Shown here: piece after piece, positions 1-61,111 of the stretch
Layout of the letters: each line of letters begins with the position of its first letter
Numbering within the stretch: position 1 is the stretch's first letter
Source: a virus
Lineage: Duplodnaviria; Caudoviricetes
DNA: 61,111 nucleotides
IMG/VR virus record: IMGVR_UViG_3300011436_000001
Span: 1 to 61,111 of that record
Reading direction: 5' to 3' (one strand)
Made by a program: the position numbers and the translations under genes
Notes under the pieces: generated by a model
The model's database searches: none
What the model saw: only the letters and a program-made list of their open reading frames with translations
Told to the model about the DNA's origin: nothing

Positions 1-293
1 AAACGGAAAGGGATCACTTCGGACTGCCCCCGCTTAACGGCACTGGCCAATTTGGGCATCTGCAACGGGGGTCTTCAGGTCACGGGCATCCTAGCCCTAC
101 GGAAATCGCCCTGACAACCCCCGGATTTCCCGGTGCCTGTGAGCGCTGAGGCGGTCCGCCGTGCCCAACCAGCGGCGCAGGGCCAACCCTCCCCAGCGGC
201 CAAAAAACGGGCCTTCCCGTCGATCAGCCCCATTCGACTGCACACAAAGTGCCGGAGTGCTTTGATATGAAAACATTCTACGTCAGAAAGAAA

Positions 294-1169
294 TCATTTT
301 CCGTATTTCTCTCCGGCGGCGGCCCTGGCGCGGGCTAGCCCTTCCGGCGTCCCGATGTCATGCCAGCCGCTTTGCACCCGCTGCACCAGGACCGGAGCCC
401 CTGGCCGGGCAATGATCGCCTCATCGATGCCGACCGGCGCGACCTGCTGTGACAGCGCTTTGGTGTCAATGTGGAGCAAAGCCCCGCTATGGAAGCTGTC
501 CCGCAGCGCCGCTGAAAACTGTGGTGACAGCGGCGACATCAGTCGCCGCCAAACGCTCGCGCGGGCGACCGTGATGCCGGTATTCCAAAGAACATGATCG
601 CCGCTGTCCATCAGCCGCGCGGCCTTCTCGATGCCGGGCCGCTGGATGAACGCCGACAGTTTCCCCGTGGCGTGATCGTCGCGGGGCATCGTGACGCGCA
701 AGTATCCGACCGCAGGATCGGCGGCAACCGCTACCTCACCCAAAACCACAATGCCTTCGAAAGTGTAGGCCAAGCGAACAGCGCGGCGCAGAGCATCGAC
801 CATTGCATCTGGATTGGCGATCCAATGATCCGACGGCGTGACGATGAGTACGCTATCGGCCAGAATTTTGTGAGCCGCCATGACGTAGCTGAAATAAGTT
901 CCGACGGGATGGCTTTCGACCAGCACAGTCGTACGCATGACGACGTTCGCGGGCTCCATTTCCAAGGTGCGCTGGCACGCTTCCAAAGCTTTGCCGCTGG
1001 TGATTACACCAAGCTCATCGCACCCGCTACGCAAGATCAGCCGCAGCGCCATCGAGCACCCGGACCGCCCGCCGATCAGCGATATGAATTGCTTTGGCTC
1101 TTCTGGTGTGGAAAGCGGATAAAGCCGGGAACCGGTCCCGCCCGCTAGAACTATGCCGACAACGGACAT
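294..1169 (-). CDS. Mannose-1-phosphate guanylyltransferase-like sugar nucleotidyltransferase (ManC N-terminal domain)
   Basis: Motifs ILAGGTGSRLYPLS..PKQF, PSDHWI, GYL, WNTGI and GWHDIGT, typical of the GMP/ManC family. Confidence 0.85.
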   Translation of the reverse strand: MSVVGIVLAGGTGSRLYPLSTPEEPKQFISLIGGRSGCSMALRLILRSGCDELGVITSGKALEACQRTLEMEPANVVMRTTVLVESHPVGTYFSYVMAAHKILADSVLIVTPSDHWIANPDAMVDALRRAVRLAYTFEGIVVLGEVAVAADPAVGYLRVTMPRDDHATGKLSAFIQRPGIEKAARLMDSGDHVLWNTGITVARASVWRRLMSPLSPQFSAALRDSFHSGALLHIDTKALSQQVAPVGIDEAIIARPGAPVLVQRVQSGWHDIGTPEGLARARAAAGEKYGK

Positions 1170-1384
1170 TCAACGCGTCCTTTATTCTCTTCGTACCACT
1201 TCAGACAGCAGGCGGCACGGCAGAAATTGGTGTCGCCGAAAAAGTAGGTTGGCTTGTTGTGGCCGCGCCCATCATCGCCTTTTGTGTACCAACTGATCTG
1301 ACTGTCATCGTTGATATGAGCGTGCGCGAAGAGATGTGGGGCGCATAGGTTCCCGCAAACCGCGCAACGGTGCCAATCGTTCAT
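1151..1384 (-). CDS. Small Zn-finger protein (CxxC...FCxxxC, TRASH/MYM-like)
   Basis: CAVC and FCRAAC motifs; ATG overlaps the upstream stop (TAATG at 1382-1386). Confidence 0.55.
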   Translation of the reverse strand: MNDWHRCAVCGNLCAPHLFAHAHINDDSQISWYTKGDDGRGHNKPTYFFGDTNFCRAACCLKWYEENKGRVECPLSA

Positions 1385-1809
1385 TATCGGCGCGGGTCCA
1401 GTGGGAGTAGCAGCCATTGGACCGGTGTCAGCGCATAGGCGCGCTTTTCCATCATGGGTTCATAGTTGGGATCGTGCGCCAGCTTTTTGCCGTTGTACAC
1501 AAGCGCGTAAGTCGGCGGGATTGTCAGCGGCGTCGGCGGCGGGAAGTTCCCGATGCGGATATGGTATCCAAAAACGGTTTCGGTTGGCAGCGCGTGATCG
1601 GTCAGCGCCATGCTTAAAAGTTGCAGCTTGCGCATCGACAGCCAGAGATTGGACCGCTGCCAGAAATTCTGCTTTTGAGTACACCGCAGATCGGGCACGT
1701 CCGATAAAGCGATTTCCAAAAGGGAGGCGAGGCAGGCAGGCAATCCAATCGGCATCAACGTGACGCGCTCGGGGTCTTCGACAAACGGCTGTTGAAATAC
1801 GGGCCGCAT
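1384..1809 (-). CDS. Hypothetical protein
   Basis: ORF whose stop is coupled to the next ATG; start chosen just after the o-spanin stop. Confidence 0.45.
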   Translation of the reverse strand: MRPVFQQPFVEDPERVTLMPIGLPACLASLLEIALSDVPDLRCTQKQNFWQRSNLWLSMRKLQLLSMALTDHALPTETVFGYHIRIGNFPPPTPLTIPPTYALVYNGKKLAHDPNYEPMMEKRAYALTPVQWLLLPLDPRR

Positions 1810-1816
1810 GGGGTGC

Positions 1817-2158
1817 TCACTGTTCGGCAGCGCGGCAGATTTCCAATTTGTCTTCAAGAACCGTCATCGAGGAAAGCCAGTCCCACAATTCTTCGGAACC
1901 CGCGACCGGGCGCGCTGGCTTTGGCCCGGTGCCATCAGGATCAATAGCGGCGATGCGCCGCAGAAACGCGACGGCCTCGGGCGGCATCTTGCGAAATTCG
2001 GGACAGAGCTTCTTGACCGGCGACGGTTCAGCGGTCGTTGGGATTTCGCTTTCCGGTATCTCCGGCCCCATGTCCCCCATCCCCAGGTTTACGTTCAGCG
2101 GACAACCGGCCAAGAATATCGTCAACATCGGTGCTAACAGGACGGTGCGTATCGACAT
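1817..2158 (-). CDS. Putative o-spanin (Rz1-like outer-membrane lipoprotein)
   Basis: Signal peptide with lipobox LAGC, Pro-rich, overlaps the 3' end of the i-spanin candidate, in lysis cassette. Confidence 0.65.
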   Translation of the reverse strand: MSIRTVLLAPMLTIFLAGCPLNVNLGMGDMGPEIPESEIPTTAEPSPVKKLCPEFRKMPPEAVAFLRRIAAIDPDGTGPKPARPVAGSEELWDWLSSMTVLEDKLEICRAAEQ

Positions 2159-2282
2159 TGGCTTGCTCCCTTAGACCGGTTTCCACTTTCGCGTTTTGTG
2201 CGGCCTCGGTCTTTTTGGCACGCCAAAATGCCAGCAGACTTTTCACCAGATCGAGGATGATTGCCAGTAAACTTTTCTTCAT
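2028..2282 (-). CDS. Putative i-spanin (Rz-like)
   Basis: N-terminal hydrophobic helix MKKSLLAIILDLVKSLLAFW followed by a helical segment; overlaps the lipoprotein gene. Confidence 0.55.
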   Translation of the reverse strand: MKKSLLAIILDLVKSLLAFWRAKKTEAAQNAKVETGLREQANVDTHRPVSTDVDDILGRLSAERKPGDGGHGAGDTGKRNPNDR

Positions 2283-2551
2283 GATGGCGGCTTCGCTAGT
2301 TCTGGATTTGTGTTGGGAAGGACGCCAGCGCGCGGACGCCAATCGATGTGATAGGTCCAAGTGAGATGAAAGCGCTTGCAGTCATCGGTTGCCCTACCAA
2401 TCGGCGTATCCCCGGCAAACGTTTCGCAAAGCTCTGGAAAGACGCAGCCATGCAAAACGAATGCCAGGAACAACGCGCCGCAGGGTCTTAGGTAGCGTCG
2501 GAATGCAGACGGGCGCGTAGTGCGTCGGTCTTTGCGTTCAATTCGTCCCAT
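2279..2551 (-). CDS. Putative small lipoprotein (start uncertain)
   Basis: RRYLRPCGALFLAFVLHGC lipobox-like segment; its TGA overlaps the ATG of the i-spanin candidate (ATGA). Confidence 0.4.
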   Translation of the reverse strand: MGRIERKDRRTTRPSAFRRYLRPCGALFLAFVLHGCVFPELCETFAGDTPIGRATDDCKRFHLTWTYHIDWRPRAGVLPNTNPELAKPPS

Positions 2552-2700
2552 TCTGCTGGCGATGGATCGCGCTTCTCGGCGACCATTGTCTTCACGCGCT
2601 CGACGCCCCATTCGATGAGTTGCGCCGCTTCGGAGATGCCCTGGATCGCAGCAGGAAGATACTGGATCAGGATCATCGCAAAACTAAGGGCGGATGTCAT
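2488..2700 (-). CDS. Hypothetical protein, lysis region
   Basis: 70-aa ORF, ATGA-coupled to the upstream lipoprotein. Confidence 0.6.
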   Translation of the reverse strand: MTSALSFAMILIQYLPAAIQGISEAAQLIEWGVERVKTMVAEKRDPSPAEWDELNAKTDALRARLHSDAT

Positions 2701-3206
2701 AGCTGAACTCCCATGCTCGGGAAGAGAACACTGTGCGGCACGGTACGCTGCACCAGATCGCGATCACTCATCGGTGGCTTCATTCCCGGCGGTGAGTACA
2801 TACCCACAGTCGGCGCGCCGATCAGGTGATGGTTGACCAGGACTTGGTTAAAGACGGTCAACGCGCTTCGAGCGATGGATAGCGCCGTGCCGATGTTGCC
2901 GGTCGTGTTCGGATCGCGCACGACATCCTGCGCAGCGCGGATCGTCGTGTACGCATCGTTATCCGCCGTGCGGATTTCGAGGACCCAATCCTCTTGCGAA
3001 CAGGCCATCGTCAGCGATGTGGCAGGCGGGATGCAGCGCGGCTGGCTTTCATAGGCGACGGCGGCGGCCAGAAGCGCGGCGTATTCGGACTGTAGCGCGT
3101 AGACACGCTGCGCCGGAGTTTCTGCGACCGATGATGCGCAGCCAGATAGCGCAAACGGCGAGGCAATGAGCCCCACCAACAGAAACACTCTCAGTGTTTT
3201 GTACAT
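2697..3206 (-). CDS. Lipoprotein, lysis region
   Basis: Signal peptide ending in lipobox LSGC; RBS GGAGG upstream. Confidence 0.7.
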   Translation of the reverse strand: MYKTLRVFLLVGLIASPFALSGCASSVAETPAQRVYALQSEYAALLAAAVAYESQPRCIPPATSLTMACSQEDWVLEIRTADNDAYTTIRAAQDVVRDPNTTGNIGTALSIARSALTVFNQVLVNHHLIGAPTVGMYSPPGMKPPMSDRDLVQRTVPHSVLFPSMGVQL

Positions 3207-3577
3207 TACGTCCCTCCGTTTTCGGGCACAGCAACTTTTGCTTTGTTGGGGATGAAGTAGGTCAGATATCCGACGCCGACGGCGCTGGCGATGGCACCCG
3301 CCAACGTCTTCATCGCGTTGTACACGTCGTCACCGGTCGGACACAGAATTTCGAGCATGTGACAGAAGAGGTATCGGAAGATCACTTCGGCGCTGTCCGA
3401 TGTGCCAAGCAAATTCTGCAAGACCAGCGGAACGATCAGGGTGCCGAAACCCGCCAGCCACGCCTTCGTCGCCTTCGTGTCCACAGCCGTTTTGGCAGAC
3501 ACGACATCGGCGGCAATGACAGCGGCCTTTGTCTCAGAAGATTGTAACGGCGTTCCGCCTGGATTTGGATTGACCAT
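3206..3577 (-). CDS. Putative holin-like membrane protein
   Basis: Two hydrophobic segments ending in ..YLTYFIPNK; immediately downstream of the endolysin. Confidence 0.55.
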   Translation of the reverse strand: MVNPNPGGTPLQSSETKAAVIAADVVSAKTAVDTKATKAWLAGFGTLIVPLVLQNLLGTSDSAEVIFRYLFCHMLEILCPTGDDVYNAMKTLAGAIASAVGVGYLTYFIPNKAKVAVPENGGT

Positions 3578-3631
3578 AGGGCACCTCGTTGGAAGCGCTA
3601 TGATACCGCGCCATATTGACTGAAAATATGG

Positions 3632-4210
3632 TCAATCAACGGCAGCATCGACCGTGTAGTTAGCCGCAAAAAGCGCGGTTAAAACCATCCGGCGTAGAAG
3701 TCCGCGTACAAATACGTCCTGTGATTTTCGGTGATAGCGGTAGCCCCGCCGCGACAGGAAATCGGCGAGGTCTTCAAGCGCGTGATCCGATTGTGCAGAC
3801 TTCCACAGCGCCGCAATCGTCTTCGGCCCGACCTTACCATCGGGCAACAGGCGCATGGTCCGCTGCATCATTTCGATCACGCCGTCCTCTACTGGTTCCG
3901 GGCTAGTCGTGTAAGGCGGCTGGTTCACGACACCATCAAAAATCGCGATGGCCCACATCGCGGGCATCTCTTCGCAGTGCCAGCGCGTCCAGTATTCCTC
4001 TTTATAAATTGCCAGCGCGCCTTCAACCGTCAGGTTCGCGATATCGACATTGGGATGGTAGGCTTTTGCTATGCCGTACTTGGTCAGGCCGCCGGGGTCC
4101 TTCGCGTGATCAGAAAGTACACCTTCACGACGCAGCACGTAATCGACGGCGACGCCAAACGCCGCGTCACCTTTCATGTTCATCAGCGTTGCAGATTTTT
4201 CACCAAACAT
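3632..4210 (-). CDS. Endolysin, glycoside hydrolase family 108 with peptidoglycan-binding segment
   Basis: EGxxSDHxxDPGGxTKYGI, IYKxxYW, FDxxVN and DGKVGPKT motifs. Confidence 0.9.
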   Translation of the reverse strand: MFGEKSATLMNMKGDAAFGVAVDYVLRREGVLSDHAKDPGGLTKYGIAKAYHPNVDIANLTVEGALAIYKEEYWTRWHCEEMPAMWAIAIFDGVVNQPPYTTSPEPVEDGVIEMMQRTMRLLPDGKVGPKTIAALWKSAQSDHALEDLADFLSRRGYRYHRKSQDVFVRGLLRRMVLTALFAANYTVDAAVD

Positions 4211-4212
4211 TT

Positions 4213-4635
4213 TTACCTCCCGAAGAAGCTGGTCGTAAGGATATCAGGTACGGCTGACAACATAAATGCCAGCGATAGTATGAACAGCGTGGCACTGATC
4301 CAAAAAAACTCGCCGGAATGTTTATGAGTAGCGACGCGCATGAAGATCAGCATTCCAGCCATCATCGGCAGCAGTGTCGGCGTTTGAGCCCAATGATTGC
4401 GTAGCCACTCGGTAGACCAGCCAAAATGCGGTCCTTCCAAAGCAATCAAAACGTACAACCGGTTGATAGCGACGCCTAACCAAGTAAGTGAAATTGCCAA
4501 AGCCAGCCAGAAGGCTTCCGAAAATTCGCGGCGGCGGATGCGCCGAAGGCTGTATGGAGCAAAAGCGCAAAATATAAAAAGCCCCCCGAACAACAGCGTA
4601 AAAAATTGCACGTTAAGGATGGTGATCGAACTCAT
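4213..4635 (-). CDS. Multi-pass membrane protein
   Basis: About four hydrophobic segments; start reassigned to MSSITIL. Confidence 0.6.
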   Translation of the reverse strand: MSSITILNVQFFTLLFGGLFIFCAFAPYSLRRIRRREFSEAFWLALAISLTWLGVAINRLYVLIALEGPHFGWSTEWLRNHWAQTPTLLPMMAGMLIFMRVATHKHSGEFFWISATLFILSLAFMLSAVPDILTTSFFGR

Positions 4636-4792
4636 CGTCGAACTCCTGCGCCAAGTCTTCAACGGATCGCCCCGCACACGCGTCAACAGCCTTCGCCAAC
4701 TTCTTTGTGGCTTTGATGGCTTCTTCAAGGTCCTGGTCGATCCGCCCGTTGGGCACCAGAGCATGATATATACGCTGAAACAGCGTCATCAT
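4613..4792 (-). CDS. Hypothetical small protein (not in ORF track)
   Basis: MMTLFQRIYHALVPNGRIDQDLEEAIKA..., ATGA-coupled to the upstream ORF. Confidence 0.45.
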   Translation of the reverse strand: MMTLFQRIYHALVPNGRIDQDLEEAIKATKKLAKAVDACAGRSVEDLAQEFDDEFDHHP

Positions 4793-4980
4793 TTTAATCG
4801 TTCCTGTATCACAACAGTAAGCTGCGTTATAGCTTTTGTGTACTCAACAATGCAGTTGTGCATTTTTTCGGCCAGCGACACCAATCGGAGCAATAAGTAA
4901 ACTGCGACAATCCAGCCAAATGCCAATGGGCCGTACACAGACACCAGACTTTTAACATCAAAGCCTTCCATTTTTCCCAC
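4789..4980 (-). CDS. Small single-TM protein, holin-like
   Basis: One TM helix plus a short coiled coil at the start of the lysis cassette. Confidence 0.55.
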   Translation of the reverse strand: MGKMEGFDVKSLVSVYGPLAFGWIVAVYLLLRLVSLAEKMHNCIVEYTKAITQLTVVIQERLK

Positions 4981-6212
4981 TACGCCTCAATTGATACACG
5001 CAACGTCCACGCGGCTTCTATAAACGCCTCGGCCACCCCAGAGCTTTTATTATTGATGAGAAGACCATTCGTGGCGATGGCAACACGCAATAGGGCTAGA
5101 CTACTTGCTGTCGTCACAGACAGACCAAAAGAGGGCGACGCATTAGTTTGTTGGGGATGCCATGCCGTCATAACTTGCTCGCCGACGATGTACCCATTTT
5201 GATTTGAATTGCAGATCAGCCGTGCTGCTATCGATTTTGCGCGTGCTGCTAGTCCGTGCTCCTGAATAAGACTGCTTCCTGCGGTAGGCGTAAAGTCCGT
5301 TGCTTCGTAGCAGCGCGGATTAAAATCAAAAAGTGATCCTGTGAAAGTGCATCGAGTGTAATTTGCTCCGACCAAACTACAAAATATATAGGAGTACCAC
5401 GGGGTATCCAAATCGCCGGAGATACAGCCCCCATTCACAGAAGAGACAATCGCTATATTGTCACCAGGAATGACACCACTAATTGGTGAGGCATTGTAAA
5501 AATCAGTGTACCATCCATTTTGGAGTGACGACACATGAGGGAGGTAGACAGTTGTGCCAGAACCACAAACCAAAAATTTTCCATGATCATTGTTGGTCAG
5601 CGAATTGACGCCGGAAAGATTTGACAGCGCACCTCCCGGAATAAGTGCCCGACCTGACGCCCGCTGAAAAAACATAACGATCCAGTTGCCGCCACCCAGC
5701 GAAATTGCCCAGGCTGTATCGTTCGCCGCTGTGGCGATGTTTGCCGATCCTGGCAAGATCAGTGACGTGCCATTGTGGGTCAGCGTCAACGCGCCCGCAA
5801 AACGGATCATGCGCCATACACCAGCGGCGATAGTACCAAAACTGGTGATCGTGGTGACACCCGTGATGCGTACAAAGTTTGTCGTGGCCCCGCCAATGGC
5901 CGTCGTGCCGGAAGAGGCGATATCGGCGAACGCGGGGAGTGACAACGCGCCGGACATCTGCTGCCCGGCAGTCAGTGCCAGTATCCCCAAATTGGTTGAC
6001 GCAAGCGTGCCGATGGTGATCCAGGCACTATTCGCTGCGTTGCGGATTTTTAGGAAGCCGCTCGATGTATCGGCCCACAGCATGTACGCATATGTCGTGG
6101 CAGGCGCAGTTCCGCCACTGTTCAAACCAACAGTTGCCAACAAAGAGTAATTCAGATCACCGCGAAAGCTCGCCGTATCCTGATTTGCTAGTGAATAGTC
6201 ATGCTGAGACAT
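4980..6212 (-). CDS. Tail fibre / receptor-binding protein, paralog 3
   Basis: MSQHDYSLAN N-terminal anchor shared with the two upstream genes; divergent C-terminus. Confidence 0.8.
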   Translation of the reverse strand: MSQHDYSLANQDTASFRGDLNYSLLATVGLNSGGTAPATTYAYMLWADTSSGFLKIRNAANSAWITIGTLASTNLGILALTAGQQMSGALSLPAFADIASSGTTAIGGATTNFVRITGVTTITSFGTIAAGVWRMIRFAGALTLTHNGTSLILPGSANIATAANDTAWAISLGGGNWIVMFFQRASGRALIPGGALSNLSGVNSLTNNDHGKFLVCGSGTTVYLPHVSSLQNGWYTDFYNASPISGVIPGDNIAIVSSVNGGCISGDLDTPWYSYIFCSLVGANYTRCTFTGSLFDFNPRCYEATDFTPTAGSSLIQEHGLAARAKSIAARLICNSNQNGYIVGEQVMTAWHPQQTNASPSFGLSVTTASSLALLRVAIATNGLLINNKSSGVAEAFIEAAWTLRVSIEA

Positions 6213-6218
6213 ATTTCG

Positions 6219-7436
6219 CTAGCCCTCGCAATTTAGGAAAAATTGCCAGCGGCCTTCAGTGATCGCCACGCTTGCGCCCGTGCCTTTGTTGTTAACCTGA
6301 AACCCGTTCGCGCCGACCTTCAAATCCAGCGCTGCGCCGCTCGATGCGACAGATAAGCCCCAACTCGCACTGGCATTTGTTTGCTCGGCATGTTCGACTG
6401 ACGCCACAAACTCGCCTGCCACGTACCCAGCGTCGCCAGAATTGCATTGCAAGATACACTGCACTTTTCGAGGCCGCGTTGCCAAACCGGTTGATGTACT
6501 AAATGCACCAGCCGCGCTGCTAGGAAACGTGTCACTTGTCCAACGGCGCGGGAAGAAATCAAAGAACGAATTGATCTTCATCAGCCGCGTCATGTTGTTG
6601 TTCGGGCGACCTTGTAACAAAAACGTACTGTAGCCGCCGCTGGTGATTGGTATATGGCTCAGCAACCCCGAAGCAGTGATCGTGATTTGGGTAATGGAAG
6701 ATGATGACGTGGCGCAGATCAAATCGACGTACCAGCCATTATTCAGCGAATTAAGATGGGACACCGCAACAGAGGCTTGGGCGGTGTACATGATACGCGC
6801 GCCGTTATCAGCATTCGTCAGCGAGTGCAGATTTGTGGCAACGACGGTTGGTGCAAGCTGAGTAGCAATAGCGCCACCAGACGCGCGCTGATAAAAAAGC
6901 ACAATCCAATTGCCGGAACCCAGCGATATTGCCAACGCCCGATCATCGGCAGACGCAGTGATGCTCGCGACACCCGGCAAGATCATCGCCGTGCCGTCGT
7001 ACGTCAGCGTCGCGCCGGTCGATTGGAACCGCAGCACGCGCCACAGGCCCGCCGCACCGCTGCCGAAGCTGGCAATCGCCGCCGTGCCGGTGATGCGTAC
7101 AAAATTGGAAGTCGTGGTGCTTAGGTCCGTCGTGCCGCTGCTGCCCAAATCCTCAAAGGCGTCAAGTTCAAGCGCGCCGGTAAGCGAACCGCCGCTTAGA
7201 GCCAGGAGCCCCAAATTGGTTGACGCAAGCGTGCCGATGGTGATCCAATTCGTGTTCGCGCTGTTGCGGATTTTCAGCAGGCCGGTCGTGGTATCCGCCC
7301 ACAGCATGAAAGCGAACATAGTCGTCGGAGCCGCCGCGCCGCTGTTCAGCGACACCACAGCAGTCAACGCATTATTCAGATCGGTCCGAAACGCCGATCC
7401 GGTCGCATTCGCTATAGAGTAGTCGTGCTGCGCCAT
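6219..7436 (-). CDS. Tail fibre / receptor-binding protein, paralog 2
   Basis: MAQHDYSIAN...WADT..GLLKIRN N-terminal domain. Confidence 0.8.
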   Translation of the reverse strand: MAQHDYSIANATGSAFRTDLNNALTAVVSLNSGAAAPTTMFAFMLWADTTTGLLKIRNSANTNWITIGTLASTNLGLLALSGGSLTGALELDAFEDLGSSGTTDLSTTTSNFVRITGTAAIASFGSGAAGLWRVLRFQSTGATLTYDGTAMILPGVASITASADDRALAISLGSGNWIVLFYQRASGGAIATQLAPTVVATNLHSLTNADNGARIMYTAQASVAVSHLNSLNNGWYVDLICATSSSSITQITITASGLLSHIPITSGGYSTFLLQGRPNNNMTRLMKINSFFDFFPRRWTSDTFPSSAAGAFSTSTGLATRPRKVQCILQCNSGDAGYVAGEFVASVEHAEQTNASASWGLSVASSGAALDLKVGANGFQVNNKGTGASVAITEGRWQFFLNCEG

Positions 7437-7448
7437 GAAGTGTACTCG

Positions 7449-8660
7449 CTAAAATGTGACAACGACGCGCGTTCGGAAATTTCCGGCGGTTAGGGTAGCT
7501 TGGTTGCCCGTCGTGGGGTTCACGCCATCGTACACGCCTACGCGCGTGAAGTTGACATTCACCGAATTGACGCCACACCAGTAATGCCCACCACTGCCCG
7601 CCGTGCCCGCCAAATCGTAGGACATCTGATCAACGGCAAATTCCTGGCCCGGCTGCCAACCCTGTTGTGAATTAACGCAGCGATAGAAAAGCTGCATCGT
7701 CGTCGGGTTTACGCCCAGCCCGTGTGAATGTACGTCAGTCGTATTGCCCGCCGCGACGGCCTTCGGATCGGTTTTCCATTTGCGCGTACTGGTTTCCCAA
7801 ACCGACGAAACGCACATCACCTCGACTACACTGAAGCCCGGCTCGTTTTGTATTTTGACGAAGGAACCGCCGCCGCTGAAAAGCCGCCCGGACGCTGTGA
7901 TCGTCAGGATCGCGGCTGAAGTCGTTGCGCGATTGATCATGCGGAAATTGATGCCGTCAGATACCGCAGGAAGCGAAACGGCGCAGCCCGCCGCGTTGGT
8001 GTAGCTAAAGGTCTTGCCGGTATCCGAAACTGCTGGCGAATGCGTCGTGCCGGTCTGAAGGCTCAAAGCACTTGCGCCACCAGCGCCACCGGCCAACGGC
8101 GTGCCATCGCCACGCTGGTAGATCGCGACAAACCAGGAGCCGGAGCCCAGCGAAATCGCCAACAGGCTATCGTTGGCTGCCGTCGTGATGCTCGCTGCTG
8201 TTGGCAAGATCAGCGACACGGCATTGTGGGTGATGGTCAGCGCGCCCGCGAAGCGCAGGATGCGCCAGACGCCCGCCGTTGCCGTGCCGAAGCTGGTGAT
8301 GCCGGTGACGCCAGTCACGCGCACAAAGTTTGTGGTCTGCGCGCCGATGTCCGTTGTCCCGCCAGACGCCAGATCGGCAAACGCATCTAGCTCGATGGCC
8401 CCGGTCAGCGATCCGCCGGTCAGCGCCAGCAATGCCAGATTGGTGCTGTCGAGCACGCCAACAGTGACCCATGACGTGTTCGCGCCGTTGCGGATTTTGA
8501 GAAGCCCGGCAGCGGTGTCAGCCCAAAACATGTACGCATACGTCGTGGTCGGAGCGGTGCCGCCGCTGTTGTGCGTCGCAATGGCACCCGCCAGATTATT
8601 AAGGTCGGTGCGAACAGTCGCGCCAGAAGCGTTGCCAATATTGTAATCGTGCTGGGTCAT
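7449..8660 (-). CDS. Tail fibre / receptor-binding protein, paralog 1
   Basis: MTQHDYNIGN...WADT..GLLKIRN N-terminal domain; C-terminal HGLG motif. Confidence 0.8.
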   Translation of the reverse strand: MTQHDYNIGNASGATVRTDLNNLAGAIATHNSGGTAPTTTYAYMFWADTAAGLLKIRNGANTSWVTVGVLDSTNLALLALTGGSLTGAIELDAFADLASGGTTDIGAQTTNFVRVTGVTGITSFGTATAGVWRILRFAGALTITHNAVSLILPTAASITTAANDSLLAISLGSGSWFVAIYQRGDGTPLAGGAGGASALSLQTGTTHSPAVSDTGKTFSYTNAAGCAVSLPAVSDGINFRMINRATTSAAILTITASGRLFSGGGSFVKIQNEPGFSVVEVMCVSSVWETSTRKWKTDPKAVAAGNTTDVHSHGLGVNPTTMQLFYRCVNSQQGWQPGQEFAVDQMSYDLAGTAGSGGHYWCGVNSVNVNFTRVGVYDGVNPTTGNQATLTAGNFRTRVVVTF

Positions 8661-9016
8661 TGCTGGCCCCCATCCTTGCCGTTAATCAGCACCGTCTTTG
8701 GTGCTGTAGCGCTATCGAATGTACGCCGATACCAATCGATCCAAGATTGCGTGCGAACCGGGAGCGGCTTGCCTAGTTCTTCGCTCATCATTTGCGCAAA
8801 ATCACAGAAAGCGACTTCGAACGGCAACGGCTGCATCAGTCCGACGCGGGCGCTGTGATCTTTGATCGGCATGAAGCACAGCTTGTCGCGCGAATAGAAG
8901 TACTCGTTTAGCGACAGGTCCCCATCACCACCATCGACATCGCCCTCATTCAGTTCTTCGACATCCTCGAAAGCGACCAGGATATCGTGCTCATCCAATA
9001 TAGCGCGTTTGTACAT
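8657..9016 (-). CDS. Small tail-associated protein (paralog of 9020..9343)
   Basis: Shares A.LD...L..F, DL.L..Y, F.P and LP....W..W pattern with its neighbour. Confidence 0.6.
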   Translation of the reverse strand: MYKRAILDEHDILVAFEDVEELNEGDVDGGDGDLSLNEYFYSRDKLCFMPIKDHSARVGLMQPLPFEVAFCDFAQMMSEELGKPLPVRTQSWIDWYRRTFDSATAPKTVLINGKDGGQQ

Positions 9017-9019
9017 GGC

Positions 9020-9343
9020 TTAGACCTTCACAAACTTTTCGCACCATGCGATCCATTCCAGCGTCTCCGGCGGCAGTACGATCCGGCCATCATCGCGGAT
9101 CGCTTTGAACCCCTTCACGATGGCCGTCATCTGTTCCGGCATCACGGTCTTTTCATCAAGCTTCTTTTTCTCTGTGCGCGTCAGAGGCAAGAAGCTTTTG
9201 TCCTTCTCGATCCAGCGATACGCCCGCAATTCAAGATCGGGCGCTTCCACCACGATATCGTCTTCGGTGATCGCGGCGTCTTCCTTCTCGACAAAACCGA
9301 TCAGAAGGCGGTTTGCATCCAGCGTTGCCACAAATTTGGTCAT
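9020..9343 (-). CDS. Small tail-associated protein (paralog of 8657..9016)
   Basis: Lies between tail tip and fibres; paralogous pattern. Confidence 0.6.
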   Translation of the reverse strand: MTKFVATLDANRLLIGFVEKEDAAITEDDIVVEAPDLELRAYRWIEKDKSFLPLTRTEKKKLDEKTVMPEQMTAIVKGFKAIRDDGRIVLPPETLEWIAWCEKFVKV

Positions 9344-9345
9344 GG

Positions 9346-12342
9346 TTAGGTCACCTGCTCGGCTTTCACCTGAAGAGTTGAAACTTCGATATTATATGCC
9401 GGATCGGTCGTGCTTAATCGACATTGATATTGGAGGCCCCGACATTCAAATTCTGCGCTTTCCGCGCGCTGGTACTCGCTCCAAGTAGGCGAGGCATTCG
9501 GATCATCGTCGGTCACCCGCACCCATACCTGCGCATCGGCGTCACCGACAGTCGTGCCATCAAAATTGTCCCAATCGTCTATGTTGGCGGTCCGCTCATC
9601 AAACAGATCGAAGGTATCGGTGATCACGACGGCCAACGTCGTGCGAATGCGAACGCGCTGTATTGTCGTCAAATCCATCAGCGTCGAAAATGTGTACGTA
9701 CCAGACAACGCAACACCGCCGCCAAAGCTGTCGATCAACGTCACCGCGTCCACATCCGGGATGTCATCCCACAGACCAGTCGAACCCAGCTTCAAAATGC
9801 TATCGACACCAACCGTGCCACTGTGCGTCCCGAAGAACGTCGGTTCCTCGATGATCGTATTAAGCGTCGTGTACCCCAGGACCGTCGCGCCTGCCGTCGA
9901 GACTGCCGACGGCGAGGTGGATTTGATCCCCATACTATCGACAGCCTTGACCAAGTACGTGCCCGGCTTCAGCGGGAACACGCCGACGGTTTCATATCCA
10001 GGCACCACATTTCCGATGGTAACGCTTTCTTCCCAAAGCGCGTTGATTTCGGCCTGCGAATGCCGAACCTCGAAGTACCCGCCGTTCAACACATCCAGGT
10101 CCGGCGATTTATCCCAGCGCAGAAGAGCCATACCGCCCATGCCAACCATCGTCAGACCGGCGGGCGGCGTCGGCGGGGCCAACAAACCGAATATCTCGCG
10201 CGTCGTGACTTCGGAAGTCGCGGAATTGGAGCCCATGACATTGATGGCAATCACGCGGAAATCGTAAACCGCCGGGTTCACGTCAAAAATATCAACCGCC
10301 AGGAAGCTAGCGGTGACCTGCGGCAACTGCGTCCAATCCAACACGTCAGCCCGTTTGTACTCAGGACGATAGAACGTCACATAGCCGTCGGTTGAAGCTT
10401 CCCAAGTCATCGTGACTTTGGCTTTGATGCCCGCGCCGTCACGGGTCTGATAAGTGCTTTCGGTGATCACAGGCGCGCCGGGCACACCAACAAGGAACGC
10501 GCTGATCAACTCTGTACGCTTGGCCGGGGCAAAGTACCCTTCCTCATCGGCATTCCAGGCGAACACGTTGCTATCGATCTCGCGGACTTGCAGATCGACG
10601 CCGATGTAGGGCGCGCCTGCATCATCCTCATCGCCAACTAGCTGCCACTGCATCACCTCAAATTCCTTGGAGTTCCAGCCGTAGCGATCCAACGTCACAT
10701 AAATACTGTCGCCCGCTTGCACCTGGAAAGCCGACAGCTTGCACGGCAGCGTCACAGCCATCTCGCGCCGACCGCGCTCCAATTCTATTTTGGCGATGCG
10801 CTGACAAGTGAAAGGCTTGAAAGCGAACGGCATATCCAACGTCGTGAAGATGCGAATGTTGCCGTCGTCAGCTTCGTATGCGCCGTTGATGACAATCGGG
10901 TACTCATCGTCTTGCCAGAAATTTTCCGGGGCCAGGAACGCGCCGCGCACAGCGTTGAAGCGATCACGCCGGGATACCTTCGTCGTGATTTGTGGACCAC
11001 GGCGCAGATCGCGCTCGATCAGTGTCCATGTTGGCATCGTGTACACACCACACTTGATGACCCACTGTCCGCCAATCAAATAAATGCGGCCCGCCATCGA
11101 CGCGCGGATGTTGTCGAGGATTTGCCCCGGCGGGTCATCCAGTTCTACGGTCCCGGCTGCTACGTAGCGCGGCTCCGCAATCCTCGTCAGCGTCATGATA
11201 CCGCTGCCTGGATTAGTGATGTCGATCACCGTGCGCGTCAGCGCATTGGCGTAAGAAGTTGCCAGCCGGACTGCGGGCTTCGCGACGTACAAATAGGGAT
11301 CAACGCTATCAACCAGATGCTCGCGGAATGGCACGATGTAGTAATCGGTCAACACGGCAAGCGGTGTAGGCATAACCGCGCTTTCTGGCGGATGTTCTGG
11401 CGTGCCGTCGCCGGGATCGGCGATCACACTCATCCGCACGCGGTCGCCTAACGTCAGATTGACCAACGTATCGGTATCGAACTCGATGCAGTTCAACGTG
11501 TCATCGACATTGAAAACGATATGATCGGTTGACGTGACAGTGACAAATTCCTCGCAGGAATTAGCCGACGCCTGAAGCACCGTATCGTTCACCCGGCTAG
11601 TCTCCAAACCCATGCCGCCCAAATACAGCGGGCGCGTGATGTAGTCGCGCAGCATCAGCGTTGGGTTCGGACTAAAAACGGTGTTGCCGGTGCGCGGATC
11701 AAAAAGCTTCTTGCCATACATCCAAACCGAAACGGACGGCAAGCCGCTGACAAAGACATCCTGGTTATAACCAAAGCGGATGTAGACGTACGCGCGCCCG
11801 CGCCCGCGATCAGTCGAAACGGCTTCGGTTTCCGCCAGTAAATCGGGATCAGCTTCCTGATCAGGGCTGCCCAAATGATACTTGATGCGGACCCTATTCT
11901 TGTAAGGGCCAAACTTCACCATATGCGTTGAAGCATCGATATTGTCAGAGTACACAATGTAGTCGTTAAGCTGCACCGCCACGATCTCATCGATTTCGTG
12001 GCACGCCAGCGTCACGATCATGTGCAGCCGGTTATTCAGATTGGTCCCCTGAACGAAGGTGATCGGGCCGGAAGAACGTGTGTACCCATAGACAATGCGC
12101 CACGGCGTGATTGGCTGTCGGACGTTTATTGTCCGATCCGGCGAGTGAGGCATCTCTGGCTTCGGGGCCATCGCCTGTTGCAACATCGCCATGCCAATGG
12201 ACAACGCCGCCGTTACCGCACCAACAACAAGAGCGGTTGCCAAAACCGATCCAGCAATAAAAGCCGAACCAGCGACGGCAGAGCCAACGCCCGCCAGCAC
12301 GCCTGCTGCGACACCGCCGATAACTGCTGCTGCTGGGGGCAT
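9346..12342 (-). CDS. Tail tip / central fibre (host-specificity J-like) with FN3-like domains
   Basis: IVYG.R..G, NP.L.LRDY, RFNAVRG.F..PEN.WQ..EYP, CQRIAKI.L.R.R and YDFRV.AIN..G motifs. Confidence 0.85.
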   Translation of the reverse strand: MPPAAAVIGGVAAGVLAGVGSAVAGSAFIAGSVLATALVVGAVTAALSIGMAMLQQAMAPKPEMPHSPDRTINVRQPITPWRIVYGYTRSSGPITFVQGTNLNNRLHMIVTLACHEIDEIVAVQLNDYIVYSDNIDASTHMVKFGPYKNRVRIKYHLGSPDQEADPDLLAETEAVSTDRGRGRAYVYIRFGYNQDVFVSGLPSVSVWMYGKKLFDPRTGNTVFSPNPTLMLRDYITRPLYLGGMGLETSRVNDTVLQASANSCEEFVTVTSTDHIVFNVDDTLNCIEFDTDTLVNLTLGDRVRMSVIADPGDGTPEHPPESAVMPTPLAVLTDYYIVPFREHLVDSVDPYLYVAKPAVRLATSYANALTRTVIDITNPGSGIMTLTRIAEPRYVAAGTVELDDPPGQILDNIRASMAGRIYLIGGQWVIKCGVYTMPTWTLIERDLRRGPQITTKVSRRDRFNAVRGAFLAPENFWQDDEYPIVINGAYEADDGNIRIFTTLDMPFAFKPFTCQRIAKIELERGRREMAVTLPCKLSAFQVQAGDSIYVTLDRYGWNSKEFEVMQWQLVGDEDDAGAPYIGVDLQVREIDSNVFAWNADEEGYFAPAKRTELISAFLVGVPGAPVITESTYQTRDGAGIKAKVTMTWEASTDGYVTFYRPEYKRADVLDWTQLPQVTASFLAVDIFDVNPAVYDFRVIAINVMGSNSATSEVTTREIFGLLAPPTPPAGLTMVGMGGMALLRWDKSPDLDVLNGGYFEVRHSQAEINALWEESVTIGNVVPGYETVGVFPLKPGTYLVKAVDSMGIKSTSPSAVSTAGATVLGYTTLNTIIEEPTFFGTHSGTVGVDSILKLGSTGLWDDIPDVDAVTLIDSFGGGVALSGTYTFSTLMDLTTIQRVRIRTTLAVVITDTFDLFDERTANIDDWDNFDGTTVGDADAQVWVRVTDDDPNASPTWSEYQRAESAEFECRGLQYQCRLSTTDPAYNIEVSTLQVKAEQVT

Positions 12343-12345
12343 CGT

Positions 12346-12795
12346 TTACCCCAATCGCCAAGCGCGGGAAGCGTGCTGCACCGAAATGAATGCCCAGCCG
12401 CGTCCCGCAGGAATGATGATGCGCTTACCCGTCAGATCAACGATGCCAGCCGCCATACCCCGCTCGGTCTGCACCATGACAGGATCGCCGCGCCGCGCCA
12501 TCGTCGGCGGCACTTCCTCCAAATTGTACTTAGTTGCAATACTCTCAAGCATGCGTTCGAAGCCACCATTGCGCGCGATGATGCGAAAGGCTTTCTTGCG
12601 TTGCGCGTAGGGCGGGAAATCGGCGCTGAAATCGACGCCGGTCATCGCATGGATCAATCGCGCGGCGGACTTGCAGCAATCGTGATCGCCATATTGGCAA
12701 AGTACATCCTTCGTCGCCTCCATCGCATCGAGAAGGCGCGTTTCCCAATCTTGAAAACGAATAAGCATCGCAGTGGCCATATCTAGTATCTCCAA
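12346..12795 (-). CDS. Tail-associated NlpC/P60-like protein
   Basis: YGDHDCC..AA....AMTG.D and ARRGD motifs; lies directly before the tail tip gene. Confidence 0.75.
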   Translation of the reverse strand: MEILDMATAMLIRFQDWETRLLDAMEATKDVLCQYGDHDCCKSAARLIHAMTGVDFSADFPPYAQRKKAFRIIARNGGFERMLESIATKYNLEEVPPTMARRGDPVMVQTERGMAAGIVDLTGKRIIIPAGRGWAFISVQHASRAWRLG

Positions 12796-13436
12796 CGTCC
12801 GCTTTGCGTCGGTGTACTTTCTACAGGTTTGCGCCCAGCATTCTTGCCCGTAAACTTCGGCGTGTTTGGTGTGCCACCACCAACACCAAATTGAATAATT
12901 TTGTCCTGAAGCGCGGTCACATATTGGAAGAACGTGTCGCCGGGATATTCCAACTCCTGGTCCTGCGGCGTGTAGTATCGAGGGTTCGGACGGCGAAGCG
13001 CGGCCAGATCGTTCTCTGCTGTCAATGTGATCCGGGGGTTGGTTGGCTGATCATCGATGGTCATCACGTCCATCGTGCCCGAAAACAACATGTACGGATC
13101 GGCGATGATCGTAAAGTTGCCATCGAGCACAGCGACCCAAAGACGGCAGGCGCGGTTTTGATAATTTTCAGCCAACGCCAGCGCGATCATGATCTCATCC
13201 GCGCCGCTCAGCGTGAATTGTACGTTGGTCGCTTTGATCTCACCGGTTTCCATGATGCCAGAAATTTCACCCAGACCGCCGACACCTGTGTACGCATCGC
13301 CATTCCATTGAATGACGCCGACGCCAGTCCAAAGATTAAGATCGCCAGACGTGAAGCCAAACTTGACCAAAACGATTGGCAAAAGCGCCGCCGCTGTGAT
13401 CTCAGAGACAAAAGGCGCGGTAAGCGAACGGGTCAT
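12783..13436 (-). CDS. Minor tail / baseplate hub protein
   Basis: LWTG.G.I.W.G..Y.G.G, LFSG.MD.M and YT..DQ...YPGD.FF.YV motifs. Confidence 0.75.
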   Translation of the reverse strand: MTRSLTAPFVSEITAAALLPIVLVKFGFTSGDLNLWTGVGVIQWNGDAYTGVGGLGEISGIMETGEIKATNVQFTLSGADEIMIALALAENYQNRACRLWVAVLDGNFTIIADPYMLFSGTMDVMTIDDQPTNPRITLTAENDLAALRRPNPRYYTPQDQELEYPGDTFFQYVTALQDKIIQFGVGGGTPNTPKFTGKNAGRKPVESTPTQSGRWRY

Positions 13437-14071
13437 GGATAGGTCAACGCCTCCATGATGTCGAAGCTGATGCCCGTCAGGAAATTATCCGCTGACCACG
13501 TTGGATCATTAGTAGCAAGACGCCACAGGCCCTCGCAGCTTTTCACGATGAGCGTCGCGCCGGAAGCCGGGGGTGTTTTCAACATCGGCCAGATTTTGAC
13601 CGTGGCAACACCGCCGCTTGTCGTGTTGACCTGTTCCAGATTTTTGAATAGGCGCGTGGCAACGCCAGACCCTACTTGTACATAGTCGCCGACCATCAGA
13701 TAGCCGGTCACGCTCGACATCGCACCCGCGATGCTGAGAAAATCAGTATTGAGGCTGGCAACCGAAATGACAGGCACGCCCGGAGAATTGGCAGCGGTGC
13801 CGCGTGGCACGCCACCTTTCGGATCACCAGCTAGAAACGTGCCGTAGCGTCCATAAAGCGATGCGAGGAACGCAAGCCAACGTTCTGCGCTGTCGCGCGG
13901 CTGCGATGACACCGCCATTCGGCCCATCCAATATTGGCCAGGATGCCGATAGACTTGTTGGATGCCAGAAAACGGCGAAGAGGACATCGCCACAATTGAG
14001 TACATCGTGAACTCTACCGCCGACAAATCTTGCGGGTCTGGCAACCTGATCGGATAAGTGATGCTCGGCAT
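13433..14071 (-). CDS. Distal tail protein
   Basis: SPFSG.QQVY...GQYW motif; directly after the tape measure gene. Confidence 0.7.
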   Translation of the reverse strand: MPSITYPIRLPDPQDLSAVEFTMYSIVAMSSSPFSGIQQVYRHPGQYWMGRMAVSSQPRDSAERWLAFLASLYGRYGTFLAGDPKGGVPRGTAANSPGVPVISVASLNTDFLSIAGAMSSVTGYLMVGDYVQVGSGVATRLFKNLEQVNTTSGGVATVKIWPMLKTPPASGATLIVKSCEGLWRLATNDPTWSADNFLTGISFDIMEALTYP

Positions 14072-14077
14072 TTGTCA

Positions 14078-16429
14078 TTACCTTAAATATCCGGGGTCCA
14101 TCCGGTGACGCTGCCGGACCATTTGTACACTCGTTTCAACAAAGCTTGGCATCGCGCGACGCAGCGCTTCGCGGACGGCAGATTGCACCGCCGCGTCGCC
14201 ATTGCTATTGCGCGCGTCGATGTAGATCGTCGGCTGGCCGCCGGACTTTCCACCACTGCCGCCGCCCGCCAGCGGACGGCCCTCGACCAACTCCGGCCCC
14301 ATTTCCGCAACGGACAGCAACGTGGGCCGCGTGAAAACGCGGGAGCCACCGGTTGCCAGCTTCGCGGAGGGGATCGCGGGGGGCAGCGGATACGCAACAC
14401 CGCCGCTTCCTATAGCGCTGCCCGCACCAAACATGCTTCCGATGGTCGAGTAACTCGTACCGAAAACGGCGTTCATGAGCGGATTGATGATCGCCAGCTT
14501 TACGATCATGTCCAAAATCTGCTTGCCAACATTCAGGATTAAATTCTTGAAGCCTTCCCACGCATCACCAGCAGTGCTCAAACTATTGGTCACGATGTCC
14601 GCAAAGCCCGACATCAGGTTTTGCGTCGTTGCAATGAGATAGGCTTCGGCCTCGGTTAGCTCTTCTGTTTTATCAGTTGCCTGATCCATCCCCTGCATAA
14701 TGAAGTCCCACATTTTCTGGTAGGCACCGGGGGCATCAAGAAGCCCCTGATCCGCCGCGTCCTTCAACATATTTAACGCTTTAGCCATCTTTTCTGTGGG
14801 GGACTGCGCCGCTTCCAAGCCACGCGTCACCCAATTTTCCATTGTGCGCGTGTACTCTTCGTAGCCCGCAACAAGCTGCGTCACCAACGGCATCATCTCC
14901 CGCAATTTTTCGTTTTGCTGATCGGTTAGCTGAATGCCCTTCTGTGTACTCGCATTCTTTTTATTGATCGCATCGATCTCATCATCCATCTGCTTTTTCA
15001 ATTGCGCAGCACGGGCGATCTTCTGTTCCTCGGACAGGCCCCAGATACGCCAATTCATGTTCAGTTCAGCAAGTGCTTTGTTGTACTTTTCGGTCGGCGA
15101 CAACAGTCCATCAGTAATGCTCTGCCCGACTTTGCGGTTTTCTTCCGCAGCCTCGGCCATCAGCTTGTTACCCTCAATCGTCAACTCATTGATGTTTTGG
15201 TTCCAAGCTATGTCCTTTTCGTGTTGTACGCGCAGTTGCTCTTCAGTTTCCCCCTTCTGCTTTCGAAGCGCGATATCCTCGCGCAGCAGTGCTTGCTCTT
15301 CTTTTGCGACCTTCAACTCTGTAGTGATTTGTACAATGCGCGCCTGCCGACGCTGTTCATTAAGCGCATACGCGTCTTGCCCGCCCGGCAACGCACCTTT
15401 AAGTATCTCCATATTCCCGACGAAAGCGGTTGGACCGGCTGTGCGTACACCTTTCAACTGATCGCGAAGACGCGTAATAGTCCCTGCGACCTTGAGCAAA
15501 TTTTCTTCATCGCCGCTGATACCAATATTGAAAGCGTCGAGTACATCGCGCACGCCTTGGGCAGCCGATTTGAACCAGCCTTCCAAGTCGGTCCTTGTGG
15601 CAATGATTTTACCGATCTCCTGCCACATATCAGACCATGCCTTAGTCAGGCTATCGACAGAGCCAGCCAAGCCACCATGCGCGGCGGCACCGCCACCGCC
15701 AACAGATTTTTCGGTTTCATCCAAAATGTACTTCATGGCTTCTGCGGTCTTACCCGCTTCCGCCATTTGCTTCGCGGTTTCCAGGATCGCCGGGCTCAAG
15801 AATGAAAACGCGCGACGCATGCCTTCAACAGAGCCGGATGAAATCGCATCCATCGCGCGGCCCATTTGAACGACTGTTCCCCGGAAATCGCGACCCATAA
15901 CTTCCGACACGTCTTGCGACAACTTCAGCACGCGCTCGAAAGCCTCACCGTGTACACTGCGGAATGTGGCCAGCGACGCGGCACCCTGCAAAACCGCCTG
16001 CTGAGTGACAAACGTCGTTTGTGACAAGGCGTTTGCTAGTTGGCCAATCTGTTCTGCGGTGACACCAGCACGCCCGCCCGTGGCCTTAAACACGGCTTCA
16101 AGGCGCAAGCTCAATCGCTCCAATTCCGCAAACTCGCGGATGCCCCCTACCACTAGACTGAAAAGCTTGTTGATGCTGATGTAAGCCGCAGCCGCCGACG
16201 CCGCGCCCTCAAGGAAGCCCAGCGCAACATCTTTCAGACCATTGGCGAGAAGCGCGACGCCGCCGCCAGGACCAGCGGCACCGCCCGCCGCCTGCCCGGT
16301 TTCCTGCAAATGTTTTTGTAAAGCAGCCTGTTCTTTCTCAAGCTCCTCGATTGCGCCAGTGATCATCGCCAAGCCTTCCGCAACGCGGTCGGCTCCGATC
16401 AGTTCAGCGAGGATTGAGAGTTTTGCCAT
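14078..16429 (-). CDS. Tape measure protein
   Basis: 783 aa, Ala/Gly-rich helical sequence following the tail chaperones. Confidence 0.88.
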   Translation of the reverse strand: MAKLSILAELIGADRVAEGLAMITGAIEELEKEQAALQKHLQETGQAAGGAAGPGGGVALLANGLKDVALGFLEGAASAAAAYISINKLFSLVVGGIREFAELERLSLRLEAVFKATGGRAGVTAEQIGQLANALSQTTFVTQQAVLQGAASLATFRSVHGEAFERVLKLSQDVSEVMGRDFRGTVVQMGRAMDAISSGSVEGMRRAFSFLSPAILETAKQMAEAGKTAEAMKYILDETEKSVGGGGAAAHGGLAGSVDSLTKAWSDMWQEIGKIIATRTDLEGWFKSAAQGVRDVLDAFNIGISGDEENLLKVAGTITRLRDQLKGVRTAGPTAFVGNMEILKGALPGGQDAYALNEQRRQARIVQITTELKVAKEEQALLREDIALRKQKGETEEQLRVQHEKDIAWNQNINELTIEGNKLMAEAAEENRKVGQSITDGLLSPTEKYNKALAELNMNWRIWGLSEEQKIARAAQLKKQMDDEIDAINKKNASTQKGIQLTDQQNEKLREMMPLVTQLVAGYEEYTRTMENWVTRGLEAAQSPTEKMAKALNMLKDAADQGLLDAPGAYQKMWDFIMQGMDQATDKTEELTEAEAYLIATTQNLMSGFADIVTNSLSTAGDAWEGFKNLILNVGKQILDMIVKLAIINPLMNAVFGTSYSTIGSMFGAGSAIGSGGVAYPLPPAIPSAKLATGGSRVFTRPTLLSVAEMGPELVEGRPLAGGGSGGKSGGQPTIYIDARNSNGDAAVQSAVREALRRAMPSFVETSVQMVRQRHRMDPGYLR

Positions 16430-16438
16430 GTTTCGGTT

Positions 16439-16606
16439 CTAGCCTTGTCCTTGCATGGCGCGTGCCTGCTCTCGACGTTGGCGGATTATCCGTAGTACAA
16501 GTTGCGTCGCGTCGGTGGTCGTGAGTTTTTCGACATCCTCTTTGCGCCAGCCGTACTCACGGCCAAACAAATCAACATAATCGATTAGCTGGCCGTAGTA
16601 GGGTTT
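16439..16606 (-). CDS. Tail assembly chaperone, -1 frameshift extension (gpGT-like)
   Basis: Slippery heptamer A AAC CCT (16600-16606); the -1 frame reads PYYGQLIDYVDLFGREYGWRKEDVEKL... to TAG at 16439. Confidence 0.7.
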   Translation of the reverse strand, partial: KPYYGQLIDYVDLFGREYGWRKEDVEKLTTTDATQLVLRIIRQRREQARAMQGQG

Positions 16607-16917
16607 TCCCCGCGCTTCTCCTCCAAGTCGAGAATGTACTTCAGCACGTTGGTCAGGTCCGGCATATCGCGGACCGCAATTTTCCGAATGGCGTTTCTAT
16701 CGATCTCTGGATCGATCTTGTGGATAAGCATATGCAGCATATCGAGCATCTGCTTTGGCTTCACCATCACCAGTCGTGAACCGTCCATGACGCCCAACTC
16801 ATTCAAGTCTTCCCAATCGCCCAACGTCATCGGGAAGGCGTCTAGCAGATTGTAGGTCCGTTCCCCGACCTTGATCAGCGCGGGCGGGGGAGTTTCTTTC
16901 TTTGTCTCTTCGACCAT
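16585..16917 (-). CDS. Tail assembly chaperone (gpG-like)
   Basis: Lies between tail tube and tape measure; ends at the slippery site. Confidence 0.75.
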   Translation of the reverse strand: MVEETKKETPPPALIKVGERTYNLLDAFPMTLGDWEDLNELGVMDGSRLVMVKPKQMLDMLHMLIHKIDPEIDRNAIRKIAVRDMPDLTNVLKYILDLEEKRGENPTTAS

Positions 16918-16927
16918 GTGTACACTC

Positions 16928-17881
16928 CTAGAAAGTATTGACCGTGGTTAGTGTCATCCTCACCGCGTAGGAAGAGGACTGCGAGAAGCGACCAATCATT
17001 TCGAAATCGACGGTGACGCGGTTGCGGCCCGCCAACCGCACCGGGAAGCTAGAGAATATCGCGCGCGGAATGTCGATCAGCAGCGCGAACGAATTTGGCT
17101 TGGTGATGTTGAACGTGACGCGCTGTTCGGTCTGGTTGATGAACGTGTTCAGATCGCTCATATCATAGAAACCGACCGTCGCATTGAGCCGCACAAGCTG
17201 CGGGCCATTGCGATGGATGCGCGCGATCTCGCGCGTGTTGTTCAACGTCGGGATGCCTTCCAACTGGTTGTCGAACGTCAGCGAGAAGCTTTCGAAGCGG
17301 TCTACCGCGACGCCGCCCAACGAAATTGAGGACGTGTCGAATTTGAAGACGCCGATGGGTGAAGTCGGGAACGTGATGACTGCCTGCCGCGCCGCCGTGG
17401 TCCGGGTCTTCGCGATGAACGTTGTCGTCATCCGCAAGTCCTGGTTCGGCGCAGTCGCCAACACAAGCCGCTGGATTTGCGCGCCGCCGTACCATTCCGC
17501 CGTGGTCACATCGCGATAGATTTCGACCGAGTACGCGGGCAGCGCGTGGTACGAACCAATATCCGTAGGCGTCGGAATATAGTCGTATTTGAAGTAGCTC
17601 GATCCGACGATGGTTAGTGATTGGATACCAAGGGCCGCCCGCAAAAAGTGCCCCAGAATTTGCGGATGTGCGGCGGCGACAATTTCGCCCTGATACCGCA
17701 AAAGGCCGCCCTCATCGTCAGCTTCGTACATAGCGCCGCCGACGATGTTCTTCACATCGAAGCGGTCCATGTTGGTGACGATATTCTCCGAAAGCGCTTC
17801 GAAGAAATGGGTCGCGGCGACAGGCGTGCCCCAAGTCACTTCACGCGCTACGCCCAAATAACCAGCAAAGCCGTACGTCAT
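16928..17881 (-). CDS. Major tail tube protein
   Basis: YLGVARE.TWGTPV N-terminus and FESFSLTFDNQL motif; position in tail module. Confidence 0.8.
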   Translation of the reverse strand: MTYGFAGYLGVAREVTWGTPVAATHFFEALSENIVTNMDRFDVKNIVGGAMYEADDEGGLLRYQGEIVAAAHPQILGHFLRAALGIQSLTIVGSSYFKYDYIPTPTDIGSYHALPAYSVEIYRDVTTAEWYGGAQIQRLVLATAPNQDLRMTTTFIAKTRTTAARQAVITFPTSPIGVFKFDTSSISLGGVAVDRFESFSLTFDNQLEGIPTLNNTREIARIHRNGPQLVRLNATVGFYDMSDLNTFINQTEQRVTFNITKPNSFALLIDIPRAIFSSFPVRLAGRNRVTVDFEMIGRFSQSSSYAVRMTLTTVNTF

Positions 17882-17897
17882 ATCACTGTTCTCCTGT

Positions 17898-18338
17898 TTA
17901 GGTGCGCGCGATCATTTCGGCAGTCAGTTGTACTTCCCCGCCAATCACAAACCCGCCCTGGTGCGGGATGGTCTGAAACTCCCCGCCCGTGATCCAGGAA
18001 CTTTCGACGGTCTGCTGCAAACTGCGATCCTGCATAAGTACAACCTGAATGATCGAAACCAATTCGTTTCGCCGCTTCATGGTGCCCAACAAATCCAGTC
18101 CGCCGTGAAAACCCCAAATGACAAAAGACACCAACATTCTGGTGCTTTGCCCGGCAGAAATAGCCTGTAGCTGTTCTGGTGCGTCCCAACGGTCCAGATA
18201 GATTTTAATGATGTCGCCTTCCTGAAACGACAACTCTGTTTCGATGTCGATAGAGGCGTTCCCAAGCTCGGGGGCAGCCTGCATCATACGCTGGATCGCT
18301 TCTTCTACGGCAAAGAAGTCTGGCAGTATCATGTACAC
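17898..18338 (-). CDS. Putative tail terminator / completion protein
   Basis: Size and position directly upstream of the tail tube gene. Confidence 0.55.
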   Translation of the reverse strand: MYMILPDFFAVEEAIQRMMQAAPELGNASIDIETELSFQEGDIIKIYLDRWDAPEQLQAISAGQSTRMLVSFVIWGFHGGLDLLGTMKRRNELVSIIQVVLMQDRSLQQTVESSWITGGEFQTIPHQGGFVIGGEVQLTAEMIART

Positions 18339-18958
18339 TAATCCGTAAAGTTGCCGCGCGCGGTTTCGTCATTGAACTCAGCCTCGGCGCGGGTCGCATA
18401 CGCGTCCAAAAGCTCTTGCGTGATCCGCTCGGCCACTGCTTTCGTCGGCAGAAGCGGACGCGCCGGGAGCCCTGGATGATGCACAACTTTTGCGAAGCGC
18501 CAGCCGCCAACAGTCCTGAACTTCAAAAACTTTGCCGTGCGCGGATAGATATCGTAAGGCCGCGTGCCAAAATGATGGTAGTCCGCGTACTCTTGCTCGG
18601 TCCCCACTTCCACAGTGTTGTCGGTCACGTTGGCAACAAAAGACTGCCGAAGCCGCGACAGGTAACGCGATGAAAAATGACTGTCACTCATCCGCGTCGG
18701 GCGGACAAAAATTGTATTCGGCGACATCGGCGGCCATTGCTGATCGGTTCCCGCGTCGCGCATGTTTTGATCGACCCAGCGCAGCCAGCGAAATCCAATG
18801 GCTTCCATCATCTGCCGAACATTGAGTACGCGTCCAACAGCCGCTAACCGTGCTCGCAAAGTTTCGACATCAAGATGGATGGAGACTGCCGCACCGACGC
18901 CGCCCCCAACTCGCGAAGCCGTCCCAATTTCTCCAATTCTCCTCCAACCGTTGGCCAT
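18338..18958 (-). CDS. Virion morphogenesis (neck) protein, Mu gpG-like
   Basis: W.P.S..T, LRQS, VGT..EYA.YHHFG and PARP.L motifs. Confidence 0.8.
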   Translation of the reverse strand: MANGWRRIGEIGTASRVGGGVGAAVSIHLDVETLRARLAAVGRVLNVRQMMEAIGFRWLRWVDQNMRDAGTDQQWPPMSPNTIFVRPTRMSDSHFSSRYLSRLRQSFVANVTDNTVEVGTEQEYADYHHFGTRPYDIYPRTAKFLKFRTVGGWRFAKVVHHPGLPARPLLPTKAVAERITQELLDAYATRAEAEFNDETARGNFTD

Positions 18959-19453
18959 CTAACCCTCGCGCGCAGCCGCGATGTCGTTCAGCTTTGTCGG
19001 GTCCTGAACGTGGTCAATCGGCTCATCTTCATTGAATGTGTGTACGTAGCCCTTGGTATTGGAAGTCGCGACCGCGCCCTCGGACCGCCCTTCAATAACG
19101 GTGCCCCCGGTATCAACCAACGTAATCGAACCGTCGGCGACTTGATCCAGCAATGTCAAACTTTCGGCGTAGCGCGACGGCCACACGCTGTCTTTCAATT
19201 GCTGTGCATTGAAGACGCGGCGCGACAGGATGCGATAGATCGCGATGTCAGTCGCCAAGGTGATCAGCAATTCTGGCGCAGGCAAAACCGGCGTCGTGTA
19301 CAGACGGCTGATCTTCGCGTCAACGATGCTTTCGGCGGGGGTGATATACGCGCCCAGAATTGCTTCGGACGTTAGATTGGTGACCGATCCGATGGCAGGC
19401 ATATCCAATAGGATACGGTCTACCGACGTGTAGTTGGGCTGGCCCATGTTCAC
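18959..19453 (-). CDS. Head-tail adaptor, Mu gp36-like
   Basis: Y..P....P.LL..LATDIAIYR and RY.E....L..VA.G.I.L pattern. Confidence 0.8.
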   Translation of the reverse strand: MNMGQPNYTSVDRILLDMPAIGSVTNLTSEAILGAYITPAESIVDAKISRLYTTPVLPAPELLITLATDIAIYRILSRRVFNAQQLKDSVWPSRYAESLTLLDQVADGSITLVDTGGTVIEGRSEGAVATSNTKGYVHTFNEDEPIDHVQDPTKLNDIAAAREG

Positions 19454-19507
19454 ACCTAGCTAGGACTAGGGAGTTTAACATGCGGCCAGCCCTGAATTAA
19501 GAAGCTC

Positions 19508-22492
19508 CTACCATTCCGGTTTTGACAAGTCCTGCGCCTTGTTTCGCATGATCCGGGCCACCTCTAGCGCCGCTTCTTCGGCGTCTTTGAAGCGGTAAAC
19601 CGGAACGTTCGGGATCGGCGCGTCGCCAACACCATCGCGACTGGCGGTGATGTGAAATTGTACGTCGATGCCTTCGTTCAATATGCGCAGAGCCAGGGTG
19701 TAGTATTCATGCGGGTTGATGTTCAGATAGCTCTCGCCCTCTTTGGCAGAAAAATATTTTGTGTACAACTCAATGATCTGGCGCGCCCGATCCTTCATGG
19801 CCTCGGTAACCACACCGCCATTCAGGCTCACCTCATAGGAATTGAGCATGCAGTTATCGCGCATGATAAAATACTTTTGCAAGCGCCGCTCCGGGTACTT
19901 CTTCTGATCGATCTGCAACAGCGGATAGTTGCGATCAAACTTCCGGCGGCGCACTGGCTCATCCAGGTAACCGATGTGCGCGATATTAACGTCGGTAATG
20001 ATCATCACCGGGCCGGGGCCTTCGTTCAACGAAAGCTCGGGATGCTCATGGATCGCGCCGAAGAACCGGATCGACTTGTCTTCGAACGGGCGGCGGCGGA
20101 ATAGGCGCACCGGAACGTCCGGCGAGAATGTCGTATCGACAGCAAAGTGATGCTGCCGGATCGCCATGCCCTGCCACTGATTGTCGCGCAGATATTTCGG
20201 CAGACAGTTTCCACCAAATAGCCGCTCATCGGTATCGATCCACAGCACCCAATCCATTGACGATGCCGCCAGCGCCGCGTTGCGCGGCTCATCGAAGCCC
20301 GCTTCGCGCGGATCGGGCGCGGGAACCAAAACCGCTTCGTACTCTGCGGCGATCTCTTTGGCCTCATCGTTCATTCCGGTATCGGCGATAATAATCTCAT
20401 CGGCGACCCACTTGATGCTTTCGAGGCACCAGCGCAGCGTCAACTCGCAACCCGGTCCGCCGACGATATTGATGGACAGCGTTTGTTGCGGGCATTGAAG
20501 CTGTTGCTTCCGCTCCATGTCGATTGGCTTCAGCGGCTTGTGATCCGCTTTGTAGACAGCGGTATAGAACCCCGTCGCGTCACCGGTCACTTCATTGTAG
20601 CGATCAAGCGTCGCCTGGATGTTGGATACCTTGCCGCCAAATATCTGCGCCAGATCGGAGTACTCAAAATGCCAGAGGTGATTGCGGAAGTCGGTCCAAT
20701 TTGGCGTGCCGTATTCGGACGGGCCATAAGGGACCGTGATGTACACCGGCATCCCCGGCTTCACCAGACGTTCGACACGCTCGACCACTTTGATGGGATC
20801 GGGCAAGTGTTCCAACACTTCGGAAATCAGCGCCATGTCGAAGGTGTGTTCATGCTCGGCCCACCAAGGATCATCATCGGCTGGCAAGTTCAAGAACGTC
20901 AGCTTGCTGGCGTCCTTCACGGCCATGCCTGCGTAGTCTTTGCTCCACTCGACCGCGCCGGGATCGACATCGAGGCCGGTCCAAGTCCGACCCAGCTTGT
21001 TGTGCCAGTACACCGCACCCCAGCCGTGCCCGCATCCGTAGTCGAGAATGTTTTCGAGTTGCGGGTTCTTTTCCAGGTACTCTTCGATGACCTTAAAGCG
21101 AACCTCATCGGTCTGATGCGCGTAAGCGGACCACAGCACCAATGGCTGCGCCCGCAAGCGCTTCGTCGTTTCCTCGCCGTGGCTGCGGTAGTGAGCCGCC
21201 AGGGTTTCTTGCGTGTCGGCGAAGCTGTAGTTTTTCTCGATGCGTTCCACCAGTCGCTTTGCGGAAGGCGGTGCCGCGCCGCCGGGCTCTGCTGCCAAAG
21301 CTTGCCGGGCCGCGCCTATATCGGAGTTGCGGTAGAAATGGTAGGCCCGCCGCACAGGATCGCTGTTGCGCGCGCTCATCAGCCGCTCGATATTGCCTTC
21401 CCATTCTTCAGCGCGCTGTGACCAGAGCATCTTTTCCGCTGCCTTGCGCCCGGCAATTGATGCTTCCATGTACGCAGTTTCATCGTTGACGTAGTGCAGC
21501 ACCTTGGCCACGAAAGCGTCGCGGTATTCATCGGACATCGGATCGCCGTCAATCAACGCACCCGCGCCCGGTGCTAACGTTTCAGACAGCGCCCCGCGAT
21601 TGCTGCTGACGATGGGCATACCGGCGGCCTGCGCTTCCATCAAGCTGATGCAACTGACTTCGGCGAAACTCGGCAAGATCGGTGACGGCGTGGGGTACAC
21701 ATAGATGCCAGAATGCGTGTAGTCGGTGTAGAGGCTGCGCTTGTCCTTGTAGCCTTCGAACATGATGCGGTTGCCGTACTTCGCGCACTCCTGCGACATC
21801 TCATTGTAAAACTGCTGAAAATGTTCGACGGGGTTATAGTAGCCAAACAGGCTGACATGGATTTCAGGATCGGCGGCGAACAGCGGCGGCAGAATGCGCT
21901 TCACCAGGACATCCATGCCGCGCTCGGGCCGCGCGGAAAACACCAGCCGCTTGCGGTCACGGCGCTTGGCCTTCTCGTAAGGGACTTTACGAAAGGACGG
22001 CGGAAAATCATCGAGCGTGATACCGTTGCGCCCAAGAAAGAAGTACTCATCCTTCATCTCATAGACGCGCTTGTACTGTTCCTTCATCCAGTCCGACACG
22101 ACGGCGCAGGCGTCGATGTTCCATGACGATGCGCGAAACTGGCCAAACATCCGCGCCATGCCCAGATCGTGGCACCAAAGAATGTGCAGCTTCGACGCGA
22201 TCCGATGCGAGAAAAATTCGGGCATGCGCTGAATGATCGATACATCGTGCGGGATGTTGTCGAAAAAACTCTGCGATGCCTGGATCGGGAAATATTGAAC
22301 GTCATCCCAAGTTCCAGCCCGATTGTCGGGAAGGTTGGCGAACATGCGGACCGTGTGGCCGCGTGCAGCAAGCTCCCGCGCCAGAGCCCAGCCTGCCGTC
22401 TCTGATCCGCCAAGCGATGCTTTGTGTGGCGTGTCGCCGTTGAACGGCATGCCGGGGACCATGAACGCGATGTGCAAATTGTTTTTGGACAT
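19508..22492 (-). CDS. Multidomain glycosyltransferase: GT4 (GT-B) + class I SAM methyltransferase + GT2 (GT-A)
   Basis: LGGSET, SARPERG, E.SCIS.MEAQAAG.P (GT4); ILDYGCG.G and SEVLEH (MTase); IIIADTG, W.LWIDTDE, IHE and HIGY (GT2); start reassigned to MSKNNL. Confidence 0.88.
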   Translation of the reverse strand: MSKNNLHIAFMVPGMPFNGDTPHKASLGGSETAGWALARELAARGHTVRMFANLPDNRAGTWDDVQYFPIQASQSFFDNIPHDVSIIQRMPEFFSHRIASKLHILWCHDLGMARMFGQFRASSWNIDACAVVSDWMKEQYKRVYEMKDEYFFLGRNGITLDDFPPSFRKVPYEKAKRRDRKRLVFSARPERGMDVLVKRILPPLFAADPEIHVSLFGYYNPVEHFQQFYNEMSQECAKYGNRIMFEGYKDKRSLYTDYTHSGIYVYPTPSPILPSFAEVSCISLMEAQAAGMPIVSSNRGALSETLAPGAGALIDGDPMSDEYRDAFVAKVLHYVNDETAYMEASIAGRKAAEKMLWSQRAEEWEGNIERLMSARNSDPVRRAYHFYRNSDIGAARQALAAEPGGAAPPSAKRLVERIEKNYSFADTQETLAAHYRSHGEETTKRLRAQPLVLWSAYAHQTDEVRFKVIEEYLEKNPQLENILDYGCGHGWGAVYWHNKLGRTWTGLDVDPGAVEWSKDYAGMAVKDASKLTFLNLPADDDPWWAEHEHTFDMALISEVLEHLPDPIKVVERVERLVKPGMPVYITVPYGPSEYGTPNWTDFRNHLWHFEYSDLAQIFGGKVSNIQATLDRYNEVTGDATGFYTAVYKADHKPLKPIDMERKQQLQCPQQTLSINIVGGPGCELTLRWCLESIKWVADEIIIADTGMNDEAKEIAAEYEAVLVPAPDPREAGFDEPRNAALAASSMDWVLWIDTDERLFGGNCLPKYLRDNQWQGMAIRQHHFAVDTTFSPDVPVRLFRRRPFEDKSIRFFGAIHEHPELSLNEGPGPVMIITDVNIAHIGYLDEPVRRRKFDRNYPLLQIDQKKYPERRLQKYFIMRDNCMLNSYEVSLNGGVVTEAMKDRARQIIELYTKYFSAKEGESYLNINPHEYYTLALRILNEGIDVQFHITASRDGVGDAPIPNVPVYRFKDAEEAALEVARIMRNKAQDLSKPEW

Positions 22493-22553
22493 TGACCACC
22501 TGATGATTGAGTACAATGCCCTTCTAGCAATTGCTTGGCCCAACTTGAAACAA

Positions 22554-22580
22554 GAAAAAGCCGCCCGGTTAGGGGCGGCT
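22554..22580 (-). terminator. Rho-independent terminator after the head genes
   Basis: AGCCGCCC-loop-GGGCGGC followed by UUUUUCUU. Confidence 0.7.
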
Positions 22581-22613
22581 AGTAGCCGTTGATTGGAGGC
22601 AGGCGTGTGTGGG

Positions 22614-22949
22614 TCAACGGCGAGTGAAAAGCTGGAAAGTCACGGGAGCGGTCACGGCATTGGCCAGTTTCAACCGAATGAACGGGAACCCGGCCACCAA
22701 GGCTGTCAGATTGACGCCTGTGTTGCCTGAGCCGACCGGCGCAGCAAAGAGCCCTTGGCTGTTAACGGCTGTCAGCGGGAAGAAATTGGCGCTTGTCGTG
22801 TCAAAGGACGCCTCGACGGCCAGGGTCGTTGCGACACCCAGGAGCGGCATGTAGACGGCCACATTGTCCGCGTCCTTGATATTGGCGGGCGACGTGATGA
22901 CCGTGCCGCTGTTGACCGTCAATGATTGAACAGAGAATGCGCTGGTCAT
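22614..22949 (-). CDS. Putative virion structural protein
   Basis: 111 aa, beta-rich, in head module, with RBS. Confidence 0.55.
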   Translation of the reverse strand: MTSAFSVQSLTVNSGTVITSPANIKDADNVAVYMPLLGVATTLAVEASFDTTSANFFPLTAVNSQGLFAAPVGSGNTGVNLTALVAGFPFIRLKLANAVTAPVTFQLFTRR

Positions 22950-22965
22950 GGTTTGCCTCTTGATG

Positions 22966-23006
22966 GAAAACGGGCCGGAGGGAGGAAAATCTCCGGCCCG
23001 CTTTTC
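22966..23006. terminator. Hairpin terminator, possibly bidirectional
   Basis: GAAAA CGGGCCGGAG...CTCCGGCCCG CTTTTC. Confidence 0.6.
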
Positions 23007-23022
23007 CCCTAGTCCCCCGAAC

Positions 23023-23355
23023 CTACTTCATGCCGGTGCGAACGATCTCCCATGACACGATATCGGACCATGCCACGGCGGTCCCGGTCGGGCGCGCCAG
23101 CGCGAAGCTGACACCGGACACGATGCTGTTGACGACTACGCCGCCGCCGGAATTTGCGCCAAGTGCGGTGCTGCCGACGATGCTGGCCAGCCGGAACATG
23201 CTGTTCGAATTGATGACACCTGTGCTGACGGTGACCGACGCGGAACCGGAGCCCAGCGTCGTGCGCCCGCAGAAGGCGCGGCCATCGGTATAGATGCGAT
23301 TGAAATCCGGCCCCTGCCGAAGCATGCCTTCTTCAACGCGACGCGGACTTGCCAT
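23023..23355 (-). CDS. Putative virion structural protein
   Basis: 110 aa, Ser/Gly/Thr-rich beta protein in head module. Confidence 0.55.
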   Translation of the reverse strand: MASPRRVEEGMLRQGPDFNRIYTDGRAFCGRTTLGSGSASVTVSTGVINSNSMFRLASIVGSTALGANSGGGVVVNSIVSGVSFALARPTGTAVAWSDIVSWEIVRTGMK

Positions 23356-23372
23356 GATCTAATCCTTTCTGG

Positions 23373-23672
23373 TTATGCGCGCCGAATGACACCGCGCGCG
23401 ACCTTGCCCTGCGCCTTGGCCGGGGCCTTAGCTGGGGAGGCCGCGTGCGCCGTCGCTACGGCGGCTTGGGCTGTTGCTTTCTTGCGGTGCGTAACCGCTT
23501 CGGCAACAAGCGCGGCAGTGGCATCAGGCGACGCGGTGATCTCATCCAGGCTTAGGCCAAGTCCTTTGGCCAGCCCTTCCCACGTTGACTTTGGCCAGTC
23601 CCGCTTAGCACCAGCACGGTATTTCACATCGCCGTGCTGGTTGCGTATATCAGTCGTGAAAACCCGCTCCAT
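23373..23672 (-). CDS. Hypothetical protein downstream of the major capsid gene
   Basis: 99 aa with Ala/Lys-rich tail. Confidence 0.55.
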   Translation of the reverse strand: MERVFTTDIRNQHGDVKYRAGAKRDWPKSTWEGLAKGLGLSLDEITASPDATAALVAEAVTHRKKATAQAAVATAHAASPAKAPAKAQGKVARGVIRRA

Positions 23673-23683
23673 CAGACACCGCC

Positions 23684-24661
23684 TTACGCGACGGTGTTTT
23701 GGATGCAGTAGGCCAACTCGCGCGCCACGATCTTCTCAGTCTGGAAATGCTCCGACTGGATGATCTCGACGTTCTTCGTACCCGGACCGGCATCGCGCCG
23801 CGAACTCGCGACCAGCGGAGCCGGGAAGCCTTCGGGACGCCACTGGAAACGCAGACCGAAGGTCCGGGTTTCCATGCCGCCCGCGCCGGGCTGAACGTAG
23901 GCCAGGAGCACATTGTGCCCCCAGATGTTGGTCATCGAAGTCGTGCCACCTTCGAGCGAGTTTTCGCGAACGGAACGGCCAACCAGGATGCGGTTGACGC
24001 CGAAGACCGTCGCAAGCTGTTCGGGGTTCAGCATGCCGCCCTGTGTGTATTTGTACATATCGAGCAGGTCGGGATGGCGGCGCACGATCATCATGGTGTC
24101 GTGATCAACGCACATAGTGTTGGCGATGAGGCCAGTGCGCTGCTGAACGAAAGCATGCGCCGTGGTCACGTCGGCGATGGGGTCGCTGTTGACGAAATCG
24201 TGCCACATCTGGCCGCCGGAAAGCACCACACCGGAGCCAATGTTGGAAATCGATGTCACCAGATTGGCGATGCGGATTTCCTGCGCCCGGATCAGATCGC
24301 CGGTCACCAGTCGCGTGGCGTTGGCGCGGAGATTGAACGCATTGTCGGCGTTCGCCAAGTCTTCCAGCGCGATGTCGGTCGCCAGCGCGTAGTTGTCGGC
24401 GAAATAGCTGTCAGACGACACGCTGAACTCGACACGCCGGGCCTGCGTACGCGGGGCGCGCAGGGCATCGACATTGCGAAGGAAGTCCGCCTTGTCGATG
24501 ATGGCGTAGCGGTCTGACTGCTTGGCCACGGGAACCGCCGGGAGAAGCTGATCGCCGATCAGCCCATCCACACCGGTATCGAAGGCCATCAGCGAAATGT
24601 TGGTCAAGAGCGCGTCGTGATGCGCATCCGCCCCGCTGGCCGTTGCGTAGGTGCGATACAT
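23684..24661 (-). CDS. Major capsid protein
   Basis: D..LTNIS, P.VPV.KQSDRY, E.RIA.L, W.D..NSDPI.D and IWG motifs; follows protease and decoration genes. Confidence 0.88.
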   Translation of the reverse strand: MYRTYATASGADAHHDALLTNISLMAFDTGVDGLIGDQLLPAVPVAKQSDRYAIIDKADFLRNVDALRAPRTQARRVEFSVSSDSYFADNYALATDIALEDLANADNAFNLRANATRLVTGDLIRAQEIRIANLVTSISNIGSGVVLSGGQMWHDFVNSDPIADVTTAHAFVQQRTGLIANTMCVDHDTMMIVRRHPDLLDMYKYTQGGMLNPEQLATVFGVNRILVGRSVRENSLEGGTTSMTNIWGHNVLLAYVQPGAGGMETRTFGLRFQWRPEGFPAPLVASSRRDAGPGTKNVEIIQSEHFQTEKIVARELAYCIQNTVA

Positions 24662-24688
24662 GATTGTTTCTCCTATTCCGCCGCTGCG

Positions 24689-25069
24689 TTAGTAGGTCAC
24701 ACGGACAGCCGGAGTGCGCAGCAGCACCCGAATGACTTCGCCGCTGTTGCCAGCCTCCATCGCCATGCCCACGGTCCAATCGCCGGAGCTTGCGTTGATC
24801 GCGCGGCCCGATGCGTTCGCGGTCACCATGACGTTGGCGGTGACTGCGGAGCCGCACACGACTTTGCTCTCGCCGAAGACGGTGACGGCGGCGGCCTGAT
24901 TGACGTTCGGCTTGTTCTGCAACACGCCGCCGATAAGCTGCTGCGTGGTGCTGCCGGACGACACCGCGACGGTGCCCGCCGCGTTCAGCCGCATGATGTG
25001 GTACTGCCGTGCGCGCATGTCTTCGGCGGCGCTGAAGGTCAACTGGATGTCGTTGGAATAAAGGGCCAT
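24689..25069 (-). CDS. Capsid decoration / cement protein
   Basis: GVLQNKP, G.S.V..G and G.A.EA...GEVIRVLL pattern; lies between protease and capsid genes. Confidence 0.75.
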   Translation of the reverse strand: MALYSNDIQLTFSAAEDMRARQYHIMRLNAAGTVAVSSGSTTQQLIGGVLQNKPNVNQAAAVTVFGESKVVCGSAVTANVMVTANASGRAINASSGDWTVGMAMEAGNSGEVIRVLLRTPAVRVTY

Positions 25070-25100
25070 TGCGTTTCTCCTATGCGATCATGCCGCCGGA

Positions 25101-26708
25101 TTAGTGGCGCGCCTGCCCCGATGTGTAGCTTGCGTACTCGACCGCAAGATCACGATCATCGGTCAGAACCTTGTTGACGGCCTTGGCGAAATCCTTCTCG
25201 CCAGCCTTCTGCATGTGCTCGCGCGCCAGCCGCTCCACCCGGATGTCCACACGCTCGTCGCCGCCGCCTTCGCCACGGCGATGCTCGCCGTTGCTGATCG
25301 GCGTGAATAGCTTGGCCGCGCTGGAATTGATCGAGGCGATAAGCTCCTCGACCAGGGCCTCGCCGGACTTCTCAACTTCCTTGCCGTCGGTCGCCTGGAA
25401 TTTGACAGTCTTCGGCGCGATGGAGGCGATCTCGAAGAGGCCGCGCAGTACATCGCGGAAAGCGGGCACGTTGCACTTGGCGACGCGCTCGTTGATTGAC
25501 GTGACGCGCTTCTCCTGCGTCAGTGTGGTGACCGACGCCGTGAGCGTCTTCACCTGTTCCTGCAACGCCGTCATTTCGAGGGCGCGAACCTCATTCGCCT
25601 TCAGCAACTCGGCGCGGGCTGTGACCAACTCTGCGGTCAGAGCGGCCAGCTTTTCCTTGTCGCCCGACGCCTCAGCCAGCTTGCCTTCAAGCTCGGCGAT
25701 CTTGTCGGTCAACTTCTTGATCTCTTCCATTTGCCACTCCATTGGCTGGTGGTTGTACACATGAACACCAGCCGATTTGAGGTTGGTATTCACCACAGTA
25801 CGCAACGGCGCTAGGTGCGAAACAGCGGGAGTTTCACTCCCCAAAAGTGCGACTGCCTTCAGCACTCGGCGGAACGTTTTGCTGTCGCGTTCCAGGTTCC
25901 AGTAAATCTCACTTGATACGGTGTCGAACGCGCGGGACTTAATCAAGCGATAAATTTCACCGGGTACATCCTTAAAATCGGCGAGGAGCTTCTTGCCCTT
26001 CACATACACGCGCTGCACCCAACCATAGGCGCGCTCGCCGATCTTGTCGGAATGCCCGAGTTTCAACGGCGGCTGAAAGCCAACGGCGTCGAAAGCAGCA
26101 ACCATATCGGTCAAATCGGCTTCATCGTACTCATCGCCGTTCCACTTGCCGCAAGCGAAGATTTCGACGCCCTGGATGTCGTACAGCTTGTCATCCTCAT
26201 CGTCATCGTCGTCATCGTCGTCATCGTCATCGGCTTCCATGCCGGGCTTCACGCCCTTCTTCGGCTTTTTGCCATCGCCTTCTGCGTAGCTACGCGGCGT
26301 CGTTTTGCCCTGCGATGTAATGGTGTGGAAGCTGGCTTTGTCGAAGTCGGCGGGATCGCGCTGGCGGAAATACAGCTTGCCGTCGCGCTCATCGATGCGG
26401 TTGGTTTTCATTTCGTGGTCGGTCAGCCAAGCGACGGCCTCTTCTTCAGACCAGATCGCTTTGTCGAAGGCCACGGTCGAAATGTCGGTCGCGTTGCGGC
26501 CACGCAAGCGGCCCACAACAACCTGAATGCCCTTTTCGGCGTACTTCATCAGCGCATCATGGATCGTGTTGTCCTTCTGCGCCGTTTTCATTTCGCCGGG
26601 ATAGGACTTTCCATCGAGGAAGCAAATGTGCATGTACTGCCCGTCACCCATTGACTTGGTGCGGATACGCCCACCATTCGCTTCACACTGATCGAAACCT
26701 TCGGGCAC
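25101..26708 (-). CDS. Capsid maturation protease / scaffold (Mu gpI-like) with N-terminal extensions
   Basis: PLKLGH, AYGWV, VSSEI and LKAVALLG...PAV motifs; C-terminal coiled-coil scaffold; probable GTG start at 26708; internal Asp tract. Confidence 0.82.
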   Translation of the reverse strand: MPEGFDQCEANGGRIRTKSMGDGQYMHICFLDGKSYPGEMKTAQKDNTIHDALMKYAEKGIQVVVGRLRGRNATDISTVAFDKAIWSEEEAVAWLTDHEMKTNRIDERDGKLYFRQRDPADFDKASFHTITSQGKTTPRSYAEGDGKKPKKGVKPGMEADDDDDDDDDDDEDDKLYDIQGVEIFACGKWNGDEYDEADLTDMVAAFDAVGFQPPLKLGHSDKIGERAYGWVQRVYVKGKKLLADFKDVPGEIYRLIKSRAFDTVSSEIYWNLERDSKTFRRVLKAVALLGSETPAVSHLAPLRTVVNTNLKSAGVHVYNHQPMEWQMEEIKKLTDKIAELEGKLAEASGDKEKLAALTAELVTARAELLKANEVRALEMTALQEQVKTLTASVTTLTQEKRVTSINERVAKCNVPAFRDVLRGLFEIASIAPKTVKFQATDGKEVEKSGEALVEELIASINSSAAKLFTPISNGEHRRGEGGGDERVDIRVERLAREHMQKAGEKDFAKAVNKVLTDDRDLAVEYASYTSGQARH

Positions 26709-26819
26709 CAATTTCCCCATGTACAAAAAAAGCGCATCGACAGCGAAAGCGGACGTGCCGCCCCAGCGCTCGATGCGCGATAGGTGTACAGCATATTGAC
26801 CGGCCCGGACCGGTGTCAA

Positions 26820-27218
26820 CTACTGAAAATTGGTTGGGGGATGCCGTTCGATGTGTACAACTACCGGCGGTTTTTCGCCGTGTATTGTTTCATAAAGCAC
26901 AGCATCGCGGATTTGCGGCGCGAAGTACCCTAGTGTGGCGCTGATGGCCACAGCAGCGATAAAATATTTGAAGACCTTAATGAACAAAAGCGCCGCAGCA
27001 GGCCCCTCGTTTAAGGCGTCCTGAAACCGCTCTTGCTCATACAGCGCATCGACTTGATGCCAATTAAAGCTGCGCAATTGCCCTGGTTTACATTTCCAGC
27101 ACATGACAAATATATGGGGATCGTCGGGGAAAGTGCCAGGAGCGGATGGGGGTTGCAACGCATGAACCGGTCGAGGTTCGGAGCAGGGGGCTCCCGCGTG
27201 GCTCATCGCCCCTGGCAT
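26820..27218 (-). CDS. Hypothetical membrane protein
   Basis: One TM segment; TATATT-like box just upstream. Confidence 0.5.
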   Translation of the reverse strand: MPGAMSHAGAPCSEPRPVHALQPPSAPGTFPDDPHIFVMCWKCKPGQLRSFNWHQVDALYEQERFQDALNEGPAAALLFIKVFKYFIAAVAISATLGYFAPQIRDAVLYETIHGEKPPVVVHIERHPPTNFQ

Positions 27219-27239
27219 CCATAATATACAATTCAGCTT

Positions 27240-27554
27240 TTACACTGCGCCCCATTTTGCTGGCACGACTTCCAAGGTGAAGCTGCGCACCGCCAGCCGC
27301 CCGAAATTTGTGTAAGCATACCCAGCAACTTCAGCGACTTGCTTCACTGTGCCGCCGCCGATGTAAAACAGGACCGCGCTGCCGGTGAAGCTCACCGATG
27401 ACACAGCCAAATTGCTGCCGGACGGGACAACGACAACCTGCGCCGACGTGATCGCCTCGCCCGATGACAGATAGGGATTATTTGTCCGCGCGTACTCGAA
27501 TGACAGCAACTCGACATCGGTCGCTGTTTTGGTGATCCGGGGAGGGGTTCCCAT
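27240..27554 (-). CDS. Putative fibre adaptor protein
   Basis: L..GE.I.S....., GGT and T..GR...RSF.L.V pattern, as seen in small phage virion adaptors. Confidence 0.55.
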   Translation of the reverse strand: MGTPPRITKTATDVELLSFEYARTNNPYLSSGEAITSAQVVVVPSGSNLAVSSVSFTGSAVLFYIGGGTVKQVAEVAGYAYTNFGRLAVRSFTLEVVPAKWGAV

Positions 27555-27562
27555 TACTCACC

Positions 27563-27856
27563 TCAATTGAGCGTCTTGATGTCCAGTTGTACATCATGGA
27601 CTTCGATCTGATGATCATCGATCCTCTTCGGGCGCTGCGAAGCGATCACCGCCGGTTCGGTCATCTTCAGCGGCGTGCTGTCAATCTTCACTACCGGGTT
27701 CAGCGCCGCCGACACGTTCAGCACTTGCTTCCCCGCCAGCGTCAGACCGCCACGCTTCAACGCCGTTTGCGCGATCTCCAGCGCTTCCTTTGCGCTGTTT
27801 GCTTGTACGTCGATGAGCCCAGCGACAGTGAGCGAAAGCCGGTAAATGTCTTCCAT
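27563..27856 (-). CDS. Hypothetical protein
   Basis: ORF with RBS inside the structural cluster. Confidence 0.5.
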   Translation of the reverse strand: MEDIYRLSLTVAGLIDVQANSAKEALEIAQTALKRGGLTLAGKQVLNVSAALNPVVKIDSTPLKMTEPAVIASQRPKRIDDHQIEVHDVQLDIKTLN

Positions 27857-27891
27857 TGATCAGCCCTTTCTTTTTCACACCGCACCCCCGA

Positions 27892-28299
27892 TTAAGTCGG
27901 GTCGCGGACTTCCAAATTAAAGGCGGAAGTTTGGGCCGTGTTGCCCGCCGTCACCGCCTGCGACGTGACCGTGGTCACCAATAGCAGAGCGGACCGGGTA
28001 TTTGAAACAATGGCCAGATGGTTGGCGTTCGCCGTCTCCGAAAGCGTGATGGAGGTTTGCGCGGCGACGTTCAACCGACGGCCCGAGGTAAGGCCGGTCG
28101 TGGTGTTGTACGTCGCGCCATTGTTGGAAAGGGTCAAGGTCTTTTCACCCAGCGCCACGCCCGAGGTGTTCTGCGTCACCGTCAAGACGGCTTCGGCGTA
28201 GTTGATCGGGGCCACACGGCACAGCGTCATGCGAATGCCGAAGTTGGCGATATGCAGCAGATGATCCTCATACGCCGAGGTTACGATTGTCTTTGTCAT
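27892..28299 (-). CDS. Putative virion structural protein
   Basis: Thr-rich, ends ..Q.VTAGNT....F.LE.RDP; coupled to the repeat protein. Confidence 0.6.
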   Translation of the reverse strand: MTKTIVTSAYEDHLLHIANFGIRMTLCRVAPINYAEAVLTVTQNTSGVALGEKTLTLSNNGATYNTTTGLTSGRRLNVAAQTSITLSETANANHLAIVSNTRSALLLVTTVTSQAVTAGNTAQTSAFNLEVRDPT

Positions 28300-31200
28300 C
28301 AGTCCTCACTCCCAACTTCGAAAATGCGGGGTCCATCGAAAACGTAAACCCGGCTCTTGCCACCTTCCACCATCGCCACGCGCGGCCCGCCGAGGATGAC
28401 GATGGCAGAACTTTCGGCCCCCACCATGATAGTGTTTGGCCCGCCTGAAACAACAATCGTGGCGCGGGGCAGTTGTACGCCGCCTTGCCCTGGAAACAGT
28501 GAGCCGGTCAAACCATCCAGGAATACAAGCTGGGTCAGGTCGTGCGCGGTGATCGCGTGCGCCTGGGTGATGAAGTCGTTGCCGAGTTCTACGGTCTGCG
28601 TCAGATCGTCGGCGATCAAAATTGAAAGCTGCGCCAGCGTCGCGTTGTCGAGGATGACCAATTGCGTTAGATCGGCGGCGGACAGCGTGTGAAGCTGCGC
28701 CAGCGTCACCGGGTCTAGGAAAACAAGCTGCACTAGATCGGACGCGGTGATCGCGTGCGTCTGTGTGATCGTATCGCTATCTAGGAAAACCAGTTGCGTT
28801 AGATCGGCGCTCGACAGGATATGCGCTTGCGTGATCGGTGCGTTGTCGAGGAAGACCTGCTGCACCAAATCGTTGCTGGTCAGCAATTGGTTCTGTGAAA
28901 TCGTTGCCGGGTCGAGGACCACAAGCTGGGTCAGGTCCCCCGTGATCAGCGAAACCGTGCCGCCGGTATCAACGTTGTCAAGGAAGACCAGTTGGATCAG
29001 ATCAGCAGACGTGAGTACATGCGTCTGGGTCAGCGTGTCATTATCGAGGACAACAATCTGCACCAGATCGAATGCAGTAAGTACATGGGTCTGCGCGAAC
29101 GTCGCGCCATCCAAAACAACAAGCTGCACCAAGCCCGCGCTGGTCAGCACATGATTTTGCAGCAGCGTGTCGTTATCGAGGAAGACCAGTTGCACAATAT
29201 CTGCGCTGGTAATGGTGTGCGTTTGCGCCAGCGGGATTGGCGCGCTGGTCATCCAGCTAGTGGTATCATCCAACGATCCGGTCAGCGTCATGTCGCCGCC
29301 GGTTCCCAAATTGGTCGGGAAGGCGGAAGCCGGTGTCTTCATGTACAACAGTGGCGAACTGCCGGTTGGGTTTTGCCCCGTGCTTCCTAAATCAGCGGGC
29401 GCAAAAGTCATCAGGTTGAAGAATTTGGCTTTCTCGCTATCTAGATCAAAATCGAAGAAGCTGTTGTTAAACCAGACTTCGGCCACGCCAGCATCCAACT
29501 TCTGAATGAAGTCGCCCTGCCGCGATCCGAAGTTGGTAGTGCTGTTGTACACAATATCAAAAGCGGCGAATGCATCGTTAATGAAAAGCGGCTGAGATAC
29601 ACCGTTTATTGCCACTCGGCATTTCTTCAAGCCAGCGGCAAAATTAACATCCCAAGAAATCGCAATGTGTACAAGACCGTCGTTCGGGTACAATCGGCGA
29701 CCGGCGCTAGAAACATTGAAATCGAGCGTAGCGGTAGCGGAGAAGTCCTGACAGAAGAATGCAATTCGGTCACTGGTTGCGATGTCAACGATGTAATTGC
29801 CGTTGGTCAGCAACCGGCGGCGCTCACCGACATGCAATGATCCAAGCGCCAACAAACAACAGAGCGTGCCTTGTCGTTCAGTGGCAGTGGCAAAACCGCC
29901 GGTCTTCACCAGATAATCATTGACGCCATCCAGCGTCACCGTCGCCAGCGACCGGGCGAAGCCAAGCCCATCGTTCACGATCATGCTGGCAGACGTAAGT
30001 ACATGATTTTGCGTGATGGCATCGTTATCGAGGAAGACGGTTTGCACCAAATCATTGCTAGGCAAGATGTGGTTCTGCGCCATCGTCACGTTGTCGAGAA
30101 CAACAGCATGCACCAGATCGGCAACAACGATGGTGCCCCCGCCCGCGATATCGACCGTGACTTCATCGAGAAAGACTAGCTGGATCAGATCGGCGGACGT
30201 GAGTACATGGGTCTGGGTTAGGATTGGCCCGCCACCACAAAGCGGATCGGACGTGGCGTCAGTCAGCACCCCATGAACAATGAAGCCGCCGCCGGTTCCC
30301 AAATTATTCCCGTAAGTCGCCGCCGGGCCTTTCAAGAAAATGGCTGGCGATGTGCCTGTTGGCAATTCCCCGTTCGGCCCTAAATCAATAGGGCGGCCCA
30401 CCGCATCCGAAAACTTCCGGCAATTCGTCGCTACATCAAGATCAAAATAATCGGTTGTTGAAAACCAGAAGTCCGAAGTGTCACCGGCGTATTTTTGCAC
30501 ACCACTATCTAATGCGTACACACCTAAATCCGTCTCGCCGGAATAGTTCACATCGAATGCAACGCTAGTATCGGTCACCAAATCAATGGCAACCGGCACC
30601 CCATCTATCGCGACGTGCTTCTTCTTGTTGCCCGCCGAAAAATTGGCGTCCCACGAAATAAGAACATTGTGGTATCGCCCATCGTTCTTGTAACCCGTAG
30701 CCGAACGGAACTGCAAAAACTCACCACCGGTCCCCCAAACCGTTATAGTGATCCGCCGACTACTATCAATCTGCGCAACATAAACTGCGGAAGCACCTCG
30801 CATTATATGGTTGCCTGGGCCACCCGCACCCTTCACTAAAATAGACAACGTACCGCGTGGCCCATCCACAACGCCTGTGAGCGGCGCACCGCTGCTTAGC
30901 CAATCATTGGTGCCATCGAAGGTGACGCCTTCGGTGCAATATTCCAACGCCACAATCTGTGTCAGATCGGCGGACGTGAGTACATGCGCTTGCGTGATGG
31001 CATCGTTGTCTAACACCACCAACTGCACAAGATCGGATGAGGCCAAAAGCTGGTTCTGCGTTATGGTGTCGTTATCGAGTACAACTAGCTGCACCAGATC
31101 GGCGGACGTGAGTACATGCGTTTGCGCAAACGTCACATTGTCGAGCGTGACGAGTTGCGTTAGATCATTGGCCAGCAAGTTAAGGATCAGTTGTAACGTC

Positions 31201-32492
31201 GCATTGTCGAGCGTGACAACCTGCACCAGCCCAGCCGATATAAGTACATGGGTCTGGGTCAGCGTGTCATTATCGAGGACAACTAGCTGCGTCAGACTGG
31301 CGCTGGTAATAACGTGGTTTTGCGTGATGGTGCCGTTGTCGAGTACAACTGTCTGCACCAAATCCGCAGGCGTGATGCTGGTAACTACGGCTCCTTCTTC
31401 AAGATCGATGACTAGGATGGCTGTCCAGTTAGTAGTGGAAACAGTAGCGCCCTCAGCATCGTGCTCAAGCAGCCAAGTCTTGTTACCAGTGGTCGGGCTT
31501 TCGCGCTTAATACCAAAGAACGCGGATTGATCGCTGCTCTCATTGTACTCTTCTATTGTCTCGGTGATCGCACCATTTGGCCCATCAAAATTCATCAAAT
31601 TGCTAAGAGTAGTACTGGCCATCGTGCCAATCCAACTACCGAAAGCAACATGGTTGCGCTGAACGGCCACATTGTAGACCAGCGACAATTTGGTAACGAG
31701 CGCGGTTGTGGTCGTGTCGCTATCATCTTCCGCGTAGTCGTACGCGCTAAACTTATCCAAATCGAGCGCCACGATGCCACGATATTGTTGCCGAACAGTT
31801 GTGGCGTTATCTTGCGAGGCATAATCTACCGAGTAATCGTGCGTCCCGCTTTCCCCCTCAAAACCCCGCATAACGGGATAGGTGCGCCAGCCGGTTGCAT
31901 CTTGCAATGTGTACGCACCACCACTAACCAACACGGCGTCACGAAACATTCTAAATGCAATATCGCCAGACGTTCCCGCTTGTCCTCTTGCAGCATAGAA
32001 AATCGCAAAGTTGCCGTTGAACGTTCCCTCTAAGGATTGACTTTCTAAAGGTGTGGAAGAGGTGCGCGTAATTTCATCAGAGGCAAAAATGCTTTGATCA
32101 TCGCCGCCTTTTTTAATTCCAAAGATGTACGCAAAAGCAATGCCAACGGTAGAACCAGGAGCTTCGACCCAATATTGAAGAGCGATACTCTGCGACCCCG
32201 GAGAGGAACCGTACGTGACTTCAACGACACTCGCATACCCAATCCTGTCTGTAGCGTCCTGCGGTTCAAAATTAACGCTGTACAACGTGGTAGAGCTAGT
32301 GGTGTTGAAAAGTCGCGCGAGTGCATCGGCGGTCGTAATGCTGTGGTCTAGTACAAACGCGAAAAAATAAAACCAAGTCTCATTATTACCCGGCGTATGG
32401 GTGAGCGTCACCTTTGTCGCGCCACCAACCGTGTTAGTGGTTGCGGTAGAGCGGCCCGTACTTTCTGCGTACTCATTGGACCAAGCGGCCAT
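28299..32492 (-). CDS. Large putative virion fibre/adhesin with about 22 copies of a 22-aa repeat and two LamG/lectin-like inserts
   Basis: Repeat consensus ITQTHVLTSADLVQLVVLDNDT; inserts begin FDGTNDWL and LDGVNDYL and end NLGTGG. Confidence 0.75.
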   Translation of the reverse strand: MAAWSNEYAESTGRSTATTNTVGGATKVTLTHTPGNNETWFYFFAFVLDHSITTADALARLFNTTSSTTLYSVNFEPQDATDRIGYASVVEVTYGSSPGSQSIALQYWVEAPGSTVGIAFAYIFGIKKGGDDQSIFASDEITRTSSTPLESQSLEGTFNGNFAIFYAARGQAGTSGDIAFRMFRDAVLVSGGAYTLQDATGWRTYPVMRGFEGESGTHDYSVDYASQDNATTVRQQYRGIVALDLDKFSAYDYAEDDSDTTTTALVTKLSLVYNVAVQRNHVAFGSWIGTMASTTLSNLMNFDGPNGAITETIEEYNESSDQSAFFGIKRESPTTGNKTWLLEHDAEGATVSTTNWTAILVIDLEEGAVVTSITPADLVQTVVLDNGTITQNHVITSASLTQLVVLDNDTLTQTHVLISAGLVQVVTLDNATLQLILNLLANDLTQLVTLDNVTFAQTHVLTSADLVQLVVLDNDTITQNQLLASSDLVQLVVLDNDAITQAHVLTSADLTQIVALEYCTEGVTFDGTNDWLSSGAPLTGVVDGPRGTLSILVKGAGGPGNHIMRGASAVYVAQIDSSRRITITVWGTGGEFLQFRSATGYKNDGRYHNVLISWDANFSAGNKKKHVAIDGVPVAIDLVTDTSVAFDVNYSGETDLGVYALDSGVQKYAGDTSDFWFSTTDYFDLDVATNCRKFSDAVGRPIDLGPNGELPTGTSPAIFLKGPAATYGNNLGTGGGFIVHGVLTDATSDPLCGGGPILTQTHVLTSADLIQLVFLDEVTVDIAGGGTIVVADLVHAVVLDNVTMAQNHILPSNDLVQTVFLDNDAITQNHVLTSASMIVNDGLGFARSLATVTLDGVNDYLVKTGGFATATERQGTLCCLLALGSLHVGERRRLLTNGNYIVDIATSDRIAFFCQDFSATATLDFNVSSAGRRLYPNDGLVHIAISWDVNFAAGLKKCRVAINGVSQPLFINDAFAAFDIVYNSTTNFGSRQGDFIQKLDAGVAEVWFNNSFFDFDLDSEKAKFFNLMTFAPADLGSTGQNPTGSSPLLYMKTPASAFPTNLGTGGDMTLTGSLDDTTSWMTSAPIPLAQTHTITSADIVQLVFLDNDTLLQNHVLTSAGLVQLVVLDGATFAQTHVLTAFDLVQIVVLDNDTLTQTHVLTSADLIQLVFLDNVDTGGTVSLITGDLTQLVVLDPATISQNQLLTSNDLVQQVFLDNAPITQAHILSSADLTQLVFLDSDTITQTHAITASDLVQLVFLDPVTLAQLHTLSAADLTQLVILDNATLAQLSILIADDLTQTVELGNDFITQAHAITAHDLTQLVFLDGLTGSLFPGQGGVQLPRATIVVSGGPNTIMVGAESSAIVILGGPRVAMVEGGKSRVYVFDGPRIFEVGSED

Positions 32493-32500
32493 TGACGCGC

Positions 32501-32890
32501 CTACGGATTACGCATGTTGCTAAGAACTGCGTCCAACGCATCAAGTTGTGTACTTACCTGAGCATCTAGCGGAGTTGATAACGCCGCTGGCCGAAGCTTG
32601 CCCCGCTCATCCCGTAGCGCAGCGACTAAGAGAACAACAACCCGCAACAATCTGTCAGTGTCGCGGAAGAAACGCTGTGACTTCTGCTCGTACACAAGTT
32701 CGGCCCGCACCGCAGGCCATTCGGCGGCAAGGATGGCGGCATCTATCGGCGTGCTGCCCTCTTTCCAGATGATTTCAACAAGATCGCCAGCGCTGTCGTA
32801 ACGGCAGCCCTGTTCCGGCGGCGAACCGTCAGGCAGAGCATGTAGACGTGAAAGGATTATGTCGTAATCAGGTTTGACCGGGATTGCCAT
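32501..32890 (-). CDS. Hypothetical protein, possibly a fibre chaperone
   Basis: 129-aa ORF with RBS directly upstream of the fibre gene. Confidence 0.5.
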   Translation of the reverse strand: MAIPVKPDYDIILSRLHALPDGSPPEQGCRYDSAGDLVEIIWKEGSTPIDAAILAAEWPAVRAELVYEQKSQRFFRDTDRLLRVVVLLVAALRDERGKLRPAALSTPLDAQVSTQLDALDAVLSNMRNP

Positions 32891-32984
32891 TGCTACCTAC
32901 TCCATCAACAGGCGCGGGGCTACTGCACGCCCCGCGCCTCATCAGGATTGTAGTGCAGCTTTGTGGCTGAAACGACTTGTCAGA

Positions 32985-33191
32985 TCAGCCACCGGGCGAA
33001 GGCAAATGGAGCCCCGGCACGATGTAGGTAATGATGTAAATCAGCGCGATGATCACGACGGCAACCCAAAGCAGTTGCACGATGCGTGGGGGCAACTCGA
33101 TACCGATTTTCCCCAGAGCCCAGATGACGGTGTACACAACTACCGCCAGCAGAACCAGATAAAGCGTGAGTGTTAGGATTGTGATCAGCAT
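32985..33191 (-). CDS. Small two-TM membrane protein
   Basis: MLITILTL...PPRIVQLLWVAVVIIALIYII; GGGAG RBS. Confidence 0.65.
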   Translation of the reverse strand: MLITILTLTLYLVLLAVVVYTVIWALGKIGIELPPRIVQLLWVAVVIIALIYIITYIVPGLHLPSPGG

Positions 33192-33264
33192 AGGCGCTCT
33201 CCCATTGTTGGATACTCGCATGCCAACAAGAAGCCTACGCCAAAATAGTTCCTGAAACGACGGG

Positions 33265-33603
33265 CTAGAGATTGACCAGCACAAACTCCCGCTGCACCAA
33301 CATTGCCCGGATCATCTCATAATCGTGATGCCGCTCCCAACCATCGAGCGCCACGAAACGCGACCGCCGCGTGACGCCGTAAAGCCGATGCGCGGCATGG
33401 ATGTATAAGTACACACGGTCATCATCTGTACGCGTTTTGGCCCAGGCTTCAGCGGTATCGCGATTAGGCGCTGCGACCCAGACCACCTTGGGCTCAATTA
33501 TGTCAGTCAGCCGCAAGCCGGGCTCGCCTAGCGGACTATCCAAGCGGCGGATGCGCATCAGCGTCGAGCGATTGATTTTATTTTTGCGGAAGATCGGCTT
33601 CAT
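33265..33603 (-). CDS. Hypothetical protein, paralog family B
   Basis: C-terminal alpha/beta domain shared with 33600..33935 and 34763..35185. Confidence 0.6.
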   Translation of the reverse strand: MKPIFRKNKINRSTLMRIRRLDSPLGEPGLRLTDIIEPKVVWVAAPNRDTAEAWAKTRTDDDRVYLYIHAAHRLYGVTRRSRFVALDGWERHHDYEMIRAMLVQREFVLVNL

Positions 33604-33935
33604 ATGTTCATGCAGACCGCGCGAAGCTCGACCAGTCGCGCGCGGATCGCCGCGAACGATGGGCTCTTCTCGTAATTCTCCACAGAAACGAAAAAGATCG
33701 GCGGCTTTGCGTTTTCCAATTGATCCACATTTCGCAGATGCGCGTACAATCTTCCGCGCACCTTGTTCTTCTTAACCCACGATGCCGCATCCGCCGGATA
33801 GCGAGCGAGTACAAAAATCAGCCGTGGGGTTTGGAAATCATGGATGACCGCTTCTATCACGTCATCAATAGTCGCGTGCGGGAGATACACCCGCTTCGCC
33901 CGTAGCTTCCTGCGCTGTTCGGCCATTGTCATCAT
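33600..33935 (-). CDS. Hypothetical protein, paralog family B
   Basis: Shared C-terminal domain; ATGA coupling. Confidence 0.6.
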   Translation of the reverse strand: MMTMAEQRRKLRAKRVYLPHATIDDVIEAVIHDFQTPRLIFVLARYPADAASWVKKNKVRGRLYAHLRNVDQLENAKPPIFFVSVENYEKSPSFAAIRARLVELRAVCMNI

Positions 33936-34204
33936 GGCTGTGCGTTGTTGGCCGTCGCGTTGCGAAGCAATTCCTGCAACAAGCTGATCTGCCGCTGCTG
34001 ATCGTATAGCTGCGCGTGCATCTTCGACACGATGTAGGTCGCGAAGATCGCAGGCGGCAGAATAAGCCAGAGCACATCGAAATCAGCCCGGCCCTTAGAC
34101 AGCCATGACATCAGAATGGCAAACGTGCCAATCCAGCCGATGCTCATCAGCACCAGCGCCATCGTCGCGGGGCCGGGCAATCTCGATTTGCGGACAGCGA
34201 TCAT
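33932..34204 (-). CDS. Two-TM membrane protein
   Basis: Two hydrophobic helices; ATGA coupling. Confidence 0.6.
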   Translation of the reverse strand: MIAVRKSRLPGPATMALVLMSIGWIGTFAILMSWLSKGRADFDVLWLILPPAIFATYIVSKMHAQLYDQQRQISLLQELLRNATANNAQP

Positions 34205-34602
34205 GAATAGTCGCCGCGCTCCATCGCCTTGTGTACTTCGGCGACGCGGCCCTGGTTCACATCGAACAGCGCCGCGATCCGCTTCTGCTGAAAATGACGC
34301 GCCAACAGATAGCGGATCACCTTCTTATCCGCAGCCGTCAGCGGATGGGATTTCTGCTCGCTGTATTCGTGACTGTACTTCACCTTCTTGTCCATTTCCT
34401 TCAACCTCTTTGCTGCAAACTTCTTCCATCGTTTGTTGACGCGATGCTGACGACGCTCCGATGCGGCTCGCCGTCTTTTCACATCCCCACGATACACAGC
34501 GGACATGATTGCCGCCCGAAATTCTTCATCGCTGGTATTGGCGTCACGCTCGATTTCTGCCGCTGTCGGACGCCGTGGCCGCTGCCGCCTGTTGGTTTTC
34601 AT
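34201..34602 (-). CDS. HTH DNA-binding protein
   Basis: C-terminal LT..D...IR.LL....QQKRIAALFDVNQGRVAEV helix-turn-helix. Confidence 0.65.
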   Translation of the reverse strand: MKTNRRQRPRRPTAAEIERDANTSDEEFRAAIMSAVYRGDVKRRRAASERRQHRVNKRWKKFAAKRLKEMDKKVKYSHEYSEQKSHPLTAADKKVIRYLLARHFQQKRIAALFDVNQGRVAEVHKAMERGDYS

Positions 34603-34762
34603 CTTTAGTCGTACTCCTCGAATGATCTATTGTGAGCCAACCGCAGCATCTCAATCCACTTCGCCAAAAACAGATCGTTGATCGGCACGGTTTTCAAACA
34701 AGTGGCAAGCGTGTCCCTAACCCGCATCGCCGACCAAGCGTTATTGTCGGCGGCGTGGGGCT

Positions 34763-35185
34763 TCACGGCACGATGTTGATCGCGCGCAACTCCATCAACG
34801 CCTCTTTGATCGCCACCGCGTCGGCGCGCCGTTCAGCGTTCGGGAACATGATGAAGCGGATGCCCGACGGCAGCGACTTCAAGAAATCCGCGTTCGGCGC
34901 GTAGAGCCAGCGCTTCTCATCGAGGCGATGGATCATGCGGAAGGCTAGCACGTCCTGCCCACCATTGGCGATGACGTACACCGGCCCCTCGATATCGCGG
35001 AAATTCTCCTCCCGGAAATAAGGGTCTTCATAGACCTTATCTTCGCGGTGCTGATGGCGCACTTTGCGCCAGTGCCGCAGCTTGTCGGCGAACAGCTTCC
35101 GGTCTTCCGGTCGTGTGATCAAATGGGAAATCCGCCGGAAGTCCTGAAGGAATTGGCTCATCAGGTATTCTTTATGTGCAGCCAT
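34763..35185 (-). CDS. Hypothetical protein, paralog family B
   Basis: Shared C-terminal domain. Confidence 0.6.
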   Translation of the reverse strand: MAAHKEYLMSQFLQDFRRISHLITRPEDRKLFADKLRHWRKVRHQHREDKVYEDPYFREENFRDIEGPVYVIANGGQDVLAFRMIHRLDEKRWLYAPNADFLKSLPSGIRFIMFPNAERRADAVAIKEALMELRAINIVP

Positions 35186-35249
35186 CGGTGCCTCTCAAAG
35201 TTTGACCATGCACCCTTATTATACAATCGACGCGGATGCGTACACAAAA

Positions 35250-35600
35250 CTAGCGTTTGGTCCCGTAAACCACTTTGATGGACGGCCCACCGGCATCTTG
35301 CGTGATACTTTCACAGCTATCGAGCACCCGCGCACGGGTATCGACAAACTTGGAGGCTTTCTCCACTACCAAAATCTGCGCGATGATGATCTCGGCTGCA
35401 AAGCAATAGCTGTGCAAGATATTGTCATCCAGATCAGGGTCAGCTTGCGCAAATTTCGCCAGCATCTCATTGAGGTGTTGTTTCTGCGCATCATGGTTCT
35501 TGATCGCGGTACGCAGGTCCGCCACAAGGCCATCGTAGACGCTGTTGAAAAACTGGTAATCGGTGCTTTCTTTCGGCGGCGGTGTGTACCACGCGGTCAT
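35250..35600 (-). CDS. Small protein, EDNxL motif family
   Basis: PDLDDNILHSYC. Confidence 0.55.
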   Translation of the reverse strand: MTAWYTPPPKESTDYQFFNSVYDGLVADLRTAIKNHDAQKQHLNEMLAKFAQADPDLDDNILHSYCFAAEIIIAQILVVEKASKFVDTRARVLDSCESITQDAGGPSIKVVYGTKR

Positions 35601-35776
35601 AGACGATCATCCGGCATCATAGGCGCAGCCATATCAATAAGGTCTTCCATCGTGGCGCACCAAAACTCCAACGTTTCGTCGGACAGGCCATAGTCGGATT
35701 GTGCCGCGAAGCTTAGCAAAAACATTTTCCAGTACGACGGGCAGATCGTGTGAAATCCGAAAGAGTGCGGCGTCAT
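35597..35776 (-). CDS. Small protein, EDNxL motif family
   Basis: YGLSDETLEFWCATME; start reassigned to the ATGA overlap. Confidence 0.6.
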   Translation of the reverse strand: MTPHSFGFHTICPSYWKMFLLSFAAQSDYGLSDETLEFWCATMEDLIDMAAPMMPDDRL

Positions 35777-36102
35777 GCGGCCTTGTCCACTTCGCCAAGC
35801 GCTGCGCCGACATCGATCCAAAATTCTATGGAGCCGGTGCCTCGATCCCACCACTTCACTTTCAATTCGCCGCGATGGATGATCTTGCTCTGCCGACAGC
35901 GCTGCACGACAGTATGAATGAACGCGCGCGGATAGCCGGTAAAGTTCAACAGATCGCGGATGTCGATACCGACGCGGGTCATCGCCAGCAATAGCACGGC
36001 AACCTTGAAGGTGTCGGTGTCTTCCTGGCCTGCCATGCTGTGATCGAGCCGGACCACTTCCTGGCAGATATTTGGCAGCGTCCATTTTCTTCTGTGCATC
36101 AT
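35773..36102 (-). CDS. Hypothetical protein, possibly winged-helix-like
   Basis: 109-aa coupled ORF. Confidence 0.5.
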   Translation of the reverse strand: MMHRRKWTLPNICQEVVRLDHSMAGQEDTDTFKVAVLLLAMTRVGIDIRDLLNFTGYPRAFIHTVVQRCRQSKIIHRGELKVKWWDRGTGSIEFWIDVGAALGEVDKAA

Positions 36103-36111
36103 GGGCTCCGA

Positions 36112-36492
36112 TCAAAAGGGCCAATACGGATAACTTATGTACACTAGCAACACACCAAGCCACCAGACCGCCAGATACGACAGTGTGAATTTCAGATCGT
36201 GCATGAAATCTCTGAAGTGCAGACGCCGGATCATAGCGTACTCATTGTGGGCAAGTGCCATCGCCGCGATGTAGGCAGGCAACTGTGTATCATCAAGCGG
36301 CCCTGGATGGACAGCAAAGTGCGACACGTTCCCGTTGCCCACGATGAAAACAAAATCGCCGCCGAAAGCCGGGGCTTCTGACACCGACAAGATGACGCGT
36401 CGCCAGCGCCCCCGGAGCTTCACATAGGACAGGGCGACAGCGATCAGCCCGCCGAACATCGCCCCGGTCAGCAATGGCCACGGCCAGTCCAT
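36112..36492 (-). CDS. Membrane protein, EDNxL motif family
   Basis: Two TM segments flanking GPLDDTQLPAYI. Confidence 0.55.
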   Translation of the reverse strand: MDWPWPLLTGAMFGGLIAVALSYVKLRGRWRRVILSVSEAPAFGGDFVFIVGNGNVSHFAVHPGPLDDTQLPAYIAAMALAHNEYAMIRRLHFRDFMHDLKFTLSYLAVWWLGVLLVYISYPYWPF

Positions 36493-36495
36493 CGG

Positions 36496-36795
36496 TCAGG
36501 CCACCAGGAAGAGCCGCCACGGCTCTGCCAGGGCTCCCGGACACCCGATCCCCAGACACGCCATGCGGCCCGACCGGCAACAGGGCACCCCCTGCGGAAT
36601 TTGGCGCTGGGAAGCGATGGCCGCCCCGGCTGCGCAGGTAGCGCAGGGGACCTTAGAGGCCCCCAGACGGCCCGATTTGAGCCGCCACGGGCGGCGGCGG
36701 ACCGTTTCATCCTCCCCCCAGCGGTAAATCGCCCAACCGGTCCCTTCGCAGTTGCAGCAATTAGGTTCTGGCAATTGTTTTAGGGAAGGGATCAT
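36496..36795 (-). CDS. Zn-finger protein (CxxCxGxG)
   Basis: CCNCEGTGW...PCATC. Confidence 0.45.
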   Translation of the reverse strand: MIPSLKQLPEPNCCNCEGTGWAIYRWGEDETVRRRPWRLKSGRLGASKVPCATCAAGAAIASQRQIPQGVPCCRSGRMACLGIGCPGALAEPWRLFLVA

Positions 36796-36989
36796 GGGCA
36801 CCGCCGGATGTAGTCGATCTCGCGAATAAGAAAAGGCAAATCGTTGTCGCTGATCGGCAGCATCCGCAGATGAATGAAAAGGGCCGCCCGCTCCACCTCC
36901 CACGCCCGCATCCGTTGTCGGTGCGCCCGCCACAGAGCGAAGCCAATTAGCGCTGCCCCAATGACAGCAAAAACGAGTGTGTACATCAT
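36792..36989 (-). CDS. Single-TM protein, EDNxL motif family
   Basis: N-terminal TM plus LPISDNDLPFLIRE. Confidence 0.6.
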   Translation of the reverse strand: MMYTLVFAVIGAALIGFALWRAHRQRMRAWEVERAALFIHLRMLPISDNDLPFLIREIDYIRRCP

Positions 36990-37240
36990 GGCCCGTCGTT
37001 CTGCCCGATGGATAGCGACCAAAAGCTGGCGCGGTGCATTTCGAAAATGATCCGTTCCAAATTGCTGTCCTCAATCTCCATCCCGCGCAACACCCAAAGC
37101 GCGCTTTTGTAGTGCGCATCAAGAAGGTCCCGCACGATCTTCCGCCGCAGCAGACGTAGCGCGACGCCGACGATGACGACGCAAGCCACGGTAATCACTA
37201 CGTGCAACACAATTTCCATAGTAAGATAGCCCACCATCAC
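36986..37240 (-). CDS. Single-TM protein, EDNxL motif family
   Basis: N-terminal TM plus MEIEDSNLERIIFE. Confidence 0.6.
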   Translation of the reverse strand: MMVGYLTMEIVLHVVITVACVVIVGVALRLLRRKIVRDLLDAHYKSALWVLRGMEIEDSNLERIIFEMHRASFWSLSIGQNDGP

Positions 37241-37431
37241 AGATACAGCCTTGCCCCCTTGAGTTCATAAATCAATTCAGGAAGGTTGTTGTCTTCAAAC
37301 TCTAAATGTCTAAAGCGGTGTAGCTGCATCGCTCGCGTCTGCTCACCGAACTGGCGACTTGTCCGGGATACCAAAGAGCCAAGAGCAACGATCCAAGCTA
37401 GCGTCACACCGATGTACAACACAGTTTCCAT
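37237..37431 (-). CDS. Single-TM protein, EDNxL motif family
   Basis: N-terminal TM plus LEFEDNNLPELIYE; ATG lies 6 nt after a TATAAT box. Confidence 0.6.
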   Translation of the reverse strand: METVLYIGVTLAWIVALGSLVSRTSRQFGEQTRAMQLHRFRHLEFEDNNLPELIYELKGARLYL

Positions 37432-37437
37432 ACCCTG

Positions 37438-37447
37438 ATTATACAAT
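37438..37447 (-). promoter_or_regulatory. ATTGTATAAT promoter-like motif (probable leaderless start)
   Basis: Recurrent intergenic motif; -10 hexamer 6 nt before ATG. Confidence 0.55.
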
Positions 37448-37456
37448 GCGGCCTCC

Positions 37457-37678
37457 TCACTTCTTCACCCACTTCAGCACGCGCTTCATCTCTGTCATGA
37501 TGCGCGGCAGCGAATTGTCATCAATCGCGATCAGCGACATTAGACGAATGCCAAATCGAATATCTTCGCGCTTGGCTTGCAGCCACATGTACAACTGCTT
37601 TCCGAACAGGATCAAAAAGTACGTTGTGAGGCCAGCCATAGCCCCCAAAAGCACGATGATAAGTCCGCGACTGGTCAT
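37457..37678 (-). CDS. Single-TM protein, EDNxL motif family
   Basis: N-terminal TM plus IAIDDNSLPRIMTE. Confidence 0.6.
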   Translation of the reverse strand: MTSRGLIIVLLGAMAGLTTYFLILFGKQLYMWLQAKREDIRFGIRLMSLIAIDDNSLPRIMTEMKRVLKWVKK

Positions 37679-37697
37679 GCCTCATCTATACAAAAGA

Positions 37698-37913
37698 TTA
37701 GAGGCCGCCAACGCGGCGGCCTCCATTTTCAACACAACGCTTGGCAACAAAATCGCGGGGGTGTCGAACCAGATGCTTGCGAACCCGCTTCAGCTTGTTC
37801 CGTTCCCGGCGACCGGATGCTTTGTACACTGCGCACCACACCCGGTTGCGATTAATCTTGCGGCCCTTCTTCGTTTTCGCGGCGCGCTTTTTAACCGGTG
37901 TATTTACCACCAT
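37698..37913 (-). CDS. Small highly basic protein
   Basis: Lys/Arg-rich, ..NK.KR..KHL..HP.D; GGAG RBS inside a hairpin. Confidence 0.6.
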   Translation of the reverse strand: MVVNTPVKKRAAKTKKGRKINRNRVWCAVYKASGRRERNKLKRVRKHLVRHPRDFVAKRCVENGGRRVGGL

Positions 37914-37999
37914 GACTGAACTCCATCGGAGTTGGGTCACGGCCCTATGCCATGACCTACCTTGTCATGGCCTGTTCCTTCAGCATGTTTGTGTACTCC

Positions 38000-38206
38000 C
38001 TACTTTGCAGTCAGGTGGGCATCACCGCCAACCAATGGCCCATGAAACTCCATAATCAGGTTGTCGTCAATCTTCAATCGGATCGACTTGTGGTAAAACC
38101 CGCCCTCGGATCGATGACTGGTTTCCTTGAAAGCGCGCATTTGCTCTTCCAAAGTTTTGTACGCTTCATAGGACAGATGGATATATTGAACCGTCACGAT
38201 ACACAC
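38000..38206 (-). CDS. Hypothetical protein
   Basis: 68-aa ORF immediately after the tRNA. Confidence 0.5.
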   Translation of the reverse strand: MCIVTVQYIHLSYEAYKTLEEQMRAFKETSHRSEGGFYHKSIRLKIDDNLIMEFHGPLVGGDAHLTAK

Positions 38207-38215
38207 CTTTCGATT

Positions 38216-38290
38216 TGGAAGAGCGGATGGGGGTCGAACCCACAGTCCCCGGATTTGCAGTCCGGTGCCTCACCATCTGGCTCCCGCTCC
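38216..38290 (-). tRNA. tRNA-Cys(GCA)
   Basis: GGAGCGG/CCGCUCU acceptor, U73, CCGGA-CUGCAAA-UCCGG anticodon arm, GUUCGA T loop, encoded CCA; atypical G8. Confidence 0.88.
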
Positions 38291-39409
38291 ATTAAGCGAT
38301 CAGAAAAATGACTTATGCAGCAGCGCCGCGCAAGTCCCAAGCTCGCGTTTCCAGCGCTGCATCTTTGTCACCGCGCCGCCCTCGCCAGTCGGCGGGCCAT
38401 CTTCAATCCAACCACTGCCATCAGGCGGCGGCCCCAACCCGACGATCCGGCTATCCGAAAATTCCCGGACGCGGAACGCAGTGCAACTGGAGCCCGCGCA
38501 CTTACGCACGCTCTCAGAGGACATCGACAGGAAACAGATTTGCTCTTTCATCTCAGCTTCGGTGTGCATGATCTTTTCTCCTCACCATTCGGGCGGCTGC
38601 AATTGCTTCAGACGCTTCTCCATGCGCCGCAACGTCTTCAGGATTTCCGCCAGCAGCCGGACCGACAAGCCCGGTGCGTACGCACTACCGCGCTTTCCCG
38701 GCGGGAACGCACCATCCACATCCTTGAGAATGCGGCGGGGGTATTTCTTTTTCTTTGCGACCATCAGTCAACACTCCACTCGACTTCGAGTACATCAGGC
38801 AGATTGGCCACGCTGCCCACGCGCTTCTTGTCCCGTAGATAATGTACACCGTAGCGCTGCACGCCACAAATGCCGCCGCCCTCATTAAACATCAGCAATG
38901 ACGCATCGCCATTGCCTTGCACAGCAACGACAACCATCAAGACACCGCGCTGGTTTCTGAAAACGTCGCCAGGACGTACATCGACCACGCGCAAGCGCTC
39001 GGGCATATCCTCGACATTTAGCGACATACCGACGCCGCCCTGCAACGCATCATTGCTCCGACGATCTGCTGCCATACCGATCACCCAATTCTCGGCTTCT
39101 GGCGTTCCTTCATGGTGCGCGCGTAGTCGCAGGCTTCGCGCATCGCCTTTTCGGCACCAACTTCAGCAATGCGAAGTTCAGGCAAGTTGTGTACTTCGCC
39201 ACAGCGTTCACACTTCATCGGCACGCCTTTGAAAAACGTGCCCCGGTTGGCGTCTGTCATTCCATCACTCATCGTCGTCTTCTCCATCGTCTTCGAAGGC
39301 CACGCAATCACAGCCCGCGATCTGACACGACGTAGAGCCGGGATATTGAGGATCGTGCCCGTGTTCCTCTTCAGCATGCCCACATGTACACGCCATCACT
39401 TCCTCCATC

Positions 39410-39444
39410 AAAAGAAATCGGGGCGGGTAAAAGCACCCGCCCCC
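39410..39444 (-). terminator. Rho-independent terminator
   Basis: GGGGCGGGU-GCUUUU-ACCCGCCCC followed by GAUUUCUUUU. Confidence 0.65.
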
Positions 39445-39455
39445 ATCGATAACCG

Positions 39456-39962
39456 TTACGCTGCCGTTTTGCTACGCCGCGCTGATTTGCCCGGCTTGCC
39501 ATCCCACGGCACCTTCACGCGCGGCGTTTTCGCCACGGTGAAGTCCTGATCAAGCTTCGCTTCATCCTTCCATTGCGCGAAGCGCTGCTGAAGAATGCGA
39601 ATTTCGGTGCCGGAAAACTTGGCGGCCTCTTTGAACACCGCTTCGAAGTCCGGGTATTTGAAACCCTTCTCGCCCGTGCCTCGTAAGTACACACTGTCGG
39701 CCATCGGCACATGGTTTTCGATCTTCCGATACGGCACGTTGCGCAGGAAGCCATAGGCCAATTGCGCGATACGCTGGATCGGACGCAGGTCCTTACGCCG
39801 ATGATCGATCAGGCTGTTGTACAAACTGTATTCGACGCCGGACGCTTGATTGTGCGCCCGAAGCCAACGACCGCTCCCGATACGCTTCTGCTCTTCATGG
39901 CGGATGAATTGCGCTTCGGCAGCAAGGGATTTGATTTTGATTTTCAGATGAACGATTGACAT
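39456..39962 (-). CDS. Conserved phage protein (KIKSLA.EA..IR.EE / HRR / LAYGFLR..PY..IE family)
   Basis: Motif set that I recall from phage tRNA-cluster neighbourhoods; function unknown. Confidence 0.6.
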   Translation of the reverse strand: MSIVHLKIKIKSLAAEAQFIRHEEQKRIGSGRWLRAHNQASGVEYSLYNSLIDHRRKDLRPIQRIAQLAYGFLRNVPYRKIENHVPMADSVYLRGTGEKGFKYPDFEAVFKEAAKFSGTEIRILQQRFAQWKDEAKLDQDFTVAKTPRVKVPWDGKPGKSARRSKTAA

Positions 39963-40049
39963 AGTTGTACGCTCCATCATTTCGGGTTGGGAAAGTTTGT
40001 TTGCAGAGCTACTGCGTACAACGTCCAACGGGGGATCGCGGCATTCACG

Positions 40050-40292
40050 TCATTTTCCACCTCCATGCCAATAGGAAACTCTTTCAGAAAACGGCGTGAA
40101 GTCAATAGCGTTCTTAGCATCTGTCCAAGCAACGTAGCTGGTCAACAACGCCCAACGAATTAACGCGTTGTCGTCTAGCTCCTGATCGCGGGCAATAGCA
40201 ATCAAAGCCGTCACCGCACTAGCGCGTGCGTCCTGCCAATCGGTTTCTGGATCATCGGTTTCCTCGGCCATCGTCTTAGTAAGGTCCCGCAT
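40050..40292 (-). CDS. Small protein, EDNxL motif family
   Basis: QELDDNALIRW; start moved downstream of the tRNA-like gene. Confidence 0.55.
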   Translation of the reverse strand: MRDLTKTMAEETDDPETDWQDARASAVTALIAIARDQELDDNALIRWALLTSYVAWTDAKNAIDFTPFSERVSYWHGGGK

Positions 40293-40330
40293 CTTACGCC
40301 AAGCAGTTTTCAGGTCTTGATCTTTCGTAT

Positions 40331-40402
40331 TGGTACGCTGCCGGGGGATCGAACCCCGTGTGCTGGGATTTGAAGTTCCCGACAGGGACCGGCCCGCAGC
40401 GC
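40331..40402 (-). tRNA. Atypical tRNA-like gene with UCA (opal-reading) anticodon
   Basis: 7-bp acceptor GCGCUGC/GCAGCGU, A73-CCA, canonical T arm CGGGG-UUCGAUC-CCCCG, CUUCAAA loop, minimal D arm. Confidence 0.7.
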
Positions 40403-40735
40403 TCATGCTTTTGCAGTCTCTTCGTATTGCGTGATGAAGGTGTGGATCAAAACCTGCAACGCGCCATCCATGTCCAACAAATCATCGAGCTTGTCGTCGC
40501 GGATTTCAACGTTGCGCAATTCCTTGAAGGCGTCGGTATCGTGAATGTCGATGGTCTGCACAGCCTTGCATTTAATGATGACCTGCTCGCCGCCATAAGC
40601 CCCCACAATCTCCGAAGCGCGTTCGCGCGCGTGCGCCAGCGTCATTGGCTCCGGCCCCTCGCTAGACACATCAAGTGTACCATCCAAATTGATGTTGGCC
40701 AGCAAGTAGAAGCTGTCAGTCGGCTTTATGTCCAT
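40403..40735 (-). CDS. Hypothetical acidic protein
   Basis: 110-aa ORF. Confidence 0.55.
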   Translation of the reverse strand: MDIKPTDSFYLLANINLDGTLDVSSEGPEPMTLAHARERASEIVGAYGGEQVIIKCKAVQTIDIHDTDAFKELRNVEIRDDKLDDLLDMDGALQVLIHTFITQYEETAKA

Positions 40736-40959
40736 CGGTGCTCACCCACCCGCCTCTCAAAATCGTACCCATCCAACCGCATCTTCTGATCAAACCATGC
40801 AATGGCAGCAATGCATTTTTCCAACGTGCCATCTTCAATAACAAGAACCGGCGTCCATGATGCGCCAGCGCCGTGCGGCCTGAGAAACCGCCAGAGCCCC
40901 GCCCACTCCCATAGCGGCTTCTCAAGATAAGGCATCGGCGGTTGGGGCATGCGGACCAT
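40726..40959 (-). CDS. Small protein, EDNxL motif family
   Basis: LVIEDGTLEKCI. Confidence 0.5.
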   Translation of the reverse strand: MVRMPQPPMPYLEKPLWEWAGLWRFLRPHGAGASWTPVLVIEDGTLEKCIAAIAWFDQKMRLDGYDFERRVGEHRWT

Positions 40960-40960
40960 T

Positions 40961-40991
40961 AAAAGAAAAGGCGCAGCGTTGCCACTGCGCC
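40961..40991 (-). terminator. Rho-independent terminator after Ro60
   Basis: GGCGCAG-UGGCAACG-CUGCGCC followed by UUUUCUUUU. Confidence 0.75.
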
Positions 40992-40997
40992 CCCTTC

Positions 40998-42422
40998 TTA
41001 GTTTCGCGGCTTGTTGTACGCTTCAGACACCGCGATGTACTTCAACGCCTGTTCGCTGAAGCCGTCGATATGCGTCCACTTGCCATAGCCGATGCCGTTC
41101 TTGTAGTTGGCGACGTTGATCAGGTAATTGCGCTTGCCGAACGCATCGGCCTCGGACGGCGCACCACGCCCGCCGAAATCGCAATCCTGTTCATCGGTCA
41201 CGACGATCAGCCGATCCACATCGCTGGTGTGCGCCTTCACATAATCGCACATCTGCTTGAGGAAGATGCCGCCGCCGCCCAGCTTGTCACCAGCCCTCTT
41301 GATCTCCTCGACCAAGGCCATGCCGCCACGCGTCGAAAGCTCCTCGGTCTTGTGAATACGAGTACCATCACTGCCCGCCGTGGCAAACACGGTACAGTCT
41401 TCCGACATACCCCGACAGATCGCCGCCAGCGCCGCAGCGCCGTCCATACGATCAAGCGCGCTCTTTGCCGACAGACGCCCGCCCATCGAGCCCGACACAT
41501 CGATCACGATGACCGTGTGCCCTGGCATCTTCGGCATCTGCTTCATCGTCGCCTGCATCGCCTTGTCCAACGCATCTTCGAACATCGGCGCAGCACGCGC
41601 CGCCGTGATGAAGCGGAACGGCAGTACACGATCCGCGCCATTGAGCCGGGCCAGGATCGCTTCCTTGACCAGCTTGCGCGGCACGCCCGCCGCTTCCATG
41701 CCCGACAGATTGCGCAGCAACGCCATGTAGCCCAGCTTCTCTTCAGCCATCAGGCGTTCGAAGACCTTCCGCTTATCCTCGCCGCTCGACAGGTTGACTT
41801 CCCAAGTATCCGGGCTTTCCAGTTTGCCGTCGATGAGCTTCTGCCAAACCCTCTGCTGCGCCGTGTCCTTCGGCTTGGCGTGGCACATGAAAAGCACGTC
41901 GCGCAACTTCACAGCCGCGTCGGTGTTGTACTTGCCAAGCTGGTAGGCATCGAACTTGCAGAACGCCGCTGCCAAACCCTTCTTCATCTGCGCCGACAAC
42001 GGGCGCTTGCCGTCCTTCCAATACAGGGCGACAAACTCCGACAACTCATCGGCGCGCTGGATCGTGTCGCGGATCGCAGTGCCAACGATCTCGCCCTGGC
42101 CACGCGCCACCAGTTCCTTCAACAGCAACAGTGGGACGTGGCGCAGATTGTACGCAGACCGCGCTTCGACGGCGAGGTTGGCCAGCGTCGAAACCGGCAC
42201 AGCCTTGGAAGCTGTAGCGATACGCTTGGCGACACTTTCGCCGCCCTCGTAGAACTCGTTTTCCCAAAGCAGACACGACAGGACCGACCGGCGCAGTTGC
42301 GCCTCGGCATCCGGCGCGGACACAGCAACAGCGCCACCGTGCGTCACGTCGTAGTTTGCGCCCTGCCGACGGACCGGCGTACGCTTCACAGCCTTTTTGA
42401 TTTTCGGATTTTTGCGTGCCAT
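40998..42422 (-). CDS. rsr: Ro60 / Rsr ribonucleoprotein (TROVE + vWA domains)
   Basis: LRRSVLSCLLWE..FYE.G, IQRADEL.EF, FDAYQL.KY, TWEV.LS, ALLRNL, LPFRF..A, MIDAS DVSGS, VTDEQ and IDGFSE motifs. Confidence 0.93.
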   Translation of the reverse strand: MARKNPKIKKAVKRTPVRRQGANYDVTHGGAVAVSAPDAEAQLRRSVLSCLLWENEFYEGGESVAKRIATASKAVPVSTLANLAVEARSAYNLRHVPLLLLKELVARGQGEIVGTAIRDTIQRADELSEFVALYWKDGKRPLSAQMKKGLAAAFCKFDAYQLGKYNTDAAVKLRDVLFMCHAKPKDTAQQRVWQKLIDGKLESPDTWEVNLSSGEDKRKVFERLMAEEKLGYMALLRNLSGMEAAGVPRKLVKEAILARLNGADRVLPFRFITAARAAPMFEDALDKAMQATMKQMPKMPGHTVIVIDVSGSMGGRLSAKSALDRMDGAAALAAICRGMSEDCTVFATAGSDGTRIHKTEELSTRGGMALVEEIKRAGDKLGGGGIFLKQMCDYVKAHTSDVDRLIVVTDEQDCDFGGRGAPSEADAFGKRNYLINVANYKNGIGYGKWTHIDGFSEQALKYIAVSEAYNKPRN

Positions 42423-42448
42423 GACTTCCCTCTCTTGCTCCTGGTTCT

Positions 42449-42458
42449 ATTATACAAA
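42449..42458 (-). promoter_or_regulatory. TTGTATAAT promoter-like motif upstream of Ro60
   Basis: Same motif as at 35218, 37438, 49712 and 59212; flanked by CTGGTT/AACCAG inverted repeat. Confidence 0.55.
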
Positions 42459-42476
42459 CCAGACGGGAAGTCAGAA

Positions 42477-42610
42477 CCGGGGATCAAGCGGCAACGGCGT
42501 TCTTGACGTGCTCTACCGCTGAGCTACAGCCCCATAGTGGTGGAGCCGGTGGGATTTGAACCCACGACCACGCGCTTACAAAGCGAAGTATCCGCCACCT
42601 ACGCCACCGA
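42477..42610 (-). ncRNA. Y RNA 1 (YrlA-like) containing a circularly permuted tRNA
   Basis: Terminal Ro-binding-type stem (UCGGUGGCGUAG / UUGAUCCCCGG) enclosing anticodon arm, T arm, closed acceptor stem with CCA, then D arm; adjacent to rsr. Confidence 0.85.
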
Positions 42611-42622
42611 CAACAAACTAAC

Positions 42623-42683
42623 GTCTGGGATTGATCGAGTACGGTTTCATATTGAAGAAGTATCCGCGCTCTGCGCCACAGAC
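42623..42683 (-). ncRNA. Y RNA 2 (minimal Y-like RNA)
   Basis: GUCUGUGGCGCAG...CGGAUACUUC...CCG...UCAAUCCCAGAC, same scaffold as Y RNA 1. Confidence 0.75.
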
Positions 42684-42694
42684 TGAAATTGAAT

Positions 42695-42770
42695 GCCTGG
42701 GATCAATCGTCGGCGGGTATGCCTTTCGGCTCTTCATCCAAAGAAGTATCCGCTAACTTCCACCACAGGC
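42695..42770 (-). ncRNA. Y RNA 3 (small Y-like RNA)
   Basis: GCCUGUGGUGGAAG...CGGAUACUUC...GCCGAAAGGC...CCG...UUGAUCCCAGGC. Confidence 0.75.
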
Positions 42771-42780
42771 GAGGCGGGGT

Positions 42781-43038
42781 TTACGCCTGTTCGATGCGCA
42801 GGTCAAGAGGGTTGTGCGGCTCTTCCGGCAATTCGTTTTCGGAAGTGAAGCGGGAGACACACAGCGCGTGAACGGCCAGCGCGTTCGGCATCATCAACAT
42901 CCACATCGACAACTGGTTGTCCTCAAGATCGAAGGTCAGCAGATTTTCGAGGAAGTCATGCCACAGCCGCAGCACATCTGGAATTTCAACGATGGGGTTA
43001 TGCGTCAGCGGCACGTTGTACACCGCACCCTGATCCAC
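42781..43038 (-). CDS. Small protein, EDNxL motif family
   Basis: FDLEDNQLSMW. Confidence 0.6.
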   Translation of the reverse strand: MDQGAVYNVPLTHNPIVEIPDVLRLWHDFLENLLTFDLEDNQLSMWMLMMPNALAVHALCVSRFTSENELPEEPHNPLDLRIEQA

Positions 43039-43140
43039 ACCGGCCCGCCCTCGCCACAGGGCGGCGGATCGTACATGCGCGCGTTGCCGAAGCCGTCACA
43101 ATCCTTGCAGCCGTTGCCGAATGCTTCGAAGTGCATAGCG

Positions 43141-43473
43141 TCACGTTTCCACTTTGGCCAGCGGGCTATCTCCCGTGCCGCGTCTTTGATTACGTCGGAC
43201 AGCCAAGTTGCTGTCGATGCCGAAGCCCGTCCGCGCTTGTCTCTTGATCTTCGCCCATGTCGCCCGCGCATTAGCTTCAGCCTTCACATATTCCGCATCT
43301 CGCATCGAATAGAAAGGATCACGCCCTTTGCCGAACGATTGGTGCACCGACCGCGCCATCGACCAAGCTACCACCGCTTCTTGCGCCCGTTCAAGCGCCA
43401 CAGTCCACCCATACAGCGGATCGCTTCTGGTGATCTCGTTGGGGTCAGTCAGCGGTTTTGTTGAGCGGGGCAT
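43141..43473 (-). CDS. Hypothetical protein
   Basis: 110-aa ORF. Confidence 0.5.
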   Translation of the reverse strand: MPRSTKPLTDPNEITRSDPLYGWTVALERAQEAVVAWSMARSVHQSFGKGRDPFYSMRDAEYVKAEANARATWAKIKRQARTGFGIDSNLAVRRNQRRGTGDSPLAKVET

Positions 43474-44061
43474 CTAGCGCTCGTAACAGGGTGTCGCCGC
43501 GATGTACATCACCTTGTCCACCTTCTGACTTGCCGTTGTACAACTGTCCTCGGATACGAAAGGGCCGATCTCCTGAAAGCGCGCACTGTTCAGCGCGATG
43601 AAGTACCACGCGAACAAGATCATGGTGTATCGCATCATCGCCCCCTATACGCCAATAACCCAGACAAGCGCGGCGGTCGCCGTCAGCCCGCGCACACCCC
43701 AGCACAGGAAGCACGGCGGAAACCAAAATTCGCGGGAAGTCATCGGCATCAGGGTCTTCCTGATCGCCACCAGCGGATTGATCCCAGCACAGGTCATAGC
43801 GCCCGCCGAAACGGCCACCAGGGAAACGAGTACAAGAGCCAGCAACTCATTCATTTTGATCTTCCTTCCCATTTCACTTTTTTGCCAACCGGCTTAGCGC
43901 GGGTCCGAAGATGCGCATCGCCTCTTCCATGATCTTCATGTTGGTAGGCTTCTTTGGCTTCGGGACCTTTGAGGCGCGGGCCTTCTTTGGTTTTCTTTTT
44001 GAACCGCCAGTCATGTCGATGCCCCCAATCATATAGGATTTGTTTCAGTCTTGGTGGGTTT

Positions 44062-44086
44062 TAATTTATCCACTGTGGATAAATTA
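44062..44086. promoter_or_regulatory. Perfect 12-bp-arm palindrome made of two inverted DnaA-box-like 9-mers
   Basis: TAATTTATCCAC-T-GTGGATAAATTA in an AT-rich intergenic gap. Confidence 0.55.
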
Positions 44087-44114
44087 GCCAAATCGCGGGT
44101 GATCCGCCGCCCCG

Positions 44115-44456
44115 TCAGGCAATCCCTTCCACATCACAGCAAGTCAGGCCCTTATCCAGCTTGTGAAACTCGTCAGCGATACGCTTGTCCAAATCCTTAG
44201 TCAAGGTAAGCGCGTAACCCGCCGGAGTGAAGCCTTCAAAAATCAGATCGTGGTAGGTCTTCAGCGTGTAGCAGCGCCCGGTCCAGGAACAATGCTGGAT
44301 CGTCATCCAGACCATGTACAAATCACCATTGCGGAAGTGGACGGCTCTGCGCACGATGCGACGAAAGCCGGTGCGCGATATCAACACATCGCCTTCCTGG
44401 ATGTTCCGCACCCACTCGGGCTGCGGTTTACGCTTGCCCTCTTTCAGCGCCATCAT
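44115..44456 (-). CDS. Hypothetical protein
   Basis: 113-aa coupled ORF (CSWTGRCYT). Confidence 0.55.
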   Translation of the reverse strand: MMALKEGKRKPQPEWVRNIQEGDVLISRTGFRRIVRRAVHFRNGDLYMVWMTIQHCSWTGRCYTLKTYHDLIFEGFTPAGYALTLTKDLDKRIADEFHKLDKGLTCCDVEGIA

Positions 44457-44896
44457 CGCTTTGTGTAGTTGCAGACGCCTTGATTGGTGCCGCCTGTTTT
44501 GGTCCGGTCGCCGCCCGGTTCATGATCGTACGCGGACATCACCATCGGCGTAGTCGGATCGCCGTTAATCGTTGGGCTGCCCAGCCAGAAATGGTGATCC
44601 GGTCCGACATCCACAAGCTCCGGCCTGATCTCGCCCTTCTCAACTTTGCGGATCATCGCGCGGGCTTCATGGAGCACCAGCGCCATTCGCAGATGATCGA
44701 TAATGTGCTGGTTCAACTCGCACGGCATGCACGCGTCGCAGTACATCGTGCGGTCGATCAACATTCGCAAAAGTTCCTGCGTCGTGGTTCCGGGCTTGTG
44801 CGGCTCCACTTCATGATCGGGGAAACGGAACATCTGCTTTGTCGGGATGCCCCGCATATCCAATGAGTACGCATGGCCCGGATCGATCACCTTCAT
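44453..44896 (-). CDS. Putative Tad1-like nucleotide-signal sponge
   Basis: MKVIDPGH.Y, GTT.QELLR.LIDR...C..N....HL..AL...E.R helical-hairpin pattern resembling Tad1. Confidence 0.5.
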   Translation of the reverse strand: MKVIDPGHAYSLDMRGIPTKQMFRFPDHEVEPHKPGTTTQELLRMLIDRTMYCDACMPCELNQHIIDHLRMALVLHEARAMIRKVEKGEIRPELVDVGPDHHFWLGSPTINGDPTTPMVMSAYDHEPGGDRTKTGGTNQGVCNYTKR

Positions 44897-46070
44897 TTTA
44901 CAGCACCCCTTTCCAAAGCCGGTCGAGCATCGCAAGCCATATCTGCTTTGGGGCAGCGTCCGCCGCGATGCGTTGCTCGCTGTCCTTGACAGCCTCTCTG
45001 TAACGCGTGGCGAACTCGACAAATTTCTTCCGGCCCTGAAACCATGCCTTGCCGTCGATCTCGCTCATACTATCGAAAATCGTTTGGGCGATCTCTTTCG
45101 CCAGATCATCGGCGTCGGCGTAGTACACAGTTTCGCGCGCCTTGAAGGCGCGGATGCGCTCGCCGATCTTGATGATAATCTCTTTGTCCATCGCTAGCCG
45201 ACGTTGCCGGTATCCTCGGGCACAACTAGCTTATTCGCCACGTCTTCGTACTTCTTGACAATTTCGGCAGCCATATTGTGCCCCTCGAAGTCCATGACCG
45301 GCAACGCCGTCTGCATCAACCGCGCTAACGTACTCACGTCCTGCGCCATCTCGCCTATGAAAGACAGCATCTCGCGGAAAATCCCAAGGTGTGCGTTGTT
45401 AAGCTCGCTCTGCATCCTCAGCGCTTTTTCAAGTTCCATCACGCTATCTCCTGTGTATCTCCTGTGTGCGCCCAATTTTGTTTGTAGTCGCAGTAGACGC
45501 AGGACCAGCCTTTCTGTGTCGGGGCCAGCGGCGTCGTGCTGTGGTTCGGACAAGTGTACGCATGTTTGCGTTCATCCCGCTGCCTGCGCATCAGCGCCTC
45601 GACCTGCCGAGCCGTCCAAGGCGCGTACGTCAGTGTGGGCGGAAAAGTATCTTCAGCCATTGGAAACCTCCTGTGTTTCCATCGCGGCCCACTCCTCGGG
45701 GTACGCAAAATCATTCGTCTGCCCGGCCCAATCCTTGCGGAACTTTGCGGCCAGCGCATAGTGATCGCCATCATCCAAATAGATGTCGCCCGGTTGCGCT
45801 TTGGATACCGCAGCGCAGATCGCCACGCGAACGCCGTTCACAGATCGAATGCGAATGGCCATCACTCTTCTCCCCGTGTACGCTTCAGCATCTCCTGCTG
45901 CAACGCTACCTGCTTTTTCAACAGCGCCACTTGGTCCTGCAAATAGCCCTTGATGCCGAACACAGCCCACGGCAGAAAAAACCACAGCACGGCATTAAGC
46001 ACCAGCACGACGACTATGATGATCGTCAGCCACTTCGGCAAATCCGCTAGTTGCTCCAGCAACCAATCCA

Positions 46071-46550
46071 TCAGAAATCGCCCTCTGCCACTTGCAGACA
46101 GGTCAGGCCCCGCGCCCGCCACATCTTCACGACGCTGTTGCGATCATCAAAAACCAGATAGGGATCAAAGCCGTCAGCGATGATGCGATCCAGCAATTCG
46201 CCTTTCACAAGATCGTCGGGCCGGTAGTCCTGATCGGCGCGCAAGTACAACTTCTCATAGGCCACGACGTGCTTCCGCAGCCATGCCTCGGTCACGTCAC
46301 GGTATTCCTCGTTGCGCCCGGAACACAAAATGCCAACGGCGCTCATCGAAGATTGCACCGCGTGAAAAGCGTTGATCACCGGCTTGATCGGCTCATCCAA
46401 ATGCAGACCGCTGAAGAACGCGGGCCAATTCTTGTCGGGGCCAACAACGTGATGGCGACGATGCGCGCAATCGGCAATCGTGCCGTCGATGTCACAGATC
46501 ACGCTCAAGCGACGCGCCTTTGGCTTTGCCGGAAAATCATGTTGGCTCAT
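46071..46550 (-). CDS. HAD-family polynucleotide 3'-phosphatase (T4 PseT C-terminal-like)
   Basis: DIDGT, SGR, D.RPD..VK and FDDR..VV.MWR..GL.CLQV..GDF motifs. Confidence 0.88.
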   Translation of the reverse strand: MSQHDFPAKPKARRLSVICDIDGTIADCAHRRHHVVGPDKNWPAFFSGLHLDEPIKPVINAFHAVQSSMSAVGILCSGRNEEYRDVTEAWLRKHVVAYEKLYLRADQDYRPDDLVKGELLDRIIADGFDPYLVFDDRNSVVKMWRARGLTCLQVAEGDF

Positions 46551-46556
46551 TTGCTT

Positions 46557-46937
46557 TTACCTCGGGCCTCCCGCTGTGATACCGCCACTGGCCGATCCGG
46601 TGCCGCCGCCGTTGACCTGCCCACCACTCCCGCGCCCGGACTGCCCCGGCGCGTTCCCGTTGGCCATCGCCTGTGCGCCCGCACTAATGGCGACTTCGGA
46701 AACTTGCGCTACTCCCGTCACTACATCAACAGCGAGTTGAATGCCGCCGATGATACCGACACCGCGCCCGATCCCGCGCCCGACCGCCCCACCAGTGCCG
46801 CCGTCACCACTGCCGCCGCCCTGCGCTCCCCATGCTACATTGCTGAGGATGACGTACAAAAGCACGACAATAGCAAGCGTCCAAACCCACGGCTTCACCG
46901 CCTTCAATTCGCTCTTCCACCATATTAAATTTCTCAT
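46557..46937 (-). CDS. Gly-rich membrane or secreted protein
   Basis: N-terminal TM/signal followed by Gly-rich low-complexity sequence. Confidence 0.55.
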   Translation of the reverse strand: MRNLIWWKSELKAVKPWVWTLAIVVLLYVILSNVAWGAQGGGSGDGGTGGAVGRGIGRGVGIIGGIQLAVDVVTGVAQVSEVAISAGAQAMANGNAPGQSGRGSGGQVNGGGTGSASGGITAGGPR

Positions 46938-46959
46938 CGCCTGCTCTCCTATGTTTTGT

Positions 46960-47412
46960 TTATGATTTTGGCGGCTGAGCACGAATGTCCCCAGTCGCCT
47001 TGTCCAGCGCCGCCATGATAATCAGACCGCATTCCGAACAGAGCAATCGCTGGATGTCATGCCCAGCGACAACCTGCCCCTGCCAATCATCGGCATCGGC
47101 GAGAATGCGCAGCTTGTACCAATGCGGCGGCTTGCTGTCGGTGTAGTGGCCGGTCGCATTCTCTTGAATGTGTACATGGCCACAAATATCGCAGATATAC
47201 CGAAACGCCTGCGGGATGGTTTCAACGGTCATCTTGTTTTTCCTGCAATGCAAACATTCGCCATTTTGATGCCACGTCCAGCCGGTGTGCTTCTCGCACT
47301 TCGCGGTATGTACATCACCGTCCAAGCGACTAACGCAATCCTCTGGCGTCGGACACCCTTCAACGCAATGTCCGACCGGGCAATCACACTTCGTCGCATA
47401 GATTGGCTCCAT
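46960..47412 (-). CDS. Cys-rich Zn-binding protein
   Basis: Multiple CxxC motifs. Confidence 0.5.
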   Translation of the reverse strand: MEPIYATKCDCPVGHCVEGCPTPEDCVSRLDGDVHTAKCEKHTGWTWHQNGECLHCRKNKMTVETIPQAFRYICDICGHVHIQENATGHYTDSKPPHWYKLRILADADDWQGQVVAGHDIQRLLCSECGLIIMAALDKATGDIRAQPPKS

Positions 47413-47427
47413 CGATCTTCCGCGTGC

Positions 47428-47691
47428 TTAGCTGGCCGTGCAGCGAATGTACCAGACCGGCGTCACGCCAATCCCGCGCATGTCGGATTGCATGGCCACA
47501 ACCTCGTAGGAGCCGCCGCAGCGCTTCGTCGCTTCCATTTGCATCGTGCGGTCAATGTGCGGTGTGAAGAAGCTGTTCTTGTAGCGAAGCTCGATGACAT
47601 CCGGCCCATATTCCGTTGGTGCTCTGGTGTCCTGCACAGAACCGCAAGCTGACAACATCAACGCCATGCACCCAATAAAGAAGCGTTTCAT
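47428..47691 (-). CDS. Small lipoprotein
   Basis: MKRFFIGCMALMLSAC lipobox. Confidence 0.65.
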   Translation of the reverse strand: MKRFFIGCMALMLSACGSVQDTRAPTEYGPDVIELRYKNSFFTPHIDRTMQMEATKRCGGSYEVVAMQSDMRGIGVTPVWYIRCTAS

Positions 47692-48349
47692 CGCACTCTC
47701 CCTAGTTGTCGTAAGCTTTCTGTTCCAAGATTGTGATCTCTTCACCATAGACCCTGAATTTGCCCGTCACCCAGATATCGCCCTCGGGGCTGTCGAAGGT
47801 CTGGAAATTAAATTCATAGGTCCCATCACCATTATACAAATCAGTGATGCTGGAATGGTAGGTGTCATAGAAATACTGGTCTGGCTGGCCCGGCGGGACA
47901 TAATCACCGGAGTACTTCTTTTTGCCTTCGGCGACCCAGCGCTGATAGTCGTCAAAGGTCCCCGCGATATCCTCGACAGCCACTTTATGATACATGGGAC
48001 TTGAACCCAGCCGGTTGCGCCGTATCCAGGCGGTCCCGCTCTTCCCGCTCTAGCTGTTCGGCGGCCACGGTCAATTGCGTGTTGCACAGAATGTTATGCT
48101 TGTGCAGCGCCGGGAAATCGAAGATGGCCGCCACAATGATCTTCTCGACCATGACGCTGGCCATCGTACCCATGTCATCGGTGAATATGTACATGCTTGG
48201 CGCATTTGGTACACGGGGCCGATTGTGAAACTCTTTGAAGTGCTTCTCCGCAGCCTCTCGCGTCTTGAATAGCGCTTCCGCGATGATTGCGTTGCCAGCG
48301 GCGACAAAGCGCAGACGCCACGGGTACAATTCTATGTTGGGCATGCTGA

Positions 48350-48613
48350 TCATCGAGTAGGTTCCTTCCGCTTCAAGGTGACGCCATCGAACTCCTGCGC
48401 CTTCCACTTTTCCTCTTCGGCCTTACGACGCGTTTGCAACCGGGCAAGCTGCTGATCCTCGATGATGCCCCTGTTGCGGAATGCCAGCCCGGCGACCTGT
48501 CCCTTGGTCGCGCCAACCTGTGCCGCGATCCATTTCCAGGGTTTGCGCTCGACTAGAAACTCCATGATCGCCGCCCGCTGTTCAGCAGTTAGTGGTACGC
48601 CCGCAGCCATCAC
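48350..48613 (-). CDS. GcrA-like N-terminal HTH protein
   Basis: T.EQ...I..F....W..IAAQVG.TK.QVAGL..R resembles the GcrA N-terminal domain. Confidence 0.55.
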   Translation of the reverse strand: MMAAGVPLTAEQRAAIMEFLVERKPWKWIAAQVGATKGQVAGLAFRNRGIIEDQQLARLQTRRKAEEEKWKAQEFDGVTLKRKEPTR

Positions 48614-49121
48614 CGCTTCCCCTTCACCAGCTTCGCCTTACGCATCATGTCGGCGACTTCATAGCCTGCGGCCCGCACCGCCTTGTTGAAAATCACCGCC
48701 GTCTTGTACATGCCAGCTTCGCGAAGCTGCACTTCCATCAGCGGCAAACTCTGGCACAGGTCCAACGCGGCGCGAATGCTGTTGATCTCGCCGTGATTGA
48801 TTTTAGCCCTTTTGCTTTTTGCCATAGCCGAATGCTTCCCTCACTGAGTTGACCCAATGTGTACGCGGGCGCTTCTTCACGGCACGCGCCCGCCTAAGTT
48901 CTCTGGCGTCGCCGCATTAGGCGCGCGATGGCGAAGTGCGCCACGTTCCTCGGGGCTGTCCACTGTCATGGTGTAGCCGCAGCACTTCGGCCAGCCATGC
49001 TCTAGGCACTGCGCCGCATCGACCGTGCGCCGCTTCTTGCAATGGATGCACCAGACCACGCCGCGCTTCAACTCCGGGATCGCGTCCCGCAGCGCTCGAT
49101 AAATTGCTTGAAGCTTCTCAC

Positions 49122-49418
49122 TCATTTCTTCCTCGCGGTGATGAAGCGGCCTTTCAAAAAGCCGCCCTTGAGAATGCGCTTGTTGACTTCGGCCTCCATG
49201 ACATCGCGGAAAGCTATGCCATTCAGCGTGGCCGTGTCTATCAGGCACGCCAAAACATCGGCGTACTCTTGCAAGTCATACGGGGTCCGCGCGATCTCCG
49301 ACGCCTCTTCGTATATCTTGTTGACAAGCATCGCCCGATGCACGGGCAACGGCAAGACCCTGACAACCTCACCCGGCAGCGCCTTCACCTTGTCCCGAAC
49401 CAGCTTGTTGATCGCCAT
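49122..49418 (-). CDS. MazG/HisE-like NTP pyrophosphohydrolase
   Basis: NKLVRDK, K..EE..E, EYADVL and KR..KGGF motifs. Confidence 0.8.
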   Translation of the reverse strand: MAINKLVRDKVKALPGEVVRVLPLPVHRAMLVNKIYEEASEIARTPYDLQEYADVLACLIDTATLNGIAFRDVMEAEVNKRILKGGFLKGRFITARKK

Positions 49419-49747
49419 CAGCCTATCTCCCCTTTCCACTGTTTGGGACGTTCTACGGCGCGGATGCGCAACACCACTTCCTGGCACTCATCAGCCCAGC
49501 CGTTGCCGCTTGGTGTGCAGTTGCAGAGCCCGGCCAGTAGCTCATCCACAGTCGCGTCGCCGCTGGCCTGCACAGTCCTCGGTCCGCGCATCGGATTGTG
49601 GTTAGTGCCGACGCGCTCGAATGTGTACAGATACGGCGATAGCTCTTTGGGCTTTTTGCGAAACCACATAATGCATCCTTTCTCCCGGCAGCAAAACGCC
49701 GCCCTGGTCCTATTATACAATCCAGGTTTTTGGTTAGCGCAGTGGAT

Positions 49748-49975
49748 TTAGGGAACGTGCCAAGGAGCCGCGTTTCGCCGATGACGGTCCCGCAAGCTGC
49801 TTATCGAATTGAATGCCAGCCTCGCCCTGCGGAAAACGCTGATCCAGCTTTCCAAGTTGCTGTCGATGATCGTCGCGTGCTCGACATTGCCGTACGTATT
49901 GCGTATCCACTGCATCATATCGAACGGCTTAGGGTTCTGCGCTTCATACATCGCCATCGTCTTGCTCATTGTCAT
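49748..49975 (-). CDS. Small protein, EDNxL motif family
   Basis: ATIIDSNLESWI. Confidence 0.6.
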   Translation of the reverse strand: MTMSKTMAMYEAQNPKPFDMMQWIRNTYGNVEHATIIDSNLESWISVFRRARLAFNSISSLRDRHRRNAAPWHVP

Positions 49976-50129
49976 TCGCGGTCATCATCTTGTCGCGCAA
50001 CTTCAAGTCCATCAGCCACCAGTACATCTCTTCCATCCAAAATTCCAACGCGCTATCGTGCAGCATTGCGCCCCGCACCCTATCAAGCGTGGCGGCGTTC
50101 GGGAAAAGATGGCGCGTGCTACTGGCCAT
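49944..50129 (-). CDS. Small protein, EDNxL motif family
   Basis: AMLHDSALEFWM. Confidence 0.6.
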   Translation of the reverse strand: MASSTRHLFPNAATLDRVRGAMLHDSALEFWMEEMYWWLMDLKLRDKMMTANDNEQDDGDV

Positions 50130-50133
50130 ATCG

Positions 50134-50295
50134 CTAATCTAAGCTGTCCCTACCGTTGTACACTTCCTGCCACAATTGCCACAGATCAAACTCCTCGATC
50201 CAGTATCGCAAATTGTTGTCGCCGATAACCGTCGATTTTTCTGCGCAGCTATGAATTGCGTCATCCACCATCGGGCTGCACAAATCCTCTTCCAT
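50134..50295 (-). CDS. Small protein, EDNxL motif family (53 aa, not in ORF track)
   Basis: MEEDL...TVIGDNNLRYWIEEF. Confidence 0.55.
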   Translation of the reverse strand: MEEDLCSPMVDDAIHSCAEKSTVIGDNNLRYWIEEFDLWQLWQEVYNGRDSLD

Positions 50296-50296
50296 G

Positions 50297-50617
50297 CTAG
50301 CGGCGCTTACGCGATCCAGTTATAGACGGCGAGAAAAGTGAGTACGATTGCGACGGTGTAGCAGACGATCCTAATGAATGAACCCATGCCTGTATCTCCC
50401 TTGCGATCTTGAGATAGTCACCCGATGGCCGCCGGTCAATCTCCTGGCCCGGCCTGTAGTGCCGCCAGATCGCATTGCGAAAGCGTTTTGGCAATCGCAG
50501 CCAATGCTCTTTGCAGCCCCACATCGCGGGCGGGACCTGCCGCTCGCAGCCGGGCCAATGGCATTCATGCCGCCGGGTCTGCGCTTGCTTCAGAACGTAT
50601 TCGACTTTGCTCCGCAT
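50297..50617 (-). CDS. Conserved phage Cys/His Zn-binding protein
   Basis: H.CHWPGC..QVPPAMWGC..HW..LP motif. Confidence 0.65.
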   Translation of the reverse strand: MRSKVEYVLKQAQTRRHECHWPGCERQVPPAMWGCKEHWLRLPKRFRNAIWRHYRPGQEIDRRPSGDYLKIAREIQAWVHSLGSSATPSQSYSLFSPSITGSRKRR

Positions 50618-51029
50618 CTTCAGGCTTCTTTGACTTTGTGTACAACACAACGTATGCCTCAGCCAATTTCTGCAACGGCTCCGGCGCATCGGTTGTTTGC
50701 AGCCAGCGCGCAAAGCGCGCGACCGCATCGAAATTTATCTGATCGCCGCTTTCTGGTTTATCAGCCATCTTTTGGAACCTCAATATACGTCAACGCCTGT
50801 GGCTCGACCCAGCGCACCAGACGCACCTCGACTTCGACAACGCCACAGCCGCCCTTGACGATGCATGTACGCACATCCTTAGCCGCTTCGACCGACGGGA
50901 ATAACAGCGTGCCGTTGCTGTCACCATCAAGATGATGCTCCCAATCGATGCCATCCATAAAGCATTTGACGCGACGCTGTTCCTGCACCGCGTCGCTGAA
51001 GTACCGAACGTTGCTCTTGTGAGGCTCTT

Positions 51030-51239
51030 TCATTTGTCCAACCAGACAATTCGAGTTTTGCCGTTGTGCCCATGCACGGCGTCGATGGTTCCGATGTTTG
51101 CGTACACAGCGACGCTGGTGTGTGGACCGAACCACGTCAAGACGCATTGCCCATGCCACAGTTCCACACCTTCAGCAACGCGGCCCGTCCCGCTCACGCC
51201 CGTCTCATCGTCATCCCGGTGTAATTCAAATCTGCGCAT
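51030..51239 (-). CDS. Conserved phage hypothetical protein
   Basis: F.L.R..D.TGVSGTG.VAEGV and HGH.G.T.I.W motifs. Confidence 0.7.
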   Translation of the reverse strand: MRRFELHRDDDETGVSGTGRVAEGVELWHGQCVLTWFGPHTSVAVYANIGTIDAVHGHNGKTRIVWLDK

Positions 51240-51250
51240 GGTTCACCTCG

Positions 51251-51490
51251 TTATGGACTAGCGGATTGATAGAAGCGCGCGTATTTCGGCTTGATGCCAT
51301 GCTTATACAAAATCGCATGCACCTCTTCACAGTCATCATCTGGCACCTCACCAGTGTACTCAGCCGACGCATCGGATGCGCCGCAACGGTAAGCATAGAT
51401 CACGTTGGCATCAACAATGTCCTCGATGGAATTATAGCTGCATCCAGCGATCACCAAAAGCGATATGCCTATGACAATGAAACGGCGCAT
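51251..51490 (-). CDS. Small lipoprotein
   Basis: MRRFIVIGISLLVIAGC lipobox. Confidence 0.65.
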   Translation of the reverse strand: MRRFIVIGISLLVIAGCSYNSIEDIVDANVIYAYRCGASDASAEYTGEVPDDDCEEVHAILYKHGIKPKYARFYQSASP

Positions 51491-51753
51491 GGATCACCTT
51501 TCGATCTTGTTGGGGTTATAAAAGCCGCTATCAAAATCGAGAATTGCGTACACACTCAGCGGCTCCGGCATCGTTTCCTGCGGGATCAAGCGAATGAAAA
51601 CCGACGCCACGCGACGCCAACCCTCCCGCGAATTGTGATCGGCCTCGACGTTCCAACGTTCGCGGCACGCGGTTTCAAACGTGGCGCGATGCTCTTCAGG
51701 CGGCTGCCCACACCATGCCATGAAGCACTGAAACGCGATCTCATCCAGATTTG

Positions 51754-51987
51754 TCACGCTGTGTACACTCCATAGTGCAGACGCTTGATTTCTTTGCGGC
51801 GCACCAGAGAACCTAGCGCATTGTAAAGCTGCTTCCTCGATACGCTGACACTCATCCCATCCAGCTTGTTTGCGATCATCTCGACGCTAAGACGATTGCC
51901 CGGCAACATGCCCCTTATGAGATGTGGAAGACCGCTCCCGCGAAACGCCCGCCCGCATGTTGGACAGCGCTCGCGCAGCGCGGTCAT
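51754..51987 (-). CDS. Zn-knuckle plus winged-HTH protein
   Basis: CPTCGR and LYNALGSLVRRKEIKRLHYGVY. Confidence 0.6.
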   Translation of the reverse strand: MTALRERCPTCGRAFRGSGLPHLIRGMLPGNRLSVEMIANKLDGMSVSVSRKQLYNALGSLVRRKEIKRLHYGVYTA

Positions 51988-52545
51988 GGCTGTATTCTTT
52001 CAAGTGTTTCTATGGCTTTCCCAGCTTCGGTTTGCCACCAATGCCATTGGCCAAAATCATTCAGCCGATACTCTCCAATCATAACAGGTAAGATTTTCTG
52101 CGATCCATAAGGCTGCATTGGGCTGTAGAACTTTTTAGATTTCTGCCAATGCGCTAGTCGCTTTCCATCAAGAGGTCCACCAATACACTCGCCGACAAAT
52201 GAATGTGTCATCACTCCCCATCCCTCACCGGCCCGGCGCTCGCCAGGGCGCGGATGGCGGCGGCTTGACATGGGCTACTCCAATCGCCGTCTGCATGGTG
52301 AACCCATGAGCCACGTCCATTAAGTTTCAGCGGATATGCGGCTTCGCACAAAGTACACATTGCCTTGCAATGGGCCTCCACAGCCCGCGCCCGCTCCGCT
52401 GCGCCGTGGGCGGTGACGCGACGATCAAGTTCGACTTCATCCTTGTATCGCATTCCCGCATTGTAGGCGGCCCGCAATGCCTGTGCGATGCGGTACTCAT
52501 TGCCGACAACAGACTTAGCGATGGCGTCGTATTCAGGAATTGGAT

Positions 52546-52820
52546 GCGCCGCATCCTGCGCGCTGGCCGGGGCGGTCATGGCTTGTACTCTCCCACGTTG
52601 AAGTCACTTCGACCGATAAAATTATCTTTGCTTGACGTATCAATGGGTATGCCAGGACGCGCCTCGGACAACCGCCGCCGCAGATCGGCGATCTCTTGCT
52701 GCTGGGCCTCGATCATATCGGCCTCTGTTGGGTAACCATGTCGGCGCAGTCTATCTACGGCACCTTTAATTCTTACCTCTTGCCGCGCCGCATCCTGCGC
52801 GCTGGTCGGGGCGGTCATGG
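52546..52820. repeat. 36-bp direct repeat (35/36 identical) at the starts of two adjacent genes
   Basis: Copies at 52546-52581 and 52785-52820; encode MTAPASAQDAA and MTAPTSAQDAA. Confidence 0.85.
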
Positions 52821-53714
52821 GCGCTGTTCCTCTAATCCGCAACGGACACATTTCTGATACACCACAGTTGTACCATCAGCCGCTAAATGCCGCAGCCAAT
52901 CGTGGGCGCATCTGATCTGTCCCGCCTCCGTCCCAGGGGCGGCGCGGACTGCCGCTATCAATCGTTCCCGCGTCTCTTCGATAGCGGCATTTCGTTCAGC
53001 GCGGGGCAGCCCATCGATTTTCATGTGCTGCCACAGCGTAACTAGATCAGTAGCGGCATCGACAATCGACTTCGCTCGCGCACGTTCGACGGTGATGGCG
53101 GCGGTGATGTGCTTCAGCACGACGCTAGACGCAGCCTTACTGACGGTTGTCCAACCGCCACATTCGGCATCGGCTGCATCAAGGCATTCCGCCGCCAGTT
53201 CAGATGGAAGCGTTTCCTTTCGTGCAAGGGCTGCGTCAACTATCATAACGATGTGGTCGGAAGCTACCCAACAATCCCCAGCATCATCGCAATGGTCCGA
53301 CTGCTTTGCCTGCTCACGCAAAACCGCCAGAGCCCGCCGCAGATTGACGATCTCCTGTTCCAAGGTCAGATAGGCGCGGGCGAGGTTGCCAGTTTCGGCT
53401 ACATCATCCCATTCCTCGGCTAACGGCCCCCAATCCTTTGTCCGTTCCGCAAACGCCTTCGCCTTCGTCTGATCCGCGCGCATCTTCTCAATCGCCTTTT
53501 CCGCTTCGTCAACGTAATCCTGCACATCTTGATTGAAGCTGGCTCCGCGTTTCTCAGCGCTCATCACGTTGGTCCTCTGTTGGTACACATCTGATCTGGG
53601 GCACCACGGCCAATGCATACCGGGGTAGTCTTGCGTTTCACAATGGCATTCGGCCTTCGCTGCCTCTAGCCGCTTGTCCAGTTGCTCATTGTTCATGCGC
53701 TTCTCGCCCATCAT
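52815..53714 (-). CDS. Hypothetical mosaic protein
   Basis: 299-aa ORF, coupled on both sides. Confidence 0.55.
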   Translation of the reverse strand: MMGEKRMNNEQLDKRLEAAKAECHCETQDYPGMHWPWCPRSDVYQQRTNVMSAEKRGASFNQDVQDYVDEAEKAIEKMRADQTKAKAFAERTKDWGPLAEEWDDVAETGNLARAYLTLEQEIVNLRRALAVLREQAKQSDHCDDAGDCWVASDHIVMIVDAALARKETLPSELAAECLDAADAECGGWTTVSKAASSVVLKHITAAITVERARAKSIVDAATDLVTLWQHMKIDGLPRAERNAAIEETRERLIAAVRAAPGTEAGQIRCAHDWLRHLAADGTTVVYQKCVRCGLEEQRP

Positions 53715-55147
53715 CCCGGCCCCTGACGTTCACCGCCGCGTGGCGGGTCATTGCTGCTTTCACGCGCCCATTGCTCCAATTCGGCACGGCGATGTGCTGG
53801 CCATTTGGCGACCTCATCAACGGCCCGCTTTAGCTGCTCTTGAAGTTCCACCGCCCGCTCAATCCGCCGCGTGGCTTCAGTCGGCTTCGGAGCGGGACGC
53901 TTGCGAAGACGCTTCATGTCAGCTTTCCCCCACCGCGCTGGTAGTCGGCACATCTCGTTTTGCATTGAACGCAACCGCCGCCCTCGCATCTGAAATCCAC
54001 ATGCACCAGTGCGGCATGCCGTGCATGTAGTGACCAAAGGCGATAGGCCGGTCAGGATCATGGCCCGGATTTAAGCACTTCTCGATTTCGCGCGCCACCA
54101 ATTCAACAGCGGAACCGCCGCGCAACGTATTGAGACAGATACGCGCCTGCCGCTGCCAGCCCTCGCTATCCGGTTGGCCACATGTACGCAACGCAGCCGA
54201 CATAGCGGCGATATCTTCATCTGTCCAATCGAAGAACGCAATTGGCCCGGCCCACTCTTTCGGTGGCTGCGGCGCTTTGCGATTAAAAGGCCACATTGTA
54301 CACTCTCATTTCTACCGGCAATACCAACCGCGCAACTGGCGCAGCCCGTTCAGCACCTTGCGAATATCCACCTTGCTAACGCCACACTTCGCGTGCAGCA
54401 AGATCACGATGGCCTCTTCATTGAGCCCGCTCTTGTTCAATGCGTCGGCAGCGTCGCCGATCTTCACAATGGCTTCGGCGAGTACACCTTTTTCAACGGG
54501 CTTTTCGTTCGACTGTTCGACCTTGATGCGCGCCATACCGAATGCCTCCCTTATATTAGCTTGTTCCCGCGCCACTGCACTCGCCGCGCCTCGCATCGCA
54601 GCGCTCTGAAATCGCTCCGGCTTTGTTGGCCGCTCGGGCAAGTCGATCACGTCATTCGGCCCGCAATAGGCGCGGGCTTCCCGGATCGCGGCCTGTTCTG
54701 TTTCGCAGTACACATAGCCGTCCTGGATCACAACACGATAGGGCGGCAAATTTCTTCCCGCTGGTGTGCGTTCGACGCGCATGGGTCAGTTCCTCGCTGC
54801 CTTAAATGTGTAGTCGCCCGGCATGTACAACTTGCCATCGATGATTTCTTCATAGGTGACTTCGGCCTGCGAGAAATCAGCGTTCAGCTTCCCGGCCTGT
54901 TGCAGATATTGATTGATGCGCGCAAACGTGTCTTTGGTCATGAAGGATTTGACACCCTCCCGCAAAGTCTCTTGCAGATGGTCATCGCAGATCGCCAGCC
55001 CAACACGGCCAATCAACGCGGGCGAGGTTTTCGGATGGCCTTCAGCCCAAACTTTCCAGCCTAGCTGCCACTTCGCCTCTTCGCTGCAATCCTTGCGCAT
55101 GCATTGCATGGAGCCACCCCCGCACCATCGATTGATCTTGAGGTAGT

Positions 55148-55301
55148 GTAACAGGACCGGGCCTTACCACCACTGCCTAATCGAAGGCTAACCCGCTCAG
55201 GGTCTAGTTGTTGGCAGCTTCAAGAGCGGATGGTTCCCCCAAGCCCGTAAGTCGGCAGCTTCGAGGGGGCTTTCGCCTTGGGCAAATCCCAGCCCTGCTA
55301 C
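55148..55301 (-). ncRNA. Candidate structured ncRNA
   Basis: 14-bp closing stem, GAAA tetraloop, two hairpins with identical AAGCUGC loops, T-loop-like hairpin; fills an intergenic gap. Confidence 0.65.
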
Positions 55302-55305
55302 CTCG

Positions 55306-55797
55306 TTAGAAGCTCGCCAGCGCGGTCACGATCATCTTCAGATCGCGAATGCGGGCGGGCTCCAAGTACTCGGTGCGGTCCTTCACCTTCTTGTTGATGA
55401 CCTTCACGCGCATCTCATTGTGTGCCTTCATAAGCTCTTGAATGCTGATCTCGAAAAACAATTCCTGATCGGTCGCGTCGGTGACCTTCGGCGTGCCCTG
55501 ATAAAGTACACGCTTCTCGACCGGAATATTCTCATCCATATCGGCAATGAAAACCTGAACGATACGCAACTGCGCCATGTTTGCCTTCCCTTCGATTTCG
55601 TTGCGGGCTTCTGCCACAACTTCATTGATGAAACCAGCAGCGGGCAAGGTGACGCGGCGAAGAAACTGCCCCGCTTGTGGGAGCACCCCCTTCATAGTCT
55701 CACCAACATCCCAATCGCCGCCAGTCATTCCCATCGGCACCGCCGTCGATGCGTACACCATGTTCGCGATGGTTGGTGTCTCACTTCCTGTTGCCAT
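55306..55797 (-). CDS. Conserved phage hypothetical protein
   Basis: RIVQVFIAD.DEN.P, TDATDQELFFEI and YLEPARIRDLKM motifs. Confidence 0.65.
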   Translation of the reverse strand: MATGSETPTIANMVYASTAVPMGMTGGDWDVGETMKGVLPQAGQFLRRVTLPAAGFINEVVAEARNEIEGKANMAQLRIVQVFIADMDENIPVEKRVLYQGTPKVTDATDQELFFEISIQELMKAHNEMRVKVINKKVKDRTEYLEPARIRDLKMIVTALASF

Positions 55798-55932
55798 TCA
55801 CGTACTCCTCTCCAAAAAACAAAAGAGCCATGATGAAGTCGCCCGACACCATCATGGCCCCCTTGAGGCTAGCAAAACCCGTTGACTACAGCCGCCACGG
55901 TTCGGCGCAATGCCGTCTGCTAGCTTTTCCGA

Positions 55933-56499
<567 letters not shown>

Positions 56500-56567
56500 C
56501 TCCACACGTTTGAAAAGCTCGTTTCTAACCTTATCATACAATCCTGACTTTAGGACAGTGACAACCG

Positions 56568-57008
56568 TCACATACCGGTCAGCCTTGCTTCAAGCGGAAC
56601 CTGCGGCGGATCGATGCCACGATCTTCGTTGTTTCGCTGGGTCCGCCGATGCGGATCATCTCGACGCACTCCCGCGCGGTAGCCTCCCGCGCCTTCCTTA
56701 TTGCCGCGTTCAGATGGCGACGCTGCCCTGGTGAAAACCAAACCGTCTTGCGGATCGCTGGCTTTCGCATTTTCGTACTCCTGCTGTTTAATCACAAACT
56801 CTAAAAGTCCCGAAAGCAGACCAAGCTCGTTGTCAGTCCAATGTTCGGGCGCGGGTGGCATACCAATTACCAGAACGTTAACCGTCGGCGATGAGCGCCC
56901 GGCAGCCCATTCACAAAACCACTCGACGTACTCATTCTGCTTTCTCTCGCGGCCCGGCAACCGCATCGACATGATGATATCAGGAAAAGATGTTGTCGCC
57001 ATGATCAT
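56568..57008 (-). CDS. Protein with EDNxL-like motif; 3' part overlaps the 56579..56770 ORF
   Basis: EHWTDNELGLL. Confidence 0.45.
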   Translation of the reverse strand: MIMATTSFPDIIMSMRLPGRERKQNEYVEWFCEWAAGRSSPTVNVLVIGMPPAPEHWTDNELGLLSGLLEFVIKQQEYENAKASDPQDGLVFTRAASPSERGNKEGAGGYRAGVRRDDPHRRTQRNNEDRGIDPPQVPLEARLTGM

Positions 57009-57187
57009 GCCTTTCTGCGAACCACTGTTTGAAGTTGGTAGTGCAGTCGCACATAATTTCCAACGCACCATTCCATCCCCACCACGCGCAACAGCGCGAC
57101 TACGTCCTCGATGGTAATGTGTACATGGAAACGATGCGCGGCTTCGGCCCCACATCCATCCCCTTCCCCATCTATGTGTTTTCGCAT
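57005..57187 (-). CDS. Small protein, weak EDNxL motif match
   Basis: ITIEDVVALL; lies within the family cluster. Confidence 0.45.
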   Translation of the reverse strand: MRKHIDGEGDGCGAEAAHRFHVHITIEDVVALLRVVGMEWCVGNYVRLHYQLQTVVRRKA

Positions 57188-57208
57188 GTTATGCCGATAT
57201 ATGCTGGA

Positions 57209-57490
57209 TTAGTCTTTCCATGATCCGCTGGTCTGCACACGGGGCAGCGTTGCAAGCTGACTGTCCGCAACGGTTCCTGGCCCTAATGGAAAAGCTTGGT
57301 TATATGCCGGGTACTTATTCCTGCCGGGAAATGTCCTGTCGTATAGATCGAGAAGTGCCGTCATCGTGCTGCACCATCTCGATAGGTCCACATCATCGAG
57401 CTTGCTTTCCAGCATCAACTCATACCCATAAAGCCCGATGAGCCAGCGCTGCGGATCGTGTGGTTTCACGGGCTCATAAAATCGCTTCAT
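57209..57490 (-). CDS. Small protein, EDNxL motif family
   Basis: SKLDDVDLSRWCSTM. Confidence 0.6.
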   Translation of the reverse strand: MKRFYEPVKPHDPQRWLIGLYGYELMLESKLDDVDLSRWCSTMTALLDLYDRTFPGRNKYPAYNQAFPLGPGTVADSQLATLPRVQTSGSWKD

Positions 57491-57500
57491 GTTGCTCTTC

Positions 57501-57686
57501 TCAGCCAATCCGGTTTCTCCTAATTCCGACGACAAAATCCCTGCTGTACACTACCAGGATTGCTTCCATCGTGGCGCACCATTCCCCCAAAGCACGATCA
57601 TCAAGAGGAAACCCCATCAAATGATTGTATCCGACGATAGACGCGAACCAGCGGGACGCTTCAGTATCTCGCACTAAACCAGCCAA
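57501..57686 (-). CDS. Small protein, EDNxL motif family
   Basis: FPLDDRALGEWCATME. Confidence 0.6.
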   Translation of the reverse strand: MAGLVRDTEASRWFASIVGYNHLMGFPLDDRALGEWCATMEAILVVYSRDFVVGIRRNRIG

Positions 57687-57892
57687 TCTTTCTTCTCCCG
57701 TGGCGCATTACCGCCGGAAAGCTGCCGCAAGGTAAATCCAAACTCTTTGGCACGGGTTCCCGTTGTGTGCGCCCATCTTCGCAATATGGTGATCGTGTTG
57801 TCGTCAACCTCACCCTCGCTCAATCTGGTGAAGCTGAAAGTCCGCCGCCACTTGCGGTAATCCTCTTCAACGCTGTCTGCCTGTTTCTTCAT
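57674..57892 (-). CDS. Small protein, EDNxL motif family
   Basis: GEVDDNTITIL. Confidence 0.55.
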   Translation of the reverse strand: MKKQADSVEEDYRKWRRTFSFTRLSEGEVDDNTITILRRWAHTTGTRAKEFGFTLRQLSGGNAPREKKDWLV

Positions 57893-58071
57893 GACCTGAT
57901 GTACTTGTAGCGGTAAATCTGTGTCCCCTCCATCGCGTCTCTCGCATGCGTCGGGATCGGCATCAATTCAACAACCCAAAACAGTAAGGTGTTGTCGCAT
58001 AGCTCCGTTTCGCGAAAACCTTTCAGTATCAACGTGTACTCGTTCCAATCGTCATTCGGTCGGGGCTTCAT
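57889..58071 (-). CDS. Small protein, EDNxL motif family
   Basis: TELCDNTLLFWV. Confidence 0.6.
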   Translation of the reverse strand: MKPRPNDDWNEYTLILKGFRETELCDNTLLFWVVELMPIPTHARDAMEGTQIYRYKYIRS

Positions 58072-58241
58072 CCGGGGCTTTTCTTCGCTCTCGCTGCGAA
58101 TGCCATATCCTCACATCGCAAAACTGCCGTGATCCATAATTCTAACACGTTGTCCTCAAGATCGATGGTGCCTGACTGCCGCCATGAACTGAAATCCAGC
58201 GTGTACTTGTCTACCCCAACCTCTTGCACGCGCGGGTTCAC
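58068..58241 (-). CDS. Small protein, EDNxL motif family (57 aa, not in ORF track)
   Basis: GTG start in a GTGA overlap; LDFSSWRQSGTIDLEDNVLELWITAV. Confidence 0.65.
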   Translation of the reverse strand: MNPRVQEVGVDKYTLDFSSWRQSGTIDLEDNVLELWITAVLRCEDMAFAARAKKSPG

Positions 58242-58429
58242 TTTTTCAGCACTGTAGATACAATGGCGTACGCAACCTGCTTACGCAGTTGATAAACCGC
58301 GTTGATCCAGATTTCCAATTCGCTATCGGACAGCGGAACAGCGCCTTCGCAGTGCCACGCGCTGAAATCGACCTTCGGCGTAAACATGGGTGCGATACGC
58401 GGGTTCATCGATCTGTCTCTGATTTCCAA
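58238..58429 (-). CDS. Small protein, EDNxL motif family
   Basis: VDFSAWHCEGAVPLSDSELEIWINAV. Confidence 0.6.
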   Translation of the reverse strand: MEIRDRSMNPRIAPMFTPKVDFSAWHCEGAVPLSDSELEIWINAVYQLRKQVAYAIVSTVLKK

Positions 58430-58632
58430 ACATCATGGAACCGCAACGCCCGCACCATATTGTGTACAACCCTGCACCAGAACACCAACTCATTATCCTC
58501 TATGGCCGCGCGGTCCAGCCATTTATTCAAAGTCGCCAAGCTCTGATCGCCTCCAAAACTACCAGCCTCGGCCAACAGGCGCACCAGATCGTCTCTATTC
58601 TCGCGTGGGCCGGGACGTGTACGCGGGTTCAT
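58405..58632 (-). CDS. Small protein, EDNxL motif family
   Basis: AAIEDNELVFWC. Confidence 0.6.
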   Translation of the reverse strand: MNPRTRPGPRENRDDLVRLLAEAGSFGGDQSLATLNKWLDRAAIEDNELVFWCRVVHNMVRALRFHDVWKSETDR

Positions 58633-58847
58633 CGGTCATCCCAATGCTTGCCAACGCGGCGCTCGATAGCCGCTGGCAACAGCTTCACCATCATGCACCA
58701 GCTTTCCAATTCGCCGTCCTCCAACGGCTTTCCCGTTAACCAATGATGCGCGGCCCGCAGACTAAGCGAAATGTCAATGGCTTCGTACATGATGCGCGCC
58801 AGCGCTCCCTCGACCTTGCAGACACCTTCCTTCTTTGTTGGCTTCAT
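58629..58847 (-). CDS. Small protein, EDNxL motif family
   Basis: KPLEDGELESWC. Confidence 0.6.
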   Translation of the reverse strand: MKPTKKEGVCKVEGALARIMYEAIDISLSLRAAHHWLTGKPLEDGELESWCMMVKLLPAAIERRVGKHWDDR

Positions 58848-59026
58848 TGCCTTACCACAACCACCCGGCTCCGCCCTTCGTATTCGAGCTTGTCATTATC
58901 TTCGAGCACAAAGAAAATCTCGTTGATCCACAGCCGCAGCCAGCGATCCTCTATCGGGCGATCCTTCGCACCATCGCTAAGGAAGTACACTACATCGCTA
59001 TCATTGAATTTAACGCGCGGCTTCAT
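58844..59026 (-). CDS. Small protein, EDNxL motif family
   Basis: RPIEDRWLRLWI. Confidence 0.6.
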   Translation of the reverse strand: MKPRVKFNDSDVVYFLSDGAKDRPIEDRWLRLWINEIFFVLEDNDKLEYEGRSRVVVVRQ

Positions 59027-59205
59027 GATCGTGACGTGGCCTCGATATTGAGTATCTGCAACGCCCGCAGCATCGGCAGCAAATTATCTAAGCTGGCATC
59101 CTCAATGTCCCGGCTCGACAAGATTTTCCATATTGCCTGCGCCGTTGGGTGTGCCAACGGTTCCGGTCGGGCAATGGTGATGACAATAGTGCCTGTTTGC
59201 CACAT
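59023..59205 (-). CDS. Small protein, EDNxL motif family (first gene of the operon)
   Basis: RDIEDASLDNLL; ATG lies 6 nt after TATAAT. Confidence 0.6.
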   Translation of the reverse strand: MWQTGTIVITIARPEPLAHPTAQAIWKILSSRDIEDASLDNLLPMLRALQILNIEATSRS

Positions 59206-59211
59206 ACCTCG

Positions 59212-59221
59212 ATTATACAAT
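59212..59221 (-). promoter_or_regulatory. ATTGTATAAT promoter-like motif heading the EDNxL operon
   Basis: Sits inside the palindrome CTCGATT-GTAT-AATCGAG, just downstream of a terminator. Confidence 0.6.
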
Positions 59222-59228
59222 CGAGCAC

Positions 59229-59263
59229 AAAAAGGGGGCCGGGCAGACTTGCCACCCGGCCCC
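59229..59263 (-). terminator. Rho-independent terminator
   Basis: GGGGCCGGG...CCCGGCCCC followed by CUUUUU. Confidence 0.65.
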
Positions 59264-59716
59264 ATCAAGTTTTGCCCCCGGCGCGCCAGGGAAGAAAGCA
59301 GCGCTGCACAAGGGCAACGCAGTGGTCGATCTGCGCCTAGTTAGTCTGCCATAAAGCGATTGCTGAAACGATGAAGGCGCGACCGCCTTACACAGCCGCG
59401 CCTTCGTATTTAGGGGGTCGGACAGGAAAACTAGATCATGCACCACCTCCATCTTTGTTGATGGAAAAACGGTTCAAACAGTCCCAGAGTGCTGAACTCT
59501 ATCACGTCAAAAAGATTTTTGCTAGCACCACGATGATGAAGGCAAGAACGAAACCGCCAGCACGCGCGCCGTACAGCCACCAGTAGTACTCCCGCATCAG
59601 CTTGTCGGGCAGCGCCCACGGTTTCGCGATGGTGAAAACCCTGCGCCGTGCTTTGATGATGTAATGCTGCGATCCGTTGAAAATGTGTACGTCAATCCAG
59701 CTAACCAGTGACATCG

Positions 59717-60109
59717 CTAGTTCCCCAGCAGTTGGTCCAATTCTATTTGGTAGTCCTGCTGATCTTTCTCCAAGCGAAGCCATTCGTCAATGAGCCAGGG
59801 CTGCACATCGGGGCAGCCGCATGTCGTCTTCTGCCGCTCTTGCTCGCGTAGGTTTTCATAGATCGCTTTTTGTGTACGCAATAGCAGATCGTTCAACAAC
59901 AGCGATTTGGTTTCTGTGGTCTGTTCTTGAACCTGTGCCAGCTTGATCTCTGCCTTGGCCGCCGATGCCCCGACTTCGGCCCGCACCTCGCCGATGGTGG
60001 CCGGTCGCCATTCCAGGCTTTGCCATGCTGTGATCACCGCAAAAATGGATACCAACGTGCCAGCGACGCCGCCGATCCCGACCCAAACCTTGGTTGGCGT
60101 GATCTCCAT
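59717..60109 (-). CDS. Membrane-anchored coiled-coil protein
   Basis: N-terminal TM then coiled coil; TGCTATGAT box ends 6 nt before ATG. Confidence 0.6.
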   Translation of the reverse strand: MEITPTKVWVGIGGVAGTLVSIFAVITAWQSLEWRPATIGEVRAEVGASAAKAEIKLAQVQEQTTETKSLLLNDLLLRTQKAIYENLREQERQKTTCGCPDVQPWLIDEWLRLEKDQQDYQIELDQLLGN

Positions 60110-60438
60110 TCGCCAATCATAGCAAGCGGCCCGGCCTTAATCGCGTCTTAGATGTTCCACCTCTGTTCTGGTGCCATTTTCTCAACACCTCCCCAGGAAC
60201 CTTTCCAGACCAACCGCCTGCGCCAGCGGGCTCAGGATTAGGGCGGGGACCGTTCCCGCTACCTCCATGACCAGGAACACAGCGCTCACCAGCGGCCCGG
60301 AAATCGCCTCGGGGCTCCCTGTGGTTCTACAAAGCAATTTGGGGAACGGTCACCAGAAGAAAGCCAGCGCCAACAGCCCCAACATGACCAGATACACCAG
60401 GGCGGTCAGAAGTTGCGTCGCTTCTGGCCGGGGCAGTC

Positions 60439-61111
60439 TCAGGTTATCCACCCTTCCATGATCAGCCGGAAGATCAACAGCGGGCTCCCGCCGTGCTTCT
60501 GTGAGAAGGTCATCTTCGCGGCTTCGAACGCGGCTTCATGCGCTGGCCCGTTGATCGTCTGCCGATTGAGATGCTGGATCACCACACGGCAGTTGCGATA
60601 GCTGCGCTTTCCATTTGAGTACATGCGCATCATCATATCGCTATCAGCGAACGATGCCGGAAAATTGTCGGCGTCGAAATTCTCGCCCGTCTTGAACATC
60701 ATGAAAGGACCATAGAGCCCTTCAAGGATGAGCGGCTTGCCAAAGAACTGCGCTAGCGGCGTGTTCATCAGATCAGCCGACGCCAACGTAGCGATCCCAC
60801 AATCGTCTATAGCGAAACATTCCAACAAAGCCTCTGCCCACTCATCGCGAACGAAAACATCGTTCCCCATGTATAGCGTGTACTCTGCGCTTGCTACTGC
60901 AAGCCCGGCGTTGATGTCCGCCGTCGAGTTGCCAGCGGCGGGGCGGCGAATAACACGATCAGCCTTCGGCCATTGAAGATCACTGTGCTTCCCAATGCTG
61001 CTATCGACAATGATCAATTCAAAAGGCACGTCGGTCGTGCAAAGCATGCTGTCGATGCAGCACTGTGTCATCGGCACTTGCCAATCATGGCTGATCAAAA
61101 CAGGTAAAACA
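60439..61111 (-). CDS. Glycosyltransferase family 2 (5' end probably outside the window)
   Basis: FELIIVD, N.GL..A..EY....NDVFV...W, F.D.D...R...G and H motifs. Confidence 0.8.
   Translation of the reverse strand, partial: VLPVLISHDWQVPMTQCCIDSMLCTTDVPFELIIVDSSIGKHSDLQWPKADRVIRRPAAGNSTADINAGLAVASAEYTLYMGNDVFVRDEWAEALLECFAIDDCGIATLASADLMNTPLAQFFGKPLILEGLYGPFMMFKTGENFDADNFPASFADSDMMMRMYSNGKRSYRNCRVVIQHLNRQTINGPAHEAAFEAAKMTFSQKHGGSPLLIFRLIMEGWIT

Follow-up and report, generated by a model that had tools for sequence, protein, structure and literature searches.

Just upstream of a gene for a Ro60 (Rsr) homologue, the minus strand of a virus record carries a stretch that can be read as a Y RNA, as a tRNA gene, or as a tRNA whose parts stand in permuted order. 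This locus raises the question of which reading holds, and whether a small hairpin that resembles the anticodon arm of a tRNA is a peculiarity of one genome or a conserved part of the RNA. The window, by which we mean the whole stretch of DNA analyzed, is a linear virus record of 61,111 bp, estimated to be 69% complete. We consider it likely that the element (unit 3; 42477-42610, minus strand) is a YrlA-type Y RNA upstream of the Ro60 (Rsr) gene, in which a predicted Rsr-binding base bears a complete permuted tRNA-mimic head.

The rsr gene and its tandem Y RNA units

The rsr gene (40998-42422, minus strand) encodes a Ro60/Rsr homologue of 474 aa with TROVE and vWA domains (PF05731, E 2.2e-19), whose nearest solved structures, 9L5Y and 9KOP (E 1.2e-15), are named as the Ro60 of Thermus phage phiLo (PMC12135203). 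Homologues in 11 IMG/VR contigs share 45-59% identity with this protein, and those of Caulobacter, Brevundimonas, and Xanthomonas phages about 50-53% (52% for the Rsr of CcrColossus). A comparison of ten ORFs around the locus with PHROGs gave matches for two only. A polynucleotide kinase gene lies 3.6 kb upstream, and the window, a 69% complete record, contains no match to RtcB, T4 Rnl2-type ligase, or CCA-enzyme families; a search of the window with a T4 Rnl1-type profile was uninformative, because its control matched in no genome. A TROVE search of 401 genomes of one phylum matched in only 5 and so could not serve as a census.

Three tandem Y RNA units, all on the minus strand, lie in the interval from the preceding ORF to rsr. 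Unit 1 (42696-42769) contains repeat D2 and a CTTC/GAAG hairpin with a 7-nt loop (fold z = -2.39). Unit 2 (42623-42683), which is YrlB-like, contains the direct repeats D1 and D2, and its fold (z = -1.55) has a small hairpin besides the terminal helix and the variable stem. Neither has a tRNA-like domain. Unit 3, assigned to the YrlA type from its match to the Rfam YrlA model (RF02553) and from the layout that it shares with relatives, ends (~42477) about 55 nt upstream of the rsr start (42422). Common to the three units are a 5' block (the GCGGATACTTC region) and a 3' block, (T)TGATCCC, and each unit is closed by a terminal helix of its own (CCTG/CAGG in unit 1, GTCTG/CAGAC in unit 2, TCGG/CCGG in unit 3); these helices covary. 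The units are probably made from one precursor. A scan of 42300-43300 found no promoter-like or terminator-like sites, and the array is probably transcribed as part of an upstream transcript. The DNA of the locus is present in several freshwater-sediment runs (as assembled contigs), and an RNA library yielded one contig identical to the window over 42596-42746, which takes in units 1 and 2 and the start of unit 3; it is a weak hint of transcription and cannot prove it. Coverage of rsr is absent from that library, which proves nothing.

The RF02553 match runs end to end (42482-42598, 43.5 bits, E 1.9e-8 in a local search). An earlier note on this DNA had called the element a Y RNA, which is borne out by this match and by the adjoining TROVE and vWA gene. 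The Infernal check that it proposed gave a divided answer: the model is matched along its whole length, but the score lies below the gathering threshold (43.5 vs 69). None of the 18 related phage and bacterial loci scanned reaches the gathering score either, and the two YrlA units of Caulobacter phage CcrColossus obtain 30.5 and 29.9 bits. The RF02553 model is narrow.

Anatomy and conservation of the permuted head

Read 5' to 3' on the minus strand, unit 3 begins with a basal part (42599-42610) that comprises the terminal helix strand TCGG (42610-42607) and the Ro60-motif-like GGCGTAG (42605-42599), which fits the consensus GNCGAAN0-1G (PMC4201824) but for a T instead of the first A. Related units have GGTGAAG, GGCGAAG, GGCGCAG, or GGCGTAG at this place, and the same motif class heads every unit in related IMG/VR rsr loci. 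The 5' strand of a variable stem follows (GTGGCGG, 42592-42598), pairing with TTGCCGC (42494-42488) in 7 pairs, 3 of them G.T; in related units the sequence of this stem differs and its complementarity is kept. The next segment is the linker ATACTT (42586-42591), with a conserved motif of the YUAY type described by Chen et al. 2014 (PMC4201824). (T/A)TACTT stands before the hairpin in Rsr-anchored loci too, while in all the pattern matches described below it does so by construction of the pattern. At the other end, the last segment (42477-42506) consists of a 3' linker, the 3' strand of the variable stem (42494-42488), the 3' motif TTGATCCCC, and the helix strand CCGG (42480-42477); a 3' motif, (T)TGATCCC or TGTTCCC, ends every unit of the window and of related loci.

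Between these basal strands lies the tRNA-like head. It opens with the anticodon-arm mimic (42571-42585), assigned from covariation and loop rules and made up of CGC (42585-42583), the loop TTTGTAA (42582-42576), and GCGCG (42575-42571), the last two letters of which are positions 42-43 of the tRNA. The 5-nt variable loop TGGTC (42566-42570) comes next; AGGTC or TGGTC occurs in 65 of 102 phage relatives among the matches listed, and C48 of this loop could, from the sequence, pair with G15 of the D loop. The T arm (GTGGG/TTCAAAT/CCCAC, 42549-42565) has 5/5 stem pairs, and its stem covaries. The closed acceptor stem (42527-42548) consists of the 3' strand CGGCTCC (42548-42542), ACCA (42541-42538), the linker CTAT (42537-42534), and the 5' strand GGGGCTG (42533-42527); all 7 positions pair, with G.T pairs at 3:70 and 6:67, and the pairs covary in relatives. 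The remainder of the head (42507-42526) contains TA at positions 8-9 (42526-42525), the D arm GCTC/AGCGGTA/GAGC (42524-42510) with 4/4 stem pairs, A26 (42509), and C27-G28 (42508-42507). Also readable in unit 3 are T8, A14, G15, G18-G19, A21, G46, C48, T54-T55-C56, A58, and C61, which we take to be the tertiary set of a tRNA.

The 3-bp hairpin with its 7-nt loop is continuous with C42-G43, which pair with C27-G28. Because no spacer separates it from positions 42-43, as against linkers of 6 and 12 nt to the Rsr stem, the hairpin should stack on 27-28:42-43 as an anticodon stem of 5 bp. Re-joined, the cloverleaf has 71 nt without ACCA and is called tRNA-Thr(tgt) by ARAGORN. The earlier note had placed every segment exactly on the minus strand, and its coordinates agree with the limits of unit 3; its complete permuted cloverleaf, with the Ro stem inserted between positions 28 and 29, is upheld by the pairing of the acceptor, D, and T stems and by covariation, and the G3:U70, A73, and encoded CCA that it listed can be read directly in the DNA.

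Folding energies carry no such signal. The minimum free energy (MFE) of the 156-nt region 42470-42625 is no better than that of shuffles (z = +0.36), the isolated hairpin gives no signal above shuffles (z = -0.81), and MFE-predicted folds disagree with the comparative structure. The Infernal alignment to RF02553 offers another pairing, in which CGC pairs with the distal 3' strand and the variable stem is taken as the Ro60 stem. We rejected it because in related units the conserved motif lies farther out by one stem and because the hairpin covaries.

To compare relatives, 11 IMG/VR rsr loci were taken; one (L003) starts inside rsr, so that upstream DNA was compared in 10, all of which have tandem units with the same 5' and 3' motifs. 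Hairpins stand at the same place in several of them, with different stems and loops: CGC/ATGAGGA/GCG (L002), CGA/CAGTGAA/TCG (L005), TCA/CTATTAA/TGA (L009), and TCA/CATTTAA/TGA (L011). Two collections were then scanned with a DNA pattern in which the linker TACTT, the T loop, and the two outer hairpin pairs were the only fixed elements, and any match with a 7-bp acceptor and a D arm was counted as a permuted mimic. In IMG/VR it found at least 119 stretches (119 distinct matches, 116 parsed and 3 incomplete), with at least 102 permuted mimics; in a one-genome-per-species set it found at least 120 stretches (125 distinct matches, 124 parsed and 1 incomplete), with at least 81. By record titles, the bacterial matches listed include Actinomycetota, Bacteroidota, Verrucomicrobiota, Acidobacteriota, Pseudomonadota, Bacillota, and others. 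A hairpin-free pattern (T loop, gap, D arm) was tried as a census and abandoned, being overwhelmed by tandem tRNA genes: 154 of its 174 matches were not acceptor-complementary, and the Y RNA linker stood in only 1 of 12 apparent hairpin cases.

Pairs 31:39, 28:42, and 27:43 are left free by the DNA pattern. Among the matches listed, 31:39 is Watson-Crick in 102/102 phage sequences (A-T 41, C-G 39, T-A 14, G-C 8) and 80/81 bacterial ones, 28:42 in 101/102 and 81/81, and 27:43 in 100/102 and 77/81. In controls on the phage matches listed, slid registers gave 4-33 of 102 and shuffle maxima were 47-92. Covariation was scored in an alignment of 75 sequences, all from phages, taken in id order from the 141 parsed sequences with linkers of 2-9 nt. 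In this alignment, 98.1% of paired cells were complementary (75.6% in shuffles, with 0 of 500 shuffles reaching 98.1%), and the covariation score was 0.625, whereas shuffles gave 0.162 and no slid register exceeded 0.118. Rows changed on both sides numbered 42/75 at 31:39, 22/75 at 28:42, and 7/75 at 27:43, and pairs of the acceptor and T stems covary as well. The two outer hairpin pairs are fixed by the pattern, so it is the TCA/TGA stems of Rsr-anchored loci alone that show their variation. Compensatory change in the arm, in 27-28:42-43, and in the acceptor points to selection on the permuted fold, and the permuted layout of unit 3 is well above chance.

A second sample of 80 metagenome loci was picked by Rsr similarity alone and read with a strict parser. 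The permuted module was present in 19 of them, representing 16 distinct modules, of which 3 have the hairpin and 13 have a continuous stem like that of Salmonella; the 13 look like one soil lineage, and one locus (L460) has both types. On these comparisons the anticodon-like arm is common and conserved, without being universal. The earlier note had regarded retention of an anticodon arm as unusual, a view that does not survive: phages and bacteria of many phyla supply at least 183 distinct YrlA-like sequences with the arm, and a corresponding stem-loop, 'V', was drawn by Chen et al. 2014 (PMC4201824). Its proviso that most YrlA homologues might already retain such an arm largely holds, but the hairpin-less type predominates among the distinct Rsr-anchored metagenome modules. 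Its suggestion of an early intermediate in YrlA evolution is not supported, unit 3 being neither exceptional nor an ancestral form.

In many YrlA RNAs Chen et al. 2014 described 'V' as a fourth stem-loop upstream of the T arm and equated it with the variable arm (PMC4201824); the hairpin of unit 3 is this stem-loop. We favor reading 'V' as the distal anticodon arm, as the earlier note did, because it abuts positions 42-43 without a spacer, because 42-43 covary with 27-28, and because a canonical 5-nt variable loop follows.

The loop sequences obey the rules of anticodon loops (U33, a purine at 37, A38). Among the matches listed, T33 is present in 97 of the 102 phage loops, a purine at position 37 in 101, and A38 in 98. 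At position 32, 65 of these loops have C and 18 each have A or T, and there is free variation at 34-35. The bacterial set is similar, and the modal loop is CTGTTAA. Positions 36 and 37 do not vary independently. T-A was found in 67 phage sequences (49.9 expected if independent; n=102) and 45 bacterial ones (n=81), and G-G in 24 (6.9 expected) and 15; G-A was found in 4 (20.9 expected) and 3, and T-G in none of either set (16.4 expected in phages), all among the matches listed. A36 and C36 are rare (4/102 and 3/102 phage sequences among the matches listed). Since both classes occur on all stem types, the switch between T36-A37 and G36-G37 must have occurred many times. The loop of the window, TTTGTAA, is one of two such loops among the 102 phage matches listed and falls in the T36-A37 class. 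In real tRNAs, U36-A37 and G36-G37 are the contexts of t6A37 and m1G37, respectively, and the two classes may reflect the determinants of the corresponding enzymes. In these comparisons the 'V' hairpin behaves as an anticodon-arm mimic in which 36-37 are coupled as U-A or G-G, a feature that seems to be unreported in the searchable literature.

The acceptor end, possible functions, and rival readings

Unit 3 DNA contains G3.T70, A73, and an encoded CCA. Alanyl-tRNA synthetase (AlaRS) identifies its substrates by G3.U70 together with A73, on a CCA end that is free. It is rare for NCCA to be encoded immediately behind the acceptor 3' strand: among the matches listed, 9/102 phage sequences have it, 5 of them as ACCA, and a dedicated encoded-CCA pattern found 20 viral stretches. 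We define an Ala-type subclass by G1-C72, G2-C71, G3.U70, and A73; with CCA it includes the window and six further loci (L027, L034, L252, L255, L196, L251), and without CCA six loci (L031, L107, L124, L140, L165, L223) plus three Rsr-anchored soil loci. Among the 183 acceptors in the matches listed, 16 start with G1-C72, G2-C71, G3, with U70 in 12 and C70 in 3, and A73 is present in 11 of the 12 U70 acceptors, compared with 40/165 elsewhere. Stem positions 4-7 differ between Ala-type members, with compensation. Across the family, 3:70 has only a slight excess of G.U over other acceptor positions, and the members may share descent, so the association of G3.U70 with A73 is suggestive. The recurrence of this subclass predicts alanylation after RNase P cleavage and seems to be unreported in the searchable literature: the main text of Chen et al. 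2014 (PMC4201824), supplements apart, makes no mention of alanine, U70, or a synthetase, and in the literature searched, from which the reviews by Sim and Wolin (2018) and Sim et al. (2020) stand apart, no paper joins Y RNA, Ro60, and alanyl-tRNA synthetase.

In the mechanism that we propose, Rsr would bind the base, composed of the terminal helix, the GGCGTAG motif (GNCGAA(N)G type), and the 7-bp variable stem. The head comprises, in order, the anticodon-arm hairpin, the 5-nt variable loop, the T arm, the acceptor closed by the ACCA and CTAT loop, and the D arm, with pairs 27-28:42-43 closing the junction and the Rsr-binding stem departing between positions 28 and 29. Such a head could present an elbow, an acceptor end, and an anticodon-like loop to tRNA-recognizing proteins (modification enzymes, RNase P, and possibly others); alternatively, it could tether Rsr to an exoribonuclease, as in the known Ro60-Y RNA-PNPase complexes. 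A cut by RNase P between 42534 and 42533 would yield a two-piece RNA as in M. smegmatis, exonucleases would trim the 3' end to CCA, and AlaRS could charge the freed end, perhaps protecting it. The 7-bp acceptor with G1, the T at -1, and the encoded ACCA make the RNase P cut plausible, and we regard it as about evenly balanced between happening and not; the linker after ACCA, 4 nt before G1 compared with 6-31 nt in most Ala-type relatives, may hinder the enzyme. Charging by AlaRS, which the set G1-C72, G2-C71, G3.U70, A73 would allow, is possible but doubtful. A decoding role is unlikely, because the Rsr stem and the protein would project from the anticodon stem. The broader proposal that hairpin-type YrlA RNAs are complete tRNA mimics read by tRNA enzymes, with an Ala subclass that is cut by RNase P, charged by AlaRS, and serves as a tmRNA-like arm on the Ro60 particle, is more tentative still, and we regard it as rather unlikely.

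The plainest competing reading is an ordinary, slightly degenerate tRNA-Thr(UGU) gene in normal order (42614-42538). ARAGORN makes a marginal tRNA-Thr(tgt) call on the genomic strand at 42538-42614, and the Rfam tRNA model matches 42541-42608 with 30.4 bits (threshold 29). The Rfam alignment, however, has two acceptor non-pairs and marks the D and anticodon stems as non-canonical, while the permuted reading pairs better (acceptor 7/7, D stem 4/4); moreover, the supposed 5' acceptor strand is a Y RNA motif that is conserved in units lacking a tRNA part, and ARAGORN makes the same kind of call on 34 of 183 YrlAs among the matches listed (18/102 phage, 16/81 bacterial), as does the tRNA-Gln annotation of the 5' half of the first CcrColossus Y unit. 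A true tRNA gene is therefore very improbable, and tRNA finders evidently mis-call the 5' half of YrlA-type RNAs as tRNA genes in phage and bacterial genomes. ARAGORN is equally permissive with re-joined cloverleaves, all of which it calls among the matches listed (102/102 phage, 81/81 bacterial); since 78 of the 102 phage cloverleaves are still called with the arm shuffled, these calls are no test of the arm. A two-piece (permuted) tmRNA-like ribosome-rescue RNA would account for the G3.U70, A73, and CCA of unit 3, which tmRNA also has, and for partial matches to the tmRNA_permuted (29.7 bits, model positions 36-95) and tmRNA (25.5 bits) models over the T arm and acceptor. Both scores lie far below the thresholds of 47 and cover the tRNA-like end only, an ARAGORN tmRNA search of the region reports none, and the 134 nt hold neither a tag reading frame nor a pseudoknot region; unit 3 has a canonical D arm, which tmRNA is not known to have. 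We find this reading scarcely credible.

Two other readings accept the permuted head and differ on its purpose. One takes the RNA as a decoy or sponge for host anticodon nucleases or tRNA-targeting toxins, with the loop as bait and the Rsr particle handling damage. The frequencies of U33, purine 37, and A38, together with free variation at 34-35, would suit bait, CTGTTAA, the modal loop, spells an anticodon loop of Asn type, a polynucleotide kinase gene is nearby, and bacterial rsr often accompanies an RtcB repair operon induced by damaged tRNA (PMC7790460). Against these stand the lack of RtcB or Rnl2-type RNA ligase matches in the window, the restriction of 36-37 to two classes, for which a general decoy would have no use, and the occurrence of the same loops in bacterial chromosomes of many phyla, because of which the arm is not a phage counter-defense invention; we judge the decoy improbable. 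In the other reading, the head is a leftover, recent or frozen, from two tRNAs in tandem and has no function of its own, the first tRNA giving the anticodon arm, T arm, and ACCA and the second the acceptor 5' strand and D arm. The order of a weak tRNA reading, ACCA, a 4-nt spacer, and then a perfect tRNA 5' half is as expected from the dimeric-tRNA origin model of Sim and Wolin, quoted in the preprint of Wang et al. (10.1101/312249). A relic is nonetheless quite improbable, as the arm, 27-28:42-43, and the acceptor show compensatory change across the 75 aligned relatives and distant sequences from phages and bacteria share the Ala-type end although their stem positions 4-7 differ.

If the broader proposal made above for hairpin-type YrlA RNAs is true, Ro60 RNA surveillance would be linked to the translation and tRNA-quality machinery during phage infection. 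The published view is of YrlA without an anticodon loop, whereas our comparison shows an anticodon-arm mimic maintained by selection in a large and widespread YrlA type, a subclass of which carries the full alanine identity set. The candidate partners of the head would thereby be narrowed to readers of the anticodon loop, RNase P, the CCA enzyme, and AlaRS.

Comparison with known Y RNAs and two-piece tmRNA

Unit 3 has the YrlA features listed by Chen et al. 2014 (PMC4201824): rsr proximity (within ~4 kb, same strand), a T-then-D order with an acceptor-like stem-loop between, and the 'V' stem-loop. In M. smegmatis, too, YrlA is encoded on the strand of rsr and upstream of it; the RNA arises from a precursor that also yields a second Y RNA, and the acceptor of its permuted tRNA-like head has 7 bp (PMC4201824). 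RNase P cuts this YrlA both in vivo and in vitro, Rsr retains the two halves, and the addition of CA after cleavage completes the CCA; the authors suggested that CCA addition, and possibly aminoacylation, could protect the cleaved end (PMC4201824). Unlike this RNA, unit 3 encodes ACCA, only 4 nt before G1.

S. Typhimurium YrlA, which is modified by TruB and DusA, shares with unit 3 the T arm, closed acceptor, D arm, tertiary-contact nucleotides, and the YUAY/UA junction element (10.1101/312249). In both, the Rsr stem continues from the anticodon-stem position. The Salmonella RNA has a 6-bp acceptor, no CCA, and no anticodon loop, its anticodon stem running kinked into the Rsr stem, whereas unit 3 has a separate hairpin with a 7-nt loop. 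Deinococcus radiodurans Yrn1, which is said to be of independent evolutionary origin, resembles unit 3 in a T-arm-like stem-loop and a possible 5-bp anticodon arm that has been modelled, and differs in its reversed T/D order, its 6-nt loop, and the absence of a full D arm and a V arm (PMC4201824).

Among phages, Thermus phage phiLo also encodes a Ro60 with Y-like RNAs (Yrl1/Yrl2) just upstream, and its Ro60 binds these RNAs and host PNPase; a tRNA-like head is unmentioned for Yrl1/Yrl2 in the accessible text of the report, in which the word 'anticodon' is absent (PMC12135203). For Y RNA-like ncRNAs in CcrColossus, the same report refers to Chen et al. 2014. In CcrColossus (NC_019406, upstream of gp139), as in the window, tandem Y units lie upstream of Rsr, and the first unit resembles unit 3 in its CGC / 7-nt loop / GCG hairpin, G1-C72, G2-C71, G3.U70, A73, and encoded CCA. 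CcrColossus differs from the window in its number of units (five rather than three), in the 30-nt linker behind ACCA, which contains a hairpin, and in its loop, ATCTGGA in place of TTTGTAA.

Two-piece tmRNAs and circularly permuted tRNA genes have the order 3' part, CCA, linker, 5' part. Two-piece tmRNA (RF04321) shares this order and the alanine-type acceptor end with unit 3. In contrast to it, unit 3 lacks a coding part, and its break, at 28/29 in the anticodon stem, carries a protein-binding stem.

Surroundings of the Y RNA array

Upstream of rsr, the Ro60/Rsr gene, two further Y-like units on the minus strand of the window, unit 2 (42623-42683) and unit 1 (42696-42769), lack a tRNA head and are YrlB-like. 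In unit 1, a hairpin (CTTC/GAAG stem, 7-nt loop) directly follows the ATAC motif; in related loci, many units that lack a tRNA head likewise carry a small hairpin, with a CT-NNN-AA loop, 3' of the motif. At the rsr start, the minus strand contains an inverted repeat (42422-42473), TGACTTCCC / GGGAAGTCA, in which perfect 9-bp pairing joins the region directly 3' of unit 3, the tRNA-headed Y RNA, to the ribosome-binding site of rsr and to the first base (A) of its ATG. An inner hairpin of 6-8 bp is nested in the repeat, and the fold has an energy of -24.6 kcal/mol and a z of -3.11. This region is possibly a site for processing or translational control.

Other genes of the window include an ORF of 159 aa (46071-46550, minus strand) that matches phage polynucleotide kinase families (phrog_505, E 3.4e-38) and precedes the Y array by 3.6 kb, and a regular tRNA-Cys(GCA) gene (38216-38290, minus strand; 55.1 bits). 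Neither RtcB nor an Rnl2-type ligase had a match within the window record; the search for Rnl1-type ligases matched zero control genomes, so its result on the window is uninformative.

Natural circular permutations of YrlA

Three loci, L002 (1520-1644), L006 (2229-2353) and L039 (about 4090-4217), encode an un-permuted version of the YrlA-type RNA, the Y RNA with a permuted tRNA-like head. These RNAs follow the normal tRNA order, with the acceptor 5' strand and D arm leading and ACCA or CCCA at the end, and are a natural circular permutation of YrlA. In L002 and L006, a Ro60-type stem closed by a GAAA loop is inserted at 28/29, the CGC / 7-nt loop / GCG hairpin is retained, and the Rfam tRNA model scores 46.9 and 41.1 bits, respectively, with a 65-nt insert. 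A Y unit of the related rsr locus L004 (2340-2470) contains in its loop a complete normal-order tRNA-like sequence (Rfam tRNA, 53.0 bits) with the anticodon CAT, the acceptor 5' strand of which is overlapped by the Y motif (...ACTTC).

Anticodon-like loops, tRNA calls and architectures of YrlA

Across the YrlA loops of loci L013-L251, positions 36 and 37 (tRNA numbering) are coupled as T-A or G-G; among the matches listed, A36 and C36 are rare, T-G is found in none of 183 YrlA sequences, and C32 is present in 95 of 112 T-A loops versus only 15 of 39 G-G loops. In Caulobacter phage CcrColossus, the gene annotated as tRNA-Gln (NC_019406 109217-109284; L263 628-695) is the 5' half of the phage's first YrlA unit, which comprises the Y motif, the hairpin, the T arm and the 3' strand of the acceptor. 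ARAGORN makes a tRNA call of this kind on 18 of the 102 phage and 16 of the 81 bacterial YrlAs among the matches listed. A single rsr locus from a metagenome (L460) encodes both YrlA architectures side by side, the hairpin type and the continuous-stem type known from Salmonella-like YrlA, the latter with a GAAA acceptor loop.

Follow-up and report, generated by a model that had tools for sequence, protein, structure and literature searches.

The window analyzed here (61,111 nt), a 61-kb contig of a siphovirus-like uncultured phage from freshwater sediment, encodes a set of very small proteins that, judged from their sequences, form a real paralogous family. With moderate confidence, these proteins are explained as a tandemly expanded accessory family that may combine a conserved helical core with diversified surfaces. 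Their shared signature, [ILVM].D..L..W, occurs 15 times in the 117 minus-strand open reading frames (ORFs), compared to 0.36 +/- 0.58 times in residue shuffles (maximum 3); all 15 matches lie in minus-strand frames, and the three plus-strand frames contain one. A strict form, [ILV][EDSCT]D..[LI]..W, occurs 11 times in the same 117 ORFs (0.16 +/- 0.39 in 1000 residue shuffles, maximum 2), with eight matches inside the main array, where shuffles predict 0.01. Signature carriers make up approximately 13% of the window's ORFs, eight of the 15 being found in the main array and three in a second one. Compared to 32 loci of related phages (487,562 nt), the density of the signature is 13-fold higher in the window (16 matches in 87,073 residues versus 9 in 638,663 six-frame residues; Poisson P = 4e-13). 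Enrichment of the generic N-cap form [ILV][STDE]D..L reaches just 2.2-4.2-fold, against 24-28-fold for the form with W; the motif therefore stands above the generic helix N-cap background, which the earlier note had named as the decisive comparison.

Family membership, paralogy and coding

A leave-one-out profile recovered 14 of the 15 members at rank 1 above 5850 decoys, and the ORF at 40050..40406 was the sole strict-motif ORF missed (Table 1). The approximately 22 members proposed in the earlier note are reduced to 15 strict members (14 via leave-one-out) and two marginal ones, approximately five others being indistinguishable from chance. Most members are 53-93 aa long, with one of 118 aa, and their net charge ranges from -11 to +4, with 6 of 15 strongly acidic (-6 to -11) and one clearly basic. 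Because D, L and W are part of the regular expression by which members were chosen, the invariance of these residues is partly circular.

Paralogy between neighbors was borne out by BLASTP for the genes at 58068 and 58238 (E = 3e-9), 57209 and 57501 (E = 7e-10), and 58405 and 58629 (E = 2e-5), and the suspected link to the distant gene at 35597 was recovered as well (E = 1e-3 to 57209 and 3e-3 to 57501). The best-scoring pairs are these same-strand neighbors, as in a multigene family, and because adjacent genes are mutual closest paralogs, the array grew by tandem duplication. Neighboring paralogs are 30-45% identical in protein, and members are 13-32% identical to the first sequence of alignment A1. 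A genomic accordion with near-identical copies was considered and rejected on the basis of these neighbor identities and of DNA repeats inside the array that are at most 30 nt long. Across the whole family, the flanks of the signature no longer show their relationship, much as had been claimed: once these nine residues are cut out, a search with the N-terminal parts finds 1 of 15 members and one with the C-terminal parts none of 15. Since the flanks are unrecognizable without these residues, the logic of a constant element with a variable remainder is real.

Conservation of the signature is at the protein level. Its D is encoded by GAC in eight cases and GAT in seven, and the first codon has 0.01 bit at its third base, in agreement with the synonymous variation described previously. 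A codon model trained on 14 structural genes ranked the annotated frame best in 19 of 19 small ORFs, including the degenerate first ORF of the array (59023..59205), and other contigs carry independent gene calls for family ORFs. In orthologs, identity is higher in the motif helix (120/128) than elsewhere (427/511; Fisher P = 0.003), and the signature D, L and W are retained in all eight ortholog comparisons, the more diverged ones included. Of the differences that separate L013 from the window (31 in all), 23 fall at 57501-57747.

Table 1. Signature carriers and associated elements in the window, by position
Feature	Coordinates	Strand	Observations
Intrinsic-terminator-like hairpin	59235..59263	-	Ends upstream unit, just before array; 12-pair stem (10 G-C), then T run
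TATAAT, putative -10-like hexamer	59212..59217	-	6 nt upstream of ATG at 59205; without -35
First array ORF, 60 aa, IEDASLDNL	59023..59205	-	Degenerate, without W; family HMM does not lift it above decoys
Member, 60 aa, IEDRWLRLW	58844..59026	-	Leave-one-out rank 1, E = 0.046; ATGA overlap at both ends
Member, 72 aa, LEDGELESW	58629..58847	-	Leave-one-out rank 1; BLASTP to 58405 gene, E = 2e-5
Member, 75 aa, IEDNELVFW	58405..58632	-	Three-helix model; ortholog P0008 89% identical
Member, 56 aa, LSDSELEIW	58238..58408	-	BLASTP to 58068 gene, E = 3e-9; unit absent in runs X9, X10
Gene-start DNA repeat, reverse complement of TGAACCCGCG...	58228..58240	.	Further copies 58395-58407, 59013-59025; family D4, spacing 167
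Member, 57 aa, LEDNVLELW	58068..58241	-	Motif, BLASTP, leave-one-out
Member, 60 aa, LCDNTLLFW	57889..58071	-	Motif, leave-one-out
Marginal member, 72 aa, VDDNTITIL	57674..57892	-	HMM E = 0.15, just over best of 5850 decoys
Member, 61 aa (57 aa from GTG at 57674), LDDRALGEWCATME	57501..57686	-	Helical-hairpin model
Member, 93 aa, LDDVDLSRW	57209..57490	-	BLASTP to 57501 gene, E = 7e-10
Last ORF in the earlier count, 146 aa (ATG at 57008), WTDNELGLL	56568..57008	-	Not retrieved by HMM
Member, 53 aa, IGDNNLRYW	50134..50295	-	Heads second array of three; leave-one-out rank 1, E = 0.098
Member, 61 aa, LHDSALEFW	49944..50129	-	Second array; motif, leave-one-out
Member, 75 aa, IIDSNLESW	49748..49975	-	Second array; motif, leave-one-out; ortholog P0016
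Member, 85 aa, LEDNQLSMW	42781..43038	-	Just upstream of tRNA-like gene and Ro60; leave-one-out; ortholog P0005
Motif carrier, 118 aa, LDDNALIRW	40050..40406	-	Leave-one-out rank 20, E = 5.4; BLASTP to 57889 gene, E = 0.012
Member, 59 aa from ATG at 35776, LSDETLEFWCATME	35597..35776	-	BLASTP, motif; ortholog P0002 called with same start
Member, 53 aa, INDLFLAKW	34605..34766	-	Leave-one-out rank 1

Organization of the array and loss of a unit

All eleven motif strings quoted in the earlier note are present in consecutive minus-strand ORFs from 59205 to 56568. An array of approximately 11 member genes was not sustained: the full signature occurs in 8 of the 11, the ORF at 57674 is marginal, and those at 59023-59205 and 56568-57008 are without profile support. 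The eight carriers make up a stop/start-overlapping array at 57209-59026, and the described ATGA/GTGA coupling was found as 4-nt overlaps at seven junctions. The terminator reported before the array is present (59263-59235); as for the promoter motif, the TATAAT at 59217-59212 is there, but it has no -35 element and is absent from the promoter scan. A sugar-modification gene cluster precedes the array, and the region of the family also contains a Ro60 gene (phrog_850, E = 6e-43), a polynucleotide kinase/phosphatase-like (PNK-like) gene (phrog_505, E = 3e-38) and two tRNA genes, the latter being the only hits of an Rfam scan of the window, with none within the array.

Natural variants lack one unit of the array. 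In contigs from runs X9 and X10, 58230 is joined directly to 58398; the 167 nt left out equal the start-to-start distance, and 10 nt are shared on both sides; these contigs are from diverged strains aligned at 80% likeness, and the two runs possibly derive from one sampling campaign. The gene-start repeat (Table 1) is the microhomology at this joint, and the loss of exactly one unit there points to whole-gene gain and loss by recombination at gene starts, with copy number varying between strains. Another joint, which leaves out 189 nt between 57427 and 57617, is a weak observation from one run with just 47 nt on one side.

Predicted structure and possible roles

AlphaFold2 models were obtained from shallow alignments (15 and 22 rows) for the 61-aa member at 57501 (pLDDT 73.6, pTM 0.39; helices 8-24 and 30-59) and the 75-aa member at 58405 (pLDDT 80, pTM 0.58; helices 9-22, 29-39 and 46-74). 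In both models the last long helix opens with the invariant D (D46 in the 75-aa member), and block means of pLDDT peak (89-92) over the motif and just after it. Hydrophobic residues occupy positions -2, +3, +6, +7 and +13 in every member (100%) and position +10 in 93%. L(+3) and W(+6) are part of a heptad-like hydrophobic stripe continuing at +7, +10 and +13; at its positions other than D, L and W, the residue can be I, L, V, M, C, A or F. In these models the L/W stripe looks like a fold core or helix-packing face. However, the invariance of D, L and W is stricter than that of a usual helix core, which fits a specific contact and counts against the fold-core reading. A homodimer prediction for the 61-aa member scored 0.02 against a mark of 0.42 and is informative in neither direction.

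Under the favored explanation, each protein would be a two- or three-helix unit in which Phi-x-D-x-x-L-x-x-W-Phi-x-x-Phi-x-x-Phi caps the last amphipathic helix at its N-terminus and makes up its first turns, while the hydrophobic face packs on a preceding helix with an aromatic/hydrophobic stripe of its own, as suggested by models of moderate confidence. The signature may have been retained since it holds this minimal fold together, while exposed residues, N-terminal parts and tails may have diversified, as the spread of net charge suggests, so that different members could engage different targets. The members would then be non-essential accessory proteins, and a role in host takeover or counter-defense is likely, counter-defense being suggested by the genomic position of the family (Ro60, tRNA and PNK-like neighbors). 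Small phage ORFs without relatives are the source of many anti-defense and host-takeover functions, and such ORFs are usually singletons, which provide no internal comparison. Here, a single genome supplies approximately 15 natural variants of one minimal scaffold, in which the constant elements (D, L, W and the hydrophobic stripe) can be separated from the changeable ones and whole units appear to come and go in the wild. A phage of approximately 60-90 kb would devote approximately 13% of the genes in the window to one diversified effector scaffold or shared docking helix, and, if the host is identified, a new target or hub might be found through the family. The major capsid protein is at most 33.5% identical to those of cultured phages among the tblastn matches listed, so a host call is impossible.

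Tentatively, the signature may instead be a docking element, with an exposed helix bearing D, L, W and the stripe inserting into one host or phage hub and the variable parts tuning affinity, timing or a second contact. The invariance of D, L and W beside unrecognizable flanks (1 of 15 and 0 of 15 recovered) speaks for this possibility, although that invariance is partly built into the definition of members. In addition, two-helix members of 53-61 aa are small for stable monomers, translational coupling would lead to co-expression, and the internal proteins of T-even phages retain a single short element in common while being diverse in all other respects (PMC3012670). On the other side, the members are too small for a second domain, and the motif is modeled as an integral helix packing on the N-terminal helix, in a two- to three-helix protein, and not as an isolated linear peptide. 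The F-box comparison drawn in the earlier note likewise fails on architecture, since most members (53-75 aa) are too short to hold a separate cargo domain; an F-box is a constant element in a large, diversified family, as here, but it is a domain of approximately 50 aa placed on a separate substrate-binding domain, whereas members here comprise hardly anything besides the conserved helix plus the one or two helices that partner it. It is doubtful that the proteins form a library of micro-adaptors or decoys, with an invariant helix face docking all members on one hub, hypervariable remainders providing second specificities, and reshuffling at the gene-start repeat. If true, this would be a compact, modular counter-defense or host-takeover system of an undescribed kind.

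It is improbable that the proteins are virion-internal or ejected, with the shared element serving as a prohead address or an [LI]-x-D processing site. The T4 prohead protease site is [LI]-x-E, which the [ILVM]-x-D of the signature resembles. The window encodes a 572-aa protein with a match to a head-maturation protease, and the start M-[KN]-P-[RT] is common to six array genes in a row. In T-even phages, internal proteins are described as highly diverse defense proteins in which only the capsid-targeting sequence (CTS) is conserved (PMC3012670). Nevertheless, the K or N at residue 2 is dictated by the ATGA overlap, the match of the major capsid protein to its profile is full-length and leaves no propeptide, the conserved pattern continues as an amphipathic helix, and the strict motif occurs in none of the window's ORFs other than small ones.

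A role as tri-helical helix-turn-helix (HTH)-like micro-regulators or mimics of sigma region 4, acting on DNA or RNA polymerase, is very unlikely. Among the 50 weak structural matches listed for the 75-aa model, approximately 19 involve HTH domains (sigma region 4, LuxR-type or others), led by the EsrB C-terminal domain (Z = 5.5, rmsd 1.3, 52 residues), and sigma/LuxR-type folds recur at Z 3.8-5.5, under the informative range of the tool. The best match of any kind in this search (VIA-align wide) reached Z = 5.7, so all values fall below the tool's own noise level for helical bundles; moreover, Pfam returned neither an HTH nor a sigma family for ten array proteins at E <= 1, some members have two helices only, and the charges noted above (6 of 15 strongly acidic, one clearly basic) do not suit such a role. 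Finally, Shine-Dalgarno sequences are mostly lacking at the array genes, but an origin of the pattern in chance, a DNA-level repeat or non-coding ORFs is hardly credible given the shuffle and related-phage controls, the free third-codon positions, the preference for the own frame in 19 of 19 ORFs and the D, L and W kept in 8 of 8 ortholog comparisons.

Comparable systems and searches for relatives

Several known systems resemble the family in part. T-even internal proteins (IPI, IPII, IPIII and the variable IP locus) are small and diverse and carry one conserved capsid-targeting sequence, and like the present family they are diverse phage proteins with one short shared element, both sets being linked here to the arms race with host defenses (PMC3012670). 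In T4, however, the shared element is N-terminal and cut off by the prohead protease, while here it is set 22-76 residues into the protein, at the start of the last helix; the two sets have no sequence similarity, and the family shows no sign of virion packaging. Early host-takeover operons of lytic phages (SPO1 gp37-60, T7 class I, T5 pre-early) are likewise tightly packed and co-transcribed, with ORFs of 50-100 aa lacking database relatives, but their genes are mostly unrelated, whereas the family consists of paralogs, and early timing would be presumptive for an array behind a sugar-modification cluster. Multigene families or 'genomic accordions' are found in poxviruses and ASFV, and the family shares with them same-strand tandem accessory genes whose copy number changes through recombination, here with one unit lost at a 10-nt repeat. 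In phages, T4 tifA amplification (10.1101/2022.04.14.488369) and SegB-driven amplification (PMC13096335) are reported examples of accordions. Accordion copies are recent and near-identical, while the paralogs here are old (at most 45% identity between neighbors) and their genes much smaller.

The claim that no described family matches was upheld across Pfam, PHROGs and 1.84 billion representatives, and PDB sequences and folds gave no informative match. For ten array proteins, neither Pfam (best E = 0.09) nor PHROGs (best E = 0.011, over 35 residues of a 352-position profile) gave a significant match; the profile reached E = 0.49 at best against PDB sequences, Foldseek returned no match at E <= 0.001 for the 75-aa model in PDB and BFVD, and the ESM Atlas gave no usable feature match and uninformative structural neighbors. 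The H-NS modulators Hha/YmoA contain a helix starting L-S-D-N-E-L-x-x-aromatic and are similar in being all-helical and approximately 70 aa long; they were rejected as family members, as a six-frame search of the window for PF05321 was negative at E <= 10 (E. coli control positive), and ten array proteins gave no hit to it at E <= 1. In the literature searched, no mention of 'DxxLxxW' was found, nor anything matching on paralogous small phage proteins or gene-family expansion.

At the sequence level, the family is not yet detected outside the near-identical relatives of this phage. The profile search of 1.84 billion representatives returned the window's own proteins, near-identical orthologs and two repeat proteins judged spurious. 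Leave-one-out scores of true paralogs are just 11-21 bits, too low for so large a database, so lineage restriction does not follow from this silence. In a DNA comparison with 50,697 phage records, neither the array nor 20 kb of structural genes found a counterpart, and the 57209 protein, used as a query for related loci, found no relatives. Four records with capsid proteins 38-58% identical gave no family profile match at E <= 1 (0/4), which is weak evidence as they are 9-59% complete, compared to 15 matches when the same search was applied to the window itself. In three of these records (G002-G004), the motif expression matched twice, in neither case in a family-like context. One possible distant member from another lineage was noted at L018:15596-15814 (72 aa, LEDLKLRQW; HMM E = 0.11 in 7298 ORFs, hhalign probability 27.5%).

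The signature family and its growth by duplication

The small proteins sharing the signature form a real family that has grown through tandem duplication. The wider form of the signature, [ILVM].D..L..W, had 15 matches in 117 ORFs (0.36 ± 0.58 after shuffling, maximum 3), while the strict form, [ILV][EDSCT]D..[LI]..W, had 11, compared with 0.16 ± 0.39 (maximum 2) in 1000 within-protein residue shuffles. Eight of the strict matches lay inside the array, where the shuffles predicted 0.01. Every one of the 15 wider-pattern matches was in a minus-strand frame; a single match came from the three frames of the plus strand. In ORFs of 35 aa or longer from all six frames, the motif occurred 16 times in the 87,073 residues of the window and nine times in the 638,663 residues of 32 related-phage loci (487,562 nt in total, reached via the capsid protein, Ro60 and a PHROG-18063-like protein; Poisson P = 4e-13). 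The generic helix N-cap pattern [ILV][STDE]D..L, the background against which the earlier note proposed to judge the motif, was enriched just 2.2-4.2-fold in the window, compared with 24-28-fold once the W was included; the motif therefore exceeds that background, and every motif string listed in the note was found.

When codon usage was modelled on 14 structural genes, each 200 aa or longer, the annotated frame came out ahead for all 19 small ORFs examined and for 19 of 20 control ORFs held out from elsewhere in the window (1384-32890; 2279-2611 was the exception). The invariant D is encoded by GAC in eight members and GAT in seven, the information content at the third position of the first motif codon is 0.01 bit, and DNA repeats within the array do not exceed 30 nt; conservation with this synonymous codon variation is thus at the protein level, as had been proposed. 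Paralogy among array neighbours was confirmed by BLASTP (57209/57501, E = 7e-10; 58068/58238, E = 3e-9; 58405/58629, E = 2e-5) and extends to the distant gene 35597 (E = 1e-3 to 57209 and 3e-3 to 57501). A profile of the eight array members ranked 35597, 42781, 49944 and 40050 above all 2340 decoys, and 14 of 15 members ranked first over 5850 decoys when left out of the profile, a rank that the 40050 protein (118 aa) did not reach. Among the degenerate candidates, 57674 scored barely above decoys (E = 0.15), as did 37457 (E = 0.3), and the profile gave no support for membership of ORFs 35250, 40726 and 38000 or of the array ORFs 59023 and 56568. Based on the leave-one-out and decoy results, membership comes to 8 (+1) in the array, out of 11 ORFs, and to 15 (+2) across the whole window, fewer than the earlier note's counts of about 11 and about 22.

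Two ORFs flanking 35597 carry Y in place of the W (see table) and, judged by sequence and without profile support, may be degenerate members.

Coordinates of the array and of other features in the window and in related contigs
Coordinates	Strand	Feature	Observation
56568-59205	-	Array of consecutive small ORFs	Eight full-signature carriers at 57209-59026
59203-59217	-	TATAAT hexamer	Right after the terminator; 6 nt upstream of the ATG at 59205
55933-56571	-	212-aa ORF immediately downstream of the array	Signal-peptide-like N-terminus (MRKTLLLSTFLVPVALAIGAANAMA), run of ~55 aspartates, then G/A/E/T-rich repeat tail; zero Pfam matches
36112-36492	-	Y-variant ORF	LDDTQLPAY; same hydrophobic stripe downstream of the signature
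35250-35600	-	Y-variant ORF	LDDNILHSY; same hydrophobic stripe downstream of the signature
33265-35185	-	Second small paralog family	33265, 33600 and 34763 linked (BLASTP E = 3e-7, 6e-5)
40998-42614	-	Ro60-like gene	phrog_850, E = 6e-43; a weak tRNA-Thr call lies 116 nt upstream
28299-32492	-	1397-aa ORF in the head-gene region	Zero Pfam or PHROG matches
19508-22543	-	1011-aa protein within the structural module	PHROG matches: glycosyltransferase, methyltransferase, glycosyltransferase
4980-8660	-	Three tandem paralogs, ~405 aa	Near-identical N-termini (MSQHDYSLAN, MAQHDYSIAN, MTQHDYNIGN); N-terminus of the one tested has tail and tail-fibre PHROG matches
L012:1-6575		ORFs beyond the window end, upstream of the array	Sugar-modification-like when translations are read by eye: dehydrogenase, aminotransferase, acetyltransferase, glycosyltransferase, methyltransferase, epimerase-like
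L018:15596-15814	+	72-aa ORF, different phage lineage	LEDLKLRQWCVEQV, with W upstream

Architecture and natural variation of the array

Seven array junctions are the 4-nt ATGA/GTGA overlaps expected from the earlier description, with no clear Shine-Dalgarno sequence, and the terminator proposed ahead of the array is present as a strong terminator-like hairpin directly before it. The proposed promoter amounts to a TATAAT hexamer whose last base lies 6 nt ahead of the first ATG; its use would give the first array gene a leaderless or nearly leaderless mRNA.

Whole units of the array are lost in nature. When contigs of four other sequencing runs were aligned to the array, those of two runs (X9 and X10) contained a joint from 58230 to 58398 that skips 167 nt, with 10 letters fitting either side. 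They correspond to TGAACCCGCG, the start that the genes share, and 167 nt is exactly the spacing of start codons 58241 and 58408; the X9 and X10 strains therefore lack precisely the gene 58238-58408, and the frame structure of the array is intact after its loss. Nearby positions differ from the window, which identifies these contigs as diverged strains. Translated by hand, two loose-end consensus strings read L-E-D-N-V-L-H-L-W for the 58068 copy and P-L-D-D-D-A-L-G for the 57501 copy, and this reading suggests that the signature is retained in both diverged copies. In another contig (L013, 99% identical), 23 of 31 differences fall within 57501-57747.

Predicted fold, relatives and possible roles

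Protein-level constraint is concentrated on one helix start. In orthologs from near-identical phages, 120 of 128 motif-helix residues were identical compared with 427 of 511 elsewhere (P = 0.003), and once the nine residues had been taken out, profiles built from what was left recovered 1 of 15 members for the N-terminal parts and 0 of 15 for the C-terminal parts. Members differ in net charge, from -11 to +4. AlphaFold2, run with the family alignment as input, modelled a 61-aa member as a helical hairpin (helices 8-24 and 30-59; pLDDT 73.6, pTM 0.39) and a 75-aa member as three helices (9-22, 29-39 and 46-74; pLDDT 80, pTM 0.58). The modelled fold thus has two or three helices with the signature opening the last one: the invariant D is its first residue in both models, and block means of pLDDT are highest (89-92) over and just past the motif. 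Counting from the D, positions -2, +3 (L), +6 (W), +7 and +13 are hydrophobic in 100% of members and +10 in 93%, with a weaker upstream stripe at -17 (often W), -10 and -7. Because the stripe runs to +13, the conserved unit extends beyond nine residues and is Phi-x-D-x-x-L-x-x-W-Phi-x-x-Phi-x-x-Phi, which the models would render as an N-cap carrying a hydrophobic staple and then the first four turns of an amphipathic helix that faces a second one.

The family itself is undescribed. Ten array proteins had no convincing match in Pfam or PHROGs, and searches of PDB sequences, of PDB and BFVD with Foldseek, and of the ESM Atlas returned none. Searched with a profile, 1.84 billion representatives yielded just proteins of the window itself, near-identical orthologs and two repeat proteins; a word-indexed search gave the same picture. 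Since true paralogs score 11-21 bits when left out, comparably diverged members elsewhere would escape such searches. Four records with capsids 38-58% identical contained zero family members by profile search, which found 15 matches in the window, and a motif regex over three of the four found nothing family-like. A resemblance to the helix start of Hha/YmoA was tested and rejected. The 72-aa ORF of locus L018 is possibly a distant relative; its two homologs retain L..W but not always the D, and hhalign against the family gave a probability of 27.5%.

There are several potential explanations for the signature. It may uphold a minimal helical scaffold around which protein surfaces diversify, as would be expected of accessory proteins in conflict with the host, a reading to which we give about even weight. 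Multigene families occur in poxviruses and ASFV, and early operons in SPO1, T7 and T5. The family resembles such viral families of small accessory proteins, a known phenomenon, but has unusually many members for a phage of this size and keeps unusually little besides one helix start. Phage gene amplification is treated in 10.1101/2022.04.14.488369 and PMC13096335. The earlier note's interpretation is supported in part: its constant motif, variable flanks and lack of a described family all hold; its further idea, that all members dock one single partner, is possible but distinctly less likely than scaffold maintenance. The strict invariance of D, L and W beside a freely varying stripe exceeds the usual demands of a core, although part of this invariance stems from how members were defined. 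An address or cleavage element like that of T4 internal proteins, considered together with the T4 protease site, is improbable. PMC3012670 describes the T-even internal proteins as highly diverse defence proteins whose sole conserved part is a targeting sequence. A helix-turn-helix (HTH) or sigma-4-like role is slightly more doubtful still: about 19 of the 50 structural matches listed (counted by hand) were sigma region 4, LuxR-type or other HTH domains, but Z was at most 5.7 in this exhaustive comparison, below the level deemed informative for helical proteins, and the role is therefore kept as a weak rival. An artefact is scarcely credible as a reading of the enrichment and coding-frame results.

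Genome and setting

The window takes in an entire IMG/VR virus record (61,111 nt; estimated completeness 69%) and is coded almost entirely on the minus strand, where a greedy set of 117 ORFs spans 94% of its length. PHROG matches include a major head protein, head-maturation protease, tape-measure protein, J-like tail fibre and Ro60-like RNA-binding protein; a polynucleotide kinase/phosphatase-like protein and two tRNA genes are also encoded. There was no DNA match to cultured phages, and capsid identity to them was at most 33.5% among the matches listed. DNA of this phage is present in freshwater-sediment and groundwater metagenomes, and one metagenome contig (L012, 99.95% identical) reaches 6.5 kb past the window end. 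The sugar-gene-like ORFs of that extension, together with the matches of the 1011-aa protein, suggest from sequence resemblance that the virion or DNA is glycosylated. The three tandem paralogs near the start of the window may be receptor-binding proteins. YrlA RNAs, partners of bacterial Ro60, contain a tRNA-like module; the weak tRNA-Thr call near the Ro60-like gene (30.4 bits in Rfam, where the gathering score is 29) could therefore be a Y-RNA-like gene rather than a tRNA.
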